Below, one piece after another: positions 1 to 61,176 of a stretch of DNA of 61,176 nucleotides. The first letter of the stretch is position 1; the number at the start of each line of letters is the position of its first letter. The notes under the pieces are model-generated. The model made no database searches. It was not told the DNA's origin and saw nothing but the letters and a program-made list of their open reading frames with translations. The position numbers were made by a program, and so were the translations under genes. The stretch is from a virus. Taxonomy: Duplodnaviria > Caudoviricetes. The stretch spans positions 1 to 61,176 of the IMG/VR virus record IMGVR_UViG_3300028025_001824. The stretch is one strand, 5' to 3'.

Positions 1-144
1 TCGGAGCGAACGATTCGGCGTTACTGGATGTAACGAATCCCTGTCGTCAGTATCGGACTGACCTCGCTTTTGAGGTGTAGGTAGTTTGCGACCTGAATCA
101 AAGGTAGCAGATTATTCTGTGATTACAAATTAAGTGGGGTAGTA

Positions 145-351
145 AATAAAAAGGTGTTCGGTAGGGGAGCCAACACAATGCCAGTCTATGAGAGAGGACA
201 GACAGCATCGGGCAATCTACCCTACCGAACTTGGGTACCCGAGAAAAATGGTACACCAATTGGGTATAGAACACCCGCTGGGAACGGAACGGCGCTCAAC
301 CAGCGGGTGTAATTCACCAACCAGTAGCCCAGAAAGAAACTGGTTGGTGAA
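145..351 (-). ncRNA. candidate structured RNA / 3' UTR with three long-stem hairpins
   Basis: Perfect inverted repeats 156-166/220-230, 271-281/300-310 and 313-325/339-351; U-rich run after the last hairpin in the minus sense. Confidence 0.45.
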
Positions 352-357
352 CTTTAT

Positions 358-819
358 TTAGTCGAGGCGACTCTGACCGTAGGCATTGATTCCGTACTTG
401 TTAAGCACTTCAGCAAATGCACTAGCGAAAGCCGCTTTGCGGTCTACGCTCTGTCCGAATTCACGAACCCAGATTTCGTAGCCACCGTAATAGCCCTTGC
501 TACCGATTCCTTGAGCCTTAAGCCAATTCACAAACGCACCTCGCGCTGGTGAAATGTTTACCCAAGCAAATCCGCAAAGACCGTCAAGGATGTAAGTTTT
601 TTTGTTGAAATCAATATCGTTGCCAAGTGGAGTAGTTGGTTCGCCAACTACAAACTTTGGAGTATCTGCATCTTTGCCAGCCGCGAGACCAGCCTCGTAT
701 GCTTCACGATAAATGTTTCGGCATTGAGTTTTTGTAAGTGCCTTTTTCTTTGCTTCTTGCTTGGCAACATACGCGCCGATGATGCGATTGCTTTCTGCGT
801 GAATATCTACTTGTGTCAT
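358..819 (-). CDS. hypothetical phage protein (CGFAWV motif)
   Basis: 153 aa ORF with GGAG RBS, adjacent to the upstream ORF stop. Confidence 0.8.
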   Translation of the reverse strand: MTQVDIHAESNRIIGAYVAKQEAKKKALTKTQCRNIYREAYEAGLAAGKDADTPKFVVGEPTTPLGNDIDFNKKTYILDGLCGFAWVNISPARGAFVNWLKAQGIGSKGYYGGYEIWVREFGQSVDRKAAFASAFAEVLNKYGINAYGQSRLD

Positions 820-987
820 TTATTCTTCTCCCTTTTTGATTTTGCCTGAGAACTGGATTTCCTTGATGTAAGCCCTGTTGTAAGCCAAGTAGTTTTCGAT
901 TTCGCCAACGCTCTCGAACTCAACTTCTACTTTGTTGATTTCGCCTCTGTTCCATTGGTTTTCAATCTTGACGACTGCTTTTATCAT
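820..987 (-). CDS. small hypothetical protein (55 aa, MIKAVVKIEN...)
   Basis: Read by hand; follows promoter 1017-1045 and a purine-rich RBS; stop abuts the next ATG. Confidence 0.75.
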   Translation of the reverse strand: MIKAVVKIENQWNRGEINKVEVEFESVGEIENYLAYNRAYIKEIQFSGKIKKGEE

Positions 988-1016
988 TTCCGTTCCCTTC
1001 TCTCGGTTACAAGATA

Positions 1017-1045
1017 AGGATACCCTACTGGGGTTTAATAATCAA
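1017..1045 (-). promoter_or_regulatory. sigma70-type promoter with AACCCCAGT spacer box
   Basis: TTGATT-17 nt (attaaaccccagtaggg)-TATCCT. Confidence 0.75.
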
Positions 1046-1189
1046 ATCCAAACGAGCCTTACGGCGAGCGTGTCGCTTATCGGCTTCCTCGGACAGTATG
1101 CGCTCGCGCTCGCGGGCGCGTATGCGGGCGAGAGAGGCTTCAGAGACCTTCTGAGGCTCTTTGAACTTAGCCCATGATGGAATTAACAT
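1025..1189 (-). CDS. small basic hypothetical protein (MLIPSWAKF...)
   Basis: Start overlaps the upstream stop (TGATG). Confidence 0.6.
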   Translation of the reverse strand: MLIPSWAKFKEPQKVSEASLARIRARERERILSEEADKRHARRKARLDLIIKPQ

Positions 1190-1335
1190 CAGAACCACTT
1201 TCCGCTTTCTATTGACCCCACAACGCCGAAAACGGCGAAGATGAGCAGGAATAGCCCCAAGGCATCTAGCCATTCTGAGACCTTATGACCGCGCTGGGTC
1301 ACGCGACCATGCTTCGATAGATATTTAGCCAACAT
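1189..1335 (-). CDS. small membrane protein (48 aa)
   Basis: Read by hand; AGGAG RBS; hydrophobic segment LGLFLLIFAVFGVVG. Confidence 0.7.
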   Translation of the reverse strand: MLAKYLSKHGRVTQRGHKVSEWLDALGLFLLIFAVFGVVGSIESGKWF

Positions 1336-1465
1336 GATTTCTCTCCTTTTCTGGTCGAATTAAACCAACTGCAACGAGTGAGGCATCTGCCTCGCATCGA
1401 AAGCAATAGGGCTTGCCTTTGACGAAAGTAATTCGGAACTCCGAATTGCAGGTATAGCATTTCAT
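1325..1465 (-). CDS. small CxxC-CxxC zinc-binding protein (46 aa)
   Basis: MKCYTC...YCFRC; ATGA overlap with upstream gene. Confidence 0.65.
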   Translation of the reverse strand: MKCYTCNSEFRITFVKGKPYCFRCEADASLVAVGLIRPEKERNHVG

Positions 1466-2112
1466 TTCTTTACCTCGCATATCACTTCAGATTCACCGCG
1501 ACCCGTTAAGACCGCGATGATGTCTGACTTTGGAATTTCTCTCTCTAAGATAATTCCTTCTTTGCCAAATCTGTTAGCAAAGAATTCTGCCTTGGATTTA
1601 TTTAGTGTCCATGAAAGCCCATCTTCATTAAGACCTTTAACGCATCCACGGTAAATGGTAACCAACTCTGGTAGTGAATTCAATAACTGAACCTCTGATT
1701 CATCCATTAAATAATGGCGCTCAGGGCGATTCGATGAGAGCAACTCTTTCCATTGCTCAAGGTTCTGCCATTGATTTTCGGTATCTGTCCAGATGCTAGA
1801 AAGGAGTGACCAGTATTTTGTATCTGGCAACTGCTTAGCAATCTGGATAAATGCTTGAAGGCGATATGGGCGCTCATGTAAATAGATGACCTGATTGAAA
1901 TTCTTTTTTGCGAGCGCTATCTCTAAATCCTTTTTCTTTTGGAGATAGTAAGCATTGGCGCTCCCATTTGACCAAAGAGGTACTTGATACACCAATGGGT
2001 GACGGACTTGAGCGCCCAACGCTCCATCTTTTTCAAAGTATGGAATTAGGTCAGGGTGAAGTGGCTCGATAATTTCCATTAGTTGCTGTAGTAATTTTTC
2101 TTGCTGACTCAT
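1462..2112 (-). CDS. putative ADP-ribosyltransferase-fold protein (R-S-E type)
   Basis: IYRG...LSWTL...ESEVI pattern in the C-terminal half. Confidence 0.55.
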   Translation of the reverse strand: MSQQEKLLQQLMEIIEPLHPDLIPYFEKDGALGAQVRHPLVYQVPLWSNGSANAYYLQKKKDLEIALAKKNFNQVIYLHERPYRLQAFIQIAKQLPDTKYWSLLSSIWTDTENQWQNLEQWKELLSSNRPERHYLMDESEVQLLNSLPELVTIYRGCVKGLNEDGLSWTLNKSKAEFFANRFGKEGIILEREIPKSDIIAVLTGRGESEVICEVKK

Positions 2113-2969
2113 TAGTAGCCTCTCTTTTTGTACTTCTTGATGAGGATTGCTTCTTGCTCCTCATAAGTGATTCCGTGCTTTTCAGCCAAGTTGAAGCAAA
2201 TCAACTGAGCAATCTCTCCAGCGAAAGCCTTGCGGTCTTTTTGGTGCTGGATGCTTTCCTCTGTGTGTGGCTTACCATCGTAATATTCTGTAACGATTTC
2301 GCGTTGAGAATCTGCGTACTGGCTGTACCACTCTGTAATCGCTGAACGCTCTGTTCTGATTTCTCTTGTCCACTTGCCTTCTTTGTAGGTCAAGAACTTA
2401 CCTGATGCTGTTGGAGCGTTTGCCTTTTCCTTAGCGATGCGCTCTGCCTTCTTTGCTTCGCGCTCTGCCTTTGCTTGAGCCTTTGCAATTTTGTCGGCTG
2501 TCACGATTCGTGATGGGCGATTCAAAGTTTCTGCTGGAGCAGATGGATAACAGATTGTGCAAGCATCTTGACCAGCATCCTCAACGATTGTTGCTTCATC
2601 ATCGTTGCTGTACTGAATCAACCATTGGTAACGAGTGGTTGGGAAACAGGTCGAGCAATCCAATGAACTGTGAACATGACCGTTATTATTGACTACCAAG
2701 AAGGCGCGTGTCCAAGGGTCTTGGTTGTAAATCGCATCTAATTCCTTGATGCGAATAGCGATTGGTTCACGCTCTTTCTTTAATTCCTCAATCTTTGCAA
2801 GGGATTCTTCTACACGAATCTTTTTCTTTTCTTCGTTGTAGAAACCTGAGCGCTCAACAAACTTAATATCTTCTTGCACATCAATAATCTTGGAATTGAT
2901 TGCCCAGACTTTGTTATGCAATTCGGATAGTTCTGTATCTATCTTGACTGCGAACTCTTTTGTAACCAC
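2112..2969 (-). CDS. hypothetical protein, coiled-coil plus His/Cys metal-binding motifs
   Basis: HVHSSLDCSTC and ACTICYPSAP; GAGGAG RBS; first gene after promoter 2994-3022. Confidence 0.75.
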   Translation of the reverse strand: MVTKEFAVKIDTELSELHNKVWAINSKIIDVQEDIKFVERSGFYNEEKKKIRVEESLAKIEELKKEREPIAIRIKELDAIYNQDPWTRAFLVVNNNGHVHSSLDCSTCFPTTRYQWLIQYSNDDEATIVEDAGQDACTICYPSAPAETLNRPSRIVTADKIAKAQAKAEREAKKAERIAKEKANAPTASGKFLTYKEGKWTREIRTERSAITEWYSQYADSQREIVTEYYDGKPHTEESIQHQKDRKAFAGEIAQLICFNLAEKHGITYEEQEAILIKKYKKRGY

Positions 2970-2993
2970 CTTGGCTCCTCTCTCTCATTTCTA

Positions 2994-3022
2994 AAGATAC
3001 ACTACTGGGGTTAGATATGCAA
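2994..3022 (-). promoter_or_regulatory. sigma70-type promoter with AACCCCAGT box (divergent pair, left)
   Basis: TTGCAT-17 nt (atctaaccccagtagtg)-TATCTT. Confidence 0.75.
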
Positions 3023-3088
3023 ACTCATGCCAGCCCTGAAATATCGGCGTGTCTAGGCTTGTCTGGAGCCTGAGCCTGAATCCTCGAT

Positions 3089-3117
3089 TTGTTTATCCAA
3101 CCCCCGTAGTGTATACT
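3089..3117 (+). promoter_or_regulatory. sigma70-type promoter with AACCCCCGT box (divergent pair, right)
   Basis: TTGTTT-17 nt (atccaacccccgtagtg)-TATACT. Confidence 0.75.
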
Positions 3118-3138
3118 AGGAAATGAGAGGGGGCAGAT

Positions 3139-3264
3139 ATGAGAATCGTCATCTGTTCTGAATGTGGCAAGGAATGGCAAGTCCGTGGCGGAATGGCTTT
3201 TGAAAGCCTTTGGCGACACATCAAGAGAGAACACAAAAAAGAACAAATCCAAATCGCGGCTTAA
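3139..3264 (+). CDS. 41 aa C2H2-like zinc-finger microprotein
   Basis: MRIVICSECG...WRHIKREH; GAGGGGG RBS. Confidence 0.7.
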   Translation: MRIVICSECGKEWQVRGGMAFESLWRHIKREHKKEQIQIAA

Positions 3265-3272
3265 GGAGAGAC

Positions 3273-3407
3273 ATGGCTGAGAAACAAGTTTGGACTTGCG
3301 AACATTGCAAGAAAACTTACAACGACCCTGACAACATTGTTAGGTACTTTCACACCTGCCATCAAAGCAGGGCTTACTGGAATGACTATTTTGGGGAGCA
3401 AGGATGA
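3273..3407 (+). CDS. 44 aa Cys/His zinc-binding microprotein
   Basis: WTCEHC...FHTCH; AAGGAG RBS. Confidence 0.65.
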   Translation: MAEKQVWTCEHCKKTYNDPDNIVRYFHTCHQSRAYWNDYFGEQG

Positions 3408-4180
3408 AAAGCAAAAGAGACCAAACCCAGCGGGTTTACAAGGCTGAGAATTATGTTATGCAAAAGAAAGAGCAATGGACTCTTGAAGAATGTCAGAAAT
3501 ATGTAGACAAACTTCTCAAGAAGAAAAGAATTCAAGACAACTATCCATGGGCGAAGAATCATAAAATCTTTGTGACCCATGGAGGCACAGGTCGAAGGAT
3601 GGCTTATGCGACCTTTACCTATCGCGGGGCTACAATCAAATTACCGCCTTGGGCTAGAAACCAATATGTCGTATTGCACGAAGTTGCCCACCATCTCGAT
3701 TGTTTCGAGGATGGGCATACCGATTCATTTGCGACAATCCTTTTAGATTTAGTGCGCCGTGAGATGGGCAAAGAAAAGGCTGAACTCCTTCAGGCTTCTT
3801 ACCACTTACACGGGGTTAAAATCCAAAGTGGTAAAAAGGTCGTGAAGGCTCGTTGCCCACAATCCAAAAAGGAATGGGTAGCCGAGCAACGCCAATCAAA
3901 GAGCGAGCGCAAATCTAAAATCAATTCTCAGACCGAAGAAAAAGAGCAATTCAAGTTGCGGGTTGCAAGAGGCGAAGAAATTCAATGTTGGTTCGAGAAC
4001 TGTACTGGCTCAGCAAAAGGCGATGTTGATTTAATCCGTTGGTCACGCGAGCGCGTTCAATTCCAATGGAACTGGAGATGCCCACGATGCGAACGCGGAA
4101 GATGGGAACACCAGAATCGCCAATACGATGTTGAGACACATGGCGTACTTGCCATCTCCCGAAACGGCGTGTGGCGTTAA
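3404..4180 (+). CDS. SprT-like/zincin metallopeptidase-domain protein
   Basis: VVLHEVAHH...GH..F HExxH motif; C-terminal Cys pairs. Confidence 0.65.
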   Translation: MKSKRDQTQRVYKAENYVMQKKEQWTLEECQKYVDKLLKKKRIQDNYPWAKNHKIFVTHGGTGRRMAYATFTYRGATIKLPPWARNQYVVLHEVAHHLDCFEDGHTDSFATILLDLVRREMGKEKAELLQASYHLHGVKIQSGKKVVKARCPQSKKEWVAEQRQSKSERKSKINSQTEEKEQFKLRVARGEEIQCWFENCTGSAKGDVDLIRWSRERVQFQWNWRCPRCERGRWEHQNRQYDVETHGVLAISRNGVWR

Positions 4181-4416
4181 GGTTTCTTCTTATCAACCTT
4201 GCTGAAGGCTTCGTTGATTTCTGCGGTGGTTAGTTTTCCATCATCGAGGAATGAGCGAGCCATAGATTCAACCACGGTTGCAACTCCAAGCAAGCCAGCC
4301 ATAAGTGCGGCGGTCAATGGTTCAAGACCAAAGAGCGAACCTGCGCCAATAACTGATAGACCAGATGCGGCGAATACTGAAAGAATCCGCATAACTACAT
4401 TGTTTACATTTTTCAT
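4177..4416 (-). CDS. small two-TM membrane protein
   Basis: Two hydrophobic helices, then DDGKLTTAEINEAF. Confidence 0.75.
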   Translation of the reverse strand: MKNVNNVVMRILSVFAASGLSVIGAGSLFGLEPLTAALMAGLLGVATVVESMARSFLDDGKLTTAEINEAFSKVDKKKP

Positions 4417-4586
4417 TCTTCATCCTTATTTCTTCTTAGTGGGTAAGTGAGAATCCAAATTCCGAGGCACCATAAAGTCGCATAGGCAACTGCCGATTTA
4501 GCAGACCCGTCAATGGTTACCCATGCAATAAAGAAACCCAGCATGGTAAATAACTGACCGATTAGGTCATTGAAGAAGTTCTTCAT
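4413..4586 (-). CDS. small two-TM membrane protein (57 aa, MKNFFNDLIGQ...)
   Basis: Read by hand; tightly coupled to both neighbours. Confidence 0.75.
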   Translation of the reverse strand: MKNFFNDLIGQLFTMLGFFIAWVTIDGSAKSAVAYATLWCLGIWILTYPLRRNKDEE

Positions 4587-6497
4587 TTACATTCTCCTTA
4601 TAGATAGTGATGCAATTGCTCCCACGATGACCGAGGCAACAACAACTGTTTGTGATTCTTCTCGTTCTGTATCTGACATATCTGCTCCGATACTTCCTAG
4701 CGCCAGAAGTGCCTTAGCAGGGTCAGAGAAAATTGCCCCTACCAATTCGGCTGGGTTTGCTACCAACTCAAGGGCATCAGCAACCTCCGCTGTAATGACG
4801 ATTGGTTCGCCACTTTCATCAACGCGGGTTTCAACTGGAGTCTCTGGAGGTAGGTCGCCGTAATCAATTCCCGCTTCAGCGATTGCTGATGCTGTTACTG
4901 GCTCGCCATCAAATTGAGCAATCAAGGCTTCAGCCACAATTTCTTTTTCGGCTTCCGTCAATTTGCCATCCGCTTGAACTGAATCCACAATTGATGCAAC
5001 TTCATCAGCGGTGACATTGCCATCGGCTAAGATGTCATCCAATATTTCAGAAGGAGATTCAGATGGTGGTTCAGGAGATGGTTCTTCTACTGGCGGTGGT
5101 GGCTCTGCTGGCTCTGGCTCTGGCTCGGGCATTGGTTCTGGCGTTTCAACTGGCTCGGGCTGAGGCTCGGGTTCTGGTTCTGGAGCAGGAGTTGGTTCAG
5201 GCTCGCTCGGCAATGGTTCTGGCTCAGGCTCGGGAATGGGAGTTTCATCGGGAGTCGGGGAAGGCTCGGGAGATGGATTAGGTTCTGGCTCTGGTGCAGG
5301 TGGCTCGGGTTCAGGTGTAGGTTCAGGTTCAACGGCAGGAGGAATAGGCGATGGCAAAGGTGTGGGTTCAGGTGTGGACTGCGAAGGTTCCTGGGGCTGT
5401 TGAGGTTGAGGAGTCGGAGTTGCAACAGGTTCAGGGCTTGGAGTCGGTGAAGGCGATGGTTCCGATGTTGGTTCGGGTTGAGGAGAAGCCGATGGACTTG
5501 GCTCAACTGGAGGAATCGGTTGAGGTGTTACCACCGCTGTCGGAGTATCAGAAGATTGCGTTGGCGAAGGGCTGGGGCTGGGTTCTGGGGCTTGAGGGTC
5601 ATCAGTATAAGCAAGACTGACCGTTAAAAATTTGTAAGTGCCACCGCAAGGGTCACCGAATACATCGTTAAGCGCCATGATGGTTGCGATTGCTTTACCA
5701 AAAAATACTTCGAGAACTTTCTCAACTGAATTAGGTGCATGACATTCACCGATTGAATATCCATTCGGTGTTCCATAACTTGCGAATATGACTGAGGTAA
5801 ATATCTTTCCAATTGGAGCAGAAAGAGTTAGACCGTCTCCTTCATTCGCACTACCATTTACGCTATTAACTTGAGGGATAGGTGTTGGTGATGGAGTTTG
5901 TGATGATTCTGGTGTTGGCGATGGGCTTGGCTCTGGGCTGGATGTTGGGTCTGGACTCGGGGAAAAAGTCGGTTCGGGAGTCGGAGAAGGCGTACTGGTT
6001 TCGGATGGTGAAGGACTTGGAATTGGAGTTACGGTTGGCGAAGGCGAAGGCGAAGGCTCGGGCGTTGGTGCAGGAACAGGAGAACTCACCGAGACCGTAA
6101 AGATTGGTCCGTACCATCCACCCCAAAATCCAGCATCTATGCCTGAAACAGAAATTGTTGCTTGACCCGATACCACGGCGCTGACCGTTGCAACCTCAAT
6201 TGTGTTGCCACTAAAACTTTGACCATTGATTGAGACTGTCCAGTTATCGGGTATCGGCGTACAGGAGCCGATGCAGTTTGCAATGGTGTTATTGACCGAG
6301 ACTGTGACCGTTGAGCCATCTGTAACGGATGTTCTGAAGGTGGCGCTACCACCCCGATAATCGAATTGGATTGAACTGCCCGAGACATTGCCGTTTACCA
6401 CGGATTCCCATGCGTTATCAGCCCCAGCATCATCCATGGGTAAAAGGGCTAGGAGGATGATGATGAGGAAGGCTATCCCTAAGCGCAAATACCTCAT
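4587..6497 (-). CDS. Pro-rich membrane-anchored surface protein with SUEL/galactose-binding lectin-like domain
   Basis: Signal peptide; PS/PT/PE repeats; FASYGTP...CHA...FGDPC.GT.K.L motif; C-terminal TM segment. Confidence 0.75.
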
Positions 6498-6606
6498 CTG
6501 ACCCCCTTATTCGGGGTCACTAGGACACGATATGTAGCCCAATTGTACCAATGTGGAATAATCTGTGCTAAACTGGGGTTGTAAATGAATGAGAGAGAGG
6601 AATCAA

Positions 6607-6954
6607 ATGTCACAAGTCAAAATCACATGGAAGGCTTTTGGAGATAAGCCAGAAATCGGGCGCTTCATTAGTTCTGTTGAATTCGAAACTACATTAGAAA
6701 TCCAAGTGCCAGAAAGATTATGCGAAAGCATTTATCACGCAACAAATACTTACTCAGGAGCCTTATGGGATGTCCTTGAGCCAAAGTTATCTGCAACTCG
6801 TACTCACACATCTATCTCAGTTGGTGACGAAATCGAGATTGACGGTCAGGTTTATATCTGCGCTGATTTCGGATTCGAGAAGATTGAGGATGTAGAAATC
6901 AAGAAAATCGGAGATTCAATCTTCTCCGTGTCAGCAAAGGCGGTGGCAGAATGA
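6607..6954 (+). CDS. YodL-like protein
   Basis: TSISVGD...YICADFGF resembles the YodL signature; GAGAGG RBS. Confidence 0.55.
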
Positions 6955-7112
6955 CTCTTGATGAAGCCAAGAAAATCGTTGGCAATCAGCCAACATGGGC
7001 GCTCAAGAATATGGTTAAGGCGCTCAAGATGCTCCCAGCGCTTAATACCGCTGAAGATGAACTAAACCTAGAAGCCGCAAAAGTTGTACTTAGAGAGAGG
7101 AACAAAAAGTGA
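6951..7112 (+). CDS. hypothetical protein (53 aa, [13 protein letters not shown]...)
   Basis: Read by hand; ATGA/GTGA overlaps at both ends. Confidence 0.7.
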
Positions 7113-7600
7113 AAAAACTAGAACTTCGACCAGATACAGAAAAGTCATCTTACGGTGACCGTTATTGCGTGACTGCTGATTTTGCAGACCCACGCATTTC
7201 GGGAACTCTAACTATTGGCGCAATGGCTACCCCTGATTACATTCGTTACTCAGGCACCGTGACCGTAAATGGCGTTGAATATCGAGTCAGCAATAACTCT
7301 CCAGTAGTGGGAGCAAAAGTTGAATATTACGCGCTTACCAAGAATGGCACATTTTCAGAATATGCCAGCGCATCAGCAAGAGAGACATTCCGCAAGGCTC
7401 TTGAGGAAATCATTGCTGAAGCAATCAAAGACCCAAAGTTTGTAAACGAGCAGATTGAGACAGAAACTCAGCACCTCGGATATGACATTGAGCGTTTGCA
7501 ATCTAACCGCGATGCGCTTGTCGTTAAGATAAATGAACTTAACGAGGAGATTTCGCAGAAGATGTCTAAGCAATGGACAAATAAAGCCTTATTAGTATAA
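7109..7600 (+). CDS. hypothetical protein
   Basis: 163 aa ORF, coupled start, C-terminal coiled coil. Confidence 0.75.
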
Positions 7601-7630
7601 ACTCGGGTTTAATAAGAGAAAGGATGAGAG

Positions 7631-7798
7631 ATGGATATTGCTGAAGTAGAAACGAAAGACGATTTACAAAAGTGGATTGTGCAGTTTTTTCCTGATGCAA
7701 AGGTCGAACTCTCATCCGAAGGCGTAATCATTAAAACTGGAGCAGATGTCGCAATGGGCGGGTATCTTTATCCACTCAAAGAGAGGTATGAAGATTGA
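7631..7798 (+). CDS. hypothetical protein (55 aa, MDIAEVETK...)
   Basis: Read by hand; TGATG overlap with the deacetylase. Confidence 0.7.
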   Translation: MDIAEVETKDDLQKWIVQFFPDAKVELSSEGVIIKTGADVAMGGYLYPLKERYED

Positions 7799-8703
7799 TG
7801 GAAGATGCAATTATCGTTCATTCGCCTGAATATGCGAACTGGGTCTTTGACCCTACACATCCCACGCAGGGGCGCAGGTTCTTGCTTGGTCGTAACCGTG
7901 TGATTCTGGAAGGTCAAGACCGCCGACTCAACATTGACGAATTTCCTCCAGAGATGCCACACACCGATGATTTATTGCTAGTGCATGACCCGATGTATGT
8001 CCATGATGTAACTATTCGTGGCAAATCAGACGAATGGGATGGCACTCGCCATGACTTAGGAGACCTTGCAAAGTTATTTGTAGGCGGAACTCTTACCGCT
8101 CTTGATTTACTCTTGGAAGAAAAGACCAAGTTAGCAATTCATTTAGCGGGTGCAAAGCATCATGCGATGCGTGACTATTCCAGCGGATTCTGTATCTTCA
8201 ATGACTTTGCTATCGCCGCAACTAAATTAACCCAGATGGGCAAGAGGGTTGCGATATTCGATTGCGATGCTCACCATGGTGACGGAACTGAAGCGCTGAC
8301 TCATGGCAATAAAGACATCCTTACATTCTCGGTTCACCAATGGGGAATTTTCCCAGGAACGGGATTGACCTCTGATTGGGAGCGCCACGCTCTTAACTTT
8401 CCTCTTGTCGCTAATACCGATGATGAAGGTTTGACCGATGCAACTCAATCATTCCTTGATGTCTGTTTCGACTTTGAGCCAGACTTTATCTTCATCGCTT
8501 GCGGTGCAGATGCCTTAGCCGATGACCCACTTTCGGAATTGAAATACACCGTGGGTGGTTATGAACTCGCTATGAAAAGCATCCGCATGGCTTACCCAGA
8601 TACGCCTATCCTGTTTGGAGGCGCTGGAGGCTATCTGCCAGACGACCAGACTCCTGACCTATGGGGCAAGGCAAGTCTCGCGCTGGTGGCTCCTAGGGGC
8701 TGA
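7798..8703 (+). CDS. histone deacetylase family (AcuC-like) Zn-dependent deacetylase
   Basis: G.HHA...SGFCIFND, DCDAHHGDGT, GADALADDPL and GGAGGY motifs. Confidence 0.9.
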   Translation: MEDAIIVHSPEYANWVFDPTHPTQGRRFLLGRNRVILEGQDRRLNIDEFPPEMPHTDDLLLVHDPMYVHDVTIRGKSDEWDGTRHDLGDLAKLFVGGTLTALDLLLEEKTKLAIHLAGAKHHAMRDYSSGFCIFNDFAIAATKLTQMGKRVAIFDCDAHHGDGTEALTHGNKDILTFSVHQWGIFPGTGLTSDWERHALNFPLVANTDDEGLTDATQSFLDVCFDFEPDFIFIACGADALADDPLSELKYTVGGYELAMKSIRMAYPDTPILFGGAGGYLPDDQTPDLWGKASLALVAPRG

Positions 8704-8718
8704 CGGTACGCTTGAGCC

Positions 8719-9276
8719 ATGACAACAATCGTGGCTATCCAGCAAAAGGATAAAGTTATTTTTGGGGCTGACTCACAAACAACTTCTTCCAATGGTCGAA
8801 CATCTAATCACCCGAAAATGGTGAAGATAACCGAGCGCGGAGATTTCCTTATTGCTGGTTCTGGCGAATGTGCGCCTTGCGATATTGCTCAACATATCTG
8901 GATTCCACCTAAGCCAACTGCAAAAGACTTTTTAGATGTCTACCATTTTATGATTTCTAAAGTTGTTCCTTCGCTGAAGGCTTGCTTCAAAGAGCAAGAA
9001 TACAAATGGAACGAATCCGATGATGGTGAAACTAAATTTGCTTTCTTGATTGCTGTAGGTGGTGAGGTATTCGAACTCGCTGAGGATATGAGCATTTCGC
9101 TTGATGGTAAAGGTTTCTATGGTGTCGGCTCTGGCTCCAGTTATGCCATCGGTGCGCTATCTGCTGGGGCTACGATTGAAAAGGCTTTAGAGATTTCAGC
9201 CGATAACGATGCCTACACATCTGCGCCATTCATCTATAAAACACAGAAAAAGAAAGTTGCAACTAAACCTAAATAA
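8719..9276 (+). CDS. Ntn-hydrolase (HslV/proteasome-beta-like) peptidase
   Basis: N-terminal MTTIVAI, GADSQ, conserved Lys, GSG motifs. Confidence 0.8.
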   Translation: MTTIVAIQQKDKVIFGADSQTTSSNGRTSNHPKMVKITERGDFLIAGSGECAPCDIAQHIWIPPKPTAKDFLDVYHFMISKVVPSLKACFKEQEYKWNESDDGETKFAFLIAVGGEVFELAEDMSISLDGKGFYGVGSGSSYAIGALSAGATIEKALEISADNDAYTSAPFIYKTQKKKVATKPK

Positions 9277-9285
9277 GTGTATTCT
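9257..9285 (+). promoter_or_regulatory. sigma70-type promoter
   Basis: TTGCAA-17 nt-TATTCT upstream of 9322. Confidence 0.55.
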
Positions 9286-9321
9286 AACCTCTGTTAGTTA
9301 ATCTATGAGAGGAAGTACCAA

Positions 9322-9513
9322 GTGGATACAAACGAAGTTAATAAGAAATTCGAGGAAATCGTGAAGCCAAAGACAAAGGCTGTAAAGCGTAAGCCAAAGC
9401 GTGAGCCAGCAAAGTTTCCTGAACTGCGCTATCTCTGGGGCGTGGCGTTGCTCGGGTCTTTTGTTCTATGTGTAATTACAGCGATTATTCAATCAATCTT
9501 AGAATCGGTGTAA
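9322..9513 (+). CDS. small membrane protein
   Basis: C-terminal TM helix; GAGAGGA RBS. Confidence 0.7.
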   Translation: MDTNEVNKKFEEIVKPKTKAVKRKPKREPAKFPELRYLWGVALLGSFVLCVITAIIQSILESV

Positions 9514-9702
9514 GACCAGCATATTTTCAACATCTTCATTAGCAACCTCTAAAGCAAATGAGGCTTGCTTAACATCGAACTGTCGAGCATGGTGAACGCA
9601 AAAGTAAAGGTCGCCATGAATGAAACTGGCTCTTACGAGCGCGAGCGCTCCGCATCTGTCGCACCTATCTAAAGGCGTGAGACTGGTACGGAGCGTTTCC
9701 AT
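9499..9702 (-). CDS. small zinc-binding protein (DRCDRC...FCVHH)
   Basis: Actinobacterial-type CxxC/CxHH protein; leaderless TATGCT-6 nt-ATG. Confidence 0.75.
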   Translation of the reverse strand: METLRTSLTPLDRCDRCGALALVRASFIHGDLYFCVHHARQFDVKQASFALEVANEDVENMLVLHRF

Positions 9703-9741
9703 GTCTTAAGCATATCCGAACAGATGTTCGAATGTTTTGGC

Positions 9742-9770
9742 TTGAATATACAACCCCCGTATGGTATGCT
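9742..9770 (+). promoter_or_regulatory. sigma70-type promoter with AACCCCCGT box
   Basis: TTGAAT-17 nt (atacaacccccgtatgg)-TATGCT. Confidence 0.75.
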
Positions 9771-9795
9771 TGGTTTGTAAGAGAGAGGAGTAACC

Positions 9796-9930
9796 ATGGA
9801 AATCTGCGTGAAATGTGGCGTTCAAATTGAAAAGTTTGAAGTGTTCCCAAAGCAGGTCTGTGTGAAGTGCTACGGAATCCAATTCCAAAAGGAATGGGCA
9901 AGCATCGTCAAGGTCGGGAGGTTCAAGTAA
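9796..9930 (+). CDS. 44 aa CxxC-CxxC microprotein
   Basis: MEICVKC...VCVKC; GAGGAG RBS. Confidence 0.7.
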   Translation: MEICVKCGVQIEKFEVFPKQVCVKCYGIQFQKEWASIVKVGRFK

Positions 9931-10031
9931 TGAGTGAGCCAAGAATCAAATGCCTTGCTTGCAAAAAGAGAAAAACTTTCGACCAGATTGGCGAAGGCTT
10001 GGTATGCGTGGAATGTCAGGAGGCAAAGTGA
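9930..10031 (+). CDS. 33 aa CxxC-CxxC microprotein
   Basis: KCLAC...VCVEC; TAATG and GTGA overlaps. Confidence 0.65.
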   Translation: MSEPRIKCLACKKRKTFDQIGEGLVCVECQEAK

Positions 10032-10342
10032 GCCAGCAATACAAAGATTTTGAGTGGAAAACTCAAATATCCGCTGACGAGGGAACTGTAGATAACTACC
10101 TTTTCCGTGGCGATGTAAAGCCTGTAGCGCCTGATAAGGGCGACTTATGGAGAGCGCTTGAGTGGTTGGCTCTCTACGATGCTGGAGACGATTTAGAGGT
10201 CGCCCAAAGCCTTGCAAATGTTGTGGCGTTCTTATCGTTCGCCGCTGACACAAAAGAAAAACGCGAAGTCATCGCTGAGGCTAAGAGGCAATATGCCAAG
10301 GCTCATGGAATAAAAGTTTCCCAAGTTAGGTTAAAGAAGTAG
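10028..10342 (+). CDS. hypothetical protein
   Basis: GTG start with AGGAGG RBS, inside track ORF 9950..10342. Confidence 0.7.
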   Translation: MSQQYKDFEWKTQISADEGTVDNYLFRGDVKPVAPDKGDLWRALEWLALYDAGDDLEVAQSLANVVAFLSFAADTKEKREVIAEAKRQYAKAHGIKVSQVRLKK

Positions 10343-10368
10343 GATTATTAACCCCCGTATGATATGCT
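10340..10368 (+). promoter_or_regulatory. promoter with AACCCCCGT box
   Basis: TAGGAT-17 nt (tattaacccccgtatga)-TATGCT. Confidence 0.65.
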
Positions 10369-10390
10369 TAGATTGTAAACGAGAGAGGAA

Positions 10391-10783
10391 ATGCAAATGT
10401 CATCAGTAATCGAAAAGGTAAAAGTTCAGCCAAAGGTGGGCGACATTCTTTACTCATCATGGGGCTATGACCAGACCAATATTGAATTCTTTAAGGTCGT
10501 CAAGGTCAGCGATTTCTCCGTGTGGATTCAAGAAGTTCGCTCAGAGATTGTAGAAGTTACAGGCTGGGCGCACGAAAAGGTGATTCCAACTGATTCGTCA
10601 GATTATCAGGTTCGTGACTGGGATAACCCAGGCGCGTACATCACAAAGACTTATCCAATCCAACGCAAGAAAATTCAGTATTTCAGTTGGGATGCTGACG
10701 AGATTTATTATGTCTCTTTGAACTCCTTCTCACACGCTAAGTTGTGGGATGGAAAGCCAAAAGAAGCAAGCCACACACACTAA
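10391..10783 (+). CDS. hypothetical phage protein (VGDILYSSWGYDQTN motif)
   Basis: GAGAGG RBS; start at 10391 or 10397. Confidence 0.8.
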   Translation: MQMSSVIEKVKVQPKVGDILYSSWGYDQTNIEFFKVVKVSDFSVWIQEVRSEIVEVTGWAHEKVIPTDSSDYQVRDWDNPGAYITKTYPIQRKKIQYFSWDADEIYYVSLNSFSHAKLWDGKPKEASHTH

Positions 10784-10797
10784 CGAGAGGAAATAAA

Positions 10798-10968
10798 ATG
10801 GCTCTTACATTTGAAACTGAATACTTTCGATGGACTTGCGATTGTGGCAAGCGTGGCAATTTCTTGGTGTTTAACAAGGCTTGCCAAGCATCCGATAGGC
10901 ACATCAAAGAACACGAAAGAAAACTTGAATGGGGATTTTCAACTGATTTACAAAGAGAGGTAAAATAA
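10798..10968 (+). CDS. small Cys/His zinc-binding protein
   Basis: WTCDCG...RHIKEH; GAGAGG RBS. Confidence 0.7.
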   Translation: MALTFETEYFRWTCDCGKRGNFLVFNKACQASDRHIKEHERKLEWGFSTDLQREVK

Positions 10969-11376
10969 ATGGGATACACACATTATTGGGAATTTCATCA
11001 GGTGCCATCGGCAGAAAAGTTTGCTGAATTCATTGAGGGCGTAAAGCATCTGACTGCAACTGCTCAAGAAGCGGGAATTGATATTGGGAGTGAAAAGTAC
11101 GAATCCAACTCTTTGCGCTTTAATGGCGTAGGGGCTGGAGAGCATGAGGATTTCTTTATCCCACTTCCTGTAGGCGATGAAAGATACGATTACGGATTCT
11201 GCAAAACAGCCCGTAAGCCTTACGACACAGCCGTAACTGCATCGTTAATCCTTGCTAAAAAAATCTTTGGCGAAGATATTGAAATCAGGAGCGATGGCAG
11301 ATGGATTGACTGGGAAGGTGGGCAACTGCTCTTTGAATCCGTCTATGACATTCAGCCAGAATCGGTTCTAGCGTGA
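10969..11376 (+). CDS. hypothetical phage protein (MGYTHYW...FCKTARKPYD)
   Basis: 135 aa ORF with RBS. Confidence 0.8.
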   Translation: MGYTHYWEFHQVPSAEKFAEFIEGVKHLTATAQEAGIDIGSEKYESNSLRFNGVGAGEHEDFFIPLPVGDERYDYGFCKTARKPYDTAVTASLILAKKIFGEDIEIRSDGRWIDWEGGQLLFESVYDIQPESVLA

Positions 11377-11597
11377 GCGATGTTCTGGAAAAAATGCGGA
11401 AAGAGCGCCATGAGCGCTGGCTCCGTGATTGGTCAGACGGGCTTGCCTGTTGTTACTATTGCGATAAGGAATACACGGATGCTCAGGTAGTCGTGGTTAA
11501 TGAGGAAAAGTCTTGCCCTCATTGCAAAGAACCCGAAAAAAAGACTTACTACTATTGCAAAGAGCATGGTAGTTCTAACGATGATTGCGAGCGCTAA
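11373..11597 (+). CDS. small Cys-rich protein
   Basis: CYYC, CPHC and CKEH motifs. Confidence 0.7.
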   Translation: MSDVLEKMRKERHERWLRDWSDGLACCYYCDKEYTDAQVVVVNEEKSCPHCKEPEKKTYYYCKEHGSSNDDCER

Positions 11598-11807
11598 ATG
11601 GCTGAAAAGAAGAAAGACACAAAAACTAACCTCGATACTAAGGTTTATTCAATCTCGGTTAATTTAACCGTGCAGATTCTTGCAGAGAATGAGAAGGATG
11701 CTCTTGAGCGCCTAGATGCTAACGGTGGCTATGTCACAAAGCGTGAGGTAGAAGTCATTAACTCAATTCCTCTTAATTCAACAAAGACACTTTCAGCCGT
11801 AGAGTAA
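11598..11807 (+). CDS. hypothetical protein
   Basis: 69 aa ORF abutting the convergent terminase stop. Confidence 0.65.
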   Translation: MAEKKKDTKTNLDTKVYSISVNLTVQILAENEKDALERLDANGGYVTKREVEVINSIPLNSTKTLSAVE

Positions 11808-13406
11808 TTACAAAGTCCACGGATTCGCTTGCGTGAAAGATAACGGCGAAATCGGTTCGTGAACAGTTTTATTCTCGTATAAGGCGAGGAGAATCGCTTC
11901 CGCTCGGTCAGGGGAGTGAACTCCTCGCTTTTTCATGTCCACTTTAGATTCAATCAAGATACGACCCGATGAATCGGATTTGAATGTTGGACCTGCTAAC
12001 TGAGCCAATACAGCGCGGTCTACATCTAGGCGTAATTCTTGCTTTTCATCTTTAGGTTGAAGCATGGCTCTGGTATTCCACCACATCTCGGCGCGTTGAT
12101 TCTTGAACTTGGCTTGGTCTTTAGGTCGCTCTGCCACATTGACCCCGATAACGGTTGCCTTTAATTGGCGCTCTTTGACCCACCTATCCAATAACGAGAC
12201 AACTCCCCAGCCCACGCCAATCGTGTCAATCTTGACTCGTACCGAATCTGGTACGGCTCTGCTCTTATGCTCGGCAACTGCTTTCTCTATCTCACCAATA
12301 ATCACACCTGCGACATCAACGGCGTTCGCGTTAGCCTTTCCAGATGAGCGATGCGTAATCGAGACTTTGTATCCATCTGCCTTTGCGATTACGAATTCAT
12401 CTCCGCCATCGGATGCAATATCCACTCCGAGACGGATAACGCTGGATTCGAGATAATCTTCGTTCTGTGTCGCCTGTTCTGCCCAATGGTAGGGAATGAC
12501 TTTTCCTGTTCCCGTTTGTGGGAATCGGGCATTTACACGGGCTTCAACGAATGGAGAATCTTCTCCGAATTCCCCGATTACATCATCCACCCAACTCTGG
12601 TCTACTAGGTGCGTAGCGACTGCGTGAGCCTCTACATGGGGTGGGCAACTGCGACATTGACCAGTTTCCTCACCCGTGAAGTTAGGGGTGTCATAAGCCC
12701 CGATAGGGATGTTTGTGTAGATAGGCGAATTGCAGATGCGCTCGAACCATGTCTGCTCTTGGTCTGTCGGTGGGTTACCCAATACTAGGAGGCGTGTGTG
12801 TCCACCCGTCATAAGCGCTTCAAGGGCTGAGCCAATCTTGTCCGAGATACCACCCGCTTCATCCACTACTACGAGCAGATGCGGTGCGTGGATACCTTGA
12901 ACTGCCGCTTCGTTATTATCGGCTGGGCGAAAACCATAGGCAACTACGGTGTCATCCATTTTCCATTCAGTCGTGAGGATTTCCCCAGGAAGTTGATTAG
13001 CAATGTGAACTCTGCGGATGTTTGCCCACATGATGTTTCGAACCTGCTTGAATGTTGATGCCGTAGTAATAGCCATGGCGGTTCCAGGCGGGTGAACTGA
13101 AATCCACCATGCAACGGCTCTCGCCGCTAAGTGAGATTTCCCAGGAGCGTGGCAAGCGGGAACTGTAGTTCTCTTATTGTGAATGATGGATTCAAGAATC
13201 TCGCGCTGTTTAGACCAGAGCGTTTCGCCTAATCCTTCTTCGATAAATCCAATTGGGTCATTCTCATATCTAGCCCATGGGTTTTCTATCTCAGCATCAA
13301 GAATTACACCTAACGCATTTTTCTCATCATCGGTAAGTGAGAGATAAATCTTTGTTCTCTCCTCGGGCGTGGCATTGAGAACGAGGTCTACTAGCCGTTC
13401 AGCCAT
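11808..13406 (-). CDS. terL: terminase large subunit
   Basis: ACHAPGKS Walker A variant, VVVDEA Walker B, LGNP, RNase H-like GVDIA...SPDRAEA. Confidence 0.92.
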   Translation of the reverse strand: MAERLVDLVLNATPEERTKIYLSLTDDEKNALGVILDAEIENPWARYENDPIGFIEEGLGETLWSKQREILESIIHNKRTTVPACHAPGKSHLAARAVAWWISVHPPGTAMAITTASTFKQVRNIMWANIRRVHIANQLPGEILTTEWKMDDTVVAYGFRPADNNEAAVQGIHAPHLLVVVDEAGGISDKIGSALEALMTGGHTRLLVLGNPPTDQEQTWFERICNSPIYTNIPIGAYDTPNFTGEETGQCRSCPPHVEAHAVATHLVDQSWVDDVIGEFGEDSPFVEARVNARFPQTGTGKVIPYHWAEQATQNEDYLESSVIRLGVDIASDGGDEFVIAKADGYKVSITHRSSGKANANAVDVAGVIIGEIEKAVAEHKSRAVPDSVRVKIDTIGVGWGVVSLLDRWVKERQLKATVIGVNVAERPKDQAKFKNQRAEMWWNTRAMLQPKDEKQELRLDVDRAVLAQLAGPTFKSDSSGRILIESKVDMKKRGVHSPDRAEAILLALYENKTVHEPISPLSFTQANPWTL

Positions 13407-13408
13407 CT

Positions 13409-13924
13409 CTACCTCTTTCGAATTGCTAAGACTTTCGCTATCTTATCTTCTAAATCGCCCATTTCAATCTGTACCTTAATCGCTTCACCATTGCTTCCGC
13501 CAATTTCAAATCTATCTGTCTTGCCGAACTCCTCTGGTACTTGGCGCTCAAGCCACCACGCCGCCGCTCTCCAATCTCCATCGTTACCGCTCTTGGCGAT
13601 AACTGCAACCTTTTTAGTAATTGCCTCTGCTCTAGCCTGTTCGACTCGCTGTAAAAATTGTAGAAATATAACTTCGGTGGGATTATCTTTTGCGTTTGGC
13701 ACTAGCGCTTGGCGTTCTCTTTCAGCCAATCCGCGACTCATCCAGTTATAGAAAGTCTTTTCCGCTATCCCTGAAGCGGTAACTGCCTTTCGAACAGGTG
13801 TTCCAATTCGAATATAGTCAAGGAGGGTTTGCTCTTTAACTTCTTCAAGGAGCGCAGTAGGTCGCCCAGCCGTCTTTTTGGCAGATGCCTTCGCTGGTTG
13901 CTTCTTCGCTACTGTTGATGCCAT
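13409..13924 (-). CDS. terS: terminase small subunit
   Basis: GRPT..., HTH, DWRAAAWWLER..P.EFG; directly upstream of terL. Confidence 0.8.
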   Translation of the reverse strand: MASTVAKKQPAKASAKKTAGRPTALLEEVKEQTLLDYIRIGTPVRKAVTASGIAEKTFYNWMSRGLAERERQALVPNAKDNPTEVIFLQFLQRVEQARAEAITKKVAVIAKSGNDGDWRAAAWWLERQVPEEFGKTDRFEIGGSNGEAIKVQIEMGDLEDKIAKVLAIRKR

Positions 13925-13928
13925 TGGC

Positions 13929-15119
13929 TTATTCTACCTCGGTTGTACACGCTTCTAATGGTATCTGTAATAACTCGGCTATGTCAGTCCAACCGTATAT
14001 CGTGTTAGCCCATGTATTCAAATCCTCGGTGTGAACTCGCATCGAATGATTGCCCACTCGGATATTTGTTCGACCAATTGGGATATGCCCAGGCTTGGTC
14101 TTTCCTCCTGAAAGAATCTCGGCTACTTCTTCCCTAGAGAATCCCGTTCCCTTGGTACTTGTACTGGTCAGTAACTTATTTAGTTCTTGAGAGTCATAAG
14201 TGGCAAGGTCTGAAGTTCGGTTATCCACGATGAGGATTTTGATTTCCTCTACATCATCTACTTCAATCCAATGCACGGCTATCTTCTCCCAGCCAAGTTG
14301 AACTGCCGCTTGAAGTGTATGGTTTCCCGATACGCAATGCTTCGTAGGGCGATTGACCACAATCGGTCTGTACTGCCCCATGGTTGAGAGTGAATCAATG
14401 ATTGCTCCAATATCACCCTCACGCGGATTTAAGGGGTGAGTAAGAATCTCGTTCACGGATACGGTTTCTACATCTTCAGGCGAACTCTCCGAGCGCTCCT
14501 CAATCCGTTCTGGCTTCTCCATGATTCGCTCTGGAAATCCTAGGCGCTGTTTAATCCCTGCGTTGGCTTTGCTCTTAGTCTTTCCGAACTCCTCGTAAAG
14601 TTGCTCTTTCCACGCATCGTAGGCATCTTGCTCAACTGAGAACTTCCACGCCGCTATCTTTACCTCGGGGTCATCCTTTAGGTTCCCAGAGGTTCCCAAA
14701 GGTTCCTTTTGGTCACCTGATATGAGACGGTCAAGCGTATCTACCTCGGACTGTGTGAATCCCGTGCCATCCAACTCAGGAAGCGCTTGCAAGAGGCTTT
14801 TGAGAAGTGGCTCGTTATATCCAGCAAGGTCAGTTAGGCGGTTATCGGCTAGAACAATCTTCTTGGCTGTGTCATCGTCTACATCAACGAGAACTGCCTT
14901 TATCTTTTTCCAACCAAGTTTCTTAGCCGCTTTAAGAGTGTGATTACCTGCGAGAACAAACTTGGTACTCGCTTGAACCACGATAGGGCGATATTGACCA
15001 TGAGCAGTAAGCGATGATGCAATGGCATCTATGTCTCCTCGTCTCGGATTAGTAGGGTAGGCGGTCAGCGAACTGATACTTACGCTTTGAATGTTTCCCG
15101 TCTGGATATTGGCTTTCAT
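13929..15119 (-). CDS. tandem ParB/Srx-like domain protein
   Basis: Two copies of NPR.GDI.AI..SL...GQYRPIVV...GNHTL.AA..LGW.KI...DNR. Confidence 0.85.
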   Translation of the reverse strand: MKANIQTGNIQSVSISSLTAYPTNPRRGDIDAIASSLTAHGQYRPIVVQASTKFVLAGNHTLKAAKKLGWKKIKAVLVDVDDDTAKKIVLADNRLTDLAGYNEPLLKSLLQALPELDGTGFTQSEVDTLDRLISGDQKEPLGTSGNLKDDPEVKIAAWKFSVEQDAYDAWKEQLYEEFGKTKSKANAGIKQRLGFPERIMEKPERIEERSESSPEDVETVSVNEILTHPLNPREGDIGAIIDSLSTMGQYRPIVVNRPTKHCVSGNHTLQAAVQLGWEKIAVHWIEVDDVEEIKILIVDNRTSDLATYDSQELNKLLTSTSTKGTGFSREEVAEILSGGKTKPGHIPIGRTNIRVGNHSMRVHTEDLNTWANTIYGWTDIAELLQIPLEACTTEVE

Positions 15120-15766
15120 TTAACAAAGAGCCAAGCCTCGAAATTGTAAAACTTCCAGAACATCGTGCCGACTGTGAAGCCAGCGTTCTCAGCCATAATG
15201 TAATTACGCATTGAGGTATTGGTCTGCATGATAGGGCGAAGGTCTCGCTCTTTCTTCATAATCTCGGATGCGCTGAAGTGAAGGCGCTTGAAGTCGTAGT
15301 ACGCCGAATTCATAACACGCTCAAGTTCTCCAGACTCCTCATGCACTTTCTCAGCCCAGATAAAAGCCCCGCCTTCAGCCAACTCATCGTAGACAAGGCT
15401 CAAGATATTAGGGCGGTCTGCCAATGGGAGGAACTGAAGCGTAAAGAGTGAGATGACCAAAGATGGAGTCTTGCCCAGATTCTTAAATGAGCGTAAATCC
15501 TTTTGGACATATTGAACTTCGTCATGGCTCTCAGGTAACAAATTGCCAGAAATATCAATCCCTAGTTTGGCTCCTTGAAATGGAATGGACTCAAGAAGTT
15601 TGCCTGTCGAGCATCCTAAATCAACAATACTAAAATCTTCTTTTGCGTAGAAGGTAGCCAAGTCTCGAACTGAATCATTCAAAAGGTGGTAATTCGGGAT
15701 GGACTTAGCGATGTGGTCATCAAAGTCTGTAATCGTGTCAAATGAAAATGGCTCAGTAGAACTCAT
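15116..15766 (-). CDS. cmoA: CmoA-like carboxy-S-adenosylmethionine synthase
   Basis: FDDHIAKSIPNY, DLGCSTG, FTLQFL, AEK, DFKR..FS.SEI..K and F.NF match the CmoA pattern. Confidence 0.75.
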   Translation of the reverse strand: MSSTEPFSFDTITDFDDHIAKSIPNYHLLNDSVRDLATFYAKEDFSIVDLGCSTGKLLESIPFQGAKLGIDISGNLLPESHDEVQYVQKDLRSFKNLGKTPSLVISLFTLQFLPLADRPNILSLVYDELAEGGAFIWAEKVHEESGELERVMNSAYYDFKRLHFSASEIMKKERDLRPIMQTNTSMRNYIMAENAGFTVGTMFWKFYNFEAWLFVK

Positions 15767-16826
15767 GTAATTTTCTCCCCATTGCTTCAACTACTGGAAT
15801 CGTGATTGTGCGCCCACATCTTTCGTAGCGCTGTGTGTCTGGAACTCTTGACCCGTCTGCATAAAACTCTGTCCAGCCATCGGGTAATCCTTGCAAGCGC
15901 TCGCACTCAAGCGGTGTGAGTTTACGAATCCCAAAACTTTCCTCGTCTCCGATTTGAACTCCGTGTCTATCCTGCGCGGTAATTGTGTACATTGGGTCGC
16001 CATCATCTTTAATCATGCGCCCGTTTGGACTCTTATTGACACGGGCTACATCTAAGACAGGGCGAACAAAAGGCACATTTCCCCCACCCGTACCCATTTG
16101 AGCGAGAAGGGTTGGAACTATTCCATCCTCATAGGTACGCATTGCCTTATCTCTACGGCTCCATGTCTCAACTACATAAGGTCGAGAGTTTCCGCCTTTG
16201 TAGTAATGAGCATCTATGGTTGGAGAAATGTCGGAGAAAAGCCCCGACCTTCCTTTTTGTTGGCGGATGTTCTCCGCATTATCTCCGCTACCTGTTTTTC
16301 CGATAGGGAATACTTTGGGTCTGGCGTGGCTTCTAAGATTTGCGATAAGGAATACCCGCTCTCGGTGCTGTGGGATACCGAAGTTTTGGCTGTCAAGCAA
16401 CTCCCATTGACAGTCATACCCCATTTCATCCAAGACTGCCAAGATGATTCCAAAGGTTCTTCCTTTGTCGTGGTTGAGGAGTCCTTTGACATTCTCAAAT
16501 AAGATGTACGGTATTCCTTTATCCCGAGCGAGGCGAAACATTTCAAAAGCGAGTGTGCCTCTAGTGTCCTCCAAAGAGAACCCTGTTCTGTTTCCCGCAG
16601 TTGAAAAAGTTGCACAAGGAAATCCTCCAACGAGGAGGTCGGCATCTGGAAGGTCTCCAGCGGAAACATCTCTAATGTCTCTGCCATCTGGTTTGTCTCC
16701 GAAGTTTCTTTCATAAATACTCCTTGGTTTGTCTAGCCACTCATTAGCCCATACGCACTCATGCCCAGTATTTTCTAAGCCGAGGCGAAATGCACCAATG
16801 CCAGCAAATAATTCAATGAACTTCAT
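15753..16826 (-). CDS. C5-cytosine DNA methyltransferase family protein (possible carboxymethyltransferase)
   Basis: FAGIG (I), GFPC (IV), ENV (VI), QHRER (VIII), RKLTPLECERLQG (IX); motif X reads CGRT instead of GN. Confidence 0.9.
   Translation of the reverse strand: MKFIELFAGIGAFRLGLENTGHECVWANEWLDKPRSIYERNFGDKPDGRDIRDVSAGDLPDADLLVGGFPCATFSTAGNRTGFSLEDTRGTLAFEMFRLARDKGIPYILFENVKGLLNHDKGRTFGIILAVLDEMGYDCQWELLDSQNFGIPQHRERVFLIANLRSHARPKVFPIGKTGSGDNAENIRQQKGRSGLFSDISPTIDAHYYKGGNSRPYVVETWSRRDKAMRTYEDGIVPTLLAQMGTGGGNVPFVRPVLDVARVNKSPNGRMIKDDGDPMYTITAQDRHGVQIGDEESFGIRKLTPLECERLQGLPDGWTEFYADGSRVPDTQRYERCGRTITIPVVEAMGRKLHEFY
16214..16714 (-). CDS. nested alternative-frame ORF resembling the M.EcoHK31I-type beta polypeptide
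   Basis: 166 codons open inside the MTase; WGM..NG...SLSQILE...KYSLS...IMRR. Confidence 0.5.
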   Translation of the reverse strand: MKETSETNQMAETLEMFPLETFQMPTSSLEDFLVQLFQLRETEQGSLWRTLEAHSLLKCFASLGIKEYRTSYLRMSKDSSTTTKEEPLESSWQSWMKWGMTVNGSCLTAKTSVSHSTESGYSLSQILEATPDPKYSLSEKQVAEIMRRTSANKKEGRGFSPTFLQP

Positions 16827-16857
16827 TAACCTTTACCTAACTCTCTCTAAGTAAAGG

Positions 16858-17157
16858 CTAAAGCGCTGGCTTTGCTGGGCGACCTCTACGGCGTACTAGA
16901 TTTCCAGCCTCGTCATAAACGGGCGCTCGGTCAATATCGTTGCGGATGATTTTGTAAATCAACTGCTCTGAAACTCCCATGGCATCTGCAATCTCGCGGT
17001 ATGTAATACGCTGTTTGCGGAGTCGCAAAATCAACTGCTTACGGCGCTTACCTAAATCTGAAATCTGATTCTGATGTTCTCGCATTGCGTTTGTAAGCAT
17101 ACGAACTTCATCTAAACCACGACCATCTAATTGTTCTGCTGTCTGTACATCGCTCAT
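16858..17157 (-). CDS. HTH DNA-binding protein
   Basis: ITYREIADAMGVSEQLIYKII; C-terminal RRGRP. Confidence 0.8.
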   Translation of the reverse strand: MSDVQTAEQLDGRGLDEVRMLTNAMREHQNQISDLGKRRKQLILRLRKQRITYREIADAMGVSEQLIYKIIRNDIDRAPVYDEAGNLVRRRGRPAKPAL

Positions 17158-17357
17158 TATTTCTCTCCTTCGAAGATTTCTTCCCAATTGATGTCGTCAT
17201 TGCTTGGATGGAACATCCTTTTATTTTGTCTAATCGCCTCTAACTCTGCGCTCATTTTTGCTTTGTGATAAGCAAGTGCATAAGCAATAAATATAGGTGC
17301 GAATAATACAAGAGTAGTAAATAATCCTACTACAGTCAATATTAAATTCCAGTTCAT
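17157..17357 (-). CDS. small membrane protein
   Basis: N-terminal TM helix; coupled overlaps. Confidence 0.7.
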   Translation of the reverse strand: MNWNLILTVVGLFTTLVLFAPIFIAYALAYHKAKMSAELEAIRQNKRMFHPSNDDINWEEIFEGEK

Positions 17358-17761
17358 GCTTTCCTCTCTTTCTTTGCCCCTCTTATGTATAGAACTAATG
17401 AATTTCTATCGTTTTGAGGAGGTAGAAATATCAGAGACTTCATAAACTTAGATGAGTCATCTGGCAAAATACCTGCATCAACGATTCCATCAATTGCCGC
17501 TTTTACTGCTGGGTTACACGCCCCTACATCCTGTAGGCGACCCCCTTTTTGGTGAGGTTCGACTGTAACTGAAATCCATTCCATCTCTGGCATCTTTTCT
17601 GATTTAGCCAGAACATAAAATGCCGAGCGCCAAGTCTTGACCAACTCAGCCCGTTCCCATCGGTTGCCAGCGCGTTCCCCGTTGGTTGTCCAAGGGCGTT
17701 GCGCCAACTCAAGGCGATAGACGAGTTGTTCATGTTCATCGGTTCTGCATAGGCAATCCAT
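17354..17761 (-). CDS. rusA: RusA-like Holliday junction resolvase
   Basis: D...PAVKAAIDGIVDAGILPDDS motif. Confidence 0.7.
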   Translation of the reverse strand: MDCLCRTDEHEQLVYRLELAQRPWTTNGERAGNRWERAELVKTWRSAFYVLAKSEKMPEMEWISVTVEPHQKGGRLQDVGACNPAVKAAIDGIVDAGILPDDSSKFMKSLIFLPPQNDRNSLVLYIRGAKKERKA

Positions 17762-17764
17762 GGC

Positions 17765-18151
17765 TTAAAGATAAGGGTCACCTGAACTCCTGTCGAATTC
17801 CCACTTCTCCCCGTCATTGAAGATTTTCCACGCTTTACCGTTATCGTCAATAAAAGGAATTTCCTCAGCGGACTCAACTTTGGTGAGCAAGAATCCTCGT
17901 TCCCTAGCCTTGTCTCGATAAGACTCAACCCAGCCATGACACCCAGTAACTCCCGAGCCACATAACAAAATTAGGTTTGCTGGCAAGTGCAACTGCTCGT
18001 TACGAGAACCGCCCATGCGCCGTGGAACTCTGTGATGAACTGACCAACCGAATCTATCCTCTAGCCCACCACATTTTTCGCATCGGTAATTGGCTCGGTA
18101 AAAAACTTGGAAGCGAACCTCATCACCTACCTTGAGTTTAGGTTTAGCCAT
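17765..18151 (-). CDS. HNH endonuclease
   Basis: CEKC...HHRVPRRMGG...NLILLC...CHGW. Confidence 0.85.
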   Translation of the reverse strand: MAKPKLKVGDEVRFQVFYRANYRCEKCGGLEDRFGWSVHHRVPRRMGGSRNEQLHLPANLILLCGSGVTGCHGWVESYRDKARERGFLLTKVESAEEIPFIDDNGKAWKIFNDGEKWEFDRSSGDPYL

Positions 18152-18250
18152 TGGAGTCTCGCGTTCGCCAAAGATTCTGTGCAACCAGAGCAGATGTGTT
18201 CGCTCGTTTGTAGCGCCGTAATCGAAGCCAATCTGCAAATCGGAATATCC

Positions 18251-18646
18251 TCATAGGTCAGATGCCACCTCTCCGTTACCATCTGCCATATCAGCACTTG
18301 ATTTGCCTTTCGCTAATGTTTCCCGAATCTGAGATAAATAAAAATTCACTTGCTCTGGTGTCGCCGCTTTTGTCCGAGTATCTTCCAACTCCAACATATA
18401 GCGCTGGGTTGCTTCTCGGTCTCTTTCATTCTGTCGTTGTCGAACCCATTCTTTGTTGAAATATACGGGAGCAATAACCTTTTCGTCATTCATGTAATGA
18501 ACCGACACAAAATACTTTGCGAACTCAAAAGTCATATCTGGCAACAGAGCGGAATCCCATGCAAGAATCTTTCCTTCATCGGCTTGAAGCCGACCATCAA
18601 AAAGACAGGCGTAGGCAAAAAGTTGGGCTACCTCAGAACGGTTCAT
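18251..18646 (-). CDS. hypothetical protein (possible helicase loader/inhibitor-like)
   Basis: Directly downstream of the initiator; DGR...AW...H pattern. Confidence 0.55.
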   Translation of the reverse strand: MNRSEVAQLFAYACLFDGRLQADEGKILAWDSALLPDMTFEFAKYFVSVHYMNDEKVIAPVYFNKEWVRQRQNERDREATQRYMLELEDTRTKAATPEQVNFYLSQIRETLAKGKSSADMADGNGEVASDL

Positions 18647-19379
18647 TTTCTATCGCCCTCTCTCTTTCTTCTTCATCAATAAACTTTTGAGCAATATCAA
18701 GCGCTCGCATAACTGAGGTCTCGGTGCGAGTCACAGCACTTCCGCGACTCGGCAGAGGAGTATCAGTCCAGCGCTCTTGATTTAGCCAAGTAGATGCGTG
18801 AGCCGTGAACTCAGGCTGACGATTAGGGTCACTAGCAAATCTCTTTGCTCCCTCAATAATCAACTCAACAGGGGCTTTTTTGCAAGCCTTCATAAATGCT
18901 GTCCTTGCCGCGCCTTTGGCTTCTTTTCTTGGATAGATAGCCCAAAACAAATTGAACTCCGAATCCGAAGGATTCGTGTGTATATCTATATTGGGTATGG
19001 GTATGGGTATGGGATGGGTATGGGGCGGTTGAACTTCGCCCGAAGTTACGCCATCTGTTCGCCGTAACGACCTAGAGCGTTGCATACGGTCTGCCGCTTT
19101 TTTACGCTCAGTTTCGACTTTTTCCTTCGTAAATTGGTACTCATCGTAACCCAAAATCTTGATGTCATCCCCGCATATTTCCCACAAGTTTGCTCCAACT
19201 AATGCCGAAATATGGCGAGAGTTTGATAGTTTTTTAACCGTATTTATCGGAATAATGCCATCGGTAAGGTAGGCATTGGAATAGCAAAGGGCTGTGATGT
19301 AAAGACGGAAGGCTCCGTCACTCAATCCAATAATCTTTGGATGGTTAGGAAACCCATCATCAATCCTTACCCAAGTCAT
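18633..19379 (-). CDS. replication initiator-like protein
   Basis: MTWVRIDDGF..HPK N-terminus; FW..YPRK..K..A...TWLN..RW C-terminal domain. Confidence 0.7.
   Translation of the reverse strand: MTWVRIDDGFPNHPKIIGLSDGAFRLYITALCYSNAYLTDGIIPINTVKKLSNSRHISALVGANLWEICGDDIKILGYDEYQFTKEKVETERKKAADRMQRSRSLRRTDGVTSGEVQPPHTHPIPIPIPNIDIHTNPSDSEFNLFWAIYPRKEAKGAARTAFMKACKKAPVELIIEGAKRFASDPNRQPEFTAHASTWLNQERWTDTPLPSRGSAVTRTETSVMRALDIAQKFIDEEERERAIENEPF
18992..19024. repeat. (GGGTAT)n tandem repeat inside the initiator gene
   Basis: tgggtatgggtatgggtatgggatgggtatggg, encoding a PIPIPIP linker. Confidence 0.8.
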
Positions 19380-19395
19380 TCTCTCTCCTTCAATG

Positions 19396-19770
19396 TTAGA
19401 AGTGATGTCCACAATTCGGACATGATTTCTTTTGCTGGCGTAATTCTATTTTTCGATTGTCTACGAACTCGGGTAACACATAAACCTTGCAACGGTTACG
19501 AGTTTCTTTCAATCTCGCAATTCGCTCGGTTAGATGGAGAACGGACAATACACCCGATGCCGACCCATGGTGAAGTCCAAGGGCATCAGCCAACTCTTTC
19601 CAAGTCGCTCCATGCTTACCGCGATTGGCTAGGTAGGTAAGCGCCGCGATTTGGCGCTTACCCGTAGTTCCATCTGCATCTTGAACTCTCGCTCTTTCCT
19701 CAGATGAATCTGAACCTGACCAGCCCGATGTACCGCTATAGGGAACTTCAGGAAACGCTAACTGTGTCAT
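19396..19770 (-). CDS. winged-HTH DNA-binding protein with C-terminal CxxC
   Basis: GATWKELADALGLHHGSASGVLS. Confidence 0.7.
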   Translation of the reverse strand: MTQLAFPEVPYSGTSGWSGSDSSEERARVQDADGTTGKRQIAALTYLANRGKHGATWKELADALGLHHGSASGVLSVLHLTERIARLKETRNRCKVYVLPEFVDNRKIELRQQKKSCPNCGHHF

Positions 19771-20422
19771 CGCTTGACTCCTTAGTGGTTGAAGTTTCAA
19801 CTACTGGGGAAGTGCCAACACGGTTCTGAGCCTCCTTGAATGAAATTCGTAAAGTCTCAAGGATTGATGGCTCAATCGCATCTTTATACTTGGTGATGTA
19901 AGCGCCCAACTTTGCAAGTGTTTCCAAGTCAGAAGATTCAGAGATTGCCTTGGCGAGCGCCTTGGTATCAACTACGACCTTTTCTGAACGCTCGTAACTT
20001 TGACTATCTGGGTCTGGCTCGTCAGTTGGTAGCGATAGTGTTTGTAGGAGCGCTGTTCGAAATGCAACAGACATCGCCTTAGCGGTTGCCTTGTCTCCTG
20101 AGTCCATTGCCTCACCGACTACCGTGGCTTTAATTGCATCTCCACCAGCGCCGATAAATGTGTAGGTCACTTTAACTTTTACATGACCCATAACTGTGCG
20201 GTTCTTGCCGATTTCAACTGAGGCATATTCATAATCCTCAACTGAGGGAACCACGATTACGCCATGCTTTTGAAGTGCAGGTGATACTGCATTTACAACG
20301 GCATCAATGCCACGGAAGTTAAATCCTTGGGATGCGTTGCGGTCATTCTTCTTAACTGCTCCAACTTCCTTCATAACTTCATTTAGGGCTTGAGCAATTG
20401 ATAGTGTTTTGGTTTCTGACAT
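19748..20422 (-). CDS. erf: ERF family single-strand annealing protein
   Basis: FNFRGIDAV...PAL.KHG...GEAMDSGDKA..KAMS.A.R. Confidence 0.85.
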   Translation of the reverse strand: MSETKTLSIAQALNEVMKEVGAVKKNDRNASQGFNFRGIDAVVNAVSPALQKHGVIVVPSVEDYEYASVEIGKNRTVMGHVKVKVTYTFIGAGGDAIKATVVGEAMDSGDKATAKAMSVAFRTALLQTLSLPTDEPDPDSQSYERSEKVVVDTKALAKAISESSDLETLAKLGAYITKYKDAIEPSILETLRISFKEAQNRVGTSPVVETSTTKESSDDTVSVS

Positions 20423-20434
20423 TTCCTTCTCTCT

Positions 20435-20977
20435 CTACTCGGTTACGAACTTGACTGAGGTTTCGGCTGGAACAACCTTGACCTCGGGGATAATTTCGCC
20501 TTGGGTTGAAATTACCACACCTTCTTCGGTAATCAAAGCCTTTAACGCAGATTTGTCTACATCAGTTTTGATTCGCAGAAGTGAAGGGTCATTAACCTTC
20601 GCCCACTCAATGAATTTAGATTCATCATTGAACTCAATGCGTGGCTGACCAGCCGTGGTCTTGAGTGAGCCATGGGGCAAGGTTACCGTTTTGCGACCCT
20701 CAGAGCGCTGTAGGAGCGCGTAAGGGGTAAGGACTGCCTCAAAGTACAGGGCATCTCGGTCTAGGGCTGTATTGACCGTTGAAAGCCATTCCGTGATGCG
20801 TATGACCTCGGCATCGAAGATGGCTTTGTTCTCGGCTTGCTTACGCCGAATGACTGCTAATTTGCGAATTGCCCAATCAGCCTTTTGGTCTGTATCAACT
20901 ACGAAACCCTCATTTTCCGCTGAGATTGAAGATACAGCGGGATTGTCGAACTCATTGATTTCTGGTTGTGTTGTCAT
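20435..20977 (-). CDS. Mu Gam-like host-nuclease inhibitor
   Basis: ADWAIRKL coiled coil, KTVTLPHG, DKSALK; GAGGAG RBS. Confidence 0.75.
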   Translation of the reverse strand: MTTQPEINEFDNPAVSSISAENEGFVVDTDQKADWAIRKLAVIRRKQAENKAIFDAEVIRITEWLSTVNTALDRDALYFEAVLTPYALLQRSEGRKTVTLPHGSLKTTAGQPRIEFNDESKFIEWAKVNDPSLLRIKTDVDKSALKALITEEGVVISTQGEIIPEVKVVPAETSVKFVTE

Positions 20978-20997
20978 ATTGCTCCTCTCATAGCGAG

Positions 20998-21027
20998 AGG
21001 TTACACACCCCCAGTTGGGTATGTCAA
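20998..21027 (-). promoter_or_regulatory. promoter of the recombination/replication operon, with inverted box in the spacer
   Basis: TTGACA-18 nt (tacccaactgggggtgtg)-TAACCT. Confidence 0.7.
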
Positions 21028-21030
21028 ATC

Positions 21031-21309
21031 CTACAAGCCGATGATTTGCCCAACATATACGGAGGCACCGACAACTGTGGCGATGATGAGAGCGCCAACA
21101 GTACGAACCACCCACTCGGAGCGAGATTCCATCTTTTCAACTCGGTCAAGGATTGATTCCATTGCCTGTTGAAAACGAGCAGAATCAGATGAGTAGACAT
21201 CACGGCGAACATAAGTCTCGCCAATGTTGATATTGATTTGCTTGACTTCTGTGGTCAAGTCATCAAGCCTACGCATGATTTCCCCGAGGGTTGGTTCGTG
21301 TTCTGCCAT
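21031..21309 (-). CDS. lysis-cassette membrane protein
   Basis: Coiled coil plus C-terminal TM helix, after the endolysin. Confidence 0.75.
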   Translation of the reverse strand: MAEHEPTLGEIMRRLDDLTTEVKQININIGETYVRRDVYSSDSARFQQAMESILDRVEKMESRSEWVVRTVGALIIATVVGASVYVGQIIGL

Positions 21310-21311
21310 GA

Positions 21312-21818
21312 TTATCCTTTGAACTTAGGGCGACCAAAGCCGACAACTGCAAGAGGCAATCCTTTTTTAGCGCTCTTTTTGTAAGCGCGAACCTTCTTGG
21401 CAACTTGTCCACCGTTTCGCTGGTCACCTTTCTTGTCTGGGCTGGTATTTCCTTCGATACAGGTAACTGTTCCGTCACCGTTGTCTTTCAAAACAATTCC
21501 TACATGAGAAATCCGATTGACCCCATCCATCGGGAAATCAAAATAGGCAATATCTCCAGGCTGAGGAGTTGCTGTTTCTGCATCCTCCCAAGCCTTAGCC
21601 TTCTTATAAGCGTTAGCGCCAGCAAGAGTTGAGACTGTATTTACAATCTTTACGCCGCTTTCGTTTCCGCACCACATGACGAAACTTCCGCACCATGGCA
21701 AAAAGTTAGCCTTCGTGTAAGCCCCGTACTTTGTTTCGTTATCCTTTGGACCTTCAATCGTTCCGATTTCTTTGAAAGCGGTTTGAAGGAAAAGTTCAAC
21801 TGAGCCTTTCTCTGCCAT
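21312..21818 (-). CDS. CHAP-domain endolysin
   Basis: PWCGSFV, PGDI, HVGIV, EGNT. Confidence 0.9.
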   Translation of the reverse strand: MAEKGSVELFLQTAFKEIGTIEGPKDNETKYGAYTKANFLPWCGSFVMWCGNESGVKIVNTVSTLAGANAYKKAKAWEDAETATPQPGDIAYFDFPMDGVNRISHVGIVLKDNGDGTVTCIEGNTSPDKKGDQRNGGQVAKKVRAYKKSAKKGLPLAVVGFGRPKFKG

Positions 21819-22108
21819 TACTTTGCCGACTTCTTTGCAACTGCCTTCTTAGCAGGTGCCTTCTTGGTAAGTTTCTTTAGACCTTCAGTCGCTACAACTT
21901 CAGCAATTCTGCCGAACATTGGGTCTTGCTTATTGATGTAGCGAAGTGCTACTGGAAGGATTGCCGCGATACCTGAAGCCAAGATTGCCTTGGCTGTATC
22001 TGCATCAAGAGCGAACAGGTCTCCCCCTGTTGCCATGAAAGTTGCTGTGACTGCCGCTAAGAATGAGCGACCATAAGATGCGAGCATTGCTTTTTGCTGT
22101 GCGTTCAT
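21818..22108 (-). CDS. holin
   Basis: Two TM helices, LRYIN.QDP.FG, basic tail; directly before the endolysin. Confidence 0.75.
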   Translation of the reverse strand: MNAQQKAMLASYGRSFLAAVTATFMATGGDLFALDADTAKAILASGIAAILPVALRYINKQDPMFGRIAEVVATEGLKKLTKKAPAKKAVAKKSAK

Positions 22109-22150
22109 TGTGAACTCCTCTACTAGATGTGTAAATAATAACCTATGGGT

Positions 22151-22837
22151 TTATGAACCAAGGTAGATAAGAGATAATGAAGGCATCCAGCCAACATAAG
22201 AATCTCCATTTGCTTCAACAATTAAACTAGAATTTACAGAAGCCTCGGCTCGCAACTCTATGTAGTGACCCTTGGTAAGAGTGACTGGCGGAGTTGTTAT
22301 ATTTACATGGGAACCGTGAGCGCGAAGTTTTTTCGTATTGCCATAAGCAATCTCTTGAGTTCCATTAAGCAAAATTGAATTACTAAACCAATCATTGTCA
22401 TTACCAGAATCAGACCATTTCACCATGGCAACTGCTATGTAGCGACCTGTGAGCGGGGCTGTCAATCGGGTTGGGTTAGGGCTTAAATCCCAGCAATTCC
22501 AATCATCATTTTCAACTGCGCTGAAAGAGACCAAAGTTTCGGTATTGGCTGTGATTGATTGAGCCGTTCCACGGTAAGCCTTTGGACTCAAGGTACGAGT
22601 AGCCCCAGCAACCATGCCAATACCGAGAAGGTCAGCCCCATCGTTGATAAGCCAAACTTGGTCAGATGGTTTTGGGGCATAGTGGCTCAAATATCGAACT
22701 GAAGGCAATGTAAAGCCATCTCCTGCAATCTGTACATTCATGGTGCGATTAGCATTGACACTTATGACGGTGCCTTGGCGTAACCTAAGTCCAGAGGGTG
22801 TTGCCTTAATCTGATTAACGAGGTAACTCAAGTCCAT
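22151..22837 (-). CDS. minor tail protein
   Basis: Last gene of the tail module; OB-like N-terminus, beta-rich C-terminus. Confidence 0.7.
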   Translation of the reverse strand: MDLSYLVNQIKATPSGLRLRQGTVISVNANRTMNVQIAGDGFTLPSVRYLSHYAPKPSDQVWLINDGADLLGIGMVAGATRTLSPKAYRGTAQSITANTETLVSFSAVENDDWNCWDLSPNPTRLTAPLTGRYIAVAMVKWSDSGNDNDWFSNSILLNGTQEIAYGNTKKLRAHGSHVNITTPPVTLTKGHYIELRAEASVNSSLIVEANGDSYVGWMPSLSLIYLGS

Positions 22838-23955
22838 TAGAATCTCCTACTTCTGCCAATGGCGTTCATCGTAGAGGTAGCCGCAAGTGGGATAGTAATT
22901 GCATCCAGCATCAAAGTAGCATTGACTCCAGATGGCGAGCGCACAATCTTTACCAAGTCATATACATCGTGGGCTGGGTTCACAATTTGGTCCCATGTAA
23001 TTTTCTCAGATGCTCCAATAACCTTTTTCAACTCAGCGCGAGCCGCTTCTACAGCCTCGGCAACGGTCAAGATGTTGGGAGATGATTTGAAGATGGGAAC
23101 TGAGCCGTAAGTTGTTACATAGGTAGGGCTAGATGGGTTATCGTCAAAAGCCTCACCGATAACGCCGATAGTCAGGTTTGTTCCTTCACCTGTATAAATT
23201 ACATGGTTATAGGACTCATCGCTGGAAAGGTTGCGACCCAATTGAGTAAGGACTGAATCCTCGCCATCTGTGTACTCAACTAAAGCCTTGCCTAAATCTG
23301 GGTCTGGGATTGGTCTCATACGAGCCGTACCGTTTTCATCAAAGTACAAATCCATGCCAGCCGACTCAGCAATCTTAAGACATTCTTTCCAAGGGTCAGA
23401 TGACTGGTCAAGAGAGGGATAGATAATACTTGTGACTTGCCCCGTGGCTGGAAAATCTGTTTTCACATTTGGGTAACGGTCTTTAAGAATTTTGACTATG
23501 GCTGTTTCTTTTGGGGTTGCATCCTCAATATAAAAATTGTGGTTTGTCCACTTAGCCTTGGCAACTCGAAGGCTTCTATCTGAGCCTTGAACTGAAATCT
23601 TTACACCTTGAGGGCTATCTGAAACTTCAACGGTTGTAAGTTGAAAAACACCGAGCGGAACTAATTCTTCAGTTCCATCTAAATATTGAATTCCACGGTA
23701 AATCTTTACTTCACGGTTATAGGGTAGGAGAACTGAGGAGCGGTTATTAGTTGGAACAAGCGTTCCATCCGCATCTACGAACTCAAGGCTACATTGCCTA
23801 CGAACAGAACGGCGACTATCAATTGTTACTTCTCCACCTATCGGGGATACCGTACTCAAAATGTTTCCGTTAGCAGTATCGTAAATCTCTACCTTGATTT
23901 TAGATATATGAGACTTTCGAACTGACGAAAGGAAGGTGTCAGTTACGGGATACAT
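22837..23955 (-). CDS. minor tail / baseplate hub-like protein
   Basis: Position after distal-tail genes; ELVPLGVF and LYFD..G motifs typical of actinophage tails. Confidence 0.75.
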   Translation of the reverse strand: MYPVTDTFLSSVRKSHISKIKVEIYDTANGNILSTVSPIGGEVTIDSRRSVRRQCSLEFVDADGTLVPTNNRSSVLLPYNREVKIYRGIQYLDGTEELVPLGVFQLTTVEVSDSPQGVKISVQGSDRSLRVAKAKWTNHNFYIEDATPKETAIVKILKDRYPNVKTDFPATGQVTSIIYPSLDQSSDPWKECLKIAESAGMDLYFDENGTARMRPIPDPDLGKALVEYTDGEDSVLTQLGRNLSSDESYNHVIYTGEGTNLTIGVIGEAFDDNPSSPTYVTTYGSVPIFKSSPNILTVAEAVEAARAELKKVIGASEKITWDQIVNPAHDVYDLVKIVRSPSGVNATLMLDAITIPLAATSTMNAIGRSRRF

Positions 23956-24380
23956 TATGGAGCGCCTACCTCAAAGTAATTGACCTTGGCGTTACGAATA
24001 AGGTTTCCGATTGGTCCAATTTCTGTCCAAGTTCTATCCACAAAGCGAACATACTTTTGGCGACCTAGTGGGTCGTGAACATGAAGAATTCCTTGATATG
24101 TAAGAACTGGATAAAGATTTTCCCACTCGGTTTCGCCCTGCGTAGTGAACTCGTATGAGCCATCAATTCCGTAAATGCTCGTAGCAATAACGATTGTCTT
24201 TGATGCTCCAAGGGGCTTGAATTGTCCGTATGATTCCACAATCTGTGAATTCAAAGGTTGCTGAACTCTAAGTGAGCGCACCGCAATTGTTGGATTTTGA
24301 ATAGCGGTAAAAGACCAAATTTTAGGATTTGTAATCTGGATTGGCTCTGTAGATACATAGCCTGATGAAAGAACAGCCAT
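23955..24380 (-). CDS. minor tail protein (distal-tail-like)
   Basis: Coupled within the tail operon. Confidence 0.7.
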   Translation of the reverse strand: MAVLSSGYVSTEPIQITNPKIWSFTAIQNPTIAVRSLRVQQPLNSQIVESYGQFKPLGASKTIVIATSIYGIDGSYEFTTQGETEWENLYPVLTYQGILHVHDPLGRQKYVRFVDRTWTEIGPIGNLIRNAKVNYFEVGAP

Positions 24381-25969
24381 TAGATTTCAGCCCTCGCCTT
24401 CGCACGATAAATTACGGTTGTATCAAGAGGAACTTCATAATCATCCAATGTAGCAATTTGTGATGCCGATGCCGTTACTGGACTGTTTCGGATTTCTGCA
24501 AATGTTGTTCCAGAATCTTCAGAGCGCTCAACTACAAAAGAAAATGTAGTGAATCCACCTCTTGTCCAGACTGGAGTATCGCCCGCATGGAAAGCAATCT
24601 TGTCTACGAAATGAGTCTCACCCGCGCCAGCGCTTGCAATCTTTACGATTACTTGAGCATGGGTCGCTGTTGCAGGTGCCGTACCAGATACATTGCACTC
24701 ATTCCACGCACTAGATGAATCATTTTCTGCTGTTCCGAAAACTGTTGAGATTGCGGTTCCACTTGTATTGAGCCAGATGATTCCAACAGAGCAAGCGCGA
24801 GCCGTGGTTCCAGCCCTGAACTCAGCGGTAGCCGAGAACTTATTGTTAGCCGTTACAGCGAACTTTGTAGCCGTGGTAGTTGATGCCGTCATATCTCCAG
24901 CCGAGCCAGAAAGAACTGCTAAGGAGGCGGTACCGCTTGAATACTGGGCTGTACTGCGCGAGATTGAGCAGTTCGTGACAGCCGCCCATCCTGTTGTATT
25001 TGTTTCAAGAGATGCTTGATTAGCGGAAAGGGCGTTTGTACGACCAAAGATTGTTACTGTGACTGCGCCCGTGGTTGAATCATAGAAAGCCGATACGGTT
25101 GGAGTTGCTGGAGAATCAATGGCTAGAGCAAATTGTGAAAATGCCCAAGCGCTAAAGTAATTGACACCATTGATAAGAGAGGCAACTCGAACATAGGCTC
25201 GGTAGGTAGTGCTATTGGCAAGGTCGCCTTCAAGAGTTTGACCGTTATTTGTGGATGTGATGATTCCAGTACCAATAATCGGAGTGGATGTATCGGGGCT
25301 GAAGGTTCCCCCGCCGTAAGTCGCCGCATCAAAGATTTTAATTTCGTAGGCGGATTGAGGGCTACCGTCTGAAAATGTTGGAGTCCATGTAACTGAAGGG
25401 AAAGATGTATCCGTGACAGTTCCAGAAGGGGCTGTAACGCTCACGGTAGGGCGTGGAGCGGTCTCTACATCAATGTAAAGCGCATAAAGAGTTGTTCGGT
25501 TAGTTGGGTCTGGTGGCAGAATTGCTGAGCCTGTAGCGCCATCCGTGAACTTCACTACTAAGTTATCTAAAAGCGTTTGTGTCCAAGTGGCACCATTTGG
25601 GGCGCTTGTTAATTTAATACCTAGGTCAAAAGTTGTCGCTGTGACTATGCCCTGCTTTGAGACTGGGATGCCATAAGTAACGGTGCGACCATTACGGTCT
25701 GTAATGACACCGATGCTGAACTGAGCAAGTGAATCCGCCGCTACAGCCGAGATGCGAGCGCGAAGATTGATTGAGGTAATTGTTTCATCGGCTGACAAAG
25801 TGGTGGTTCCGAACTCAGTCTCGTATGAGGCGGGTACGGTTGTGCTAGTACGAAGAAGAAAAGTTGCATCGCTATCATCTGCTAAAACTGCATGGTCAGA
25901 GCCACCTGTACCTGTAAATAGTGTGTCGCCATTCCAGTTAGCATTAGGGCGAAGTGTGTACGAAGCCAT
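24380..25969 (-). CDS. minor tail protein with Fn3/carbohydrate-binding-like modules
   Basis: Directly after the tape measure gene; Thr/Ser-rich beta domains. Confidence 0.75.
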   Translation of the reverse strand: MASYTLRPNANWNGDTLFTGTGGSDHAVLADDSDATFLLRTSTTVPASYETEFGTTTLSADETITSINLRARISAVAADSLAQFSIGVITDRNGRTVTYGIPVSKQGIVTATTFDLGIKLTSAPNGATWTQTLLDNLVVKFTDGATGSAILPPDPTNRTTLYALYIDVETAPRPTVSVTAPSGTVTDTSFPSVTWTPTFSDGSPQSAYEIKIFDAATYGGGTFSPDTSTPIIGTGIITSTNNGQTLEGDLANSTTYRAYVRVASLINGVNYFSAWAFSQFALAIDSPATPTVSAFYDSTTGAVTVTIFGRTNALSANQASLETNTTGWAAVTNCSISRSTAQYSSGTASLAVLSGSAGDMTASTTTATKFAVTANNKFSATAEFRAGTTARACSVGIIWLNTSGTAISTVFGTAENDSSSAWNECNVSGTAPATATHAQVIVKIASAGAGETHFVDKIAFHAGDTPVWTRGGFTTFSFVVERSEDSGTTFAEIRNSPVTASASQIATLDDYEVPLDTTVIYRAKARAEI

Positions 25970-28900
25970 TATTTAGCCGCCAATTCCTTAGCCAAGATTG
26001 CAAATGTTTGTTCAATCTTATCGGTAATCATCTTGATTTCTTCTTCGGTATTTGCCGCACCTGAAGTATTGACGACAACTTGGAAAGCGCCTTGCTGAAT
26101 GAACTGATTGTTGCCTGATGTGCGTGTAGCAAGTTCAGCCTCAGTTAAACGGTTGAGTTGAGCCTGAGCATTACCAATCAAGCCACCGAACGCCGCATCT
26201 GCACCGTACTGACCAATCGCCGCACCTGAGAATGAAATAGCCTTTTGGAGAGAGTTAATTTGCTGGATAGCCTCTGCACCACCACCGAGAATTGATGCCG
26301 CAAGTTGAGCGCCCTTGACTGGTCCAGATTCAATAATGTCTTTAAGAGCGCCTGAATCCAAGCCCATTGCCTGAAGTGTGGCAATCTGCTGAGCAAACTG
26401 ATTACTCTTATCAAGGCGCTGGCGCATATTCTCAATAAGAGATTTAGCCTTTGGAACAAATCCATCTGGCAACTCAATGCTTTTTAGACCAGCAAATCCT
26501 ACGATTGTGTCTTTGAGACTATCAGCGAACTCACCTGATGCTTTACGAAGGTCATCAAGAACGCCCTTGATTGAGTCAATACCTGCTTGCATTGCTTCAC
26601 GGATAGCCTTCATACGGTCAGCCGCTTTTAGAGCATCTTCCGCCGCTTTAGTATCATCAACAATTGTTGAGGCTTCGTTATATTTTTTCTTTTCTTCAGC
26701 CAAAATATCGCCAAAACCCAGACCTTCTTTAAGACTGTCTTTAATCTTGTTAATAAAGTTACTAATACCATCGCCTACCGCCGCTGAAAAATCTGTATTA
26801 TCTGCGAATTCCATCATAGATGCAGAAAGACCAATTAGGAATTGACCTGCTTGTTCTGTTTTACCTGCAATACCATCAATAAATGAGCCAACTGTTCTTG
26901 CAAAATCAAAGTCTTTTACATCTTGAATAGCATCAATCATTGTGTCAATTGCGGAAGAAGCCAACTTTGCGCCAGAAACCATCACTTGAAGAATCTTTGC
27001 GCCGTTATCTTGACCGCCAAATTGTTCTACCTTGACAGCAAAATTCGTCAAAAGTTTTTCTGTTGCTCTTAAACCTTTTTCAACTCCAGCACCAATTCCA
27101 CCAATTTTACTTACAGCAGTTTCTACTCCAGTTACAATTCCATCAAAGGCTTTTTTACCAAAGCCAACTAAAGTTCCAGCAAAACCTGTAACTAATGTTC
27201 TGCCAGCATCTAAACCACTACGAATACTAGCCGCAATCTCAGGACCAATTTTAGGTAATTTTTCAATAAGGTCGGCAAGTTTTCTAATAAAAACTGTCAT
27301 TTTGTCGTAAACAAAACCAAGGAACTCGCCAATATTAGAAGCAACATTTTCTAAAACATTGAAAATTCCACCTGCAACATTGCTTATGACATTTAAGATT
27401 GATAAAAATACTTTTTTAACTCCGCCGAAAAGGTCATTAAACGCTCCCACAAGGTCGGCAATTGTGCCGATAATAAATGCAAGAACTCTAATAATGCCCT
27501 CGACAACCAAAGAAATAATTTTGATGATTCCGTTAAAGATAGTTTTAACGACATCATATAAAATTCCTTGGCTTTCCATAAGGTTAATAAAGGCGTTGAT
27601 AATAGATTGAATAACGACAAGTTGGAATTGGTAGTAGGTTAAAACTACATCCATAATGAACTCAAATACCTTGGCTACTACTTCCGCTACAAAGCCGAGA
27701 ACTTTTATGTAAGAAGATAAACCTAAAAGAACATAACCAATCGCCTTAACAATAAAGGCAAATGCTTTTACAGTAACCTTCATTACAAAGTTAAATACTT
27801 TGCCTACTACCTTGGCAAAATCTTCGTTCGTAGCCATCAGGTAACCCAGAGCGGCTAATAGAGCAACAATAAGACCAATATAAACCCCAATTGGGTTCAT
27901 AGCCATAATCATATTAAGTTTTCCTTGTTGGATTGCTAAGAATCCAGTAACGGTTGCCTGAGCAGTCGTGAGCGCTGTTTGAATCTTCGTAACAGCGTTT
28001 AATATAACGACTTGCGCCATATACGCACCAACTCCGATAGCCAAAATACCAAAAACCACGGCAACTGTTTTGAAAACCCCAGCGTAAGTTTTCACAAAAT
28101 TTATACTTGTACGGACTATTGTTGCAAGAGCGTTAATAGCCTTGGCTAGAACGGCAACTGCCACTACCGAGAGAGCGCTCATGGCTTTTGCAATAGCAGT
28201 AAATATTGGAAGTAATGGTTTGAAGGCATTGAGAAGATTCAATATTGCTGTTCTTACCTGTGTAGAGGTAGCCGCAAGTACAACTAAAGCAACTGGCAAA
28301 GGAGACAATTTAGCCAATATCTGACCGAAAATTGGTATAGCACTAAACAACTGTTTTCCAGCCATTACAGCAAATGCTGAGCCAACTGAAGCAAGAACAG
28401 GAAGTAACATTTCAAACTTCTCAGCCATAGAGACTATGGTTGTCTGAGAACTTTTTAATACCCCGTCTAATTGTTCAACTGGGGGCTTAGCCTCAGTAAA
28501 CTTCTTTATCATGTCGCCAATGTAAGTTAAAAAGGCTGTAACAGGAGCGGTAAGTTTTACAATTACCATTTCCAATGCTTTTAGCACATTTTTGAAAGTT
28601 TCGCTTTTAGTAAGTGCTTTAGATATGTTTTTGTAAACATCATAAAAAGCCTTAATCATTGGACCTAAGCCTTTTAGAAGAACTCCACCAATTGCTACTT
28701 GGATTTCATTAGTTATACGCTTAAAAGAACGGAGGACTTTTCCTGGGCTATCCATAGCCGCTTCATAAACTCCAGCAACTTTAGCCGCTTCTTTGAGCGC
28801 TCCCGTTGCAACCGCTGTTTGTTTTTCTTGATATGTTAAAGCGTTGGCTGATTTTCCAATGCTTCTAGCAAATGATTCGTACATCTGCCCAGCAGATTTT

Positions 28901-29412
28901 TGAATACCAACTGATTTAAGAACTTCACTTCGCCCTGTAATAACGGCGTGTGTAAGCATATTAAATGTCTCGGTTGAGTTCTTACCAGAGACAACTGCGA
29001 GGTCTTGAGCCGCTCTAGCCAACTGAGAGGCATAGGCTAAATCTAAATTGTTTTGGGCGAACTTAATGGCTGATTGCTGGGCAATCTCCATTTCGATACC
29101 CATATCTTTTGTGGCTATCGCCGCATCTCTAATTGCTTGATAGCCAAGACCCGTTGCTTTTCCAACGGCGTTCATGGATACATCCAACTCGTCTACGCGA
29201 GCCGCCGCCATAAATGCCTGAGTGCCAAACGCAATCATCGTTGCAGTTGCAGTACCCGCCGCAATTCCGATACCCAGAACGGCACCGCGAAGGCGTGAAC
29301 TGCCCTCTGAGAAAGAATTCATAGACTGGGTAGCCTGTTGCATACCCTTTGTAAACTGTGCGGTTTCAGCGGTTAGCCGAGCGCGAACTTCCATGGTTGG
29401 AGTTTCTGCCAT
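25969..29412 (-). CDS. tape measure protein
   Basis: 1147 aa, Ala/Gly-rich helical protein with hydrophobic repeats, after the chaperone. Confidence 0.92.
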   Translation of the reverse strand: MAETPTMEVRARLTAETAQFTKGMQQATQSMNSFSEGSSRLRGAVLGIGIAAGTATATMIAFGTQAFMAAARVDELDVSMNAVGKATGLGYQAIRDAAIATKDMGIEMEIAQQSAIKFAQNNLDLAYASQLARAAQDLAVVSGKNSTETFNMLTHAVITGRSEVLKSVGIQKSAGQMYESFARSIGKSANALTYQEKQTAVATGALKEAAKVAGVYEAAMDSPGKVLRSFKRITNEIQVAIGGVLLKGLGPMIKAFYDVYKNISKALTKSETFKNVLKALEMVIVKLTAPVTAFLTYIGDMIKKFTEAKPPVEQLDGVLKSSQTTIVSMAEKFEMLLPVLASVGSAFAVMAGKQLFSAIPIFGQILAKLSPLPVALVVLAATSTQVRTAILNLLNAFKPLLPIFTAIAKAMSALSVVAVAVLAKAINALATIVRTSINFVKTYAGVFKTVAVVFGILAIGVGAYMAQVVILNAVTKIQTALTTAQATVTGFLAIQQGKLNMIMAMNPIGVYIGLIVALLAALGYLMATNEDFAKVVGKVFNFVMKVTVKAFAFIVKAIGYVLLGLSSYIKVLGFVAEVVAKVFEFIMDVVLTYYQFQLVVIQSIINAFINLMESQGILYDVVKTIFNGIIKIISLVVEGIIRVLAFIIGTIADLVGAFNDLFGGVKKVFLSILNVISNVAGGIFNVLENVASNIGEFLGFVYDKMTVFIRKLADLIEKLPKIGPEIAASIRSGLDAGRTLVTGFAGTLVGFGKKAFDGIVTGVETAVSKIGGIGAGVEKGLRATEKLLTNFAVKVEQFGGQDNGAKILQVMVSGAKLASSAIDTMIDAIQDVKDFDFARTVGSFIDGIAGKTEQAGQFLIGLSASMMEFADNTDFSAAVGDGISNFINKIKDSLKEGLGFGDILAEEKKKYNEASTIVDDTKAAEDALKAADRMKAIREAMQAGIDSIKGVLDDLRKASGEFADSLKDTIVGFAGLKSIELPDGFVPKAKSLIENMRQRLDKSNQFAQQIATLQAMGLDSGALKDIIESGPVKGAQLAASILGGGAEAIQQINSLQKAISFSGAAIGQYGADAAFGGLIGNAQAQLNRLTEAELATRTSGNNQFIQQGAFQVVVNTSGAANTEEEIKMITDKIEQTFAILAKELAAK

Positions 29413-29606
29413 TATCGCCTCGCTTTCGCTCTACGCTCTGCCTTCTCTTGCTCTTTTGCCTTGAGAGTCCAAAGCGCAGTCCACTCAGTTAATTCCATAC
29501 TTGTAAGTGGGCGGTGTGCTGGACTCCCGTAAAGAAGTTCAGCCACCGACCTACCCAACTTTTCTGCTAATTCGAAAAGAAATCTACGCTCAGGATTCTT
29601 TAGGAA
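29412..29606 (-). CDS. tail assembly chaperone frameshift extension (gpT-like)
   Basis: +1 frame FLKNPERRFLFELAEKLGRSVAELL...EW..LW; stop overlaps the TMP ATG. Confidence 0.7.
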   Translation of the reverse strand, partial: FLKNPERRFLFELAEKLGRSVAELLYGSPAHRPLTSMELTEWTALWTLKAKEQEKAERRAKARR

Positions 29607-29949
29607 ATCGTGCCTGTGCTTCGTCTACCGCCTCTGCTGTAAGACCAGATGAGCCAAGTGCCTTTGTAGCAAGGCGCTCAACTACCGCGCCATTCTTAGA
29701 AAGGATGGACTCTTTATCTTGGTCTGTAAAGACAGGTAGACCTGTTGCTGGGTCATAAACAGTTGCGATAACTGTCATGGCGTACATAAGACCGACATCT
29801 GTTTTGTCGCCCTTAGATGCGCCCTCACCCAACTTGGCGCGTTCCGCCGCTGTCATGGAGCGAACCTCTACGGTTACTCCCCACTCTGGAACTTCTACAA
29901 GTTCCTTTGTGATGTCATCGGCACTAAAGATTGTTTCTTTGAGACTCAT
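29590..29949 (-). CDS. tail assembly chaperone (gpG-like)
   Basis: VEVPEWG..VEVRSMT.AER; between tail tube and TMP. Confidence 0.85.
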   Translation of the reverse strand: MSLKETIFSADDITKELVEVPEWGVTVEVRSMTAAERAKLGEGASKGDKTDVGLMYAMTVIATVYDPATGLPVFTDQDKESILSKNGAVVERLATKALGSSGLTAEAVDEAQARFPKES

Positions 29950-30006
29950 TTATTTCTCCTTGGACACTAGGTTGGTCACGACTTATTAAGTTGTACTGCT
30001 ATTTAA

Positions 30007-30426
30007 TTATGCTGAGAATGTACCGCGTGTTACCGCGCCTGTTACTTGGAATTCTGCTGAGTATGTCACGACATCTCCAACAGCGCCAGACTTCTCGTAA
30101 GAAGTCATAATGCACTCACCTGTGTACTTAGTTGAGCCGTTGGCTGTGCCTTCTGGACCGTACTCAAATGAAAGTGTTGCCGCTTGACCTAATACTGCCG
30201 CTAGGTGAGTATCAACTGTTGCATCGAAGTTACCTGATACTGAAACGGTTGAGTCTGACAAACCGACAATGTAGGTCTTTGCAGAACTTCCGAAACTTGT
30301 AGTTTCGGCTGTCTCAATTGTCTGAGGGAATGAAACATCTGTGAGTGTATCTGAAATGTTGGTAAGTGTGCCAGCCGCATTGTCTACCTTGAATGAGGTG
30401 GACTTACCATGACGAAATGTAGGCAT
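30007..30426 (-). CDS. major tail tube protein
   Basis: ETAETTSFG...YIVGL.D...SGNFD...YTG...SAEFQVTG. Confidence 0.85.
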   Translation of the reverse strand: MPTFRHGKSTSFKVDNAAGTLTNISDTLTDVSFPQTIETAETTSFGSSAKTYIVGLSDSTVSVSGNFDATVDTHLAAVLGQAATLSFEYGPEGTANGSTKYTGECIMTSYEKSGAVGDVVTYSAEFQVTGAVTRGTFSA

Positions 30427-30429
30427 TTA

Positions 30430-31161
30430 TTATCTCCTTGAAAAAGCCACGATTGGGGTGGCGCTACCTGTGGAACCTGCAACCGTGTAGTTCACGCGCA
30501 GGTATCTTGCTACTGATGTTCCAGCCGCAACTTCAACTCGGTAAGAAATCTTTTGAGTTGATGTGACTGCGGTGAATGTCACCAAATCCGTAAATGTTGA
30601 GTTGTCGGCTGACTGCTGAACCTTTACGGTGATATTTCCGTTTCGGGTATTAGTCGGAACGGAAAGATATGCAACTCCACCATTGGCTGATGAAGCGCCA
30701 TTGTCCACGCCTGTTCCGTTTCCAGTTGCGCTAACGGCTGAACCAGAGGACAAGATGACCCCGTGTTCTACACCATTAGATGACTGGAACTCAGCACTTG
30801 CTTGGACAACATCTGCGATTGCTCCTGATACCTCGTATGAAGTGGCATCGGACTCAAGCATGACAGCGCGAGCGCCGTTAGCGTGACCTTCGGTTGCAAC
30901 AATAACTTTTTCTTTTGTTGTGCCTCCGAGAACTGTTGCGAAATAGGCATCTGTACCAACACTTGCTGTTGCCTCGAACATACCTGAAAGCGATACGGTT
31001 CCATCTTTTAGACCTGAGATGTACTCCTTGGCGCTTGAACCAAAGGTACTTGTCTCGGCTGTCTCAACTGTTGTTGATGCGCTTACATCATTGAAATAAG
31101 ATGAGAAATCAAACTCATCTACGAAAACTTGTACATTTTTACCGTGACGGAAAGTAGGCAT
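30430..31161 (-). CDS. tail tube paralog with C-terminal extension
   Basis: Shares MPTFRHGK, ETAET..FG and GL.D...SG.F with 30007..30426. Confidence 0.75.
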   Translation of the reverse strand: MPTFRHGKNVQVFVDEFDFSSYFNDVSASTTVETAETSTFGSSAKEYISGLKDGTVSLSGMFEATASVGTDAYFATVLGGTTKEKVIVATEGHANGARAVMLESDATSYEVSGAIADVVQASAEFQSSNGVEHGVILSSGSAVSATGNGTGVDNGASSANGGVAYLSVPTNTRNGNITVKVQQSADNSTFTDLVTFTAVTSTQKISYRVEVAAGTSVARYLRVNYTVAGSTGSATPIVAFSRR

Positions 31162-31472
31162 TATTTCTCCTCAACTGGGCGCTGGTGAATTGTTCCATCT
31201 TGAAGAAAACCATCTCCATCGCCATCTGTGGCATCTGGGTCAAATCCATCTTCTTCTTTGACAGCCTCAACTGGAGCCTCGATTACTGGCTCAACAACTG
31301 GTTCAGTCTTTTTTTCTTCAACTTTAATTACTGGCTTAGAGGAATCCTCAATAGCGCCAGACTCAAGTAGCCACTTGATTGATGTGGCTGGCAAATCTTC
31401 TACAACATCGCCAATTTCGGCGCGTTTGTTTGGTGGGTAATCAATACCCTGAAGTACGCGGTACTTAGCCAT
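31161..31472 (-). CDS. acidic virion-associated protein with DGDGDG...DGT motif
   Basis: AGGAGG RBS; first gene of the tail operon. Confidence 0.75.
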   Translation of the reverse strand: MAKYRVLQGIDYPPNKRAEIGDVVEDLPATSIKWLLESGAIEDSSKPVIKVEEKKTEPVVEPVIEAPVEAVKEEDGFDPDATDGDGDGFLQDGTIHQRPVEEK

Positions 31473-31594
31473 TTATTCCTCCTTGACGGCGCATGGGTAG
31501 CCCAAGTACACCGTCTAAGGTCACACGGACACGGAGGTAAGACGACTAACTCGGGCGACTAGCGCACATTAAGGAAAGTGTACCGTATGGGTTT

Positions 31595-32707
31595 TTAGAC
31601 AAACTTGCAACGAGTAAGAACTGTTGAGTAAACATCCTTGTACTCATCTGAACCCTTGACTGTTCCCTTGATTTTGACCTTATCGCCAATTTCAACATTG
31701 CCACCGCTGGATGAGAACCACTTGAACTGGTAGCCACCCTCGTTTACAAAAGTGAACAATGTTGTCCAGCCATATTGTGTTTCGAAAGTATTGGAGCCAG
31801 CCACGGTAACTTCGACCTCAATCTTGGAGCCTGTCTCAGCAAACTGCTCCTTCTTGAATTCGACCTTTTCCACGACTGCCTTCTCACGCTGATTTGATTC
31901 AGCCTTGACGATGCTAACCGCAATACCGACTGTTGAATCTTTTTGGAACTTTAACTGGCAGACGGAACGCACATTCTGGGCGTATGAACTCTCACCTTCG
32001 AAGTTCTTGCCCCACTCGATAAGTTGGCGAGCCTTCTCGTACTCAGCCTCTCCAGCCTCACCGATTTCATTCTTTGCCCAGATTTCGTTGTATTGGTGAA
32101 TGTTCTTGAGAGCGCCCCACACTAAATCCTTTGTAGAAACACCCTCAGATGCCTTCACATAACCTAACTTCTTAACTGCCAAGATAGCGTGAGCGATGAT
32201 TGCCTCTGTGCTAATCGCAGAGATTCTCCCACCTGAAACGCCACCGAACTCATCTTCGAAGTCTTGTTCTGCAACTAAAGCGCTCGCATAGAAAGTCCAG
32301 CCGATGAAGTCCTTAACGCAACTTGAGCCGACCTGACTCAACTTTCCTTCTTCGTTCTTGACGAAGATAACCTTGCCACGGTTACGAACTTTCTGGCAAT
32401 GGTCGCAATATCCTTTTTTGACATCGGATGCTTGAATTGAGATTTCCTGAGAGATGCCGTGAAGAATAACTTGTTCTTCAATGAACTCAGCCACGCCTAC
32501 GAATTCCCAGCCCTGATACTTGAGTGGTTCGCCTTCAATCACTAAGACCTGATACTGGCACTCAACGCCCTTGATTTCTTCAACGCGCTCTTGGATGCTG
32601 ACTTTGAAACCGCCAGATAATCCTTGCTTCTGACCGCGCTGAGCAATCTTTTGCGCTCTAATAAGAGTCTTATCAACATTGACTTCGGAGATTCTGAACT
32701 CTCTCAT
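31595..32707 (-). CDS. hypothetical protein with CxxC and C-terminal OB-fold-like domain
   Basis: CDHC...VGSSC; TQYG...KW...KGTVK...TVLTR; has its own promoter. Confidence 0.75.
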   Translation of the reverse strand: MREFRISEVNVDKTLIRAQKIAQRGQKQGLSGGFKVSIQERVEEIKGVECQYQVLVIEGEPLKYQGWEFVGVAEFIEEQVILHGISQEISIQASDVKKGYCDHCQKVRNRGKVIFVKNEEGKLSQVGSSCVKDFIGWTFYASALVAEQDFEDEFGGVSGGRISAISTEAIIAHAILAVKKLGYVKASEGVSTKDLVWGALKNIHQYNEIWAKNEIGEAGEAEYEKARQLIEWGKNFEGESSYAQNVRSVCQLKFQKDSTVGIAVSIVKAESNQREKAVVEKVEFKKEQFAETGSKIEVEVTVAGSNTFETQYGWTTLFTFVNEGGYQFKWFSSSGGNVEIGDKVKIKGTVKGSDEYKDVYSTVLTRCKFV

Positions 32708-32732
32708 GGACTTGCCCCTTTCTGACAAGATA

Positions 32733-32761
32733 ATCATACCAAACTGGGGTTAATAATGCAA
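32733..32761 (-). promoter_or_regulatory. sigma70-type promoter with AACCCCAGT box
   Basis: TTGCAT-17 nt (tattaaccccagtttgg)-TATGAT. Confidence 0.8.
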
Positions 32762-32763
32762 CA

Positions 32764-32808
32764 ATAAGAAAGCCCCTTGGCGCTTCCCCGTCACCAAAGG
32801 GCTTTCAA
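32764..32808 (-). terminator. intrinsic terminator
   Basis: gaaagccccttgg / ccaaagggctttc stem with U-rich tail in the minus sense. Confidence 0.7.
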
Positions 32809-32819
32809 ATCTGAACCTA

Positions 32820-33104
32820 TCACGAACTCTCTCTGCGAGCGCGTTCCTCTCGAATCATGGCGAGTGTTAAAAAGTAGCCAATCCCGTCTACAACTGTATC
32901 GGGCTTGGTGATATGGGCTTCTCGGGCAATCTTGACTCCCACCATACATAGGCTCACCTGCTCCGCTGTGACCTCTATGCCGAGGATAGCGCTCCAGATT
33001 TGAGCCGCCCTAGTGAAGTTATCCAAAGGATGCCCATAAGCCTCCTGACGGTCTCCAGAGACGAGTTCCGCCGCATATAGGGCTATGTCTCTAGGGTCAT
33101 TCAT
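32820..33104 (-). CDS. DUF6378-like protein
   Basis: DRQ.AYG.P.DNF...A.IWS...M...KIAR...D..VD..GY. Confidence 0.75.
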
Positions 33105-34300
33105 TGAAGCAGTTGGAGGTCTGTTATCCCCCGTTCCGACACAACAAATGTCAGAACTCCCACATCCGCAGTTTCTCCCGTTGATTGACTCCACCATACG
33201 CTTCCTCCATCCAACGCGGGGGCTTGGAGCCACTTAACTCCACCCCAATCTGCCATCTTGAGTGAATGATAATGACCAGTCACTAAAATATCGCAATCTC
33301 CAATTTTGTTGCGCCCGAGTGTCTGGTCAGCAATCCATCGGCGGAGTTTTGCTTCAACTCCTGCTCCAGCGCGAGCCAAGTGACCATGAGTAATTCCGAT
33401 GATTTTAGTTCCCGCTTCAACTGTCAGCGATAAGGCATCTGTTGGAATGGCGAACTTGATATGTCCATAGGCTTCAGGATTGGCTTGGAAGATTTCCGCC
33501 ACGGACTCAACTAGGGCTACATCGTCATTGTCATTGAGAGTCGTGAAGGCTTTTCCGTTCTTACGGTTTTCGCCATGGTTTCCACCAATCGCCGCAACTG
33601 TAATTTCAGGAGCGAACTTAGACCAGCGGATTAGGGCATCACGGAGCAGACGGCGAGCAATCTTTACTTGGTCTCGTCTATCAACTTCCACGGTAAAAGT
33701 CTGGATGTCATAATGTCCATCACAACCTTCAACTAAATCACCGAGGCAAAGGACAGTTATGGATTCGATAGGTCTGCCCATCTTTTTCAATTCTTTGTAT
33801 CGTGCTTCAACATCATCAATGGCTTGGAGCCAGCGACCAACTAAACCTTTAAGTCCGTCTCCATCTTTCTTACCGACCTGCCAATCTGCGGCGACTACAA
33901 CTAAACTCGCGCTACCTTCAATGAGTGGCTTTCTTTCTCTGGGCTTATGCTTTCGTATCTCTTGAATCAAATCGTCTATATCGGCGCGTTCTTTAGCCCC
34001 TTTACGAACGACCTTTCCTTTCCATTGGCGGTTGAGCGCACCTTCGGCGTTCCCCCACACATTGAACAAAACAGGCTCGACAACAGCAAAGTTGTCGGGG
34101 TCGAGACCCCAGATACGAAGAACTCCTGACCAATCTGGGTGAGCATCGCCCACCATTGGTTCTGTAGTTACTACGCCTTCATTACCATCCCATGAAACCC
34201 CAGGAGTCCATTCAGCGCTTCTTTTGCGCGACTCCATAGGTTGAGTCGTATTGTTTTCTGTTGTTTTTAATAAGTTCTCAAGAGCATCATCTAAATTCAT
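33101..34300 (-). CDS. calcineurin-like metallophosphoesterase
   Basis: ADWQ, LGDL, GNHG, THGH and GHYH motifs. Confidence 0.88.
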
Positions 34301-34677
34301 TTTTCACACTTGCATCCGTCTAAGCCTTGCAACCTACGGCGGTGACGGCGAACTACATTCGAACTCATCTCAAACCCAAAGTCAGCCAGAACCTTTGTTA
34401 TTGCGGTTCCTTCAATTGAGGGATTCTTAAGAGTTTCCATTAGTTTTGACGAGAAGGATTCAGGCAACTCTCTCATCAATTTACCCATCGCGCACTCATG
34501 CCCAGGCAAGGTCTTTTTTCCATTGAGCGAGTCTAACTTAGAGGTGAAATCATCCAGACTTATTTTTTGACTTACACCTTGGACATCGGATAGACCATGG
34601 GCGCGTTGCCGACTCAAAGAGGAGTCTGTCGCATTTCCAGCACCTTTGGAACTCGTCTGTCGTTGCGTTTCTGCCAT
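34297..34677 (-). CDS. small putative DNA-binding protein (start uncertain)
   Basis: C...VRRHRR...CKC; upstream of the phosphoesterase. Confidence 0.6.
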   Translation of the reverse strand: MAETQRQTSSKGAGNATDSSLSRQRAHGLSDVQGVSQKISLDDFTSKLDSLNGKKTLPGHECAMGKLMRELPESFSSKLMETLKNPSIEGTAITKVLADFGFEMSSNVVRRHRRRLQGLDGCKCEK

Positions 34678-34738
34678 ACGGGTCTACCACTCTCTCTTGG
34701 GGAGCCGTTGGCTCCTGTGCTATTTCCTCACTAGACAT
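34550..34738 (-). CDS. Mu Com-like zinc-finger protein
   Basis: RCWKCDRLL...IRCPRCKSKN. Confidence 0.65.
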   Translation of the reverse strand: MSSEEIAQEPTAPQERVVDPYGRNATTDEFQRCWKCDRLLFESATRPWSIRCPRCKSKNKSG

Positions 34739-35145
34739 CGAAAATTCGCCGATAATAGTGGTCTTTGCTTTGGGTCTATACCCAATGGATTAACACTACC
34801 CATTGGCTCTATACGCAAAACATGGACACCCGAAATTGTGACACCAGTTATCGAAGCAAGCAAGTTTCGAATATCTTCAATTTTGTCTCTGGCTGTTGGA
34901 TAATCTTCTTTCCCTGCGCGAGAAATAATCTGGAGCATCGGGTAATCAATAACGATGCCTCCGCTTCCCATGGTAAAGGCTGGTGGGGTTCCAGAGTTTT
35001 CGTAGATGGCTGTGCATACATCAGGAGACTCAGGAAGGGTGGCTAAAAATAGGTTAGTTCCAAGGGTGCCTTGAGAAGCGTGTGCGCCAAAAGCGCTTGC
35101 TGTGTTCTGCAAGTAATCGCCTATGGACTCAAGAATCGTTGCCAT
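34720..35145 (-). CDS. tail terminator-like protein
   Basis: P.LQI..R...Y..A...LG.D...RP...NF; neck position. Confidence 0.75.
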   Translation of the reverse strand: MATILESIGDYLQNTASAFGAHASQGTLGTNLFLATLPESPDVCTAIYENSGTPPAFTMGSGGIVIDYPMLQIISRAGKEDYPTARDKIEDIRNLLASITGVTISGVHVLRIEPMGSVNPLGIDPKQRPLLSANFRCLVRK

Positions 35146-35552
35146 TACACCGCTCCATTCTTTCTCATTAAGTCAATGATACGCCTAGCCATATTTTGCT
35201 GAATTTCTGGCAATCTTTCCATAAAAGGTTGCTCCAGATATTTAGCCTGAGTTGGCGGGTTATGGTAATTGCCTAGAATCTCATGGACATACATGGCGTA
35301 TGGAGCGGCTGGTCCACCGAAGAAAATATCAACTCCGATGCCTTGAGGAGTGTTCATTGGAGCCGAGACTCCGCCTGAGCCACGCAAAGCGCCTGTATCA
35401 ATAGGGGTCAAAATCATCGCTCTGGCAAAAATCATGTTGGCTTCTTCAAGGATTACTTGACCAACAATTTTGCCAGCATCCTTGCCAGATAACTCCAGCA
35501 TATTGCGTAACTCTTGAGCGCCCTCTAGTTCAAATGTAAAAGTTTGCGCCAT
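35145..35552 (-). CDS. HK97 gp10-like neck protein
   Basis: PIDTGALRGS, PYA.YVHE, AKYLEQP. Confidence 0.85.
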   Translation of the reverse strand: MAQTFTFELEGAQELRNMLELSGKDAGKIVGQVILEEANMIFARAMILTPIDTGALRGSGGVSAPMNTPQGIGVDIFFGGPAAPYAMYVHEILGNYHNPPTQAKYLEQPFMERLPEIQQNMARRIIDLMRKNGAV

Positions 35553-35554
35553 GG

Positions 35555-35893
35555 TTATCTACCAAAGCGTATGACGGTGTGATGCGCTCCGTTTTCGTCT
35601 GCGATGTTATCAACTGCATTGATAGTAAATGTGTCGTTTCCGACTACCATTCTATGAGAAACGGTGATTGAAGTCTGTGGACCTTTAGTGATAAAACGAC
35701 CAATATCGGTAACTTCAACTCCTTGAACATCTCGACTTCTAATCGTGTCATAGATGAGGCGACCAGTAGCCGAGATATTTGTTTGGGCATTGCCAAAAGT
35801 GGTTTTGTTGTATTTATCAACTGATGCCTTTGGGGTAAAGACCACGGTATCGCTCATAAACTCAGCGACTTTGTTGTAGATAGCATCTGCCAT
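35555..35893 (-). CDS. head closure protein
   Basis: Size and position between the adaptor and gp10-like genes. Confidence 0.7.
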   Translation of the reverse strand: MADAIYNKVAEFMSDTVVFTPKASVDKYNKTTFGNAQTNISATGRLIYDTIRSRDVQGVEVTDIGRFITKGPQTSITVSHRMVVGNDTFTINAVDNIADENGAHHTVIRFGR

Positions 35894-35903
35894 GGCTACA
35901 CCC

Positions 35904-36350
35904 CTACTCTACGATGCGTGTTTCGTAGAAAGAGTTTGGGTTATCCATCTGACCAACTACAAAGTCTGTATTGTAATCGGTGGTTGTCTTGTCATCTGTA
36001 GACTTAAGAGCATCGGTCTTAGCCCATGGGCGAGGAGGAGATTTACGCATCTTGCGCTGAAATAGGCTGTGAGCCAACTCTTTGTAGTGCGTTACCTTTG
36101 AACTATAAGACTCTGAAACTGAAATATCGCCAACGCTCTTTGATGTGCTATCGGCTAGACGGGCAAAGCGAGCGATAAGAATTTCAGCCAACTCACGCGC
36201 CGCTTCATAGGAATCATTTGACCACTCGGTTAAGACATAGGAAATTTCTTCATCTGAGAAAAGGGCATCTGTTGAATCTGTATCGTTAAGAAGAAAACGA
36301 ACATAGTTTCTAGCAGATGTACTCGGGTCTCCTGAATATGTAAATGTCAT
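35904..36350 (-). CDS. head-tail adaptor
   Basis: VRFL..DTD....FSDEEI...A...SVGD.SVS. Confidence 0.8.
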   Translation of the reverse strand: MTFTYSGDPSTSARNYVRFLLNDTDSTDALFSDEEISYVLTEWSNDSYEAARELAEILIARFARLADSTSKSVGDISVSESYSSKVTHYKELAHSLFQRKMRKSPPRPWAKTDALKSTDDKTTTDYNTDFVVGQMDNPNSFYETRIVE

Positions 36351-36895
36351 TACATACCACCAAGGAATAAACTAACTGTGCGAGCGTAATCAAGAACATT
36401 AGCCTCAGTAGTTAGCGTTCCAGTCTCATCTGGCAGAGTTACAGTTCTATCGGCTGTTGGCTCACCCGCTGAGAGGGTAAGTTCAAAGGCATTGGCTGTA
36501 GTTCCCTCAAAGACAATGTTTTGAGAAAAAGCCAACTCAAGCCCTGACTGCTGACCAGTAAAGGTCGCATTGCTGATAGTTGGTGAAGTCAGAGCCGTAA
36601 TGTCTGTGAGGTTTCCAGTCGTAATGACTGTTCCGCTAACATTTGCAAAAGTCACGGTTCTATCGGCTGTTGGGTCTACAACTGTAAGAGTTGTTTCAAA
36701 GCCGTTTGCCGTTGCGCCCTCAAAGACTAACTCAGTTGGAATCTGGATATTGCCAGTAAAGGTTGCTCCAGCAAGAAGGGCGTAATCGCTTAACTCTGTA
36801 TCTACATCCGTAGCAAGGTTTTGAATATCGGTATGGATGGCAGGGTTATCTCCCGCTGTTGGGTAGCGTAAACCTTTTGTTGTTGTACCTGCCAT
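36350..36895 (-). CDS. virion fibre-associated protein
   Basis: Two FEG.TA..FE.TL...PTADRTVT repeats. Confidence 0.7.
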   Translation of the reverse strand: MAGTTTKGLRYPTAGDNPAIHTDIQNLATDVDTELSDYALLAGATFTGNIQIPTELVFEGATANGFETTLTVVDPTADRTVTFANVSGTVITTGNLTDITALTSPTISNATFTGQQSGLELAFSQNIVFEGTTANAFELTLSAGEPTADRTVTLPDETGTLTTEANVLDYARTVSLFLGGM

Positions 36896-36911
36896 TTTAT
36901 ACTCCTTTTAT

Positions 36912-37244
36912 TTATATTGTTGCTAAAACCCAAGACAAAGTTGCTTCATCCCAGTCGTAATTTCCTTCAGGGCGAGCAACTGGGGCTTCCCAAAGATAAG
37001 TTTCTGTATTTAGTGTCCAAGATGGATATGGGCTTGGAGGAGCGAATCCGATTCCATCAAAGGTATATCCAACTCCAGCATAGTTTTTATGAATAGGAAT
37101 TTTACCGCCAGAGTGAACTCCGCCATAGGTATTGTATGAAGTTTGTATCCATTCACCACCTAGATTTTGTTCACACCAATCGGGACCATCAGCAACAATT
37201 ACTCTCGTAACTATTCCATTTTCTACTTTTGCGTAGTGTGCCAT
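36912..37244 (-). CDS. MAHYA-type partner of Gly-rich fibre
   Basis: MAHYAK...QTSYN...KNYAG.G...PYPSW. Confidence 0.7.
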   Translation of the reverse strand: MAHYAKVENGIVTRVIVADGPDWCEQNLGGEWIQTSYNTYGGVHSGGKIPIHKNYAGVGYTFDGIGFAPPSPYPSWTLNTETYLWEAPVARPEGNYDWDEATLSWVLATI

Positions 37245-37261
37245 TTTTATTCCTTTTCTTC

Positions 37262-39031
37262 CTATGCTAAATAACGAATCATAACAACACCAGAGCCGCC
37301 AGCGCCGCTATCTTTGTTTCCTTCACCTGAAGAACCTCCACCGCCTCCAGTAAATATAAGTCCTGCTCTTGGTCTATTACTATTGTTAGTAGGGAAGGAA
37401 CCTCCGTGACCACCACCGCCAAGTCCTCCAGCACCTCCTGGAGCGCCGTAGTTACCACCACCGCCTCCACCTGCTAGGTAATAAGTACCACCAGATAATT
37501 CACCTACGCCAGTAACAGTTCCCCAAGAAGAATAAGTTGATGACCCTACTCCACCTACTCCAGCATTGTTTCCTGCAACAGAACCACCAGCGCCACCAGC
37601 GCCACCGCCACCGCCACCAGCATTTGCTTGAGCAGGACCACCGTTACCACCTATATTACCTTGACCTGAAGTTGCACCACCAGCGCCACCGCTGTAGGAA
37701 CCGCCACCACCAGAACCACCAGTATTACCAGTAGTAGCAGAAGTACCAGAACCTCTTGCTCCACCACCGCCGCCTTTTACAAGTGTGAGAGCGCCAAATT
37801 GAGAATCGTCTCCATTGTTACCGTTTTGTTCTGTTGAACCAGTTTGAGCAGGACCACCAGCACCTACAACAACATTGTAAGTAGTAGCAGTTAGTGATTG
37901 ACCAGTAAATGCAAGAAGTCCACCTGCTCCTCCTCCACCACCACCTGCGTTGAAAGAACTGCGGTTAGTTCCACCTGAACCACCACCTGCAACTACAACA
38001 ATGTCTGCTGTGATAGATGTAGTTGGAATAAATGAACCTGAGCCATAAAAAGTGTGATAAATATAAGTGCCATCTGTAGTGATAACACCGCCAGTTGCTT
38101 TAGCCGCAGGAGGAAGCACATAAATAGTTCCTGAAGCATTGAAAGTGTGAATTGTATTTCCACCTGAAGAAGTTACTACTCCACCTGCAACTACTTGCGC
38201 TCCTGTGTAACTAATAACAACAACACCTGAACCACCATTTGCAGGATTAGCAGTTCCTCCTCCAGCGCCACCGCCTCGGTTAGCAGTTCCGTTTTGTGCA
38301 TTGGCTGAACTTGTACCGCCATTACCGCCGCCACCGTTACCGCCAGAGCCAGCCACATTTGCTCTTGATACATCTGCGCCACCACCGCCTCCACCTGCAT
38401 AAAAGACGGCACTTCCTGAAATTGAATTAGAAACTCCTACGCCACCATCGCCTGATTTTGCAGTTGTGGCATTACCGCCAACTCCTCCAGCGCCACCGCC
38501 GCCACCTGAGCCGTAGTTTGGGTCGCCTTCTCTACCAGAACCACCACTATTTCCTTGAGATGGAGAAGTTGAAGGAGTGTTACCCGCTCCAGGATTTGAG
38601 ATGAACCCACCTTGAACATAAGAAGCACCGCCACCTGAACCACCAGCCGCGCCGTTAAAATTAAAACTTCCACCATATCCGCCACCAGCACTTGAAACAG
38701 TAGTAATTGCACCACCAGATAATGATGAAGCCCCACCACTTGCTTGCACATTGGCTGAATTACCAGCACCACCACCACCGACTACTACTGTGTATGTAGT
38801 TTGTGAAGCCAACTGAATTTTTGTACCGCCAACATTTGTACGGTATCCGCCAGCACCACCGCCACCACCTGTGCCTGAACTTGAACCGCCACCACCGCCA
38901 ACTACTAAGTATTCAATAGCGGGTGGGCTAAGAAAACCGCCTCGCGCTCCAGTTAAAGTGATATTTCCAGTTGTTAAAGCAGAAACTTGAGACCCAGGAA
39001 TCATTATGCGTTGCAATCCTAAATGGGGCAT
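37262..39031 (-). CDS. glycine-rich fibre/adhesin with two Gly-rich domains
   Basis: VVGGGG...GGSGVV.I.Y unit present twice. Confidence 0.8.
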   Translation of the reverse strand: MPHLGLQRIMIPGSQVSALTTGNITLTGARGGFLSPPAIEYLVVGGGGGSSSGTGGGGGAGGYRTNVGGTKIQLASQTTYTVVVGGGGAGNSANVQASGGASSLSGGAITTVSSAGGGYGGSFNFNGAAGGSGGGASYVQGGFISNPGAGNTPSTSPSQGNSGGSGREGDPNYGSGGGGGAGGVGGNATTAKSGDGGVGVSNSISGSAVFYAGGGGGGADVSRANVAGSGGNGGGGNGGTSSANAQNGTANRGGGAGGGTANPANGGSGVVVISYTGAQVVAGGVVTSSGGNTIHTFNASGTIYVLPPAAKATGGVITTDGTYIYHTFYGSGSFIPTTSITADIVVVAGGGSGGTNRSSFNAGGGGGGAGGLLAFTGQSLTATTYNVVVGAGGPAQTGSTEQNGNNGDDSQFGALTLVKGGGGGARGSGTSATTGNTGGSGGGGSYSGGAGGATSGQGNIGGNGGPAQANAGGGGGGAGGAGGSVAGNNAGVGGVGSSTYSSWGTVTGVGELSGGTYYLAGGGGGGNYGAPGGAGGLGGGGHGGSFPTNNSNRPRAGLIFTGGGGGSSGEGNKDSGAGGSGVVMIRYLA

Positions 39032-39423
39032 TATTTTGTCTCCTCAATATCAACTGCGAATAAATCGTATCTGTACCTACGCCATTGTTGCGTTTCTTCG
39101 ACCCATTCGTAATAATTTGATTCTAGGTTAGTAGAAGGCTTAGGTATAGGTGCTACCCAATCGCAAGTTTCTTCATCTAATACCCAAGATGGATAAGGTT
39201 TGGCTGGAATAAAAGCATCTCTGCTTTCATCCCAAGATGAACCTATTCCAGCAAAGTTTTTTCTTATTGATTTATTGTAACTTGTTCTTTTAACTAAATA
39301 CGGCGTATTTAGCGCATAATAGGTTTCAGTATCTAATCCGTCAATAATTTCGGTTTCATCTTTACCAACTATAACTGCTACAACTATGTTGGTTTCTTTA
39401 TCAATATATGCGTAATGTGCCAT
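39031..39423 (-). CDS. MAHYA-type partner of Gly-rich fibre
   Basis: MAHYAY...RTSYN...RKNFAG.G...PYPSW. Confidence 0.7.
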   Translation of the reverse strand: MAHYAYIDKETNIVVAVIVGKDETEIIDGLDTETYYALNTPYLVKRTSYNKSIRKNFAGIGSSWDESRDAFIPAKPYPSWVLDEETCDWVAPIPKPSTNLESNYYEWVEETQQWRRYRYDLFAVDIEETK

Positions 39424-40307
39424 TATGCCCAACTAACTGTATCTGCTATACCTGCGGCTGTAATTCTTGAAATCTTAAATCCTCCACTTGAAGATGTAGT
39501 TTGTGTAACGCCACCGCTGAAAGTTGCAGTTAAAGTATCAGAGTATTTAAGAACAATAACGCCTGAACCACCATTACCGCCAACTCCAGTAGTTGTTACC
39601 GCCGCACCGCCACCGCCATCACCAGTATTTGCTGAACCGCTAGGACCATTATTGCTTGGACCTGATGTATGAGCAGAGCCTCCGCGACCACCAGCAGAAT
39701 AAGTTACAGATGTACCAGTTATGCTGTCAGCCAAACCAACACCCGCTGTGGCTGGTGCTGAAGAACCTGCATTTGCGCCAGCGCCACCTGCGCCACCACC
39801 TGCGCCAGCAGGGTATGGGTCTCCTCTTGTTGCGCCATTGCTACCGCCAGCGTTACCTTGAACTGTTGTAGTTTCACCAGCAACAGGTGTAATAGTTTCT
39901 GAAATACCACCTGAACGGGCGGTATTATCGCTTCCGCCAGCACCACCACCAGAACCACCAGTTATTGAGGCTCCATCGTTTTGACCACCACGACCACCGC
40001 CTATTGATGTTACATTATCAAATACAGAATTATTTCCTTTTGTAACGGTTCCATTGTAAACAGCACCACCACCGCCAGCACCAACTGTAATAATGTAATT
40101 AGTGCCTAAAGATTTACTGAAAGTGCCTCGTCTAAAACCACCACCGCCAGCACCACCGCTGTAAGCGCCACCACCTCCAGCAATAACAAGCGCTTCAATA
40201 GCAATAAAGAAAGCACCTTTAGCACCTGGGGTCGTCAAAGACCCAGTAAGCGCAGATGAAACTTGCGCTCCTGGGTTCGCTCCTAAAAGTCTGGTCGCTA
40301 AGGACAC
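39423..40307 (-). CDS. glycine-rich fibre/adhesin
   Basis: VIAGGG...GGSGVIVLKY. Confidence 0.8.
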   Translation of the reverse strand: MSLATRLLGANPGAQVSSALTGSLTTPGAKGAFFIAIEALVIAGGGGAYSGGAGGGGFRRGTFSKSLGTNYIITVGAGGGGAVYNGTVTKGNNSVFDNVTSIGGGRGGQNDGASITGGSGGGAGGSDNTARSGGISETITPVAGETTTVQGNAGGSNGATRGDPYPAGAGGGAGGAGANAGSSAPATAGVGLADSITGTSVTYSAGGRGGSAHTSGPSNNGPSGSANTGDGGGGAAVTTTGVGGNGGSGVIVLKYSDTLTATFSGGVTQTTSSSGGFKISRITAAGIADTVSWA

Positions 40308-40319
40308 GGCAACTCCTTA

Positions 40320-40679
40320 TTAAGCAGTAGTTACGCGGTTAGCGAATCCGTGGATTGTTACTACATCTGCTGTTCCAGCGTATGCCTTTACAACGAGAGA
40401 GTTACGAAGAACTAGGTCTGGAAGAATAAGAGTTAGACCTGATGTTGCAGGAATAGACAACTTGATGTCGTCATCAACTGATGTTGTTCCGCCCCATTGA
40501 ATAGTTAGGTTTACTGCTGAGCCTGATGAGTTATACGCATACATCGTAATAACATCGCAGTCAGTAGTAGATGAAGTCGCTGTGTGAATTGTTGTTCCAG
40601 CGCTTGATGTCGCCGCAACCTTTACTCCACGACCATGTGTTGAACCTGATAGCGGGATACGCGATACTGTTGTTGCCAT
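40320..40679 (-). CDS. virion structural protein
   Basis: Beta-rich, Thr/Ser-rich; within the structural operon. Confidence 0.7.
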   Translation of the reverse strand: MATTVSRIPLSGSTHGRGVKVAATSSAGTTIHTATSSTTDCDVITMYAYNSSGSAVNLTIQWGGTTSVDDDIKLSIPATSGLTLILPDLVLRNSLVVKAYAGTADVVTIHGFANRVTTA

Positions 40680-40690
40680 TTATTTTCTCC

Positions 40691-41335
40691 TTATGCGAAT
40701 ACCTGCACCGCGAAGGCGAAGGCTTGGTCGTTGGCTGTTGTACCTGCCTCTGGAGTTGCCCATGTAGGAACTCCTCCAGCAACAGTTAATACTTGTCCTG
40801 TTGTACCAACAGCAAGGCGAGCAGGTGTATTTGCGCTTGATGCGTAAATTGTGTCGCCAGTTGTTGTTGTAAGGCTGTTGTTGATTACTCCTGAAGTCAA
40901 AGCAACTGTGCCTGTTGAATCAGGGAATGTGATTGTGCGGTCTGCTGTTGGGTCTGTGATTGCTAATGTTGTTTCAAAAGCATCCGCAGTTGTACCTTCA
41001 AATACGACTGAGCCATCATTGAATACTGCGCCTGTTATTGTTGGGCTAGTAAGAGTTGTGATGGCTGTTAGGTTGCCAGTTGTTACGACTGTACCCGTGA
41101 CATCTGGAAGGGTAACTGTACGGTCAGCAGTTGGGTCTCCGCCTGAGAGAGTCATCTCAAAAGCGTTATCTGTTGTTCCTTCAAGAACAATGTTGTTGCC
41201 GAACTTAATCTCAAGACCAGCCTGAGCGCCTGAGAAGGTCGCGTTATTGATTACTGGTGCTTCAAGTGTCTTATTGCTAAGTGTTGCTACTGCATCTGCG
41301 GTGACTCCAGCGCCACCATTAGTAGTAATTGCCAT
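40691..41335 (-). CDS. virion fibre-associated protein
   Basis: Two EGTT..AFE.TL...DPTADRT.T.PD repeats; RLAVGT.GQVLTV..G.P.W. Confidence 0.75.
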   Translation of the reverse strand: MAITTNGGAGVTADAVATLSNKTLEAPVINNATFSGAQAGLEIKFGNNIVLEGTTDNAFEMTLSGGDPTADRTVTLPDVTGTVVTTGNLTAITTLTSPTITGAVFNDGSVVFEGTTADAFETTLAITDPTADRTITFPDSTGTVALTSGVINNSLTTTTGDTIYASSANTPARLAVGTTGQVLTVAGGVPTWATPEAGTTANDQAFAFAVQVFA

Positions 41336-41664
41336 TATGCAATCTCGCTTCCGAACGCATTGAATGAAAGGCTTGTTGATGATGCGTAAACTGTTACAAC
41401 ATCTGAAGCATCAATTGTAAGCCCTAGGGTATAAGCCGCGGTTGTATTTGCTTGAATTGTTGCATCGTAAACAATGTAATGTTCAGTTGCTAGAGTCGCT
41501 CCATTTGGGCGAACTGCGATTCGATATGTGCCACTTGTGCCAGCCTGATTACAGATGGTGATGGTTGAGATAACCGTCTGAGTAGAAGCAGGGCAGGTGT
41601 AAAGAGTCGTGGCGGTAGTGGCTGATGGGTTTGATTGCCCAAGAACCTTGTAAGTAGTTGCCAT
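41335..41664 (-). CDS. virion structural protein
   Basis: YKVLGQ..P.A...LYT.P...FGSEI. Confidence 0.75.
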   Translation of the reverse strand: MATTYKVLGQSNPSATTATTLYTCPASTQTVISTITICNQAGTSGTYRIAVRPNGATLATEHYIVYDATIQANTTAAYTLGLTIDASDVVTVYASSTSLSFNAFGSEIA

Positions 41665-41668
41665 GCGG

Positions 41669-42346
41669 TTATCCTCCGATGAGTAATAATGGACTAATGG
41701 TACCAGCCGAGTTATTTTGGGCTGTTGTAGCGCTTGACGATGCTGAAGCCGCGTAACCCTGCGCCGAGGTTACGAATGATGTGATGTCCTCACCTGAGAT
41801 GTTATATGTAGCCGCGGTGAGAGCGGAGTATGTAGCAAAGGCTGTATCAAGTGCTGTGTATGTTGAATAGGCGGAATCAATGTACCAATACTGACCAGAG
41901 GCGGGGAACTTATCTGCTGCTTGGTCAATGAAGGCATCCAAAGCCGTGATATTTGTTTCTAAGGTATTCCAAGAAGTTAGGTCCACAGCCGCTACATAAC
42001 TTTCGGACAGGGCTGGGTCTGGACTAATATCTGCTAAATCTAGTGACCCTGAAGTGGTGTAAGGGATGCTGATTTCATAGGAGCGCCCATTAGGAAATGA
42101 CTCCTCAACGCTGTAAACAAAAGGGTTTGGAACTACATCTGGGTCATTGGTTGCAGGGATAGAAACCGAGAAAGAACCTGAACTCAAAGGCACTACAACA
42201 CTAGATGGGGCAACCATCTGGTCATCTGTACCGTTACGCAAAACCTCAGAAATGCTAAATCGAATCTGACCCTCAATTGGGTTGCCTTCAAAATCTACAT
42301 AACTGCCTGTAATTGTAACCGTGGTTAAATTTGGACCGAGAGCCAT
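41669..42346 (-). CDS. virion protein, paralog of 42545..43090
   Basis: MAL...L.TVT..G.YVD..GNP..G...T.D.DV.P.PF.Y...E.F..GR. Confidence 0.75.
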   Translation of the reverse strand: MALGPNLTTVTITGSYVDFEGNPIEGQIRFSISEVLRNGTDDQMVAPSSVVVPLSSGSFSVSIPATNDPDVVPNPFVYSVEESFPNGRSYEISIPYTTSGSLDLADISPDPALSESYVAAVDLTSWNTLETNITALDAFIDQAADKFPASGQYWYIDSAYSTYTALDTAFATYSALTAATYNISGEDITSFVTSAQGYAASASSSATTAQNNSAGTISPLLLIGG

Positions 42347-42543
42347 TAGGCACCTACCAAAAAGAACAAATCAAATTTTTCAGCAACATAGGAATTTGCT
42401 GTATTTCTTGAAGTCAGGGCAGCGGCAGTAGCCGTTGAAAGGGCGGTTGCATTAGTCGCGGCTGCATCTGTAGCCACTTCCAACTCAGTCAAAAGGGCGT
42501 TTGAAGCGGTGTATTCGGCTATGGGTACATACGGTTCAGCCAT
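42346..42543 (-). CDS. small Ala/Thr-rich virion protein
   Basis: Coupled in the operon. Confidence 0.65.
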   Translation of the reverse strand: MAEPYVPIAEYTASNALLTELEVATDAAATNATALSTATAAALTSRNTANSYVAEKFDLFFLVGA

Positions 42544-42544
42544 C

Positions 42545-43090
42545 TTAGACTCCCATCATCATCAACTGATTAGTCGTAAAATTGGCAACTGCATCTGCTG
42601 AGTTTGAAGCCTCTGTTGCATAGGCTAAAGCGTTGCCTTCGTATGTAGAGGCATTGACCACAATCTCTCGCCTATTGCTGGCATTGTTGTAGCGGGTCAA
42701 TAGACCCTGGTAAGCATCTACAGATACATAAGAGGTGGCATCTGCTTCAGAAAGGGCTGTAAGGAGGTCTGCGAGGTTCTGAGTGGTACCTGCAACTGAG
42801 AGAGGTAACGCAATTTGGAATGTACGACCAGAGGTAAAGTTCTCAACTATTGTGTAAATAAATGGTTGAGGCATTACATCTGTATCGCTAGTAACTGGCA
42901 AAGTGGTCGTAAAAGAGCCAGTCGCATCCAAAGTCTTAACGATGTGGACTGGCATGATGTGGACATTCAAGGTCTTTTCTTTCAAGATAGTCTGAGGTTC
43001 AATAGTGATTGAGCCTCGAACTGGGTTGCCTAGTAAATCCACATAGGTACCAGCAACCGTTACGGTTGAAAGAGATGCTGGTAGTGCCAT
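42545..43090 (-). CDS. virion protein, paralog of 41669..42346
   Basis: Shared N-terminal domain. Confidence 0.75.
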   Translation of the reverse strand: MALPASLSTVTVAGTYVDLLGNPVRGSITIEPQTILKEKTLNVHIMPVHIVKTLDATGSFTTTLPVTSDTDVMPQPFIYTIVENFTSGRTFQIALPLSVAGTTQNLADLLTALSEADATSYVSVDAYQGLLTRYNNASNRREIVVNASTYEGNALAYATEASNSADAVANFTTNQLMMMGV

Positions 43091-43093
43091 AAT

Positions 43094-43366
43094 TTAAGCG
43101 CCTTGACGAAGTACATTTACGGTCTGTGTGCTTGAAGCAACCACGCCGTAAAGTTTTTCACCATCCTGCATTTCAACTGCCATATCGGTTCCGCCAGTAA
43201 GAGCGAATCCGTAAGATGTTGTTGTTACGCCTTCTCCGCCAATGTAGACAGTAGCGCCCGCCGCAGGAACCTGAATTGAAACAGTCTGACCATCTTTTCC
43301 AGCATAGTTAGACGAAATTTGTGTGGCTGTTGTGCCTATTGATACGCGTTCGTGTGTAATTGCCAT
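43094..43366 (-). CDS. virion structural protein
   Basis: VYIGG..VT...G...LYG pattern. Confidence 0.7.
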   Translation of the reverse strand: MAITHERVSIGTTATQISSNYAGKDGQTVSIQVPAAGATVYIGGEGVTTTSYGFALTGGTDMAVEMQDGEKLYGVVASSTQTVNVLRQGA

Positions 43367-43378
43367 GATGCTCCCTTA

Positions 43379-43419
43379 GAAAAAAGAGGGTGACTCATTT
43401 TACTGAATCACCCCCTTTC
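43379..43419 (-). terminator. intrinsic terminator
   Basis: gagggtga / tcaccccc stem with U-run in the minus sense. Confidence 0.65.
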
Positions 43420-43422
43420 CGA

Positions 43423-43644
43423 TTACTTGGAGGCGACTGCTTTCTTCGCCGTTGTTTTTTCAACTGCTTCAACCTCTGGCTCGGCTTTTGGCTCCACCTT
43501 TGGCTTTACCGCCTCATCAAGAATCTTGATGTAACGGCTGCGGTTGAGAGCCTTTGCGTGTTTCCATCCTTTAACATCAATGATGTCTCCAGATTTCAAT
43601 AGGCGACCATCAACCACCATAGTCTTAAGAATTTCTGCTTTCAT
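43423..43644 (-). CDS. hypothetical protein
   Basis: 73 aa, coupled to the upstream gene. Confidence 0.7.
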   Translation of the reverse strand: MKAEILKTMVVDGRLLKSGDIIDVKGWKHAKALNRSRYIKILDEAVKPKVEPKAEPEVEAVEKTTAKKAVASK

Positions 43645-43988
43645 TACGCAGTCATATCAATCCACACATACGAGAATGTACGCGCTGTGTCGTTGATTGC
43701 TGAAGCAGTTGGATTGTAAAGATAAATTGAAACTGTGTCTGCCGCTGTTACAGCCGCTCCACAGAAAATCAAATCATCATTTAGGTCTGCTGGTGGATTA
43801 ACGATAATGATGTCGGTTGTCTTAGCACCTGTAAGAGTGAAAGTGACTGAACCGCGAGTTGTCGCGTTGATTGAAGCAGGGTCTACTGATGCTGTACCAA
43901 AATCTAGTCCATACACCATGTCGCCAGTTGAACCTTGAATAGCACCAACTGAAACTTCACCGCGAGAAATACGATTTACTTGAGGCAT
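43644..43988 (-). CDS. virion protein (possible head decoration)
   Basis: Directly after the capsid gene. Confidence 0.7.
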   Translation of the reverse strand: MPQVNRISRGEVSVGAIQGSTGDMVYGLDFGTASVDPASINATTRGSVTFTLTGAKTTDIIIVNPPADLNDDLIFCGAAVTAADTVSIYLYNPTASAINDTARTFSYVWIDMTA

Positions 43989-44003
43989 TTATTTTCCTTT
44001 TCT

Positions 44004-44041
44004 AAGAAAGAAGGGGAGAGCCTTTTCAGACCCTCCCCTTC
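44004..44041 (-). terminator. terminator after the major capsid gene
   Basis: gaaggggag / ctccccttc stem plus U-rich tail. Confidence 0.7.
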
Positions 44042-44052
44042 ACTCAACTTAA

Positions 44053-45030
44053 TTAAGCAACGATTGTGTTCCAGAAGTAACCGAGGTCTGCTCCGATTAC
44101 CTTGTTATCAAATGCCATTTCCGCTTCAATGCGGTCTGACTTGATTGACTCCATGCGGAACTGTGAAGTTCCAACAGTCTGTCCGAGACCACCTGAAACA
44201 CCTGTCCAAGCGAATGTGTAACCCGCTGATGGTGTAAGAAGTCCTGGATTTGGAGCAACATGTGTAAGGAGTGCGCCCTTGCCAAAAGCAAAGCCGTAAG
44301 CCTCAGATGCGCCTTCGTTGTTAGTAGCCTTAACAGCCTTTGCAACCATAACGCGTGGAATGTCGAACATTGCCGCGAGCATATCGGTTGTGATTGTCTG
44401 TGAAGATGTGTACTTGATACGGTCTACAAGGTCTGGGTGATTCTTAAGAGCCTTGAATACATCGTATCCGAGAACGAGTGTGTTTGCTTCCATTCCTGTG
44501 TTACCAAGAATTTCTGCCTTTCCTGCTTCAAGGTCAGCAATTGGGTCTGATGATGCGTAATCTGACCAATGCTTTGTCTCACCTGATGATGGAGCGCCAG
44601 CAACACCAGTTACATCGTCTGCCCATACGCCTGTTGTGAAGAAGTCAGAAACGAACTGAAGTTCACGGCGAAGCATTAGACGGCGTGTAACGAACTCTGT
44701 TGCCTCACGGAGAGGGTTCAAAGGTGAGTCTGCGTTAGCAAGTGTCTGGTCATCTACATCTTTGTGGAAAGCCCATACATCTGCTGAGTATGTGCCTGTT
44801 GAAAGATTGTAACCGCCACCAGCAGATTCAGTTCCTGGGGCGCGGCGTTGAGCCTCGTCACGGAACCAATCGTTCTTGGTGTAAGTGAAGTATTTGTCAG
44901 ACTTCTTATCCACAGGAATTACTGGGAATACCTTGTCTGCAATGAAGTTGTCTTGGTTCTGAAGATAAGCAACCGAGATGTTTGTGAGAATAGCATCAAT
45001 GTGAACGCTATTGATATTTGGCTGTGGCAT
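44053..45030 (-). CDS. major capsid protein
   Basis: 325 aa; D..LTNISVAY.Q..FIAD.VFP; follows scaffold and cement genes. Confidence 0.88.
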   Translation of the reverse strand: MPQPNINSVHIDAILTNISVAYLQNQDNFIADKVFPVIPVDKKSDKYFTYTKNDWFRDEAQRRAPGTESAGGGYNLSTGTYSADVWAFHKDVDDQTLANADSPLNPLREATEFVTRRLMLRRELQFVSDFFTTGVWADDVTGVAGAPSSGETKHWSDYASSDPIADLEAGKAEILGNTGMEANTLVLGYDVFKALKNHPDLVDRIKYTSSQTITTDMLAAMFDIPRVMVAKAVKATNNEGASEAYGFAFGKGALLTHVAPNPGLLTPSAGYTFAWTGVSGGLGQTVGTSQFRMESIKSDRIEAEMAFDNKVIGADLGYFWNTIVA

Positions 45031-45045
45031 TTTTAGTTATCCCCC

Positions 45046-45441
45046 TTATGCCGCACGGTGCGGGTTCGCACAGTTGATTACGGCTGTGACAATGTTTCCA
45101 TCTGCCGCAGATTCGGTAAGAATTGTTCCAGCGACATACTTGGTTGTATCTGTTCCAGCAACAAGAGCAACTGCCTTACCTGCTGAAGTTGTACCAATTT
45201 GTGCGCCATCTGCGATTGCCGCACTAGCCACAATCTTTGTACCGCCAACAACAAGCACTTCTGCTTCCTGTCCTGCGATTGGAGCGTTCTGTAGTACGCC
45301 AATTGGAATATCAGTCGCGGCTGCGGCTGCAATAGCCTCACCTGATGAATTCACCTTGACGAATGTGTACTGCTTGGCGGAAAGGTCGGCACCTGCAACG
45401 AGGGTGACCTTTACCGAGTAATTACTGATTTCGTATGCCAT
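45046..45441 (-). CDS. capsid cement/decoration protein (DUF2190-like)
   Basis: AGADLS..QY.FVK...IGVLQN.P..G. Confidence 0.75.
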   Translation of the reverse strand: MAYEISNYSVKVTLVAGADLSAKQYTFVKVNSSGEAIAAAAATDIPIGVLQNAPIAGQEAEVLVVGGTKIVASAAIADGAQIGTTSAGKAVALVAGTDTTKYVAGTILTESAADGNIVTAVINCANPHRAA

Positions 45442-45443
45442 GG

Positions 45444-46223
45444 TTATGCACCCTTTTCATTACGGTATTGGACATAAAGTTCAGGATTGGAAGATGCAAC
45501 ATTAGCGAACGCCTGTTCGAAAGATTTTGCACTTCCTTCCTCAACTGCCGACTTTGCCAAAGCGGTCAAACGACCATAGGCATCGCCTGTAGTGAAGTCT
45601 GCTGATTTCCCGATTTCAGCAAAAATGTTTGCTGATTCAGCCTGAGCATTTACAGATGTGAGGATTTCCTCTACTGACTTTGCTAGGTCTGCATCAACTG
45701 TGGACAAACGGCGTAGCGCTGGTCCAACCTTCTCTGCATCAAGATTCAAGTTTGAGAATCCCTTTGCTTTTTCAATTGCTTCAGCATCAGCCTTAGCCTC
45801 GCGCTCCTTACGGAGTTCTTCGGTTGCTGTCTCTGCTTGCTTTTTGAAATCTTCAATCATTTTGACGACTGACTCAGGAGCGGACTTCATGTATTCCATT
45901 TCATCCTCGGTCTTATCTGATTCTGACTTATCTTCCTCTTTAGCCATTTCCTTTTCAGAAAGTTTGGCTTCGAGTTCAGCGATTTTCTTCATCGCATCTT
46001 CAAGTGTCATTTCAGCCTTTTCGACCTGTGCATCAGTAGCCGCGGTTGTTGTTTCCTCCATGATGGAGTCCTCCTCGGTGAGCGTTTCGTCTAAGACTCT
46101 CTGAACTTCAGATTCATCGGCTGATTTCATAACCAACCAACCTTCATGTAAGTGTGCAGGATGGTCTACTCCAGATGTTTCCTCAATGACTAAATTTGCC
46201 ATTTTGCGGGTACGAGCCAACAT
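45444..46223 (-). CDS. capsid scaffold protein with protease-like N-terminal strand
   Basis: Acidic coiled coil; N-terminal L.IEETSGVDHPA; C-terminal NPELY..Y. Confidence 0.75.
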   Translation of the reverse strand: MLARTRKMANLVIEETSGVDHPAHLHEGWLVMKSADESEVQRVLDETLTEEDSIMEETTTAATDAQVEKAEMTLEDAMKKIAELEAKLSEKEMAKEEDKSESDKTEDEMEYMKSAPESVVKMIEDFKKQAETATEELRKEREAKADAEAIEKAKGFSNLNLDAEKVGPALRRLSTVDADLAKSVEEILTSVNAQAESANIFAEIGKSADFTTGDAYGRLTALAKSAVEEGSAKSFEQAFANVASSNPELYVQYRNEKGA

Positions 46224-46323
46224 TCACTCCTAACGAAAAGTGCCTACCTAATCCAGTATGGACTGGCAGATAAACACGGGTCTTGACAAGCATAAGAATA
46301 ACACAGGTGTAATTTCACCCTTT

Positions 46324-46587
46324 TTAAGAAGAAATCAAAATCCTCAAATTAACCAAGGCGGCTATTAAATCTTCAAAAGCCATCATTGAGAATGGGTTAT
46401 CGCTCTGCCAAAATCGGGCAACTCGGAAATGATAATCTCCTTCGCCCATCTCGCTCCAGACAAAAAAGACCTGAGAATCGTTAGGCAACTTGGCTACAAT
46501 CCCAGCAAATCTAGGCGTTGTTGAGACCCAACTTACTTCTAAACCCATACCTCGCAATATATTGATGGTGTCATCAATAATGCTCAT
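46324..46587 (-). CDS. hypothetical protein
   Basis: 87 aa, abuts the upstream stop. Confidence 0.7.
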   Translation of the reverse strand: MSIIDDTINILRGMGLEVSWVSTTPRFAGIVAKLPNDSQVFFVWSEMGEGDYHFRVARFWQSDNPFSMMAFEDLIAALVNLRILISS

Positions 46588-47142
46588 TTAACTTGTATAC
46601 CTCTGGCTAGGCGTAATTCTGGATGGGCGCATAATGTCCATGTCATCCATCCAGCGTGGGTCATCGGCATCTAATTCTTCGTATTCTTCTTCTGAGTCAT
46701 CATTATGGGAATGAAGTTTTTTTGGACTCTTAGGATTCTTTGGCTCGGACTCATCTTCGCCTTCGGAGTCATCTGGGTTGTACTTTCCGTTTGCCCATGC
46801 GCCATGTGAGCCTTGGTCATGGCTACCGTGTTTTGCTACTTCAGAGTTTTTTTTTAGAGTGGACATCTTATGTCCTACTTTTGTTTCAGTTGGCTTTCCA
46901 TCTCGGTACAACTGAATAAGAACTGCTGGGTCATCTTCTGTGCCAGTAATTGTAAAACTTGAATCAGGAACATTTATCTTTCCGTTAGAGACAACTCGAA
47001 CTACCTTGCCTCTTGCGCTTCCGCCTGAAGAATTCCAAGAAACCATATCGCCACTCTTTACAGATTTAGCCTTTTCAAAATCAACTGCGTAAGCGGTGAG
47101 ATTTACTGGCTTACTGTCTCCATCATTGACGATAATTCCCAT
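46588..47142 (-). CDS. head-region protein with Tudor/DUF2945-like domain and HDQ tag
   Basis: GDMVSWNSSGG.ARG.V...VGHK.STL; KHGSHDQGSHGAWA. Confidence 0.7.
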   Translation of the reverse strand: MGIIVNDGDSKPVNLTAYAVDFEKAKSVKSGDMVSWNSSGGSARGKVVRVVSNGKINVPDSSFTITGTEDDPAVLIQLYRDGKPTETKVGHKMSTLKKNSEVAKHGSHDQGSHGAWANGKYNPDDSEGEDESEPKNPKSPKKLHSHNDDSEEEYEELDADDPRWMDDMDIMRPSRITPSQRYTS

Positions 47143-47840
47143 TACTTCACCTTTGGTTTCTTCTTCTTCGGATTCATAATTGTATCAACATGGACATCAT
47201 TGACTCCTGGACCATCTTCTTTCTCAATTTCTTCCATATCAACATAAAGGCGCTCAGCCTTACCGCCGATTGAATAACCAAGAATCTTTCCTTCTTTGAC
47301 TAAATCCCAAGCCCAAGGTTCCCAGATAACACCGAGAAATACTGTGTTTGGTGGGTATGTGTGGCTTACTTCTAATCCAGTTATAGTATTTATCGGAACT
47401 GTTAATTCGTATGGGAACGCCATAACTTCTACCCATTCTCCAGCAACCACATCGCGGTTATGCTGTAGACGGATACGGCGGTCATTGCTCTTTACATAAT
47501 CCCAGACTGCGCGTTGCAACTCATCTGAATCTGTCCATTCACCGTGAGCATCAATACGGTCTGGGATGTACATGGCTCCGAGTGTGTAGCGCTTGGCTTC
47601 CTCTGCCTTAGAAACTTCATAAGCCCCAATGCTCTTTGTGAGTGCAAAGGCATCAGGGAATGACTCTTGCGCTAGAGACTCTGTAATTTCTTCATAATCA
47701 CCTTCGCCCATAACTAGATAGGCAGAGATGTTGCGCGTTGGTGTCCAGCCTTGTGTCGGATACCAGCGTTCTTCATTGATTATGTCGAAGCGATACAGGT
47801 TAAACGGTACGCCTCTACTCATTTTGACGAAATATCTCAT
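47142..47840 (-). CDS. XkdF-like prohead protease with N-terminal extra domain
   Basis: RYTLG..Y.PD..DAHGE...LQH...W..VK.G...GYSIGG. Confidence 0.8.
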   Translation of the reverse strand: MRYFVKMSRGVPFNLYRFDIINEERWYPTQGWTPTRNISAYLVMGEGDYEEITESLAQESFPDAFALTKSIGAYEVSKAEEAKRYTLGAMYIPDRIDAHGEWTDSDELQRAVWDYVKSNDRRIRLQHNRDVVAGEWVEVMAFPYELTVPINTITGLEVSHTYPPNTVFLGVIWEPWAWDLVKEGKILGYSIGGKAERLYVDMEEIEKEDGPGVNDVHVDTIMNPKKKKPKVK

Positions 47841-50065
47841 GCTTGTCCTCCTCTCTTGGGAGTTATATTACCAACTGGGGTTGATTTAATCAAGCCAGCC
47901 TCTTGAGCGGTTTGGAATGTCTGTAGAACGAGACTTCCTGTAGCCAGAATAGACCCATAGTTAGATGGGCGGGTTACGCCCTTGGCAATTTCAATCATCT
48001 GATTCCACATACTCAGACGGCTGGAATCATTCAACTCAACCTGATAAGCCTTATAGATTGGGTGGGTTCCACCCTTACCCTCTTTATGCTCAAATGAACT
48101 TGGGGTATGCAACTGAATCTCTACCTCAATGCCGTCTTTCTTAGCCTTGATATTGACTCCATCGTAAGGGTCACCAGATTGCCAAAAGTTCTTAACTCGC
48201 AATGTGAAGCCAGATGCCTCAAGAGCCTTGACTGTTGAATCAAGGGATTGAGCGTAATTCTCATCGCCTACCTTTAGGGTATAGCGAACTGCATCGGAGA
48301 CAGCATCAGCCGCTCTTGACCTATCGCCATCAAATTCCGTAACTGCATCGCTATCAATCTTGCGAGCCAATGAATCTGTTGATTTAACTCTTTGTTCTAA
48401 TTGAACAAATTCTCCACCAGCATTTTCCTGAATGGTTTTCATTAGTTCTGTAACTTTTGGCTCAACTGCAAGCGCTCTTTCACGGATGCGCTTAGCCTCG
48501 GCAACTGCTTCGAGTGACCATTTTCCTTGAGGTTCAACATCTGGCGCTAACGCAGGAACATCACCTGTTGCACCCGTAGCCCATGCGCCGTGAGTTTTTT
48601 GGTCGTGTTCTCCATGTTTTACGAGAGGTTTCCATGCAAGAGATTTCTTTGCTGGAGCATCAATAGCCTGTCCTTCAAATCCATTGGCGGTAGACCATTC
48701 AAGAGAAATATCTAACGCTTCTTGCGCTGTTACCGATAGACGATAAACAGGTAACTTGGTGCCAGGATTATCAAAGGCAAAAGCAACTGAAGCGCCCCAT
48801 GTATGGTGACCATCAATCACGAAACCATCGCTGGAAATCAAGATTCGTTCTTTTTCTGGGATGCCGCCATCTTCGCGGAACTTATTAAAGATTGCTCCAG
48901 AGCGAGATGCAGAAATTTCTTTCTGAACTGGCTTTAGCGTGGTCGGGTCTACTTCTTCAGCCGTTGATGTAATACCCTCAGACTTTTCAATTTCAGCAAG
49001 AAAGCGACCCCGTTCTTTTCCAGGAATCTGTGGCATATCTTTACGAGCAATTCCCATACCTTCATCGCCGTATAGCAATGTACCTTCAATGCTCAACTCA
49101 GTAAGGTCTGGGTGGTCATCTCTTTTAGCCGCTTTCATTAAGAAAGCAGAAACATTTTCTTTCTCAACTGTTGGGTGACCACCAGCCAAAATTGCATCAG
49201 CGATTCCATCCGCCCAACTTCCATGGGTCTTTTGGTCATGCTTACCCTGATTGTGCTTTTCAATTTTCTTATCATCTTCAGCGACTAAAGACTCAGCCCA
49301 AGCGAATCCTGCATCTCCGCCCCAAGCATCCCAAGCAACTCGACCCGCGCTTGGATAGCCCTTTTCTCCTTGGCTAAATCCAACTGCATCCTTATCAACT
49401 TCATGGCGTGAGAAGAAAGACTTCATGCGCTTAAGTGTCTGCATAGTTACTTGCTCACCTGAAGCCAACTGGTTAGCGCGAGCGCGACCAACTCCCGTAA
49501 ATCCGCTTCCAGCCTTGCCTTCGCCAATCCAATCAAGCGCTCTACGAGCCGCGCTACGAACTGCCTTCGGAGGTGTAAATGTTTCTGCCTTCTTAAACTG
49601 GTGCATCTGGGCTAGGCGATTTTCAGCCTCAGCCTTTGTGTCGTATGTGCCAAAAGGTCGCTTGCCTTCTTCATCGTAAACTGTCCATTTTCCGTTTTCA
49701 CGGCGAATCATTTTGTTTACTTCTTCAACTTCTTCAAGGCGCATTTCGTACCCAGTAGTAGTTAAGAAAAGTTGCACATTGGCAACTGATGAACCTGTTG
49801 ATTTAATAACTTCTTCTACCATCTCAGCGGGTAGTGAACCTTTGAGAGATTCTAGGTTTGCTCCCTTGAGAGTATCTACGAGAATCTCGAACTCATCCCA
49901 CGCATCATTGGCTGGGGCTTCTAAGCCACGGCGCAACATCTCATTGATTGCTAGATGGTGGACTTCCAATACCTCTGGAGTGGCTTCAGACTTATGAAGG
50001 CGTTCGTGTAGAGCGCGTAGTTTATCCGCGCTAAGTTCTACGAGTTTTGGTGCAATATCCGCCAT
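47837..50065 (-). CDS. polyvalent head protein with ParB-like and RelA/SpoT-like domains
   Basis: LKPVQKE...DGHH; RVKS.DS..RK...DAVRYT...YDGVN...EIQLHT; two HDQ tags. Confidence 0.75.
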   Translation of the reverse strand: MADIAPKLVELSADKLRALHERLHKSEATPEVLEVHHLAINEMLRRGLEAPANDAWDEFEILVDTLKGANLESLKGSLPAEMVEEVIKSTGSSVANVQLFLTTTGYEMRLEEVEEVNKMIRRENGKWTVYDEEGKRPFGTYDTKAEAENRLAQMHQFKKAETFTPPKAVRSAARRALDWIGEGKAGSGFTGVGRARANQLASGEQVTMQTLKRMKSFFSRHEVDKDAVGFSQGEKGYPSAGRVAWDAWGGDAGFAWAESLVAEDDKKIEKHNQGKHDQKTHGSWADGIADAILAGGHPTVEKENVSAFLMKAAKRDDHPDLTELSIEGTLLYGDEGMGIARKDMPQIPGKERGRFLAEIEKSEGITSTAEEVDPTTLKPVQKEISASRSGAIFNKFREDGGIPEKERILISSDGFVIDGHHTWGASVAFAFDNPGTKLPVYRLSVTAQEALDISLEWSTANGFEGQAIDAPAKKSLAWKPLVKHGEHDQKTHGAWATGATGDVPALAPDVEPQGKWSLEAVAEAKRIRERALAVEPKVTELMKTIQENAGGEFVQLEQRVKSTDSLARKIDSDAVTEFDGDRSRAADAVSDAVRYTLKVGDENYAQSLDSTVKALEASGFTLRVKNFWQSGDPYDGVNIKAKKDGIEVEIQLHTPSSFEHKEGKGGTHPIYKAYQVELNDSSRLSMWNQMIEIAKGVTRPSNYGSILATGSLVLQTFQTAQEAGLIKSTPVGNITPKRGGQA

Positions 50066-50096
50066 GTGTACATAGTAGCGGATTGATTTTTAACCC

Positions 50097-50246
50097 TTAT
50101 TCAGATTTTTTAAGTATGGTTTGAATCTTGTCTGTAAGCGCGATTTCGTCTTGGTCGGATGAACCTGTTTCTGAAGTGAACTCAGTAACGGCAGACCATT
50201 CACGCCATGCCTTTTGAATCTCTCTTAACTTTTCATCTCTACTCAT
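50097..50246 (-). CDS. small protein (49 aa, MSRDEKLREIQKAW...)
   Basis: Read by hand; leaderless TAGGAT-6 nt-ATG. Confidence 0.6.
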   Translation of the reverse strand: MSRDEKLREIQKAWREWSAVTEFTSETGSSDQDEIALTDKIQTILKKSE

Positions 50247-50264
50247 AGCCATATCCTACCACCT

Positions 50265-52850
50265 TTAGTTATTCGCTGGAGCGGGAGCAGGTCTTTCTCG
50301 ACCTGTTCCGTCATAAATCAAGCCATCGCCATCACGGTCAATTGGTCCAGATAGGAGACTGCGACCTTCAGCAGTAAGAGGTTTTACATAATCAACGGAG
50401 AAGCCATAAAAACCTGCTTTGCCAAGCCAAGTCGGTTTTCCTTCATAATCCTTACGCCTATCGTAACCAAGCATGGCGAACTCGGCTGGGAATGGGAAGT
50501 CTGGGCTTTTCATGTCTCTCACCTCTCCCTTTTCTTCATCATAAAGTCTGCTATAAAGCGACTTAAAATCATCAATATCTTCTTGAGTAAAGAAGCCTTC
50601 TGGGGATTGTTGGATTACAGCCTCGACATAACTTTTCATTCTGACTGCCGTATTTGCAACTCGGTCTGGGTCAAAGTCGTATCCAGCATTAGCCCAATGG
50701 CGAGCGCCATCTTCAAGACCAGCAAGAACTTTTATGTAACCGAATCCTCTGTGAGTAAAGAAATCTTCAGTCTGTTGAATAAAGGCTTTTGCAAAACCTG
50801 TTCCCCTATGTTCGCCATCCATCTGTAGCCATTTATGCTCAACCGCCCAAACACCCGTAGTTGGGTCTTTGAAGAAAAGTCTCTCAAACTTTCCTACTGC
50901 GTTATCGTTTTCGTCATATACCCAGCCTTCTACATAAACCTCTCGCTTCCCGTCTAGGGCTAGGTCGCCATAAACCTCAGACATTTTTCCTGCATCAGTA
51001 ATTCTTGACTCAAGAGTTCTCTCGACACCATCTTTATCTGTATATGTATGTTCCATATTAAACACTTCTTCAAAAAATGGCATTAAGTTTTTTACAGATT
51101 TGCCAATTGCTTCTCTAATTTTTTCGGTGTAGTCATCCCGCTCAATTTCAATATAAGCCTTGATTCTTTCTTCTGTGACCCTATCGGTCATTTCATTAAT
51201 CATGGCTTGAGTAGGAGACTTTCCTTCTCTTTCTTCATAATCGTTAATCTCAGCCTGAACATAATTGGCAATAGCCTGTTCCACAAGTGGATAAACCTTT
51301 TCATCATTCAAAAGCATTTCACGCAACTCATCTTCGCTTACTGGGTCAAAAAGAGCATCTAAATCCTCAAGAGCGAAACCGCGATTTTCCCATTCAGCAA
51401 TACGGGCTTTTTCTTCATCTGTATACCCAGCGGTAGCCCAAGAGCCATGACTCGCTTGGTCATGCTGACCTTCAAGATGTTTAAGGGTAGGGATTAGCCC
51501 CGCTTGGAATTTAATAACCTTGTATTGCTTCTCAAATGTCTCTGGAACTTCCCAGAACTCTTTTGGCAGGAGAGCCACTTTCTGCTCAGCAAAGACTTTA
51601 CCGCGTGAGTTGTACCAAGAATTTTGTCCACGGGTTTCTGTTGTAAGCGCACCCCGAGCGGTCTCTGTAAACATCTGGGAGTGGTGAACCCAAGCCGATT
51701 CTTCTCCATCTTGACCGAAACCTCGACCTGTCGCCGCGTGTCCAAAGAAATCGTGAACTGCTCGGAACTTGTCGTTCTGTTCATCTGAAAGAAATGGGTG
51801 TGAGCCTGTTGAGGCTGTACTTAATACTTTTAGAACTCCCTTGCTTACATCTGCAAACATCTCTCTGGAAGTTTTGTATGGGTCATCGGCTACGAATTCA
51901 ACCTTAACGCCCAAGGTCTTTGTCATATATTCGAACTGCGCTTCTACCTCTGTAGCAAGGGCTGTGTAGGCTGGGAAAGCATCTTCATCAACCGTAGGCA
52001 ACTCATCGTAAGCATCGGCAATACGCGCCGCTCTTGCTCGGTTAGCAACTGTCTTTTGATAGTCAATGGAATCGTCTTGCTCAATTCCTGCTTTGAAGGC
52101 GTACTCTTTCGCGCCGTCTCTTGCTGACTTAACTGAATCTGGACCAAAGCGACCAGATGCCCAAGAACCGTGTGTGGCTTGGTCATGCTGACCCTCTAAG
52201 TGTTTTTCTACGCCTTGGTATCGCCCGAGGCAGACATGGGGCGATTCTTCTCGATTGCGTTGAGAATCTCCTCCGCGAACGCTTTCTTCTGCTCTGGAGT
52301 CATTTGATTGACGGGGATTGGAACTTCCACCATCAACGGCTTTTGTTGTTCTGTCATCTTCCTCATCTTTCATGTAGATATATTCATCATTGTCAATATC
52401 GTAAACAGATTGTTGGTCGTTTTTGAACCCAGCGCGAACTGCTTCACCTCTGGTGTCATAACGGCGTGAGACATCAAGGTACACGCTTCCTTGGTCTTTT
52501 ACAACCCATATACCAAAATAGGCTCCGCGCTCGCTAAGTGCATCTGCGTTCTTTTCGATGTAATCCAGAAGAATCTTTCGGCTACGGTCTCGGCTTGAGA
52601 AGAAATCATCGTAGGAAACTGTTTCCTCAGCCCCAGCGTTGGAAGCCATGTACCCGCTAGTAGGTTCGTTGCGACTAGAAATATCTAGGCTGAATCCAGT
52701 CACGCCCTTTTTACTTAGTCGGTCAATAATTCCAGTAGCGATTGTGCCACCTGTTGCCCAATTGCCGTGGGTTTTCTGGTCATGCTCACCATGCTTTTTT
52801 ACGGCTTGAATAATCTCAACATCTTCAAGAACGGTTCTAAATTTACTCAT
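50265..52850 (-). CDS. polyvalent head protein with zincin-like and GNAT domains
   Basis: YLDVS domain; FRAVHDFFGH...GEE; HRGTGFA...G.RHWA..GYDF; three HDQ tags. Confidence 0.75.
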   Translation of the reverse strand: MSKFRTVLEDVEIIQAVKKHGEHDQKTHGNWATGGTIATGIIDRLSKKGVTGFSLDISSRNEPTSGYMASNAGAEETVSYDDFFSSRDRSRKILLDYIEKNADALSERGAYFGIWVVKDQGSVYLDVSRRYDTRGEAVRAGFKNDQQSVYDIDNDEYIYMKDEEDDRTTKAVDGGSSNPRQSNDSRAEESVRGGDSQRNREESPHVCLGRYQGVEKHLEGQHDQATHGSWASGRFGPDSVKSARDGAKEYAFKAGIEQDDSIDYQKTVANRARAARIADAYDELPTVDEDAFPAYTALATEVEAQFEYMTKTLGVKVEFVADDPYKTSREMFADVSKGVLKVLSTASTGSHPFLSDEQNDKFRAVHDFFGHAATGRGFGQDGEESAWVHHSQMFTETARGALTTETRGQNSWYNSRGKVFAEQKVALLPKEFWEVPETFEKQYKVIKFQAGLIPTLKHLEGQHDQASHGSWATAGYTDEEKARIAEWENRGFALEDLDALFDPVSEDELREMLLNDEKVYPLVEQAIANYVQAEINDYEEREGKSPTQAMINEMTDRVTEERIKAYIEIERDDYTEKIREAIGKSVKNLMPFFEEVFNMEHTYTDKDGVERTLESRITDAGKMSEVYGDLALDGKREVYVEGWVYDENDNAVGKFERLFFKDPTTGVWAVEHKWLQMDGEHRGTGFAKAFIQQTEDFFTHRGFGYIKVLAGLEDGARHWANAGYDFDPDRVANTAVRMKSYVEAVIQQSPEGFFTQEDIDDFKSLYSRLYDEEKGEVRDMKSPDFPFPAEFAMLGYDRRKDYEGKPTWLGKAGFYGFSVDYVKPLTAEGRSLLSGPIDRDGDGLIYDGTGRERPAPAPANN

Positions 52851-53611
52851 TTGTCCACCCTTTGAAAGACTGCGACCTTATCCTCAGACCCTATACCTCT
52901 TTTGTACCCCAAAAATAACAAATCCGTACTGCGAGGTAATAGAACTTCTTTCTCTCTATCTGAAACTGAACTCGTATCATTGACGGAGGTTCGATAAAGG
53001 TCTACGGCAATTCCCTTACCGCTCTTGGTTGGGCTTGGAAGAATGACAGCAACGGTATCAGGTGTGTCATATATTTCGCCAAGCGCATCCCGAGCATCCG
53101 TATCTTTGGTTAAATCTATTCGTGTAGTTGATAGATAACCCTTATCTCTGAGAGTGTCGCCTGGGGCTAACTGCGCTAAAACAAAATTATCTACGACTCG
53201 GAATAAAGTTTTATCTCCGAACATATCTGGAGCCTTATCAATCAAAGAATCTAACCCATCAACCTTTTCTTGAAGAAATTTTATTTCATAAGAATCTTCA
53301 AAACCTCTTGGGTTGCGAAGAAACGCGTTTATATTTTTATATCCCTCTTGAGAATAACTATCAATAGCATCATGCTCAAAGGTTTCAACTCCAACGATTT
53401 TGCCGTCTCTGTCTACTCCATAGCGCTCGCTATAAACCATCAATGCTGGGTCATATTCAGATTCTTCATCGAATGTGCCTAGGGTTAATAATTCTGGATA
53501 ATTCTCACTTAAAGCCCAGTTACCATGAGTGGATTGGTCATGTTCTTGATGCTTAGACATGACAATAGTAAGACCATTGCTGGAATCGTATTGGAATCTC
53601 TCTAGGCTCAT
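52847..53611 (-). CDS. ADP-ribosyltransferase (VIP2/Alt-like) with HDQ tag
   Basis: Y..IN..LR, LFR, GYLSTT, EKEVLLPR. Confidence 0.82.
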   Translation of the reverse strand: MSLERFQYDSSNGLTIVMSKHQEHDQSTHGNWALSENYPELLTLGTFDEESEYDPALMVYSERYGVDRDGKIVGVETFEHDAIDSYSQEGYKNINAFLRNPRGFEDSYEIKFLQEKVDGLDSLIDKAPDMFGDKTLFRVVDNFVLAQLAPGDTLRDKGYLSTTRIDLTKDTDARDALGEIYDTPDTVAVILPSPTKSGKGIAVDLYRTSVNDTSSVSDREKEVLLPRSTDLLFLGYKRGIGSEDKVAVFQRVDK

Positions 53612-54468
53612 GGAATCAACTCTACATCCCAGACCTTGCCGCGCTGAGCCACAACTTTGAATTTGCTACCACGCGGTAATAAGAACTCAGCCTCGTTTGC
53701 ATTTCTATCCCAATTTTCTTCGCTTTGGTCTTTGTAACCTGCTGGAAAAATTCCTTTGCTACCCGCTGGTAACCTCAAGCGCATTGCAAGACCTTGGTAC
53801 ATACTCCCCGATGTTCCAAATTGCTGAGCAACTCCAGCATCAATAGTTGTAGAAACATAACCTTTATCTTCGAAAACATCGCCAACTTTTAACTTCTCAA
53901 AGAAATTTAACCCGTTGCCTTTGATACCGCGATATGCAATTACTTCCTCGCGTAGAGGAGGCGCAGTTTCAATGGCTCTATCAAGGTACTCAATAGTGTC
54001 TCTAAATGCACTTTCACTTACTTGAGGGTCTCTTAAGGCATCATTCAGACTATAGCCGATAGCGCTTTCATATTCTCCTATTGCTCGGCGGAACTCTGGA
54101 TACTTCTCCTCTGTGAAACCTTCTTTGCGTTGGCTTAAAAGCATTTCAGCAAAATAGGCATCTCTTTCTTTCATTGAGCCAAATACTTGCATCTCATCGC
54201 TATACCATTGAGCCAAATCTTCATAGTTTCCTGATGCCCAATTGCCGTGTGTTTTTTGGTCGTGTTCCCCATGCTTCTCGACCATATCCACATCTGTAGA
54301 AATATAAACCTCATCCCAATAACCTTTGGCAAGGATTGAGGTAAGGCTACGAGACTCAAACTCTTTACCGTCTGCCTTTACATGGGCATAGATAATTCCA
54401 TCTTTCATCTCATCAAAAATTACTAACGAGCCACTTTTTTTGGCATAGAGGGTCTGACCTTTAATCAT
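53608..54468 (-). CDS. ADP-ribosyltransferase (VIP2/Alt-like) with HDQ tag
   Basis: YSLNDALR, YRG, GYVSTT, EAEFLLPRG. Confidence 0.85.
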   Translation of the reverse strand: MIKGQTLYAKKSGSLVIFDEMKDGIIYAHVKADGKEFESRSLTSILAKGYWDEVYISTDVDMVEKHGEHDQKTHGNWASGNYEDLAQWYSDEMQVFGSMKERDAYFAEMLLSQRKEGFTEEKYPEFRRAIGEYESAIGYSLNDALRDPQVSESAFRDTIEYLDRAIETAPPLREEVIAYRGIKGNGLNFFEKLKVGDVFEDKGYVSTTIDAGVAQQFGTSGSMYQGLAMRLRLPAGSKGIFPAGYKDQSEENWDRNANEAEFLLPRGSKFKVVAQRGKVWDVELIP

Positions 54469-56388
54469 TTATCCCTCCTCTTTTGGTAACGGCAGAACTT
54501 CAACTGGTATGTCAAAGCCTTTCGATTTGAGCGCTGTGCGGATTGATTCCGCTTGTGCCACATGGTCTCTCGGGGTGTATTCGTAGGTATTGTCATCGAA
54601 ACTCTTAGAGGGTACTACATAAACAGCCTTTATATCTTTAAGTTTTACTTGACCGTAGACCTGAGCCTCTGCGTAACTCTCACGCTGGAATCCGCCATGG
54701 CTGGATGAAAGGTCGTAATAGGCTCCAGCATTGATAAGGTCGGTCTTTGTGTTACGGCTTAAAGGCTGAGGAATTGCGTGTCTGTCCAATGAATCTGGGA
54801 TTGTGTATGAGGTGCGCTCCCTAACCTCATCTTTGAGAACAACCCGAACTTCGCCGTATTGACCTACACCTGTGTTATTTACATTCCACTTATCGGTGTT
54901 ATACGGGGATGTATTAGGAGTCTTTCCGTCATTTTGTACTGCCAAGTAACCGTAGATAGGGCGCTCAGATGCTTTTGTATCAAGGGGAACTCCAGCCATA
55001 GCCAACTCAGCCTCTCTGCGTAGCGCTGGCTTGTAGGCTCCGTTTGATTCTCTGGTTTCGTGTTGAGTCTTAAATCTGCCATCCTTGATAACGCCAAGAA
55101 AATCTTCGGTCTCAATTGCTACAACTGGAGAAGCCTTAGATATATTTTCAGCAAGAGTTTTCATAGTCTTTGCTCTTTGCTCAAAATATTCTCTACTGCC
55201 GCCCTTTTCTTGGTAGTCGCCAAAATCTCTTGAGTAAGTTTTTTCTGCCGCTTCTTGACGAAGTGCTTCGTTGTACATAGTTACATACATAGATGCTCTG
55301 GATGCAATCGCTTGACCGTAATAAAGAGCCTGACGGGAACCCATTCCAGCATCTAGGGCTTCCTGCCGAGCAGAGTTTTCAATCTCCTCATAATTACCGC
55401 CAAGCATTTTTTCTTCATAATCTCTGAAGATTTGAGCGCCCTCTGGGTCATCCCACTCGTAAGGCGCTCTATATGTCATAAATGGTTGGTCTAAACTGTC
55501 ATTAACTGGCTCTCTTACAGTTAGATATTCATAGCCAGAACCATCTTCTTTTGGCTTGTAAGTTCGCCTTCCTCGCGTAACTTCATCTTTTTTAGTAATT
55601 AAACCGTCATCAAAATACTTCTTAAGTGACCCTTTTATATCTGCAAGTTCGTGAGGCAAACCAGATGCCGCCCAGCGACCATGGGTAGATTGGTCATGCT
55701 GACCCATAAGATGCTTTTGAACCGCTCCACCAATATCGGCTTTATTCACAGTTAATTTATCGGCATTGAACAGAACAACTTCAGCCCTACCCGTTGCATA
55801 GACTGAATAACCGTCATAACCTTTTGCCGCCCAATAAAGGTTTGCAATATCTGAATCAGAAAAATTGTCCATCTTGCCAGAAGTGATTCTTTCCAAAATC
55901 TTTGGCATATCTAAAGATGATTCTTTATCAAACAGGCTAAATGCTTTATTCCAAGCAATTTCACCTTCAACCAACTTAGCGCTTTTATCCAATCTTAAAC
56001 GAATAAGTTCACCATAAGATGAAGCGTAATCTGGTTCAGAAGAAACATAAATGCCCTGCCCCCATGTCTGAAATGGCGTAAAAGGAATTCTTCCATCTAA
56101 TAATCTTTGAGCATCTCTATCAACATCCGTAACTCCACGGTAAAAGTTAATTTCATCTTCAGAGAGATTTTCTAAGGATGGCTTCATGCTCTTACCTAGG
56201 CGCTCGGCAACCTTGCGATACATCTCATCAACTGTTTTTGAACTGGAAATAATGTTACTGATTTCATCATTTGATAACTCGGTGGTTGTTCCTTGAGACC
56301 CTTCAGCCCAGTTTCCGTGGCTTGACTGGTCATGCTCTTGATGTTTTAGAACTGGGATTAACCCAGGCTGGAATTTAATTACCTTCAT
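54469..56388 (-). CDS. polyvalent head protein with two ART-like domains (second is DUF3626-like)
   Basis: YRG...G.GIY...A..Y...GYDG...EVV; GRFKTQHET..S...ERPIYG...YG...DS...YAEAQVYG; two HDQ tags. Confidence 0.72.
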   Translation of the reverse strand: MKVIKFQPGLIPVLKHQEHDQSSHGNWAEGSQGTTTELSNDEISNIISSSKTVDEMYRKVAERLGKSMKPSLENLSEDEINFYRGVTDVDRDAQRLLDGRIPFTPFQTWGQGIYVSSEPDYASSYGELIRLRLDKSAKLVEGEIAWNKAFSLFDKESSLDMPKILERITSGKMDNFSDSDIANLYWAAKGYDGYSVYATGRAEVVLFNADKLTVNKADIGGAVQKHLMGQHDQSTHGRWAASGLPHELADIKGSLKKYFDDGLITKKDEVTRGRRTYKPKEDGSGYEYLTVREPVNDSLDQPFMTYRAPYEWDDPEGAQIFRDYEEKMLGGNYEEIENSARQEALDAGMGSRQALYYGQAIASRASMYVTMYNEALRQEAAEKTYSRDFGDYQEKGGSREYFEQRAKTMKTLAENISKASPVVAIETEDFLGVIKDGRFKTQHETRESNGAYKPALRREAELAMAGVPLDTKASERPIYGYLAVQNDGKTPNTSPYNTDKWNVNNTGVGQYGEVRVVLKDEVRERTSYTIPDSLDRHAIPQPLSRNTKTDLINAGAYYDLSSSHGGFQRESYAEAQVYGQVKLKDIKAVYVVPSKSFDDNTYEYTPRDHVAQAESIRTALKSKGFDIPVEVLPLPKEEG

Positions 56389-57395
56389 CGGGTGCCTCTA
56401 TCTGGTGGCAAGATTACGAAGGTGCAACGGCAATTAGGGTGAACTATGGGCTTCTCCAGCCCAATAGAGAAGGTTCCAAGCCAAGGTACGACTTCTCCAT
56501 TCAAAGGCGCACAAATGTCGCAGGTGCGCTCATCTGGGGCTGTAATCCACATTTTCATTGTCGCTGGGTCAATGTATCCCGCTTCATCGGCTTGGCGATA
56601 GCCTTCCAAACGCCCTTCATTCTGGGCTATCTGAATCTCTGTGCGAGCAATTGTCTTAGCGCGAGCGCTTTTGAGGCGGTCTGCATACGCGGTAGCAGAT
56701 TTCTGGGCGCGTTCGATTGCTTGAGCCTCTTTGATACCAGCCTTAATTAAACGGTCTAGTTCACGATTCTCAAACTTTCGAACGGCATCAGCCCACTTAG
56801 GATGGAGACCAATTATATTTTTGATTCGAACGGCTGTTCGTCTTACATCAATTTGCTCATTGAAAGAATCAATAATTATTTTGCGGATTGCCTGACGGGT
56901 TAAATCATCAATACTCTGCACCAACTGTCCAGCCCTACGAGATGCGAAGGCTAGGGAATTAGGGTTTGTCTTATCGAAAGAAAGGCTAAACGCAATTGGC
57001 TCTGGATTAACTCTTGCCCAATTAGGAATCTTTGAGAAATCCATATTTGCCATGGCTTCAGGATTAGCAATTCGAACTTGGGTAGGGGTAAATGCTGGTA
57101 ACGCCAACTGAGGAGCAATATCTTTTAGCCCCTTGATTGCATCTTTTCCACCTAGGTCAATAATGCTAAGCAACTGATTTTCAATCTTGTTTGCATCACC
57201 TTGAATTGAGATTGCTCGCAGTAATCGGTCAAGGGTGTCTGCATCAAGTCGCCCAAGAATCTTGGCTAACTCATCTACCTTAATTTTGTCCGTTGCATTA
57301 CGGATTGCATTGACAAGGACACGCGCCATCGCCGCTTCCTCGGGTGTGAGAGGGTTTCTGGAGCCATCTGAGCCAGAGCCGAACCTAATTGCCAT
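56385..57395 (-). CDS. MuF / SPP1 gp7-like head morphogenesis protein
   Basis: RAKTIARTE...W....DERTC.IC..L.G...HPNCRC. Confidence 0.9.
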   Translation of the reverse strand: MAIRFGSGSDGSRNPLTPEEAAMARVLVNAIRNATDKIKVDELAKILGRLDADTLDRLLRAISIQGDANKIENQLLSIIDLGGKDAIKGLKDIAPQLALPAFTPTQVRIANPEAMANMDFSKIPNWARVNPEPIAFSLSFDKTNPNSLAFASRRAGQLVQSIDDLTRQAIRKIIIDSFNEQIDVRRTAVRIKNIIGLHPKWADAVRKFENRELDRLIKAGIKEAQAIERAQKSATAYADRLKSARAKTIARTEIQIAQNEGRLEGYRQADEAGYIDPATMKMWITAPDERTCDICAPLNGEVVPWLGTFSIGLEKPIVHPNCRCTFVILPPDRGTR

Positions 57396-57398
57396 GCT

Positions 57399-58829
57399 CT
57401 ACTCCAAATCGCCGTCTAGCGGTTCCTGTCCTTCTGGAATATCCAGTTCTTCTTCCAAAGATGGCGGTGCATCAAAGTTTTCTGGAGCCGTAGCGCCTTC
57501 TGCATCTGGCATCGCTGGAGCGCCGTAGGCTTCTTGTCCATCATGCTCGGCAGGTGGTAATCCAGCCAAATCACGGAGATAATCTTCCAACTTAGGGTCT
57601 GGCATAAGAACACCAGCGGTAGCCAACTTGGTTACGAAGTCTGAAATCTCAGTCAAATCAACATGGCTTACTTCTCCGTAGGTAAGGTACGGGCATCGTG
57701 AAGCATCCATTCCATTAAGTTTTAGAAGGCGTGGAATCGCATATTGATTAAATACCTCAGCGATATTTTTAGCGATTGAATCAACTGCCATTGACCACAA
57801 ATCCATCTTGGTTGAGCCAAGAGCATAAGAACCAACGCGGTCTGAGCCGAGAAGAATAAAGTCTGAAAGGATTGACATAGACATACGCTGGTCATAGCGC
57901 TGAACAATCTTGTCTGTATCGAACTGACGAGAACCGCCTGAAGATAAGAGAACTAGGTCGAACTGCTTATGTCCTGCATCATCGTAAAGCGTTGGAAATA
58001 CAACACCCTCTTGCTCATTGCGCTTGATAGATGTGACGATGTTTTGAACTGTTGCTAAAACATTTGCTTGCTCGGCTGTAGCCGCACTTGATAGATACTC
58101 AGGTGGTACATAGGCAACTGGCAAACCTGCAAGGTCGCGTTCGATACCAACTGCTTCGATTTCCTCAATACGGCGCTTGAAGAACCAAGGGCGATATGCG
58201 TTACGAAGGATTGAGCGACCTTCTGGGTTATTTTTAGCGGTGGTTGTACGGAATAACAAAGCCTTTTCGATAGGGATGATGTGAGTGCCACCCGATGATG
58301 GGTCGGTCTGCTCCATTGCTTGAATTCCACCGCGCTCATCAATCTGCCAGCGGAATAAAGTTTCTTGCGAGCGGATAGGCAACTTGCGCCATCCGATTTT
58401 ATTATCTGTGTGCTTAGAGCGCTTAGATGGGTCTTTCGCATCTGGACCTGTACGCACTTTGTAAACAATTTCGTTATAGGAGTATCCGTAAACGAGCATT
58501 GAAAGAATTTGTGAAAGTGTTTGGTCCCATGAATCTGACATATCGTGCAAGCAAGAATCAATAAACGCCGCGACTTCTTCATCTTCAGGTTTTACATCTC
58601 CATCTACAGAATTATCTGAATATGGGTCTACGCGCCACTCAAGACGAGTAATAACCTTTTCAATCGCATAAAGCATTGACCCGATTGTTGGGTCATTGTC
58701 AGCCATTTCACGATAAACGCGAGCGCCACGAAGCCCACGAAGATTAACTAAGAATTCTTCGTAAACCGTTCCACCTGAACGGCGTAGCCCAGTAGAGCCG
58801 AGTTCCTGTAAATCTGGCTTTTCTGCCAT
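57399..58829 (-). CDS. portal protein (Mu gp29/DUF935-like)
   Basis: NPEGRSILR.AY..W..K...ERDLAG.P...GSYALG; upstream of MuF. Confidence 0.88.
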   Translation of the reverse strand: MAEKPDLQELGSTGLRRSGGTVYEEFLVNLRGLRGARVYREMADNDPTIGSMLYAIEKVITRLEWRVDPYSDNSVDGDVKPEDEEVAAFIDSCLHDMSDSWDQTLSQILSMLVYGYSYNEIVYKVRTGPDAKDPSKRSKHTDNKIGWRKLPIRSQETLFRWQIDERGGIQAMEQTDPSSGGTHIIPIEKALLFRTTTAKNNPEGRSILRNAYRPWFFKRRIEEIEAVGIERDLAGLPVAYVPPEYLSSAATAEQANVLATVQNIVTSIKRNEQEGVVFPTLYDDAGHKQFDLVLLSSGGSRQFDTDKIVQRYDQRMSMSILSDFILLGSDRVGSYALGSTKMDLWSMAVDSIAKNIAEVFNQYAIPRLLKLNGMDASRCPYLTYGEVSHVDLTEISDFVTKLATAGVLMPDPKLEDYLRDLAGLPPAEHDGQEAYGAPAMPDAEGATAPENFDAPPSLEEELDIPEGQEPLDGDLE

Positions 58830-58838
58830 TGTTTCCCT

Positions 58839-58997
58839 CTACTCTTTAGATGCTAGTCCGACAAGAATTTTGATTGCCTGTTCTTCGTTAAACCCTGCGC
58901 CCTGCAACTCCAAGAATAATTCATGTGTCTGCACAGCGAAAGCACCGAGAACGGACAAGACTCCACCGCCATTTAGGTCAGAGTAGTCGTGTTCCAC
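58839..58997 (-). CDS. small protein (52 aa, ...AGFNEEQA...)
   Basis: Read by hand; leaderless TAAAAT-6 nt-GTG. Confidence 0.65.
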   Translation of the reverse strand: MEHDYSDLNGGGVLSVLGAFAVQTHELFLELQGAGFNEEQAIKILVGLASKE

Positions 58998-59029
58998 CCA
59001 ATGATTTTAGCATTAAGTGAATTTTGTAC

Positions 59030-59329
59030 TTATTCTCCGTCTAGGACAAATTCCTTGCAATTCATACGCATAGTGGTAATTTCTTTTGCAAAGCGGCGAG
59101 CCATGTCTTTTGTACCCGCTTGAGCGTACATACGATGTTCTGTTTGCTCGCCGAGTGAATTAAATGAACGAAACGAAATCCTAAAAGGCAACTCATGGGA
59201 TGTCTCGGTCAATTCGATTTCTACATAATCGCCCACATCAATCTTGTGCGATACGAACGGTCTGCCAGATTCGGATACAACGACTTTAGCACCAGCAATA
59301 TTGCTGACGAAGTAATCAGTCCAAGCCAC
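59030..59329 (-). CDS. hypothetical protein
   Basis: AAAGGGG RBS; upstream -10 TATGAT with inverted box. Confidence 0.7.
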   Translation of the reverse strand: MAWTDYFVSNIAGAKVVVSESGRPFVSHKIDVGDYVEIELTETSHELPFRISFRSFNSLGEQTEHRMYAQAGTKDMARRFAKEITTMRMNCKEFVLDGE

Positions 59330-59381
59330 GATTTTCCCCTTTCATAAGGAAATTATTAACCCCTATCATACTATACGATGG

Positions 59382-59813
59382 TTAAAAAGGCGCAACATCC
59401 GAACCGAATGGAGCGCTCCAAGGGTCAGGCGTGGATGGATTGAATGAGGCATCTGTGCGCTGGACAACGCTTGCGGTGGTTACATGGCGCTTGAGGTCAA
59501 TTCCAACATTCCATGCGGTGACGGCAATCTTTGAGCGCTTAGCCCCTGTCGCCTTGTCATCCCAATTCTCTTGAACTGCGGTTCCGACCACAATCACGGA
59601 CATTCCCTTTTGAACTGAATCGGCTACATTCTCTGCGGTCTTACCCCAACATTTAATATCCCAAAATGTTGTATCGGTGTTTTCCCATGAGCCATCGGCT
59701 TGCTTGACTGATTTTGATGATACGACTGTGAAGGTTGCAATTGCTTTTCCGCTAGGGATAACACGCAACTCTGGGTCGGCTACTACATTTCCCGTTATAG
59801 TTAATTGAGTCAT
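59382..59813 (-). CDS. ssb: single-stranded DNA-binding protein
   Basis: ITGNVVADPELR...AENVADS..KGM.VIV.G...DPW...PF. Confidence 0.92.
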   Translation of the reverse strand: MTQLTITGNVVADPELRVIPSGKAIATFTVVSSKSVKQADGSWENTDTTFWDIKCWGKTAENVADSVQKGMSVIVVGTAVQENWDDKATGAKRSKIAVTAWNVGIDLKRHVTTASVVQRTDASFNPSTPDPWSAPFGSDVAPF

Positions 59814-60106
59814 TAGATTCTTCCTTCGGTAATAGGTATCGGGATGATATTTAGTTTTGTTCTCATGCTTTGTCTTTCTCTGGCTGAGGTTCCTCCCCAG
59901 ATTCCGACTACTGTGTAATGTAACGCGTAGGTCAGACATTCTTGTTTCCAAGGACACCTGCTACACATTGCCTTTACTTTTTTATTCTCCTCCGTGATTT
60001 TGTTCTTGTCTGGAAAATAAAACTCTGTATCAATCTGCGAGCAAATCGCTCCCTCGAACTGCCACGGTTTCAACACTAATAAATACTTCTCTCTCCTCAT
60101 TGACAA
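59813..60106 (-). CDS. whiB: WhiB family transcription factor
   Basis: C...FP...C..C....C..YA...GIWGGTS..ER. Confidence 0.9.
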   Translation of the reverse strand: MSMRREKYLLVLKPWQFEGAICSQIDTEFYFPDKNKITEENKKVKAMCSRCPWKQECLTYALHYTVVGIWGGTSARERQSMRTKLNIIPIPITEGRI

Positions 60107-60350
60107 TCAGCGGATATGGGGAATTAGGAGATAACCTAGCCAATAAATTGCCATTACGCCATACCTTGCCACCAGCAATTCCATCGTAATTAGAACTCTC
60201 TGGCTTTACTAAAGAGTCACACTCATTCCAGAATTTACAATTTCGGCAATACTGCAACCCAGGCTGGGCAAGGTCTAATTGATATTGGTCAAAGAGCCAC
60301 GGGTCTGAATTGCGACAAGGCGCGTTATCAATAAACTCTAATAAACTCAT
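60030..60350 (-). CDS. divergent WhiB-like protein
   Basis: CRNSDP.LF...CRNC....C...DGIAGG. Confidence 0.7.
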   Translation of the reverse strand: MSLLEFIDNAPCRNSDPWLFDQYQLDLAQPGLQYCRNCKFWNECDSLVKPESSNYDGIAGGKVWRNGNLLARLSPNSPYPLIVNEEREVFISVETVAVRGSDLLAD

Positions 60351-60427
60351 GGTGTAAATACTAGAGTTAGTTATTCGAATTGTTTGTGATTTGACTCTCT
60401 TGGCGTGTCGCTAATTCGCCATATCTT

Positions 60428-60718
60428 TCAACTAGGAGTTTCTGGAGAAGTTCCAGTCTCTCCTTCTCCGTCATCGTCATCGTCAAAAAGGTTGTCCTCT
60501 CCCCATGTATCTATCGCGTGATGCAGTAATCCTTTTTGTCGCCAATCAGGTTGCTGGTCATCTGCCAAAGTAGTTGTCCAGAAACCGTTAGCGGTTCCAT
60601 CTGTCCATTCCGCTACCAAGACCCAGCCAGTACAAATGGCTGGGTCAAGGAAAGCAACTCTGGCTATATCAGCAAGAGCGTTATCTATCGCGGAAGGTTT
60701 TTTCTGTTCTTCATCCAT
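60428..60718 (-). CDS. hypothetical actinobacterial-type protein
   Basis: TGWVLVAEW...P.W...GLL; leaderless start. Confidence 0.7.
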   Translation of the reverse strand: MDEEQKKPSAIDNALADIARVAFLDPAICTGWVLVAEWTDGTANGFWTTTLADDQQPDWRQKGLLHHAIDTWGEDNLFDDDDDGEGETGTSPETPS

Positions 60719-60727
60719 GCACCAACT

Positions 60728-61176
60728 CTAGTACCAAAGATTTCGGTGCCAGAAAGAATTGGCTTCGCATGGCGTGTCGTAGCGAGATTGGATATAGAGA
60801 AATCCTCTTTCAATCTGTCGCTCAACCGTAGTATCTGGGTCGAGTCCTAGAATCTGAGGAATTCCTCCTGCGTGAAGTCGCTCGCCATTTTGGTAAACGG
60901 CTTGCTTGTTATACGCATTTGGTCTCCAATTTGATTCGCCAGTCCACAAATCAACGAGACAAGCCCATTGCTTAGGTGTATCCCAGCCAAATAAAGCCAA
61001 CTGGGTTTTGGCGTATTCCTTTGCCGCCTCTGGTGTTCTTTCAACCAGAACTGGCTTAGGAGGTTTTACTGGTTCAACTATCTCAACTGCATTTGCCGAA
61101 GGGTCTCTTGGCATCTGAAGCGGATTGGTTGTAATCAGTAATGCGCTGATTAGCGCTATGTGAATCGGTTTTAGCG
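60728..61176 (-). CDS. lytic transglycosylase-like protein (5' truncated)
   Basis: CL..LW..ES.W...A.N...A.GIPQ...QI..G..YI..RY..PC.A; frame open to the window edge with a signal-like segment. Confidence 0.82.
   Translation of the reverse strand, partial: LKPIHIALISALLITTNPLQMPRDPSANAVEIVEPVKPPKPVLVERTPEAAKEYAKTQLALFGWDTPKQWACLVDLWTGESNWRPNAYNKQAVYQNGERLHAGGIPQILGLDPDTTVERQIERGFLYIQSRYDTPCEANSFWHRNLWY

Follow-up and report, generated by a model that had tools for sequence, protein, structure and literature searches.

The locus described here raises the question of which reaction is carried out by a phage-encoded homologue of DNA cytosine-C5 methyltransferases (MTase) that carries Arg in motif X and is encoded together with a CmoA-like protein. 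The window, i.e. the whole stretch of DNA analysed, is the complete record IMGVR_UViG_3300028025_001824 of 61,176 bp, a freshwater phage for which 22 public runs are listed, all as assembled Logan contigs, and whose host is probably non-cyanobacterial. We consider it probable (roughly 0.8) that the gene pair makes carboxy-SAM (Cx-SAM) and carboxymethylates cytosines of the phage's own DNA, and that the resulting 5-carboxymethylcytosine (5cxmC) stays un-ligated and likely acts against restriction. The genes and sites concerned are the following.

7795-8703: HDAC-type amidohydrolase homologue
11808-13406, minus strand: large terminase subunit TerL, downstream of the module, 55% identical to Arthrobacter phage terminases
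13409-13924, minus strand: small terminase subunit, downstream of the module (terminase pair: phrog_4102, 2.8e-40)
13929..15119, minus strand: protein with two ParB_N domains, 396 aa (PF02195, 1.2e-13, two stretches; phrog_8071, 1.6e-149)
15116..15766, minus strand: phage-type CmoA, predicted carboxy-SAM synthase, 216 aa from ATG
15236..15238, minus strand: codon of CmoA Arg177, candidate carboxylate-binding residue, four residues past the position of E. coli CmoA Arg199
15753..15766, minus strand: overlap of MTase stop and CmoA start, 14 nt, with GGGGAG upstream
15753..16826, minus strand: predicted CmoX-like DNA cytosine-C5 (carboxy)methyltransferase, 357 aa (matches to PF00145, TIGR00675, M.HhaI and SpCmoX 8yf3)
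15810..15812, minus strand: Arg339 codon CGC in motif X, at the position of M.HhaI Asn304 and SpCmoX Arg350
16611..16616, minus strand: codons of the catalytic Cys71 and of Ala72 in motif IV GFPCA, Ala72 at the position of M.HhaI Gln82
16858..17187, minus strand: helix-turn-helix protein, 109 aa, directly upstream of the MTase (HTH_23, 1.4e-08; phrog_6223)

The module thus runs on the minus strand from the MTase through CmoA to the ParB_N protein, where the ParB_N start and the CmoA stop share 4 nt (ATGA), and the three overlapping genes are proposed to form one operon, with replication/recombination genes on one side and the terminase genes on the other. The overlap of the MTase with a CmoA-like gene, which the earlier note had pointed out, amounts to 14 nt (15753-15766) if CmoA starts at its ATG and to 38 nt if the alternative TTG is used, from which the ORF would span 15116..15790 (minus strand). 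The ATG at 15764-15766 is the likelier start; it is preceded by a GGGGAG Shine-Dalgarno sequence 8 nt upstream and matches the 216-aa form P0271. Since the MTase and CmoA genes overlap, this arrangement, together with the GGGGAG sequence, suggests translational coupling. Several ORFs between 1 and 11.4 kb were found to be without a family match.

Profile searches assigned the MTase to PF00145 (2.9e-70) and TIGR00675 (1.3e-75, 255 bits). In HMMER comparisons it matched M.HhaI with 1.6e-46 and SpCmoX, a natural DNA carboxymethyltransferase from Synechococcus phage S-B43 whose crystal structure is known (PDB 8YF3; PMC12783734), with 1.1e-10. The top Foldseek matches of the MTase model were likewise C5-MTases, with HhaI first and 8yf3 at rank 19, which leaves M.HhaI as the closest solved structure by both sequence and Foldseek. 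The AlphaFold2 model has pLDDT values mostly above 90 in the catalytic core and below 50 in the target recognition domain (TRD, residues 177-300). Besides the C5-MTase fold, the protein has the catalytic motifs FxGxG, PC, ENV and RxR, and these motifs as well as Cys71, Glu111, Arg155 and Arg157 are invariant in a 37-row alignment.

Motif X of the MTase reads YERCGRTITIPV, and its Arg codon lies exactly where it had been noticed before, at 15810-15812 (CGC, Arg339). HMMER pairs YERCGRTITIPV with YKQFGNSVVINV of M.HhaI and thereby places R339 at N304, in agreement with the profile alignment, which bears out the suspected replacement of the motif-X Asn. In the MAFFT alignment R339 falls on R350 of SpCmoX (ERVGR). 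Motif IV of the MTase is GFPCA, in which the catalytic Cys is kept and the Ser-Pro of an 'SPPC' motif is lacking, and Ala72 occupies the place of Gln82 in M.HhaI.

The consequences of such exchanges have been described in three systems. According to Yang et al. (Nat Commun 2025, PMC12783734), SpCmoA of phage S-B43 is a Cx-SAM synthase, and SpCmoX accepts Cx-SAM as its sole cofactor and does not use SAM; its Arg350, standing in place of HhaI Asn304, contacts the carboxymethyl group, the R350N variant is reported to be inactive, and 5cxmC to block HhaI. M.MpeI N374K and M.CviPI mutants at structurally homologous residues are reported to gain carboxymethyltransferase activity (PMC13288465), so that there, too, a C5-MTase turns to Cx-SAM once its motif-X Asn gives way to a basic residue. 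These are laboratory mutants with Lys and with CpG or GpC specificity, whereas the MTase in the window is natural, combines Arg with the Gln to Ala exchange and is accompanied by its own cofactor synthase. In M.HhaI, a SAM-dependent enzyme that forms 5mC at GCGC, Gln82 and Asn304 are described as flanking the transferred group, and the exchange Q82A as lowering methylation about 16-fold and raising the transfer of a larger group (PMC3526304). The changes in the window enzyme hit two of the three pocket-enlarging positions of the variant M.HhaI Q82A/Y254S/N304A described in that work (Gln82, Tyr254 and Asn304), but with Arg instead of Ala at 304.

The CmoA-like protein found its best NCBIfam match in TIGR00740 (1.3e-25), where its 90.5 bits remain under the cut-off of 193.3. 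The biochemically validated SpCmoA also stays under it with 115.6 bits, so the TIGR00740 cut-off does not cover phage CmoAs. Further matches were phrog_4752 (1.6e-59) and, in the PDB, H. influenzae YecO (1im8, 4.6e-18) and E. coli CmoA (4iwn/4gek), and the closest relative group in the phage collection is that of SpCmoA with 34-35% identity. With respect to the cofactor-contact residues listed for E. coli CmoA (PMC3663124), Y39, D62, G64, S66, D89, D117, F137 and E164 are all identical in the window CmoA, and N90, N132 and R199 are replaced both here and in the assayed SpCmoA, the two sharing a phage-type CmoA signature. The column of E. coli Arg199, which forms the carboxylate salt bridge, holds Glu in the window CmoA, in SpCmoA and in five of the seven other phage or metagenome CmoAs aligned; the remaining two have Ser (Staphylococcus phage SPbeta-like) and Ala (L002). 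One helical turn past this position, Arg177 is invariant (120/120) and may replace Arg199 as the carboxylate binder. Compared with the E. coli CmoA/CmoB system for cmo5U, the window protein thus has the CmoA fold and most of the cofactor-binding residues (PMC3663124) but differs in the residue aligned with Arg199, in its score below the TIGR00740 cut-off, in the lack of a CmoB and in its acceptor, which is predicted to be DNA and not tRNA.

Since Arg339 aligns with SpCmoX Arg350, the chemistry put forward in the earlier note, namely Cx-SAM synthesis by CmoA and carboxymethyl transfer by means of a basic motif-X residue, appears to be right as judged from homology and gene context, but it has already been published; the natural phage example mentioned there matches the work on S-B43 (PMC12783734). 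The phage adds a further, somewhat different example of a chemistry known since 2025 from a cyanophage and does not represent a new kind of system. Both phages have a CmoA beside a C5-MTase homologue, the motif-X exchange of Asn for Arg, the ER.GR signature and a ParB-domain neighbour, which is reported for 1,660 contigs (PMC12783734). In contrast, the window MTase is only 29% identical to SpCmoX, has GFPCA instead of SPPCS in motif IV and is much closer to M.HhaI in its catalytic core. Furthermore, the genes are arranged as overlapping MTase and CmoA in this order, a CmoY ligase is absent, the host is probably no cyanobacterium and plain GC is an improbable target.

The proposed pathway would start with host SAM and prephenate, from which CmoA would form Cx-SAM. 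The MTase homologue would flip the target cytosine out, Cys71 would attack C6, and the carboxymethyl group of Cx-SAM would be transferred to C5, giving 5cxmC in the phage DNA. Arg339 would hold the carboxylate of Cx-SAM, and Ala72 in place of Gln would make room for it and disfavour methyl transfer. For this phage the gene anatomy, the residue correspondences with their conservation, the synteny and the lack of CmoB and ligase genes are shown; Cx-SAM synthesis, carboxymethyl transfer, target site and anti-restriction role are inferred.

The motif IV stretch GFPCATFS and the motif-X G-R are kept in 120 of 120 MTase homologues with 67-97% identity, an invariance that goes beyond chance and argues for purifying selection. 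Among 150 representatives clustered at 50% identity, Ala72 and Arg339 co-vary: Ala together with Arg was found in seven full-length sequences, Gln with Asn in 132 and Gln with Arg in none. The exchange also follows the presence of CmoA, which overlaps the MTase 3' end in a recurring register in 79 of 80 related IMG/VR loci, the contig of the 80th ending 15 nt past the MTase; within 4 kb, none of 20 loci around an Asn-type relative has a CmoA. The loci within both sets are interrelated, and these counts do not represent independent events. A ParB_N-protein gene was present in 62 and an HTH gene in 72 of the 80 loci. In bacterial genomes nine relatives were detected, the best being 46% identical, and both full-length matches examined (L111, L117) were of the Asn type and without CmoA.

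In a catalytic-domain tree, computed by a quick search after removal of the TRD and trait columns, one branch (SH-aLRT 92) parts all 14 Arg-type rows, including SpCmoX, which belongs to a group on a long branch, S-CRM01 and PaBG, from 37 Asn-type rows, so that the Arg-type enzymes of the window and of S-B43 fall on the same side. The tree took 44 of the 150 representatives (seven Arg-type, 37 Asn-type), all full-length, with fragments and fused or long forms left out and with the Asn-type rows being only those nearest to the window MTase. Convergence, with the Arg arising independently in an HhaI-like methylase, was rejected because this tree requires only a single change.

PF00733 (Asn_synthase), the family of CmoY-type ligases, had no match anywhere in the 61,176 bp of the complete record; the control for this profile was found in 11 of 14 genomes. 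ATP-grasp_4 and AMP-binding ligases, a second C5-MTase and CmoB were likewise not found in the genome. Un-ligated 5cxmC is therefore the predicted end product. The best-surviving alternative, which we nevertheless regard as unlikely, is that 5cxmC is only a first step and is turned into an amide or another product, either by the host or by a phage enzyme that went unrecognised, much as CmoY acts in S-B43. It would agree with the report that native S-B43 DNA contained glycine amide only and no 5cxmC, and that several ligase clusters have unknown amine substrates (PMC12783734); the several ORFs of the 1-11.4 kb region without family match and the amidohydrolase homologue would also fit. It is opposed by the lack of any homologue of the three ligase families and by the operon conserved across related loci, which consists of HTH, MTase, CmoA and ParB only. 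In the published census 2,251 ligases stand against 5,615 CmoX contigs, therefore many contigs are without a ligase (PMC12783734).

It seems much less probable still that the MTase simply methylates cytosine to 5mC with SAM and that CmoA serves host tRNA cmo5U formation, another Cx-SAM reaction or the draining of SAM, which would blunt SAM-dependent defences. The closeness of the catalytic domain to M.HhaI would fit such an enzyme, Erwinia phage Y3 and Alcaligenes phage Afa-NA1 have CmoA genes with no C5-MTase next to them, and SAM depletion by CmoA has been raised as a possibility (PMC12783734). Against this, the exchanges of Asn for Arg and Gln for Ala are invariant and strictly linked to CmoA, with which the MTase is presumably translationally coupled; SpCmoX with the same Arg is reported to be unable to use SAM (PMC12783734), and Q82A to cut methylation by M.HhaI (PMC3526304). 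A role of CmoA in tRNA modification was rejected, as the genome lacks CmoB and thus encodes no tRNA use. That the MTase homologue is dead or repurposed, e.g. to bind DNA in packaging as a partner of the ParB-like protein, with no base being modified, is hardly credible, since its catalytic motifs are intact and invariant and a dedicated cofactor synthase is co-inherited, even if it adjoins ParB-like and terminase genes and the reported inactivity of SpCmoX R350N suggests a delicate pocket (PMC12783734).

Taking carboxymethylation without further ligation as the preferred reading, its role would be protection from host restriction at sites that have not been purged, for which GCGC-containing sites are the best candidates. 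GATC, AGCT, GGCC, CCGG and ACGT do not occur at all in the genome, and 43 of the 64 hexamer palindromes are missing. Because these palindromes are purged while GCGC stands at expectation (287 observed, 284 expected), GCGC is a tentative candidate for the target site. Plain GC is unlikely as the target because AGCT and GGCC have been purged. The TRD aligns only weakly to that of M.HhaI in HMMER, and no specificity can be read from the alignment or the AlphaFold2 model. All 46 related loci with a length of 7 kb or more contain GCGC, their MTase lengths including 320, 363 and 395 aa, so a comparison by MTase length does not discriminate the target.

It is conceivable, though rather doubtful, that the MTase represents a separate, HhaI-like 'GFPCA / ER.GR' branch of natural DNA carboxymethyltransferases in an abundant freshwater lineage, with terminal 5cxmC at a four-base GCGC-containing site. 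If true, the genome would be the first natural one to bear terminal 5cxmC, with a natural carboxymethyltransferase whose specificity exceeds the GC dinucleotide, and the modification would cover the sole G/C palindrome left unpurged in an almost palindrome-free genome. The sequence definition of natural carboxymethyltransferases would be widened, since the filter of the published census, an 'SPPC' motif plus R350 (PMC12783734), would miss the large GFPCA clade; thousands of homologues of the MTase clade were detected at E <= 1e-20, and Gln82 to Ala/Ser plus 'ER.GR' may predict such enzymes better. New natural specificities would be useful for 5cxmC-based sequencing, which is described as relying on engineered CpG/GpC enzymes (PMC13288465). 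Because S-B43 DNA is reported to hold only the glycine amide, a ligase-free lineage would be of value for demonstrating terminal 5cxmC in DNA taken directly from a phage. With sites avoided to such an extreme and only one modification enzyme encoded, the phage would furthermore provide a clean natural experiment on the division of labour between avoiding and masking restriction sites.

Three observations make GCGC a weak candidate. GGCGCC, TGCGCA and GCGCGC are among the palindromes missing from the genome despite containing GCGC. The avoidance of AGCT alone inflates AGCG. Besides GCGC, the 46 related loci retain CATG, GTAC, CTAG, AATT, TATA and ATAT (missing in L020 alone).

Homology, residue correspondence, conservation and synteny support the reading that the module listed below catalyses a carboxy-SAM (Cx-SAM)-dependent carboxymethylation of cytosines, in keeping with a published system, and we put its probability at roughly 0.8. 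The record (61,176 bp) has a CheckV completeness of 100%, and the genes follow each other along its minus strand in the order HTH, MTase, CmoA, ParB, small terminase and large terminase:

16858-17187, minus strand: HTH protein of 109 aa, upstream neighbour of the MTase
15753-16826, minus strand: C5-cytosine methyltransferase (MTase) of 357 aa (PF00145, 2.9e-70; TIGR00675, 255 bits)
15116-15766 (from the ATG), minus strand: CmoA-like protein (TIGR00740, phrog_4752, CmoA/YecO structures)
13929-15119, minus strand: protein of 396 aa with two ParB_N domains
13409-13924, minus strand: small terminase subunit
11808-13406, minus strand: large terminase subunit (TerL)

Between the CmoA ATG and the MTase stop the two genes share 14 nt, a GGGGAG is located 8 nt 5' of this ATG, and the CmoA stop overlaps the ParB start in ATGA. 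The protein collection holds CmoA in the same 216-aa ATG form (P0271).

The earlier note had pointed to an Arg in motif X of a C5-MTase overlapping a CmoA-like gene, and this was found as described: motif X reads YERCGRTITIPV, with the codon CGC of Arg339 at 15810-15812. Since HMMER pairs this motif with YKQFGNSVVINV of M.HhaI, Arg339 falls on Asn304 of M.HhaI, also in a profile version of the alignment, and MAFFT aligned it with Arg350 (ERVGR) of SpCmoX from Synechococcus phage S-B43. A second change, absent from the earlier note, was detected in motif IV, where GFPCATFS in the MTase compared with GFPCQAFS in M.HhaI places Ala72 at the position of Gln82. According to PMC3526304, Gln82, Asn304 and Tyr254 are the three M.HhaI residues modelled beside the transferred group, and with the exchange Q82A methylation drops about 16-fold whereas transfer of a larger group increases; by analogy, the Ala in the MTase would matter as well. 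The AF2 model of the MTase was confident in the catalytic core and left residues 177-300 (TRD) unmodelled; a Foldseek search with it ranked HhaI first and the SpCmoX structure (8yf3) at rank 19.

The proposed mechanism, in which the phage provides its own Cx-SAM and a basic residue in motif X accommodates it, is the one published by Yang et al. (Nat Commun 2025, PMC12783734), and the natural phage example mentioned in the earlier note exists in phage S-B43. There, SpCmoA is a Cx-SAM synthase with a kcat of 2.33 per second, SpCmoX forms 5-carboxymethylcytosine (5cxmC) at GC with Cx-SAM as the only cofactor used, its Arg350 in place of HhaI Asn304 holding the carboxymethyl group, and SpCmoY attaches glycine to 5cxmC, native S-B43 DNA containing the glycine amide and no 5cxmC (PMC12783734). 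The engineering precedent is likewise in print: PMC13288465 describes carboxymethyltransferase activity gained by M.MpeI N374K and by mutants at structurally homologous residues of M.CviPI. The census of Yang et al. comprised 5,615 candidate CmoX proteins with 'SPPC' and Arg, drawn from IMG/VR v4 among other sources, with 4,257 CmoA, 2,251 ligase and 1,660 ParBc neighbours (PMC12783734). The chemistry is therefore already published as the CmoA-CmoX system, and the module described here also pairs CmoA with an Arg-type C5-MTase. However, its MTase lacks the literal SPPC by which that census was filtered, the core of the MTase is far nearer to M.HhaI (1.6e-46) than to SpCmoX (1.1e-10, 29% identity), the genome lacks a ligase corresponding to SpCmoY, and its specificity is probably other than GC.

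The best NCBIfam match of CmoA was TIGR00740 (CmoA; 1.3e-25) with 90.5 bits, below the cut-off of 193.3, which says little since the assayed SpCmoA (115.6 bits) also remains under it. CmoA furthermore matched phrog_4752 (1.6e-59) and solved CmoA/YecO structures (4.6e-18 to 4.3e-15). Among the cofactor-holding residues of E. coli CmoA given by Byrne et al. (PMC3663124), the window protein has kept Y39, D62, G64, S66, D89, D117, F137 and E164, and N90, N132 and the carboxylate-binding Arg199 differ both in it and in SpCmoA. The Arg199 column holds Glu in these two proteins and in five of the other seven phage or metagenome CmoAs of the alignment, Ser in a Staphylococcus phage SPbeta-like and Ala in an unverified 'Bacteriophage sp.' contig (MT835562.1). 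All aligned phage and metagenome CmoAs carry an Arg four residues past this column, which in the window protein is Arg177 (region 15236-15250, minus strand) and is invariant in 120 of 120 homologues. We infer that Arg177 may be the relocated carboxylate-binding Arg; the published rule of Arg199 as CmoA hallmark does not hold by position in phage CmoAs.

Both MTase motifs, GFPCATFS and G-R, were kept in all 120 homologues among the matches listed (67-97% identity). When the positions of Ala72 and Arg339 were scored jointly in 150 representatives clustered at 50% identity, 132 had Gln plus Asn, seven full-length representatives had Ala plus Arg and none had Gln plus Arg. Eight carried other residues (two Pro plus Asn, two Gln plus Asp, and one each of Gln plus Gly, Gln plus Met, Gln plus Glu and Pro plus Leu), and three were fragments, namely P0153 (Arg present, N-terminus missing), P0183 (Ala present, C-terminus missing) and P0123, a 233-aa piece aligned unreliably at its end. 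Arg-type sequences share Glu-Arg ahead of the Gly (ER.GR), where Asn-type sequences have Lys. In the cultured phages S-CRM01 and PaBG CmoA adjoins the MTase, the motifs being SPPC...ER[IL]GR.

In 79 of 80 related IMG/VR loci the CmoA start precedes the end of the MTase match by about 11 nt, the eightieth being a contig that stops 15 nt past the MTase, and a CmoA within 4 kb was found in none of 20 control loci around the Asn-type relative P0127. Neither count is one of independent events, since each set is made up of loci related to one another. An HTH gene was a neighbour in 72 of the 80 loci, ParB in 62 and TerL in 38, the latter two counts being mainly set by contig ends, as nearly all loci without a match stop at or just after CmoA.

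A quick IQ-TREE search used 44 of the 150 representatives, the Asn-type rows being the nearest to the window only; its 224 columns came from the catalytic domain after removal of the TRD and of the trait columns 72, 335, 336 and 339. One branch (SH-aLRT 92) separates all 14 Arg-type rows from 37 Asn-type rows, requiring a single change, and the SpCmoX/S-CRM01/PaBG group sits on a long branch. A convergent origin of the Arg is thus unsupported, and a single origin would be compatible with this tree, within the limits of a quick search, that long branch and the choice of nearest Asn-type rows.

CmoA homologues were also detected in other settings. In the Staphylococcus phage SPbeta-like (KT429160.1, 3959-5658) cmoA directly precedes a C5-MTase annotated 'hhaIM', whose motif IV keeps Gln and whose motif X has Gly-Gly (VVGGVINQ), neither Asn nor Arg, which may be a different way to fit the carboxymethyl group. 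No C5-MTase was found within 5 kb of the CmoA homologue in Erwinia phage Y3 (KY984068.1), where CmoA adjoins an asparagine synthase and an oxygenase, or in Alcaligenes phage Afa-NA1 (PV550095.1), and the carboxymethyl acceptor in these phages may be something else; a CmoA match occurs in 48 Erwinia phage records. In MT835562.1 NAD-binding-like proteins and multi-pass membrane proteins flank the homologue and a DNA methyltransferase is missing from its vicinity, a setting that is probably not one of DNA modification.

The window genome contains no GATC, AGCT, GGCC, CCGG or ACGT, of which a Markov model expects 105-261 each (dinucleotide shuffles: GATC 244 +/- 15, GGCC 176 +/- 12). The remaining four-base palindromes occur at 0.6-0.9 of expectation, and only GCGC (287 observed, 284 expected) and ATAT reach 1.0. 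Of the six-base palindromes 43 of 64 are absent, and all 64 together amount to 290 sites, where base composition predicts 978. Among non-palindromic sites, CACTG, CGACG and GACGC do not occur at all, and GCAGC, GGGAC and CCAGG show a strong depletion. The 46 related IMG/VR loci that are 7 kb or longer share the palindrome purge, its list varying by lineage: some also lack TGCA, CGCG, TTAA, TCGA or ATAT, and a few (L046, L077, L030) have regained GATC. These shifting lists look like a tracking of differing host restriction repertoires. Since an enzyme acting on the GC dinucleotide, as SpCmoX does, would leave no need to purge AGCT and GGCC, the target of the MTase is probably longer than GC. 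GCGC, retained in all 46 loci, is our best guess, albeit a doubtful one, because CATG, GTAC, CTAG, AATT, TATA and ATAT (missing only in L020) are likewise retained, GGCGCC, TGCGCA and GCGCGC are absent from the window genome, and AGCG is inflated by the avoidance of AGCT.

Neither an Asn-synthase, ATP-grasp_4 or AMP-binding ligase nor CmoB nor a second C5-MTase is encoded in the complete window genome, and un-ligated 5cxmC is hence predicted as the final base.

No close relative of the module was found in the species-representative genomes searched. The host may reasonably be guessed to be a freshwater actinobacterium: TerL shares 55% identity with Arthrobacter phage terminases, a 98% identical CmoA (P0278) is labelled as of Micrococcales MAG origin, and 12 studies have the stretch in their runs of freshwater and lake metagenomes.

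Upstream of the module (17354-21115, minus strand) genes for a RusA-like resolvase, an HNH endonuclease, a replication initiator, an Erf-like annealing protein and a Mu Gam-like protein were detected; no integrase was seen among the window ORFs scanned. A 636-aa protein (4587-6497, minus strand) has no PHROG match and a weak SUEL-lectin match under the Pfam cut-off. Furthermore, a histone-deacetylase-family protein (PF00850, 9.9e-54) is directly followed by an HslV-family peptidase homologue (phrog_1040) at 7795-9276 on the plus strand, a pair that is unusual for a phage.

What the first reader, a model, noticed from the sequence alone, without database searches (positions are those of the whole stretch)
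46588..56388. Head-effector array: ten His-rich HDQ tags, most heading a different enzymatic payload
Seen: six genes between MuF and the scaffold carry ten copies of KH-x(1-3)-x-HDQ-x2-HG-x-WA (2+1+1+3+2+1). Nine copies start a new, unrelated domain: ART-like, DUF3626-like, two VIP2-like ARTs, a YLDVS domain, a HDxxGH zincin-like domain, GNAT, ParB and RelA/SpoT-like; the tenth precedes an acidic tail. MuF itself has no toxin tail. Known: MuF-fused polymorphic toxins and phage polyvalent proteins sit at this locus. Inference: the tag is a portable capsid-loading or processing signal, possibly metal-binding, that lets the phage package and inject a cocktail of host-takeover enzymes without fusing them to MuF.
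Basis: partly seen in the sequence, partly recalled or inferred. Interest (0 to 1): 0.92.

Follow-up and report, generated by a model that had tools for sequence, protein, structure and literature searches.

The report
Portable His-rich tag heading phage cargo
A 17-residue histidine-rich peptide marks the start of each enzyme "cargo" domain in the head-gene region of this freshwater phage and of many other uncultured phages, and is most likely the signal by which such cargo is cut apart and loaded into the capsid.

Summary
Ten copies of V-x-K-H-x(2-4)-H-D-Q-x2-H-G-x-W-A-x-G lie in six minus-strand genes between MuF and the scaffold gene and nowhere else in the window; shuffles give a mean of 0.005. 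An XkdF-type prohead protease gene sits inside the array.

The tag is not private to this phage.
- 77 related viral contigs carry 505 strict copies, all between MuF and scaffold.
- A tag profile finds 857 protein clusters at E<=0.001, including a 7059-aa protein with 20 tags.

Tags fall in low-confidence linkers between folded domains. They move with the downstream domain and are homogenised within a protein. In other lineages the same tag separates domains in MuF-fused proteins and in prohead-protease-fused polyproteins. This argues against "a substitute for MuF fusion".

My best reading, at about 0.5, is a recognition and processing site for the HK97-type prohead protease that also acts as a loading signal, like the T4 capsid targeting sequence. 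No cleavage or packaging data exist. Pfam, NCBIfam, PDB and my paper searches returned nothing for the tag. I also found a conserved -1 frameshift site just upstream of the last tag.

The parts
57399..58829 (-). portal protein (476 aa)
   Evidence: Pfam Portal_Mu E 3.2e-42. 56-58% identity to portals of Arthrobacter phages Kovu and Laroye.
56385..57395 (-). MuF-like head morphogenesis protein (336 aa), no tag, no toxin tail
   Evidence: Pfam Phage_Mu_F at 218-326 of 336. phrog_3517 E 3e-58.
54469..56388 (-). 639-aa cargo protein: leader, tag, weak ART-PolyVal-like domain, tag, DUF3626-like domain
56299..56349 (-). tag 1 (LKHQEHDQSSHGNWAEG, aa 14-30)
55663..55719 (-). tag 2 (QKHLMGQHDQSTHGRWAAS, aa 224-242)
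53608..54468 (-). 286-aa protein: 60-aa N-terminal piece, tag, VIP2-like ADP-ribosyltransferase
   Evidence: Pfam ADPrib_exo_Tox E 2.3e-18.
54229..54279 (-). tag 3 (aa 64-80)
52847..53611 (-). 254-aa protein: leader, tag, ADP-ribosyltransferase
   Evidence: Pfam ADPrib_exo_Tox E 2e-10.
53507..53557 (-). tag 4 (aa 19-35)
50265..52850 (-). 861-aa polyprotein: leader, tag, 'YLDVS' domain, tag, phrog_3170 domain, tag, GNAT-like domain
52749..52799 (-). tag 5 (aa 18-34)
   Evidence: Lies in AF2 pLDDT<50 segment 1-35.
52152..52208 (-). tag 6 (aa 215-233)
   Evidence: Lies in AF2 pLDDT<50 segment 161-236.
51429..51485 (-). tag 7 (aa 456-474)
   Evidence: Lies in AF2 pLDDT<50 segment 438-474.
47837..50065 (-). 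742-aa polyprotein: conserved N-terminal domain, tag, ParB/Srx-like domain, tag, small-alarmone-synthetase-like domain
   Evidence: phrog_2859 over full length..
49205..49261 (-). tag 8 (aa 269-287)
   Evidence: Overlaps AF2 pLDDT<50 segment 266-282.
48572..48622 (-). tag 9 (aa 482-498)
   Evidence: Lies in AF2 pLDDT<50 segment 465-501.
47142..47840 (-). XkdF-type prohead serine protease (232 aa), no tag here. Invariant D-A-H99 and G-Y-S190-I-G-G. Fused behind a tag in some relatives.
   Evidence: Pfam Peptidase_S78_2 E 8.9e-11. Alignment A2. Fusions in L036, L039, L044, L071 and L059.
46588..47142 (-). 184-aa protein: Hva1_TUDOR domain, slippery A-run, tag, acidic tail ending in the conserved DADDPRWMDDMD motif
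   Evidence: Pfam Hva1_TUDOR E 3e-9..
46786..46836 (-). tag 10 (aa 103-119)
46839..46857 (-). A9 slippery run (CTAAAAAAAAACTCTGAAG on the coding strand) just upstream of tag 10. In 18 relatives this is the site of a -1 frame change between the TUDOR ORF and the tag+acidic tail.
   Evidence: No indel here in contigs of 4 runs from 4 studies.
46324..46587 (-). conserved 87-aa protein of unknown function (p87)
   Evidence: No Pfam or PHROG hit. Conserved position in the related loci.
45444..46223 (-). scaffold-like protein (259 aa), no tag
   Evidence: phrog_13547 E 4.6e-85. Position between protease and capsid gene. The 'scaffold' label is my inference.
44053..45030 (-). major capsid protein (325 aa), no tag
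   Evidence: Pfam Phage_cap_E E 2.5e-6.

Best explanation
The tag is a short, unstructured, portable signal at the N-terminal edge of each cargo domain of proteins that are built into the phage head. I propose that one phage-encoded head factor recognises it in trans, and that this factor is most likely the HK97-type prohead serine protease (XkdF/S78_2 here, S78 in other lineages). Recognition would do two things. It would tie tagged proteins to the assembling procapsid core (loading). It would then let the protease cut polyproteins at every tag, so that each enzyme (ADP-ribosyltransferases, alarmone synthetase, acetyltransferase-like, ParB-like and others) lies free in the capsid for ejection with the DNA.

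Shown here: the tag's presence, its sharp limits, its place in disordered linkers, the shuffling of cassettes, inheritance with the downstream domain, homogenisation within a protein, restriction to the head module, and fusion to MuF or to a protease in other lineages.

Inferred: trans recognition, cleavage, loading, ejection, and which bond is cut.
For: 1. Ten tags with sharp limits. Information content falls to background outside positions -6..+11 in 419 unique contexts. HMM scores are bimodal: 516 tags at >=12 bits and nothing between 5 and 12 bits.
2. Tags lie between folded domains. In the AF2 models of the 742-aa and 861-aa proteins, all 5 of 5 tags lie in or overlap a segment with pLDDT<50. 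Inter-tag pieces are 98-343 aa long. The median spacing is 206 aa in 150 other proteins.
3. Cassettes shuffle. There are 31 payload clusters. 18 of 31 occur at two or more positions, and 9 occur both as stand-alone ORFs and inside multi-tag proteins (architectures). Free change between fused and split genes is expected if fused products are cut at tags anyway.
4. The tag travels with the downstream payload. Tag identity is 0.587 for same-downstream/different-upstream pairs, 0.480 for same-upstream/different-downstream pairs and 0.486 when both differ.
5. Tags heading unrelated payloads within one protein are more alike (0.702, 586 pairs) than tags in different proteins heading related payloads (0.564, 2859 pairs). 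This fits one genome-specific recognising partner.
6. Link to head genes. In 70 of 77 related loci MuF lies upstream of all tags; the other 7 start inside the array. 0 of 77 loci have a tag outside MuF..scaffold.
7. Link to the protease. XkdF lies inside the array. XkdF is itself fused behind a tag in L036, L039, L044 and L071, and in L059 with a shorter match. In other lineages a tag directly follows an N-terminal protease domain: P0024 and P0123 (XkdF-like), P0148 and L090/L094 (S78), the last with 3 tags before a scaffold-like C-terminus. A protease or MuF fusion already enters the head, so a tag there is better explained by cutting than by targeting.
8. All three non-window-lineage records where a protease could be looked for hold an S78 or S78_2 protease: G002 (41% complete), G003 (100%) and G004 (97%). 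The two records without a hit are 46% and 14% fragments.
9. Precedent. The T4 capsid targeting sequence is an N-terminal propeptide that targets internal proteins to the core and is removed by the prohead protease (PMC9026906 section 2.6, passages). A 2811-aa polyvalent protein was detected in phi24B virions by proteomics (bioRxiv 10.64898/2026.04.10.717836, passages).
10. Selection acts on the peptide, not the DNA. The ten 47-nt copies are only 62-87% identical and no two 27-nt cores are the same.
Against: - No virion proteomics, N-terminal data or cleavage assay exists for any tagged protein. Cleavage and packaging are inferred.
- Stand-alone proteins keep the tag although nothing has to be cut apart there (for example 73 single-tag ART proteins). 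Cutting alone therefore does not explain the tag, and a second role (loading or other) must be assumed.
- Portal, MuF, scaffold and capsid proteins carry no tag. If the protease processes them, it uses other sites.
- Two protease families (S78 and S78_2) would have to read the same motif.
- The nearest cultured relatives by portal (Arthrobacter phages Kovu and Laroye) have an XkdF domain fused behind a LigT-like 'RNA ligase' domain with no tag at all (best 3.1 bits). The protease therefore does not need this motif to live in a fusion.
- The co-occurrence count with proteases is small (3 records plus the window lineage).
Confidence: 0.5

Rival explanations
1. Pure capsid-loading (docking) peptide. 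The tag binds scaffold, capsid interior, portal/MuF, or the Tudor-like protein, and carries the cargo into the procapsid without being cut, like an encapsulin cargo-loading peptide.
For: Stand-alone proteins keep the tag close to their N-terminus: the first tag lies within 40 residues in 103 of 150 proteins, and the leaders are 8-42 aa. Tags are restricted to the head module. Homogenisation within a protein fits one receptor. A Tudor-tag-acidic-tail protein made by frameshift could be an adaptor.
Against: One tag per polypeptide would be enough, yet each domain has its own, up to 20 in one protein. Tags also occur inside MuF-fused and protease-fused polyproteins that already have a route into the head.
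Confidence: 0.2
2. A functional piece that stays on each cargo domain. Examples are a metal-binding (three His plus Asp) knuckle, or a handle needed for unfolding and passage through the tail or for holding the enzymes inactive until delivery. Under this reading it is neither a cut site nor a loading signal.
For: The invariant residues are His, Asp, Gln, His, Gly, which is typical metal-ligand chemistry. The tag is inherited with the downstream domain.
Against: The payload folds are unrelated, so the tag cannot be part of their catalytic cores. The tag is modelled as disordered. The reading does not explain tags directly after protease or MuF domains, nor the homogenisation within proteins, unless a common partner exists. 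No solved structure holds the motif (0 matches at E<=10), so nothing can be checked.
Confidence: 0.15
3. Cut site for a different peptidase, either a zincin-like peptidase carried in the array (as proposed for MPTase domains of polyvalent proteins) or a host protease, acting after ejection into the host cell.
For: Iyer et al. 2017 propose that MPTase domains process polyvalent proteins (PMC5512222, passages). Some cassettes give weak metallopeptidase hits: SprT-like E 0.0011, ATLF-like E 1.2e-5, DUF6782.
Against: The window itself has no cassette with a recognisable metallopeptidase hit. Many related loci lack the SprT-like cassette c18. An S78-type protease, by contrast, is present wherever the record is complete enough.
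Confidence: 0.1
4. No protein-level function. The tag would be a conserved DNA junction that promotes recombination between cassettes.
For: Cassettes are shuffled at tags.
Against: DNA copies are only 62-87% identical over 47 nt and differ at synonymous sites, while 9 residues are invariant. The tag is conserved across lineages of very different composition.
Confidence: 0.03

Closest known systems
T4 capsid targeting sequence (CTS) of internal proteins (PMC9026906 section 2.6, passages read)
   Same: A short N-terminal peptide heads proteins that are packed in the head and injected. It is portable to foreign proteins, is tied to the prohead core, and is removed by the prohead protease.
   Different: The T4 CTS is about 10 residues at the extreme N-terminus and occurs once per protein. 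The present tag is about 17 residues and His-rich. It is repeated before every domain of polyproteins and spread over many lineages (857 clusters). No T4 sequence was fetched, so sequence likeness was not tested. Function here is not shown.
Propeptide cleavage motifs of giant phages phiKZ / SPN3US (S/A-X-E; PMC9026906 section 3.2, passages; PMC5694885, PMC7411985 and PMC10052503 seen in search listings and abstracts only)
   Same: Many head and ejection proteins are cut by one prohead protease at a shared short motif.
   Different: Those motifs are 3 residues, degenerate and ending in Glu. The present tag is a long, nearly invariant block and is found in phages with HK97-type S78/S78_2 proteases.
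Phage polyvalent proteins (Iyer et al. 2017, PMC5512222; passages read)
   Same: Multi-domain effector proteins (ART, DdrB-like ParB, RelA/SpoT, zeta kinase, MPTase, GNAT) are encoded next to virion genes, are often fused to MuF, and are thought to be packaged and injected.
   Different: The passages I read, found with the terms linker, spacer, interdomain, boundar, junction, histidine and cleav, describe no shared inter-domain motif. That paper proposes MPTase-mediated self-processing. Its supplementary files were not seen and may bear on this.
MuF-fused polymorphic toxins of temperate phages (recalled from memory; no paper read here)
   Same: Toxin or effector domains ride into the capsid at the portal/MuF locus.
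   Different: Here MuF has no tail and the effectors are separate tagged genes. In other lineages MuF fusions do carry the same tag after the MuF domain. The tag was not found in 185,579 species' genomes beyond chance, so it is not a prophage feature.
Encapsulin cargo-loading peptides (recalled from memory)
   Same: A short portable peptide directs unrelated enzymes into an HK97-fold shell.
   Different: Encapsulin peptides are usually C-terminal, occur once per cargo and are not cut. No sequence comparison was made.
P1 Dar system (DarA, DdrB processed and packed in the head; from PMC5512222 passages)
   Same: Anti-defence proteins are proteolytically processed and built into the head.
   Different: No shared tag is described there, and the head type and gene order differ.

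Membership tests
Phage polyvalent / head-packaged effector proteins (Iyer et al. 2017) | Two or more unrelated effector-type domains in one polypeptide | tested here: met
   The 742-aa protein holds a ParB/Srx-like domain plus a small alarmone synthetase. The 861-aa protein has three folded blocks. The ARTs are solid. Relatives carry zeta toxin (E 1.2e-22), NUDIX, DUF3626 and ART-PolyVal.
Phage polyvalent / head-packaged effector proteins (Iyer et al. 2017) | Encoded among late or virion genes | tested here: met
   The genes lie between portal/MuF and protease/scaffold/capsid. The order is the same in 77 loci.
Phage polyvalent / head-packaged effector proteins (Iyer et al. 2017) | Physically present in virions and injected | not testable with these tools
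   No cultured phage with the tag was found. The only indirect hints are the 'structural protein' annotation of E3 gp205, a homologue of one payload, and phi24B gp47 proteomics.
Capsid targeting sequence (T4 type) | Peptide is sufficient to bring a foreign protein into the head | not testable with these tools
   This needs a reporter fusion in an infected host.
Capsid targeting sequence (T4 type) | Removed by the prohead protease after assembly | not testable with these tools
   A protease gene is present, but there are no cleavage data.
Capsid targeting sequence (T4 type) | Lies at the N-terminus of the packaged protein | tested here: inconclusive
   The first tag lies within 40 residues in 103 of 150 proteins. 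Many tags are nevertheless internal, and some proteins have 100-270-aa domains before the first tag.
Prohead-protease cleavage site | A prohead protease is encoded in the same genome | tested here: met
   The window has XkdF. G002 has S78_2, and G003 and G004 have S78. Two fragments (46% and 14% complete) gave no hit.
Prohead-protease cleavage site | Sites lie in accessible linkers at domain boundaries | tested here: met
   5 of 5 tags in the two AF2 models lie in or overlap pLDDT<50 inter-domain segments.
Prohead-protease cleavage site | The peptide bond at the site is cut in proheads | not testable with these tools
   No proteomic data exist.
MuF polymorphic toxin | Toxin domain fused to the C-terminus of MuF | tested here: not met
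   In the window MuF ends 10 residues after its Pfam domain. Tagged MuF fusions exist in other lineages.

The most novel reading that the evidence does not exclude
The tag is a general, portable 'address plus cut here' label for HK97-type capsids. Any domain placed behind it is recruited to the procapsid through the prohead protease, released by cleavage, and injected with the DNA. This lets phages assemble and reshuffle cocktails of host-takeover and anti-defence enzymes as cassettes. It would also give experimenters a simple handle to load chosen proteins into such capsids. In this lineage, a -1 frameshift makes a fixed fraction of a Tudor-like head protein carry the same label plus an acidic tail, possibly as the organiser of the cargo.
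Probability: 0.35. Interest if true: 0.9.

Novelty: new variant of a known kind. Interest (0 to 1): 0.8.

Why it matters
How phage polyvalent proteins and other injected effectors get into capsids and are separated into working enzymes is an open question. Published proposals rest on MuF fusion and on self-processing by metallopeptidase domains. A sharply defined, widespread sequence label (857 protein clusters at 50% identity, up to 20 copies per protein) that marks every cargo boundary makes the question directly testable, by cutting assays with the neighbouring protease, N-terminomics and tag-reporter fusions. It also gives a simple search key for finding injected effectors in metagenomes, including domains with no known family. 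If portable, it could serve as a cargo-loading tag for HK97-type capsids, as the T4 CTS has served for T4.

Tried and rejected
- Complex prediction of XkdF (alignment A2) with the tag peptide (alignment A1) gave the verdict 'no answer', score 0.00 in both runs, and the controls were not run. This is no evidence either way.
- DNA megablast of the head module against 50,697 phage records found no match.
- tblastn of the 35-aa tag window against the same records at E<=10 found no match. A tag of the P0002 type gave only two chance-level hits at E 0.9 in a helicase gene.
- Tag alignment against genome contigs: 59 pattern matches, none confirmed. My own estimate of chance is of the same order.
- P0002 against viral contigs found no pattern match.
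- The pattern for HDQK[ST]HGNWARG in viral contigs found only 3 loci.
- The tag profile against PDB sequences gave 0 matches at E<=10. Pfam and NCBIfam scans of tag-rich proteins gave no family covering the tag.
- I recalled a similar 'KHLPGQHDQ..HG' motif in cultured actinophage MuF or protease proteins. I could not confirm it: Laroye, Kovu, Rizal and E3 loci have none. The variant exists in the unnamed protein P0002.
- Whole-model fold searches were dominated by one domain each. [quoted passage not shown] This shows only that they were barely tested.
- Paper searches that did not return the tag: (HDQ + phage + capsid: 0 papers). Supplementary files of Iyer et al. 2017 were not seen.
- The E3 proteome paper is not in the library, so 'structural protein' for gp205 rests on the GenBank annotation alone.

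Full report
**What is there**

The window is a complete uncultured virus record of 61,176 bp. On its minus strand lie, in order:
- portal (57399-58829)
- MuF (56385-57395)
- five cargo genes (54469-56388, 53608-54468, 52847-53611, 50265-52850, 47837-50065)
- an XkdF-type prohead protease (47142-47840)
- a Tudor-domain gene with an acidic tail (46588-47142)
- an 87-aa gene
- a scaffold-like gene (45444-46223)
- a small gene (45046-45441) with no Pfam hit
- the major capsid gene (44053-45030)

A regex for HDQ..HG finds 10 matches. All are in these minus-strand genes, split 2+1+1+3+2+1, with none elsewhere in six frames. 200 shuffles gave a mean of 0.005. The aligned copies share invariant K-H ... 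H-D-Q-x-x-H-G-x-W-A. The ten copies are only 62-87% identical as DNA and differ at synonymous sites, so selection acts on the peptide.

- Solid: two ARTs and the alarmone synthetase (8vx3: profile E 6.5e-18; Foldseek E 2.6e-8; VIA Z 18.3).
- Weak: DUF3626 (23.3 bits against a cut-off of 27 in the window; 40.2 bits in a relative). ART-PolyVal (E 0.093). GNAT (Z 6-7). ParB/Srx (Z 5.5-6.0).
- Unnamed: the 'YLDVS' block and the 'HDxxGH' block. The latter matches phrog_3170 and homologues in Rhodococcus phage E3 gp205, annotated 'structural protein', and in cluster C mycobacteriophages, none with a tag.

**Relatives of the same lineage**

A scan of IMG/VR with the tag alignment matched 329 stretches. 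193 were confirmed, the best 80 were kept, and they form 77 distinct loci.
- These loci hold 505 strict tags, all on one strand.
- A tag HMM separates tags from noise cleanly: 516 tags at >=12 bits in 307 ORFs, and nothing between 5 and 12 bits.
- The logo from 419 unique contexts is V-x-K-H-G-x-H-D-Q-[KS]-[TS]-H-G-[NS]-W-A-x-G, with background conservation on both sides.
- Gene order is constant: portal, MuF, a variable set of tag-headed cassettes, [YLDVS-(phrog_3170)-GNAT-like], [N-domain-(ParB-like)-alarmone synthetase], XkdF, Tudor(-tag-acidic tail), p87, scaffold, capsid.
- MuF lies upstream of all tags in 70 of 77 loci. The other 7 begin inside the array. No locus has a tag outside MuF..scaffold.
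- There are 31 payload clusters behind tags. 18 occur at more than one position, and 9 occur both alone and fused.
- Named payloads in relatives include a zeta-toxin kinase (E 1.2e-22), with weak SprT-like, ATLF-like metallopeptidase and GNAT hits.
- Inter-tag pieces are 98-343 aa.

**Properties of the tag**

1. It sits in linkers. In the AF2 models of the 742-aa and 861-aa proteins the pLDDT<50 segments are 266-282 and 465-501, and 1-35, 161-236 and 438-474. These cover or overlap all five tags.
2. It belongs to the domain that follows. Tag identity is 0.587 for pairs with the same downstream but different upstream payload, 0.480 for the converse and 0.486 when both differ. The sequences are related, so this is a description and not a test statistic.
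3. It is homogenised within a protein. In 150 other tagged proteins, tags heading unrelated payloads in one protein are 0.702 identical, against 0.539 between proteins. Between proteins with related payloads the value is only 0.564. This fits one recogniser per genome, or gene conversion.

**Breadth**

A profile of 102 tag windows (A3) searched against 1.84 billion representative proteins gave 857 proteins at E<=0.001, 261 at <=1e-10 and 18 at <=1e-30.
- The top hits are giant proteins: 7059 aa with 20 tags, 3023 aa with 10, and 2201 aa with 9.
- The 2201-aa protein holds nine tandem ARTs (Pfam, 9 stretches), with a tag ahead of each in the printed sequence.
- In the best 150 there are 461 tags with a median spacing of 206 aa. 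The first tag lies within 40 residues in 103 of 150.
- Variants keep K-H...[HG]-D-Q-x-x-H-G, while W-A can be replaced.
- The tag is absent, beyond chance, from one genome each of 185,579 prokaryote species, so it is not a prophage feature.
- It was not found in 50,697 GenBank phage records by short-query tblastn.
- No Pfam, NCBIfam or PDB entry covers it.

**Other contexts, which decide between readings**

- MuF fusions. P0006, P0036 and P0121 begin with a MuF domain, and the first tag follows at once. In L097 the 2541-aa tagged protein follows the portal gene and starts with MuF. An XkdF gene lies further along that record.
- Protease fusions. In L090/L094 (records 100% and 97% complete) the order is terminase, portal, a 706-730-aa protein, capsid, adaptor, a 255-aa tagged protein and a 1880-1944-aa protein with 8 tags. 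The 706-730-aa protein starts with an S78 protease, which is followed by three tags, and ends in a helical scaffold-like part.
- P0024 is XkdF-like, with the tag right after G-Y-S-V-G-G, then two Tudor-like pieces each behind a tag. P0123 and P0148 are similar.
- In the window's own lineage XkdF is fused behind a tag in L036, L039, L044 and L071, and in L059 with a shorter match.
- These proteins already have a way into the procapsid. What they need is to be cut.

**Mechanism proposed**

One head factor, most likely the HK97-type prohead protease, recognises the tag. Multi-domain precursors are cut at each tag inside the procapsid. Because stand-alone cargo proteins also keep the tag, recognition probably serves loading as well, as with the T4 CTS. 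Which bond is cut is unknown. The most widely kept residues are K-H and D-Q-x-x-H-G.

Points against this reading:
- No proteomic or biochemical data exist.
- Scaffold, capsid, portal and MuF have no tag.
- Two protease families would need to read one motif.
- The nearest cultured relatives by portal (Arthrobacter phages, 56-58% identity) have an XkdF domain fused behind a LigT-like domain with no tag.

I put the protease-site-plus-loading reading at about 0.5. The rivals are docking only at 0.2, a retained metal-binding or handle piece at 0.15, another peptidase at 0.1, and a DNA junction only at 0.03.

**Comparison with what is known**

The loci are phage polyvalent-protein loci in the sense of Iyer et al. 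2017. The passages of that paper which I read describe no shared inter-domain motif and propose metallopeptidase self-processing. Its supplements were not seen. The kind of function (targeting or processing propeptides) is known from T4 and phiKZ-like phages. The motif itself, its repetition before every domain and its spread appear undescribed in the searches I ran. I file it as a new variant of a known kind.

**Host and habitat**

The phage encodes a WhiB protein (Pfam E 2.3e-16), and its portal is closest to Arthrobacter phages. This points to an actinobacterial host, which is my inference. 13 public runs labelled freshwater, lake water, subsurface or plain metagenome, from 9 studies, hold half or more of the sampled words of a 1253-base stretch. 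Earlier work noted VIP2-like ARTs in freshwater phages and read them as anti-predator toxins (PMC6802176, passages). Their place here, tagged and inside a head-cargo array, fits injected host-directed effectors at least as well.

**Seen in passing: a frameshift site**

- In 18 related loci the Tudor ORF stops right after a slippery run (A_AAA_AAG or A_AAA_AAA). The tag plus acidic tail continues in the -1 frame with no start codon.
- In the window and 10 other loci the two parts are in one frame.
- In the sequences printed for the window and its near-identical kin a one-base difference joins the frames while the A9 run is kept.
- Contigs from 4 runs of 4 studies cross the site with no indel.
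- This looks like programmed -1 frameshifting that yields Tudor and Tudor-tag-acidic tail in a set ratio.

The complex prediction gave no verdict.

Noticed in passing
window 46839-46857 (minus strand), and L007, L010, L014, L023, L028, L030, L033, L041, L042, L048-L051, L054, L064, L067, L072, L073: There is a conserved slippery run (A_AAA_AAG or A_AAA_AAA) at the end of the Tudor-domain ORF. In 18 relatives the tag plus acidic tail continues in the -1 frame with no start codon. In the window and 10 other loci the two parts are in one frame. In the window and its near-identical kin the A9 run is kept. Contigs of 4 runs from 4 studies show no indel in the window's version. This is probably programmed -1 frameshifting in a head gene.
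   Followed up: partly
window 46588-46785 (C-terminal tail of the 184-aa protein): The acidic tail ends in a motif, D-A-D-D-P-[RK]-W-M-D-[DT]-M-D-[IY], that is kept even in divergent relatives. It could be a binding peptide for another head protein.
   Followed up: no
window 45444-46223 (N-terminus of the scaffold-like protein) and 47142-47200 (C-terminus of XkdF): The scaffold-like protein starts with ...VIEETSGVDHPAHLHEGWLVMKS. From memory, this resembles the strand motif found at the N-terminus of PBSX-type XkdF proteins. XkdF here ends in a conserved V-H-V-D-T-I-M-N-P-K-K-K-K tail. This may be a split or swapped protease/scaffold element.
   Followed up: no
window 59813-60106 and 60030-60350 (minus strand): There is a WhiB transcription factor gene (Pfam E 2.3e-16). 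An overlapping second Cys-rich ORF gave no Pfam hit. WhiB suggests an actinobacterial host.
   Followed up: partly
L089 14381-15502 (Arthrobacter phage Laroye gp18) and L088 14023-15156 (Kovu gp20): The genes annotated 'RNA ligase' are a 2H/LigT-like domain (H-x-T motifs) fused to an XkdF protease domain. The genes annotated 'capsid maturation protease' or 'head maturation protease' (Laroye gp17, Kovu gp18) read as MuF with a C-terminal extension. These are probably mis-annotations in the public records.
   Followed up: partly
window 51476-51521 and 56340-56385: Two tags (tag 1 and tag 7) share an extra upstream stretch, V-I-K-F-Q-x-G-L-I-P-x-L, at 78% DNA identity over 46 nt. Relatives have F-x-x-G-L-K-P-[VI]-[LF]-K-H before the GNAT-like domain. 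This is a longer subtype of the tag.
   Followed up: no
window 47837-48571 (C-terminal domain of the 742-aa protein): The alarmone-synthetase-like domain also matches the C-terminal part of the NCBIfam XopAD/skwp type III effector family (E 7.7e-23, far below that model's full-length cut-off). Its fold also matches the T6SS effector Tas1 (Z 12.8).
   Followed up: no
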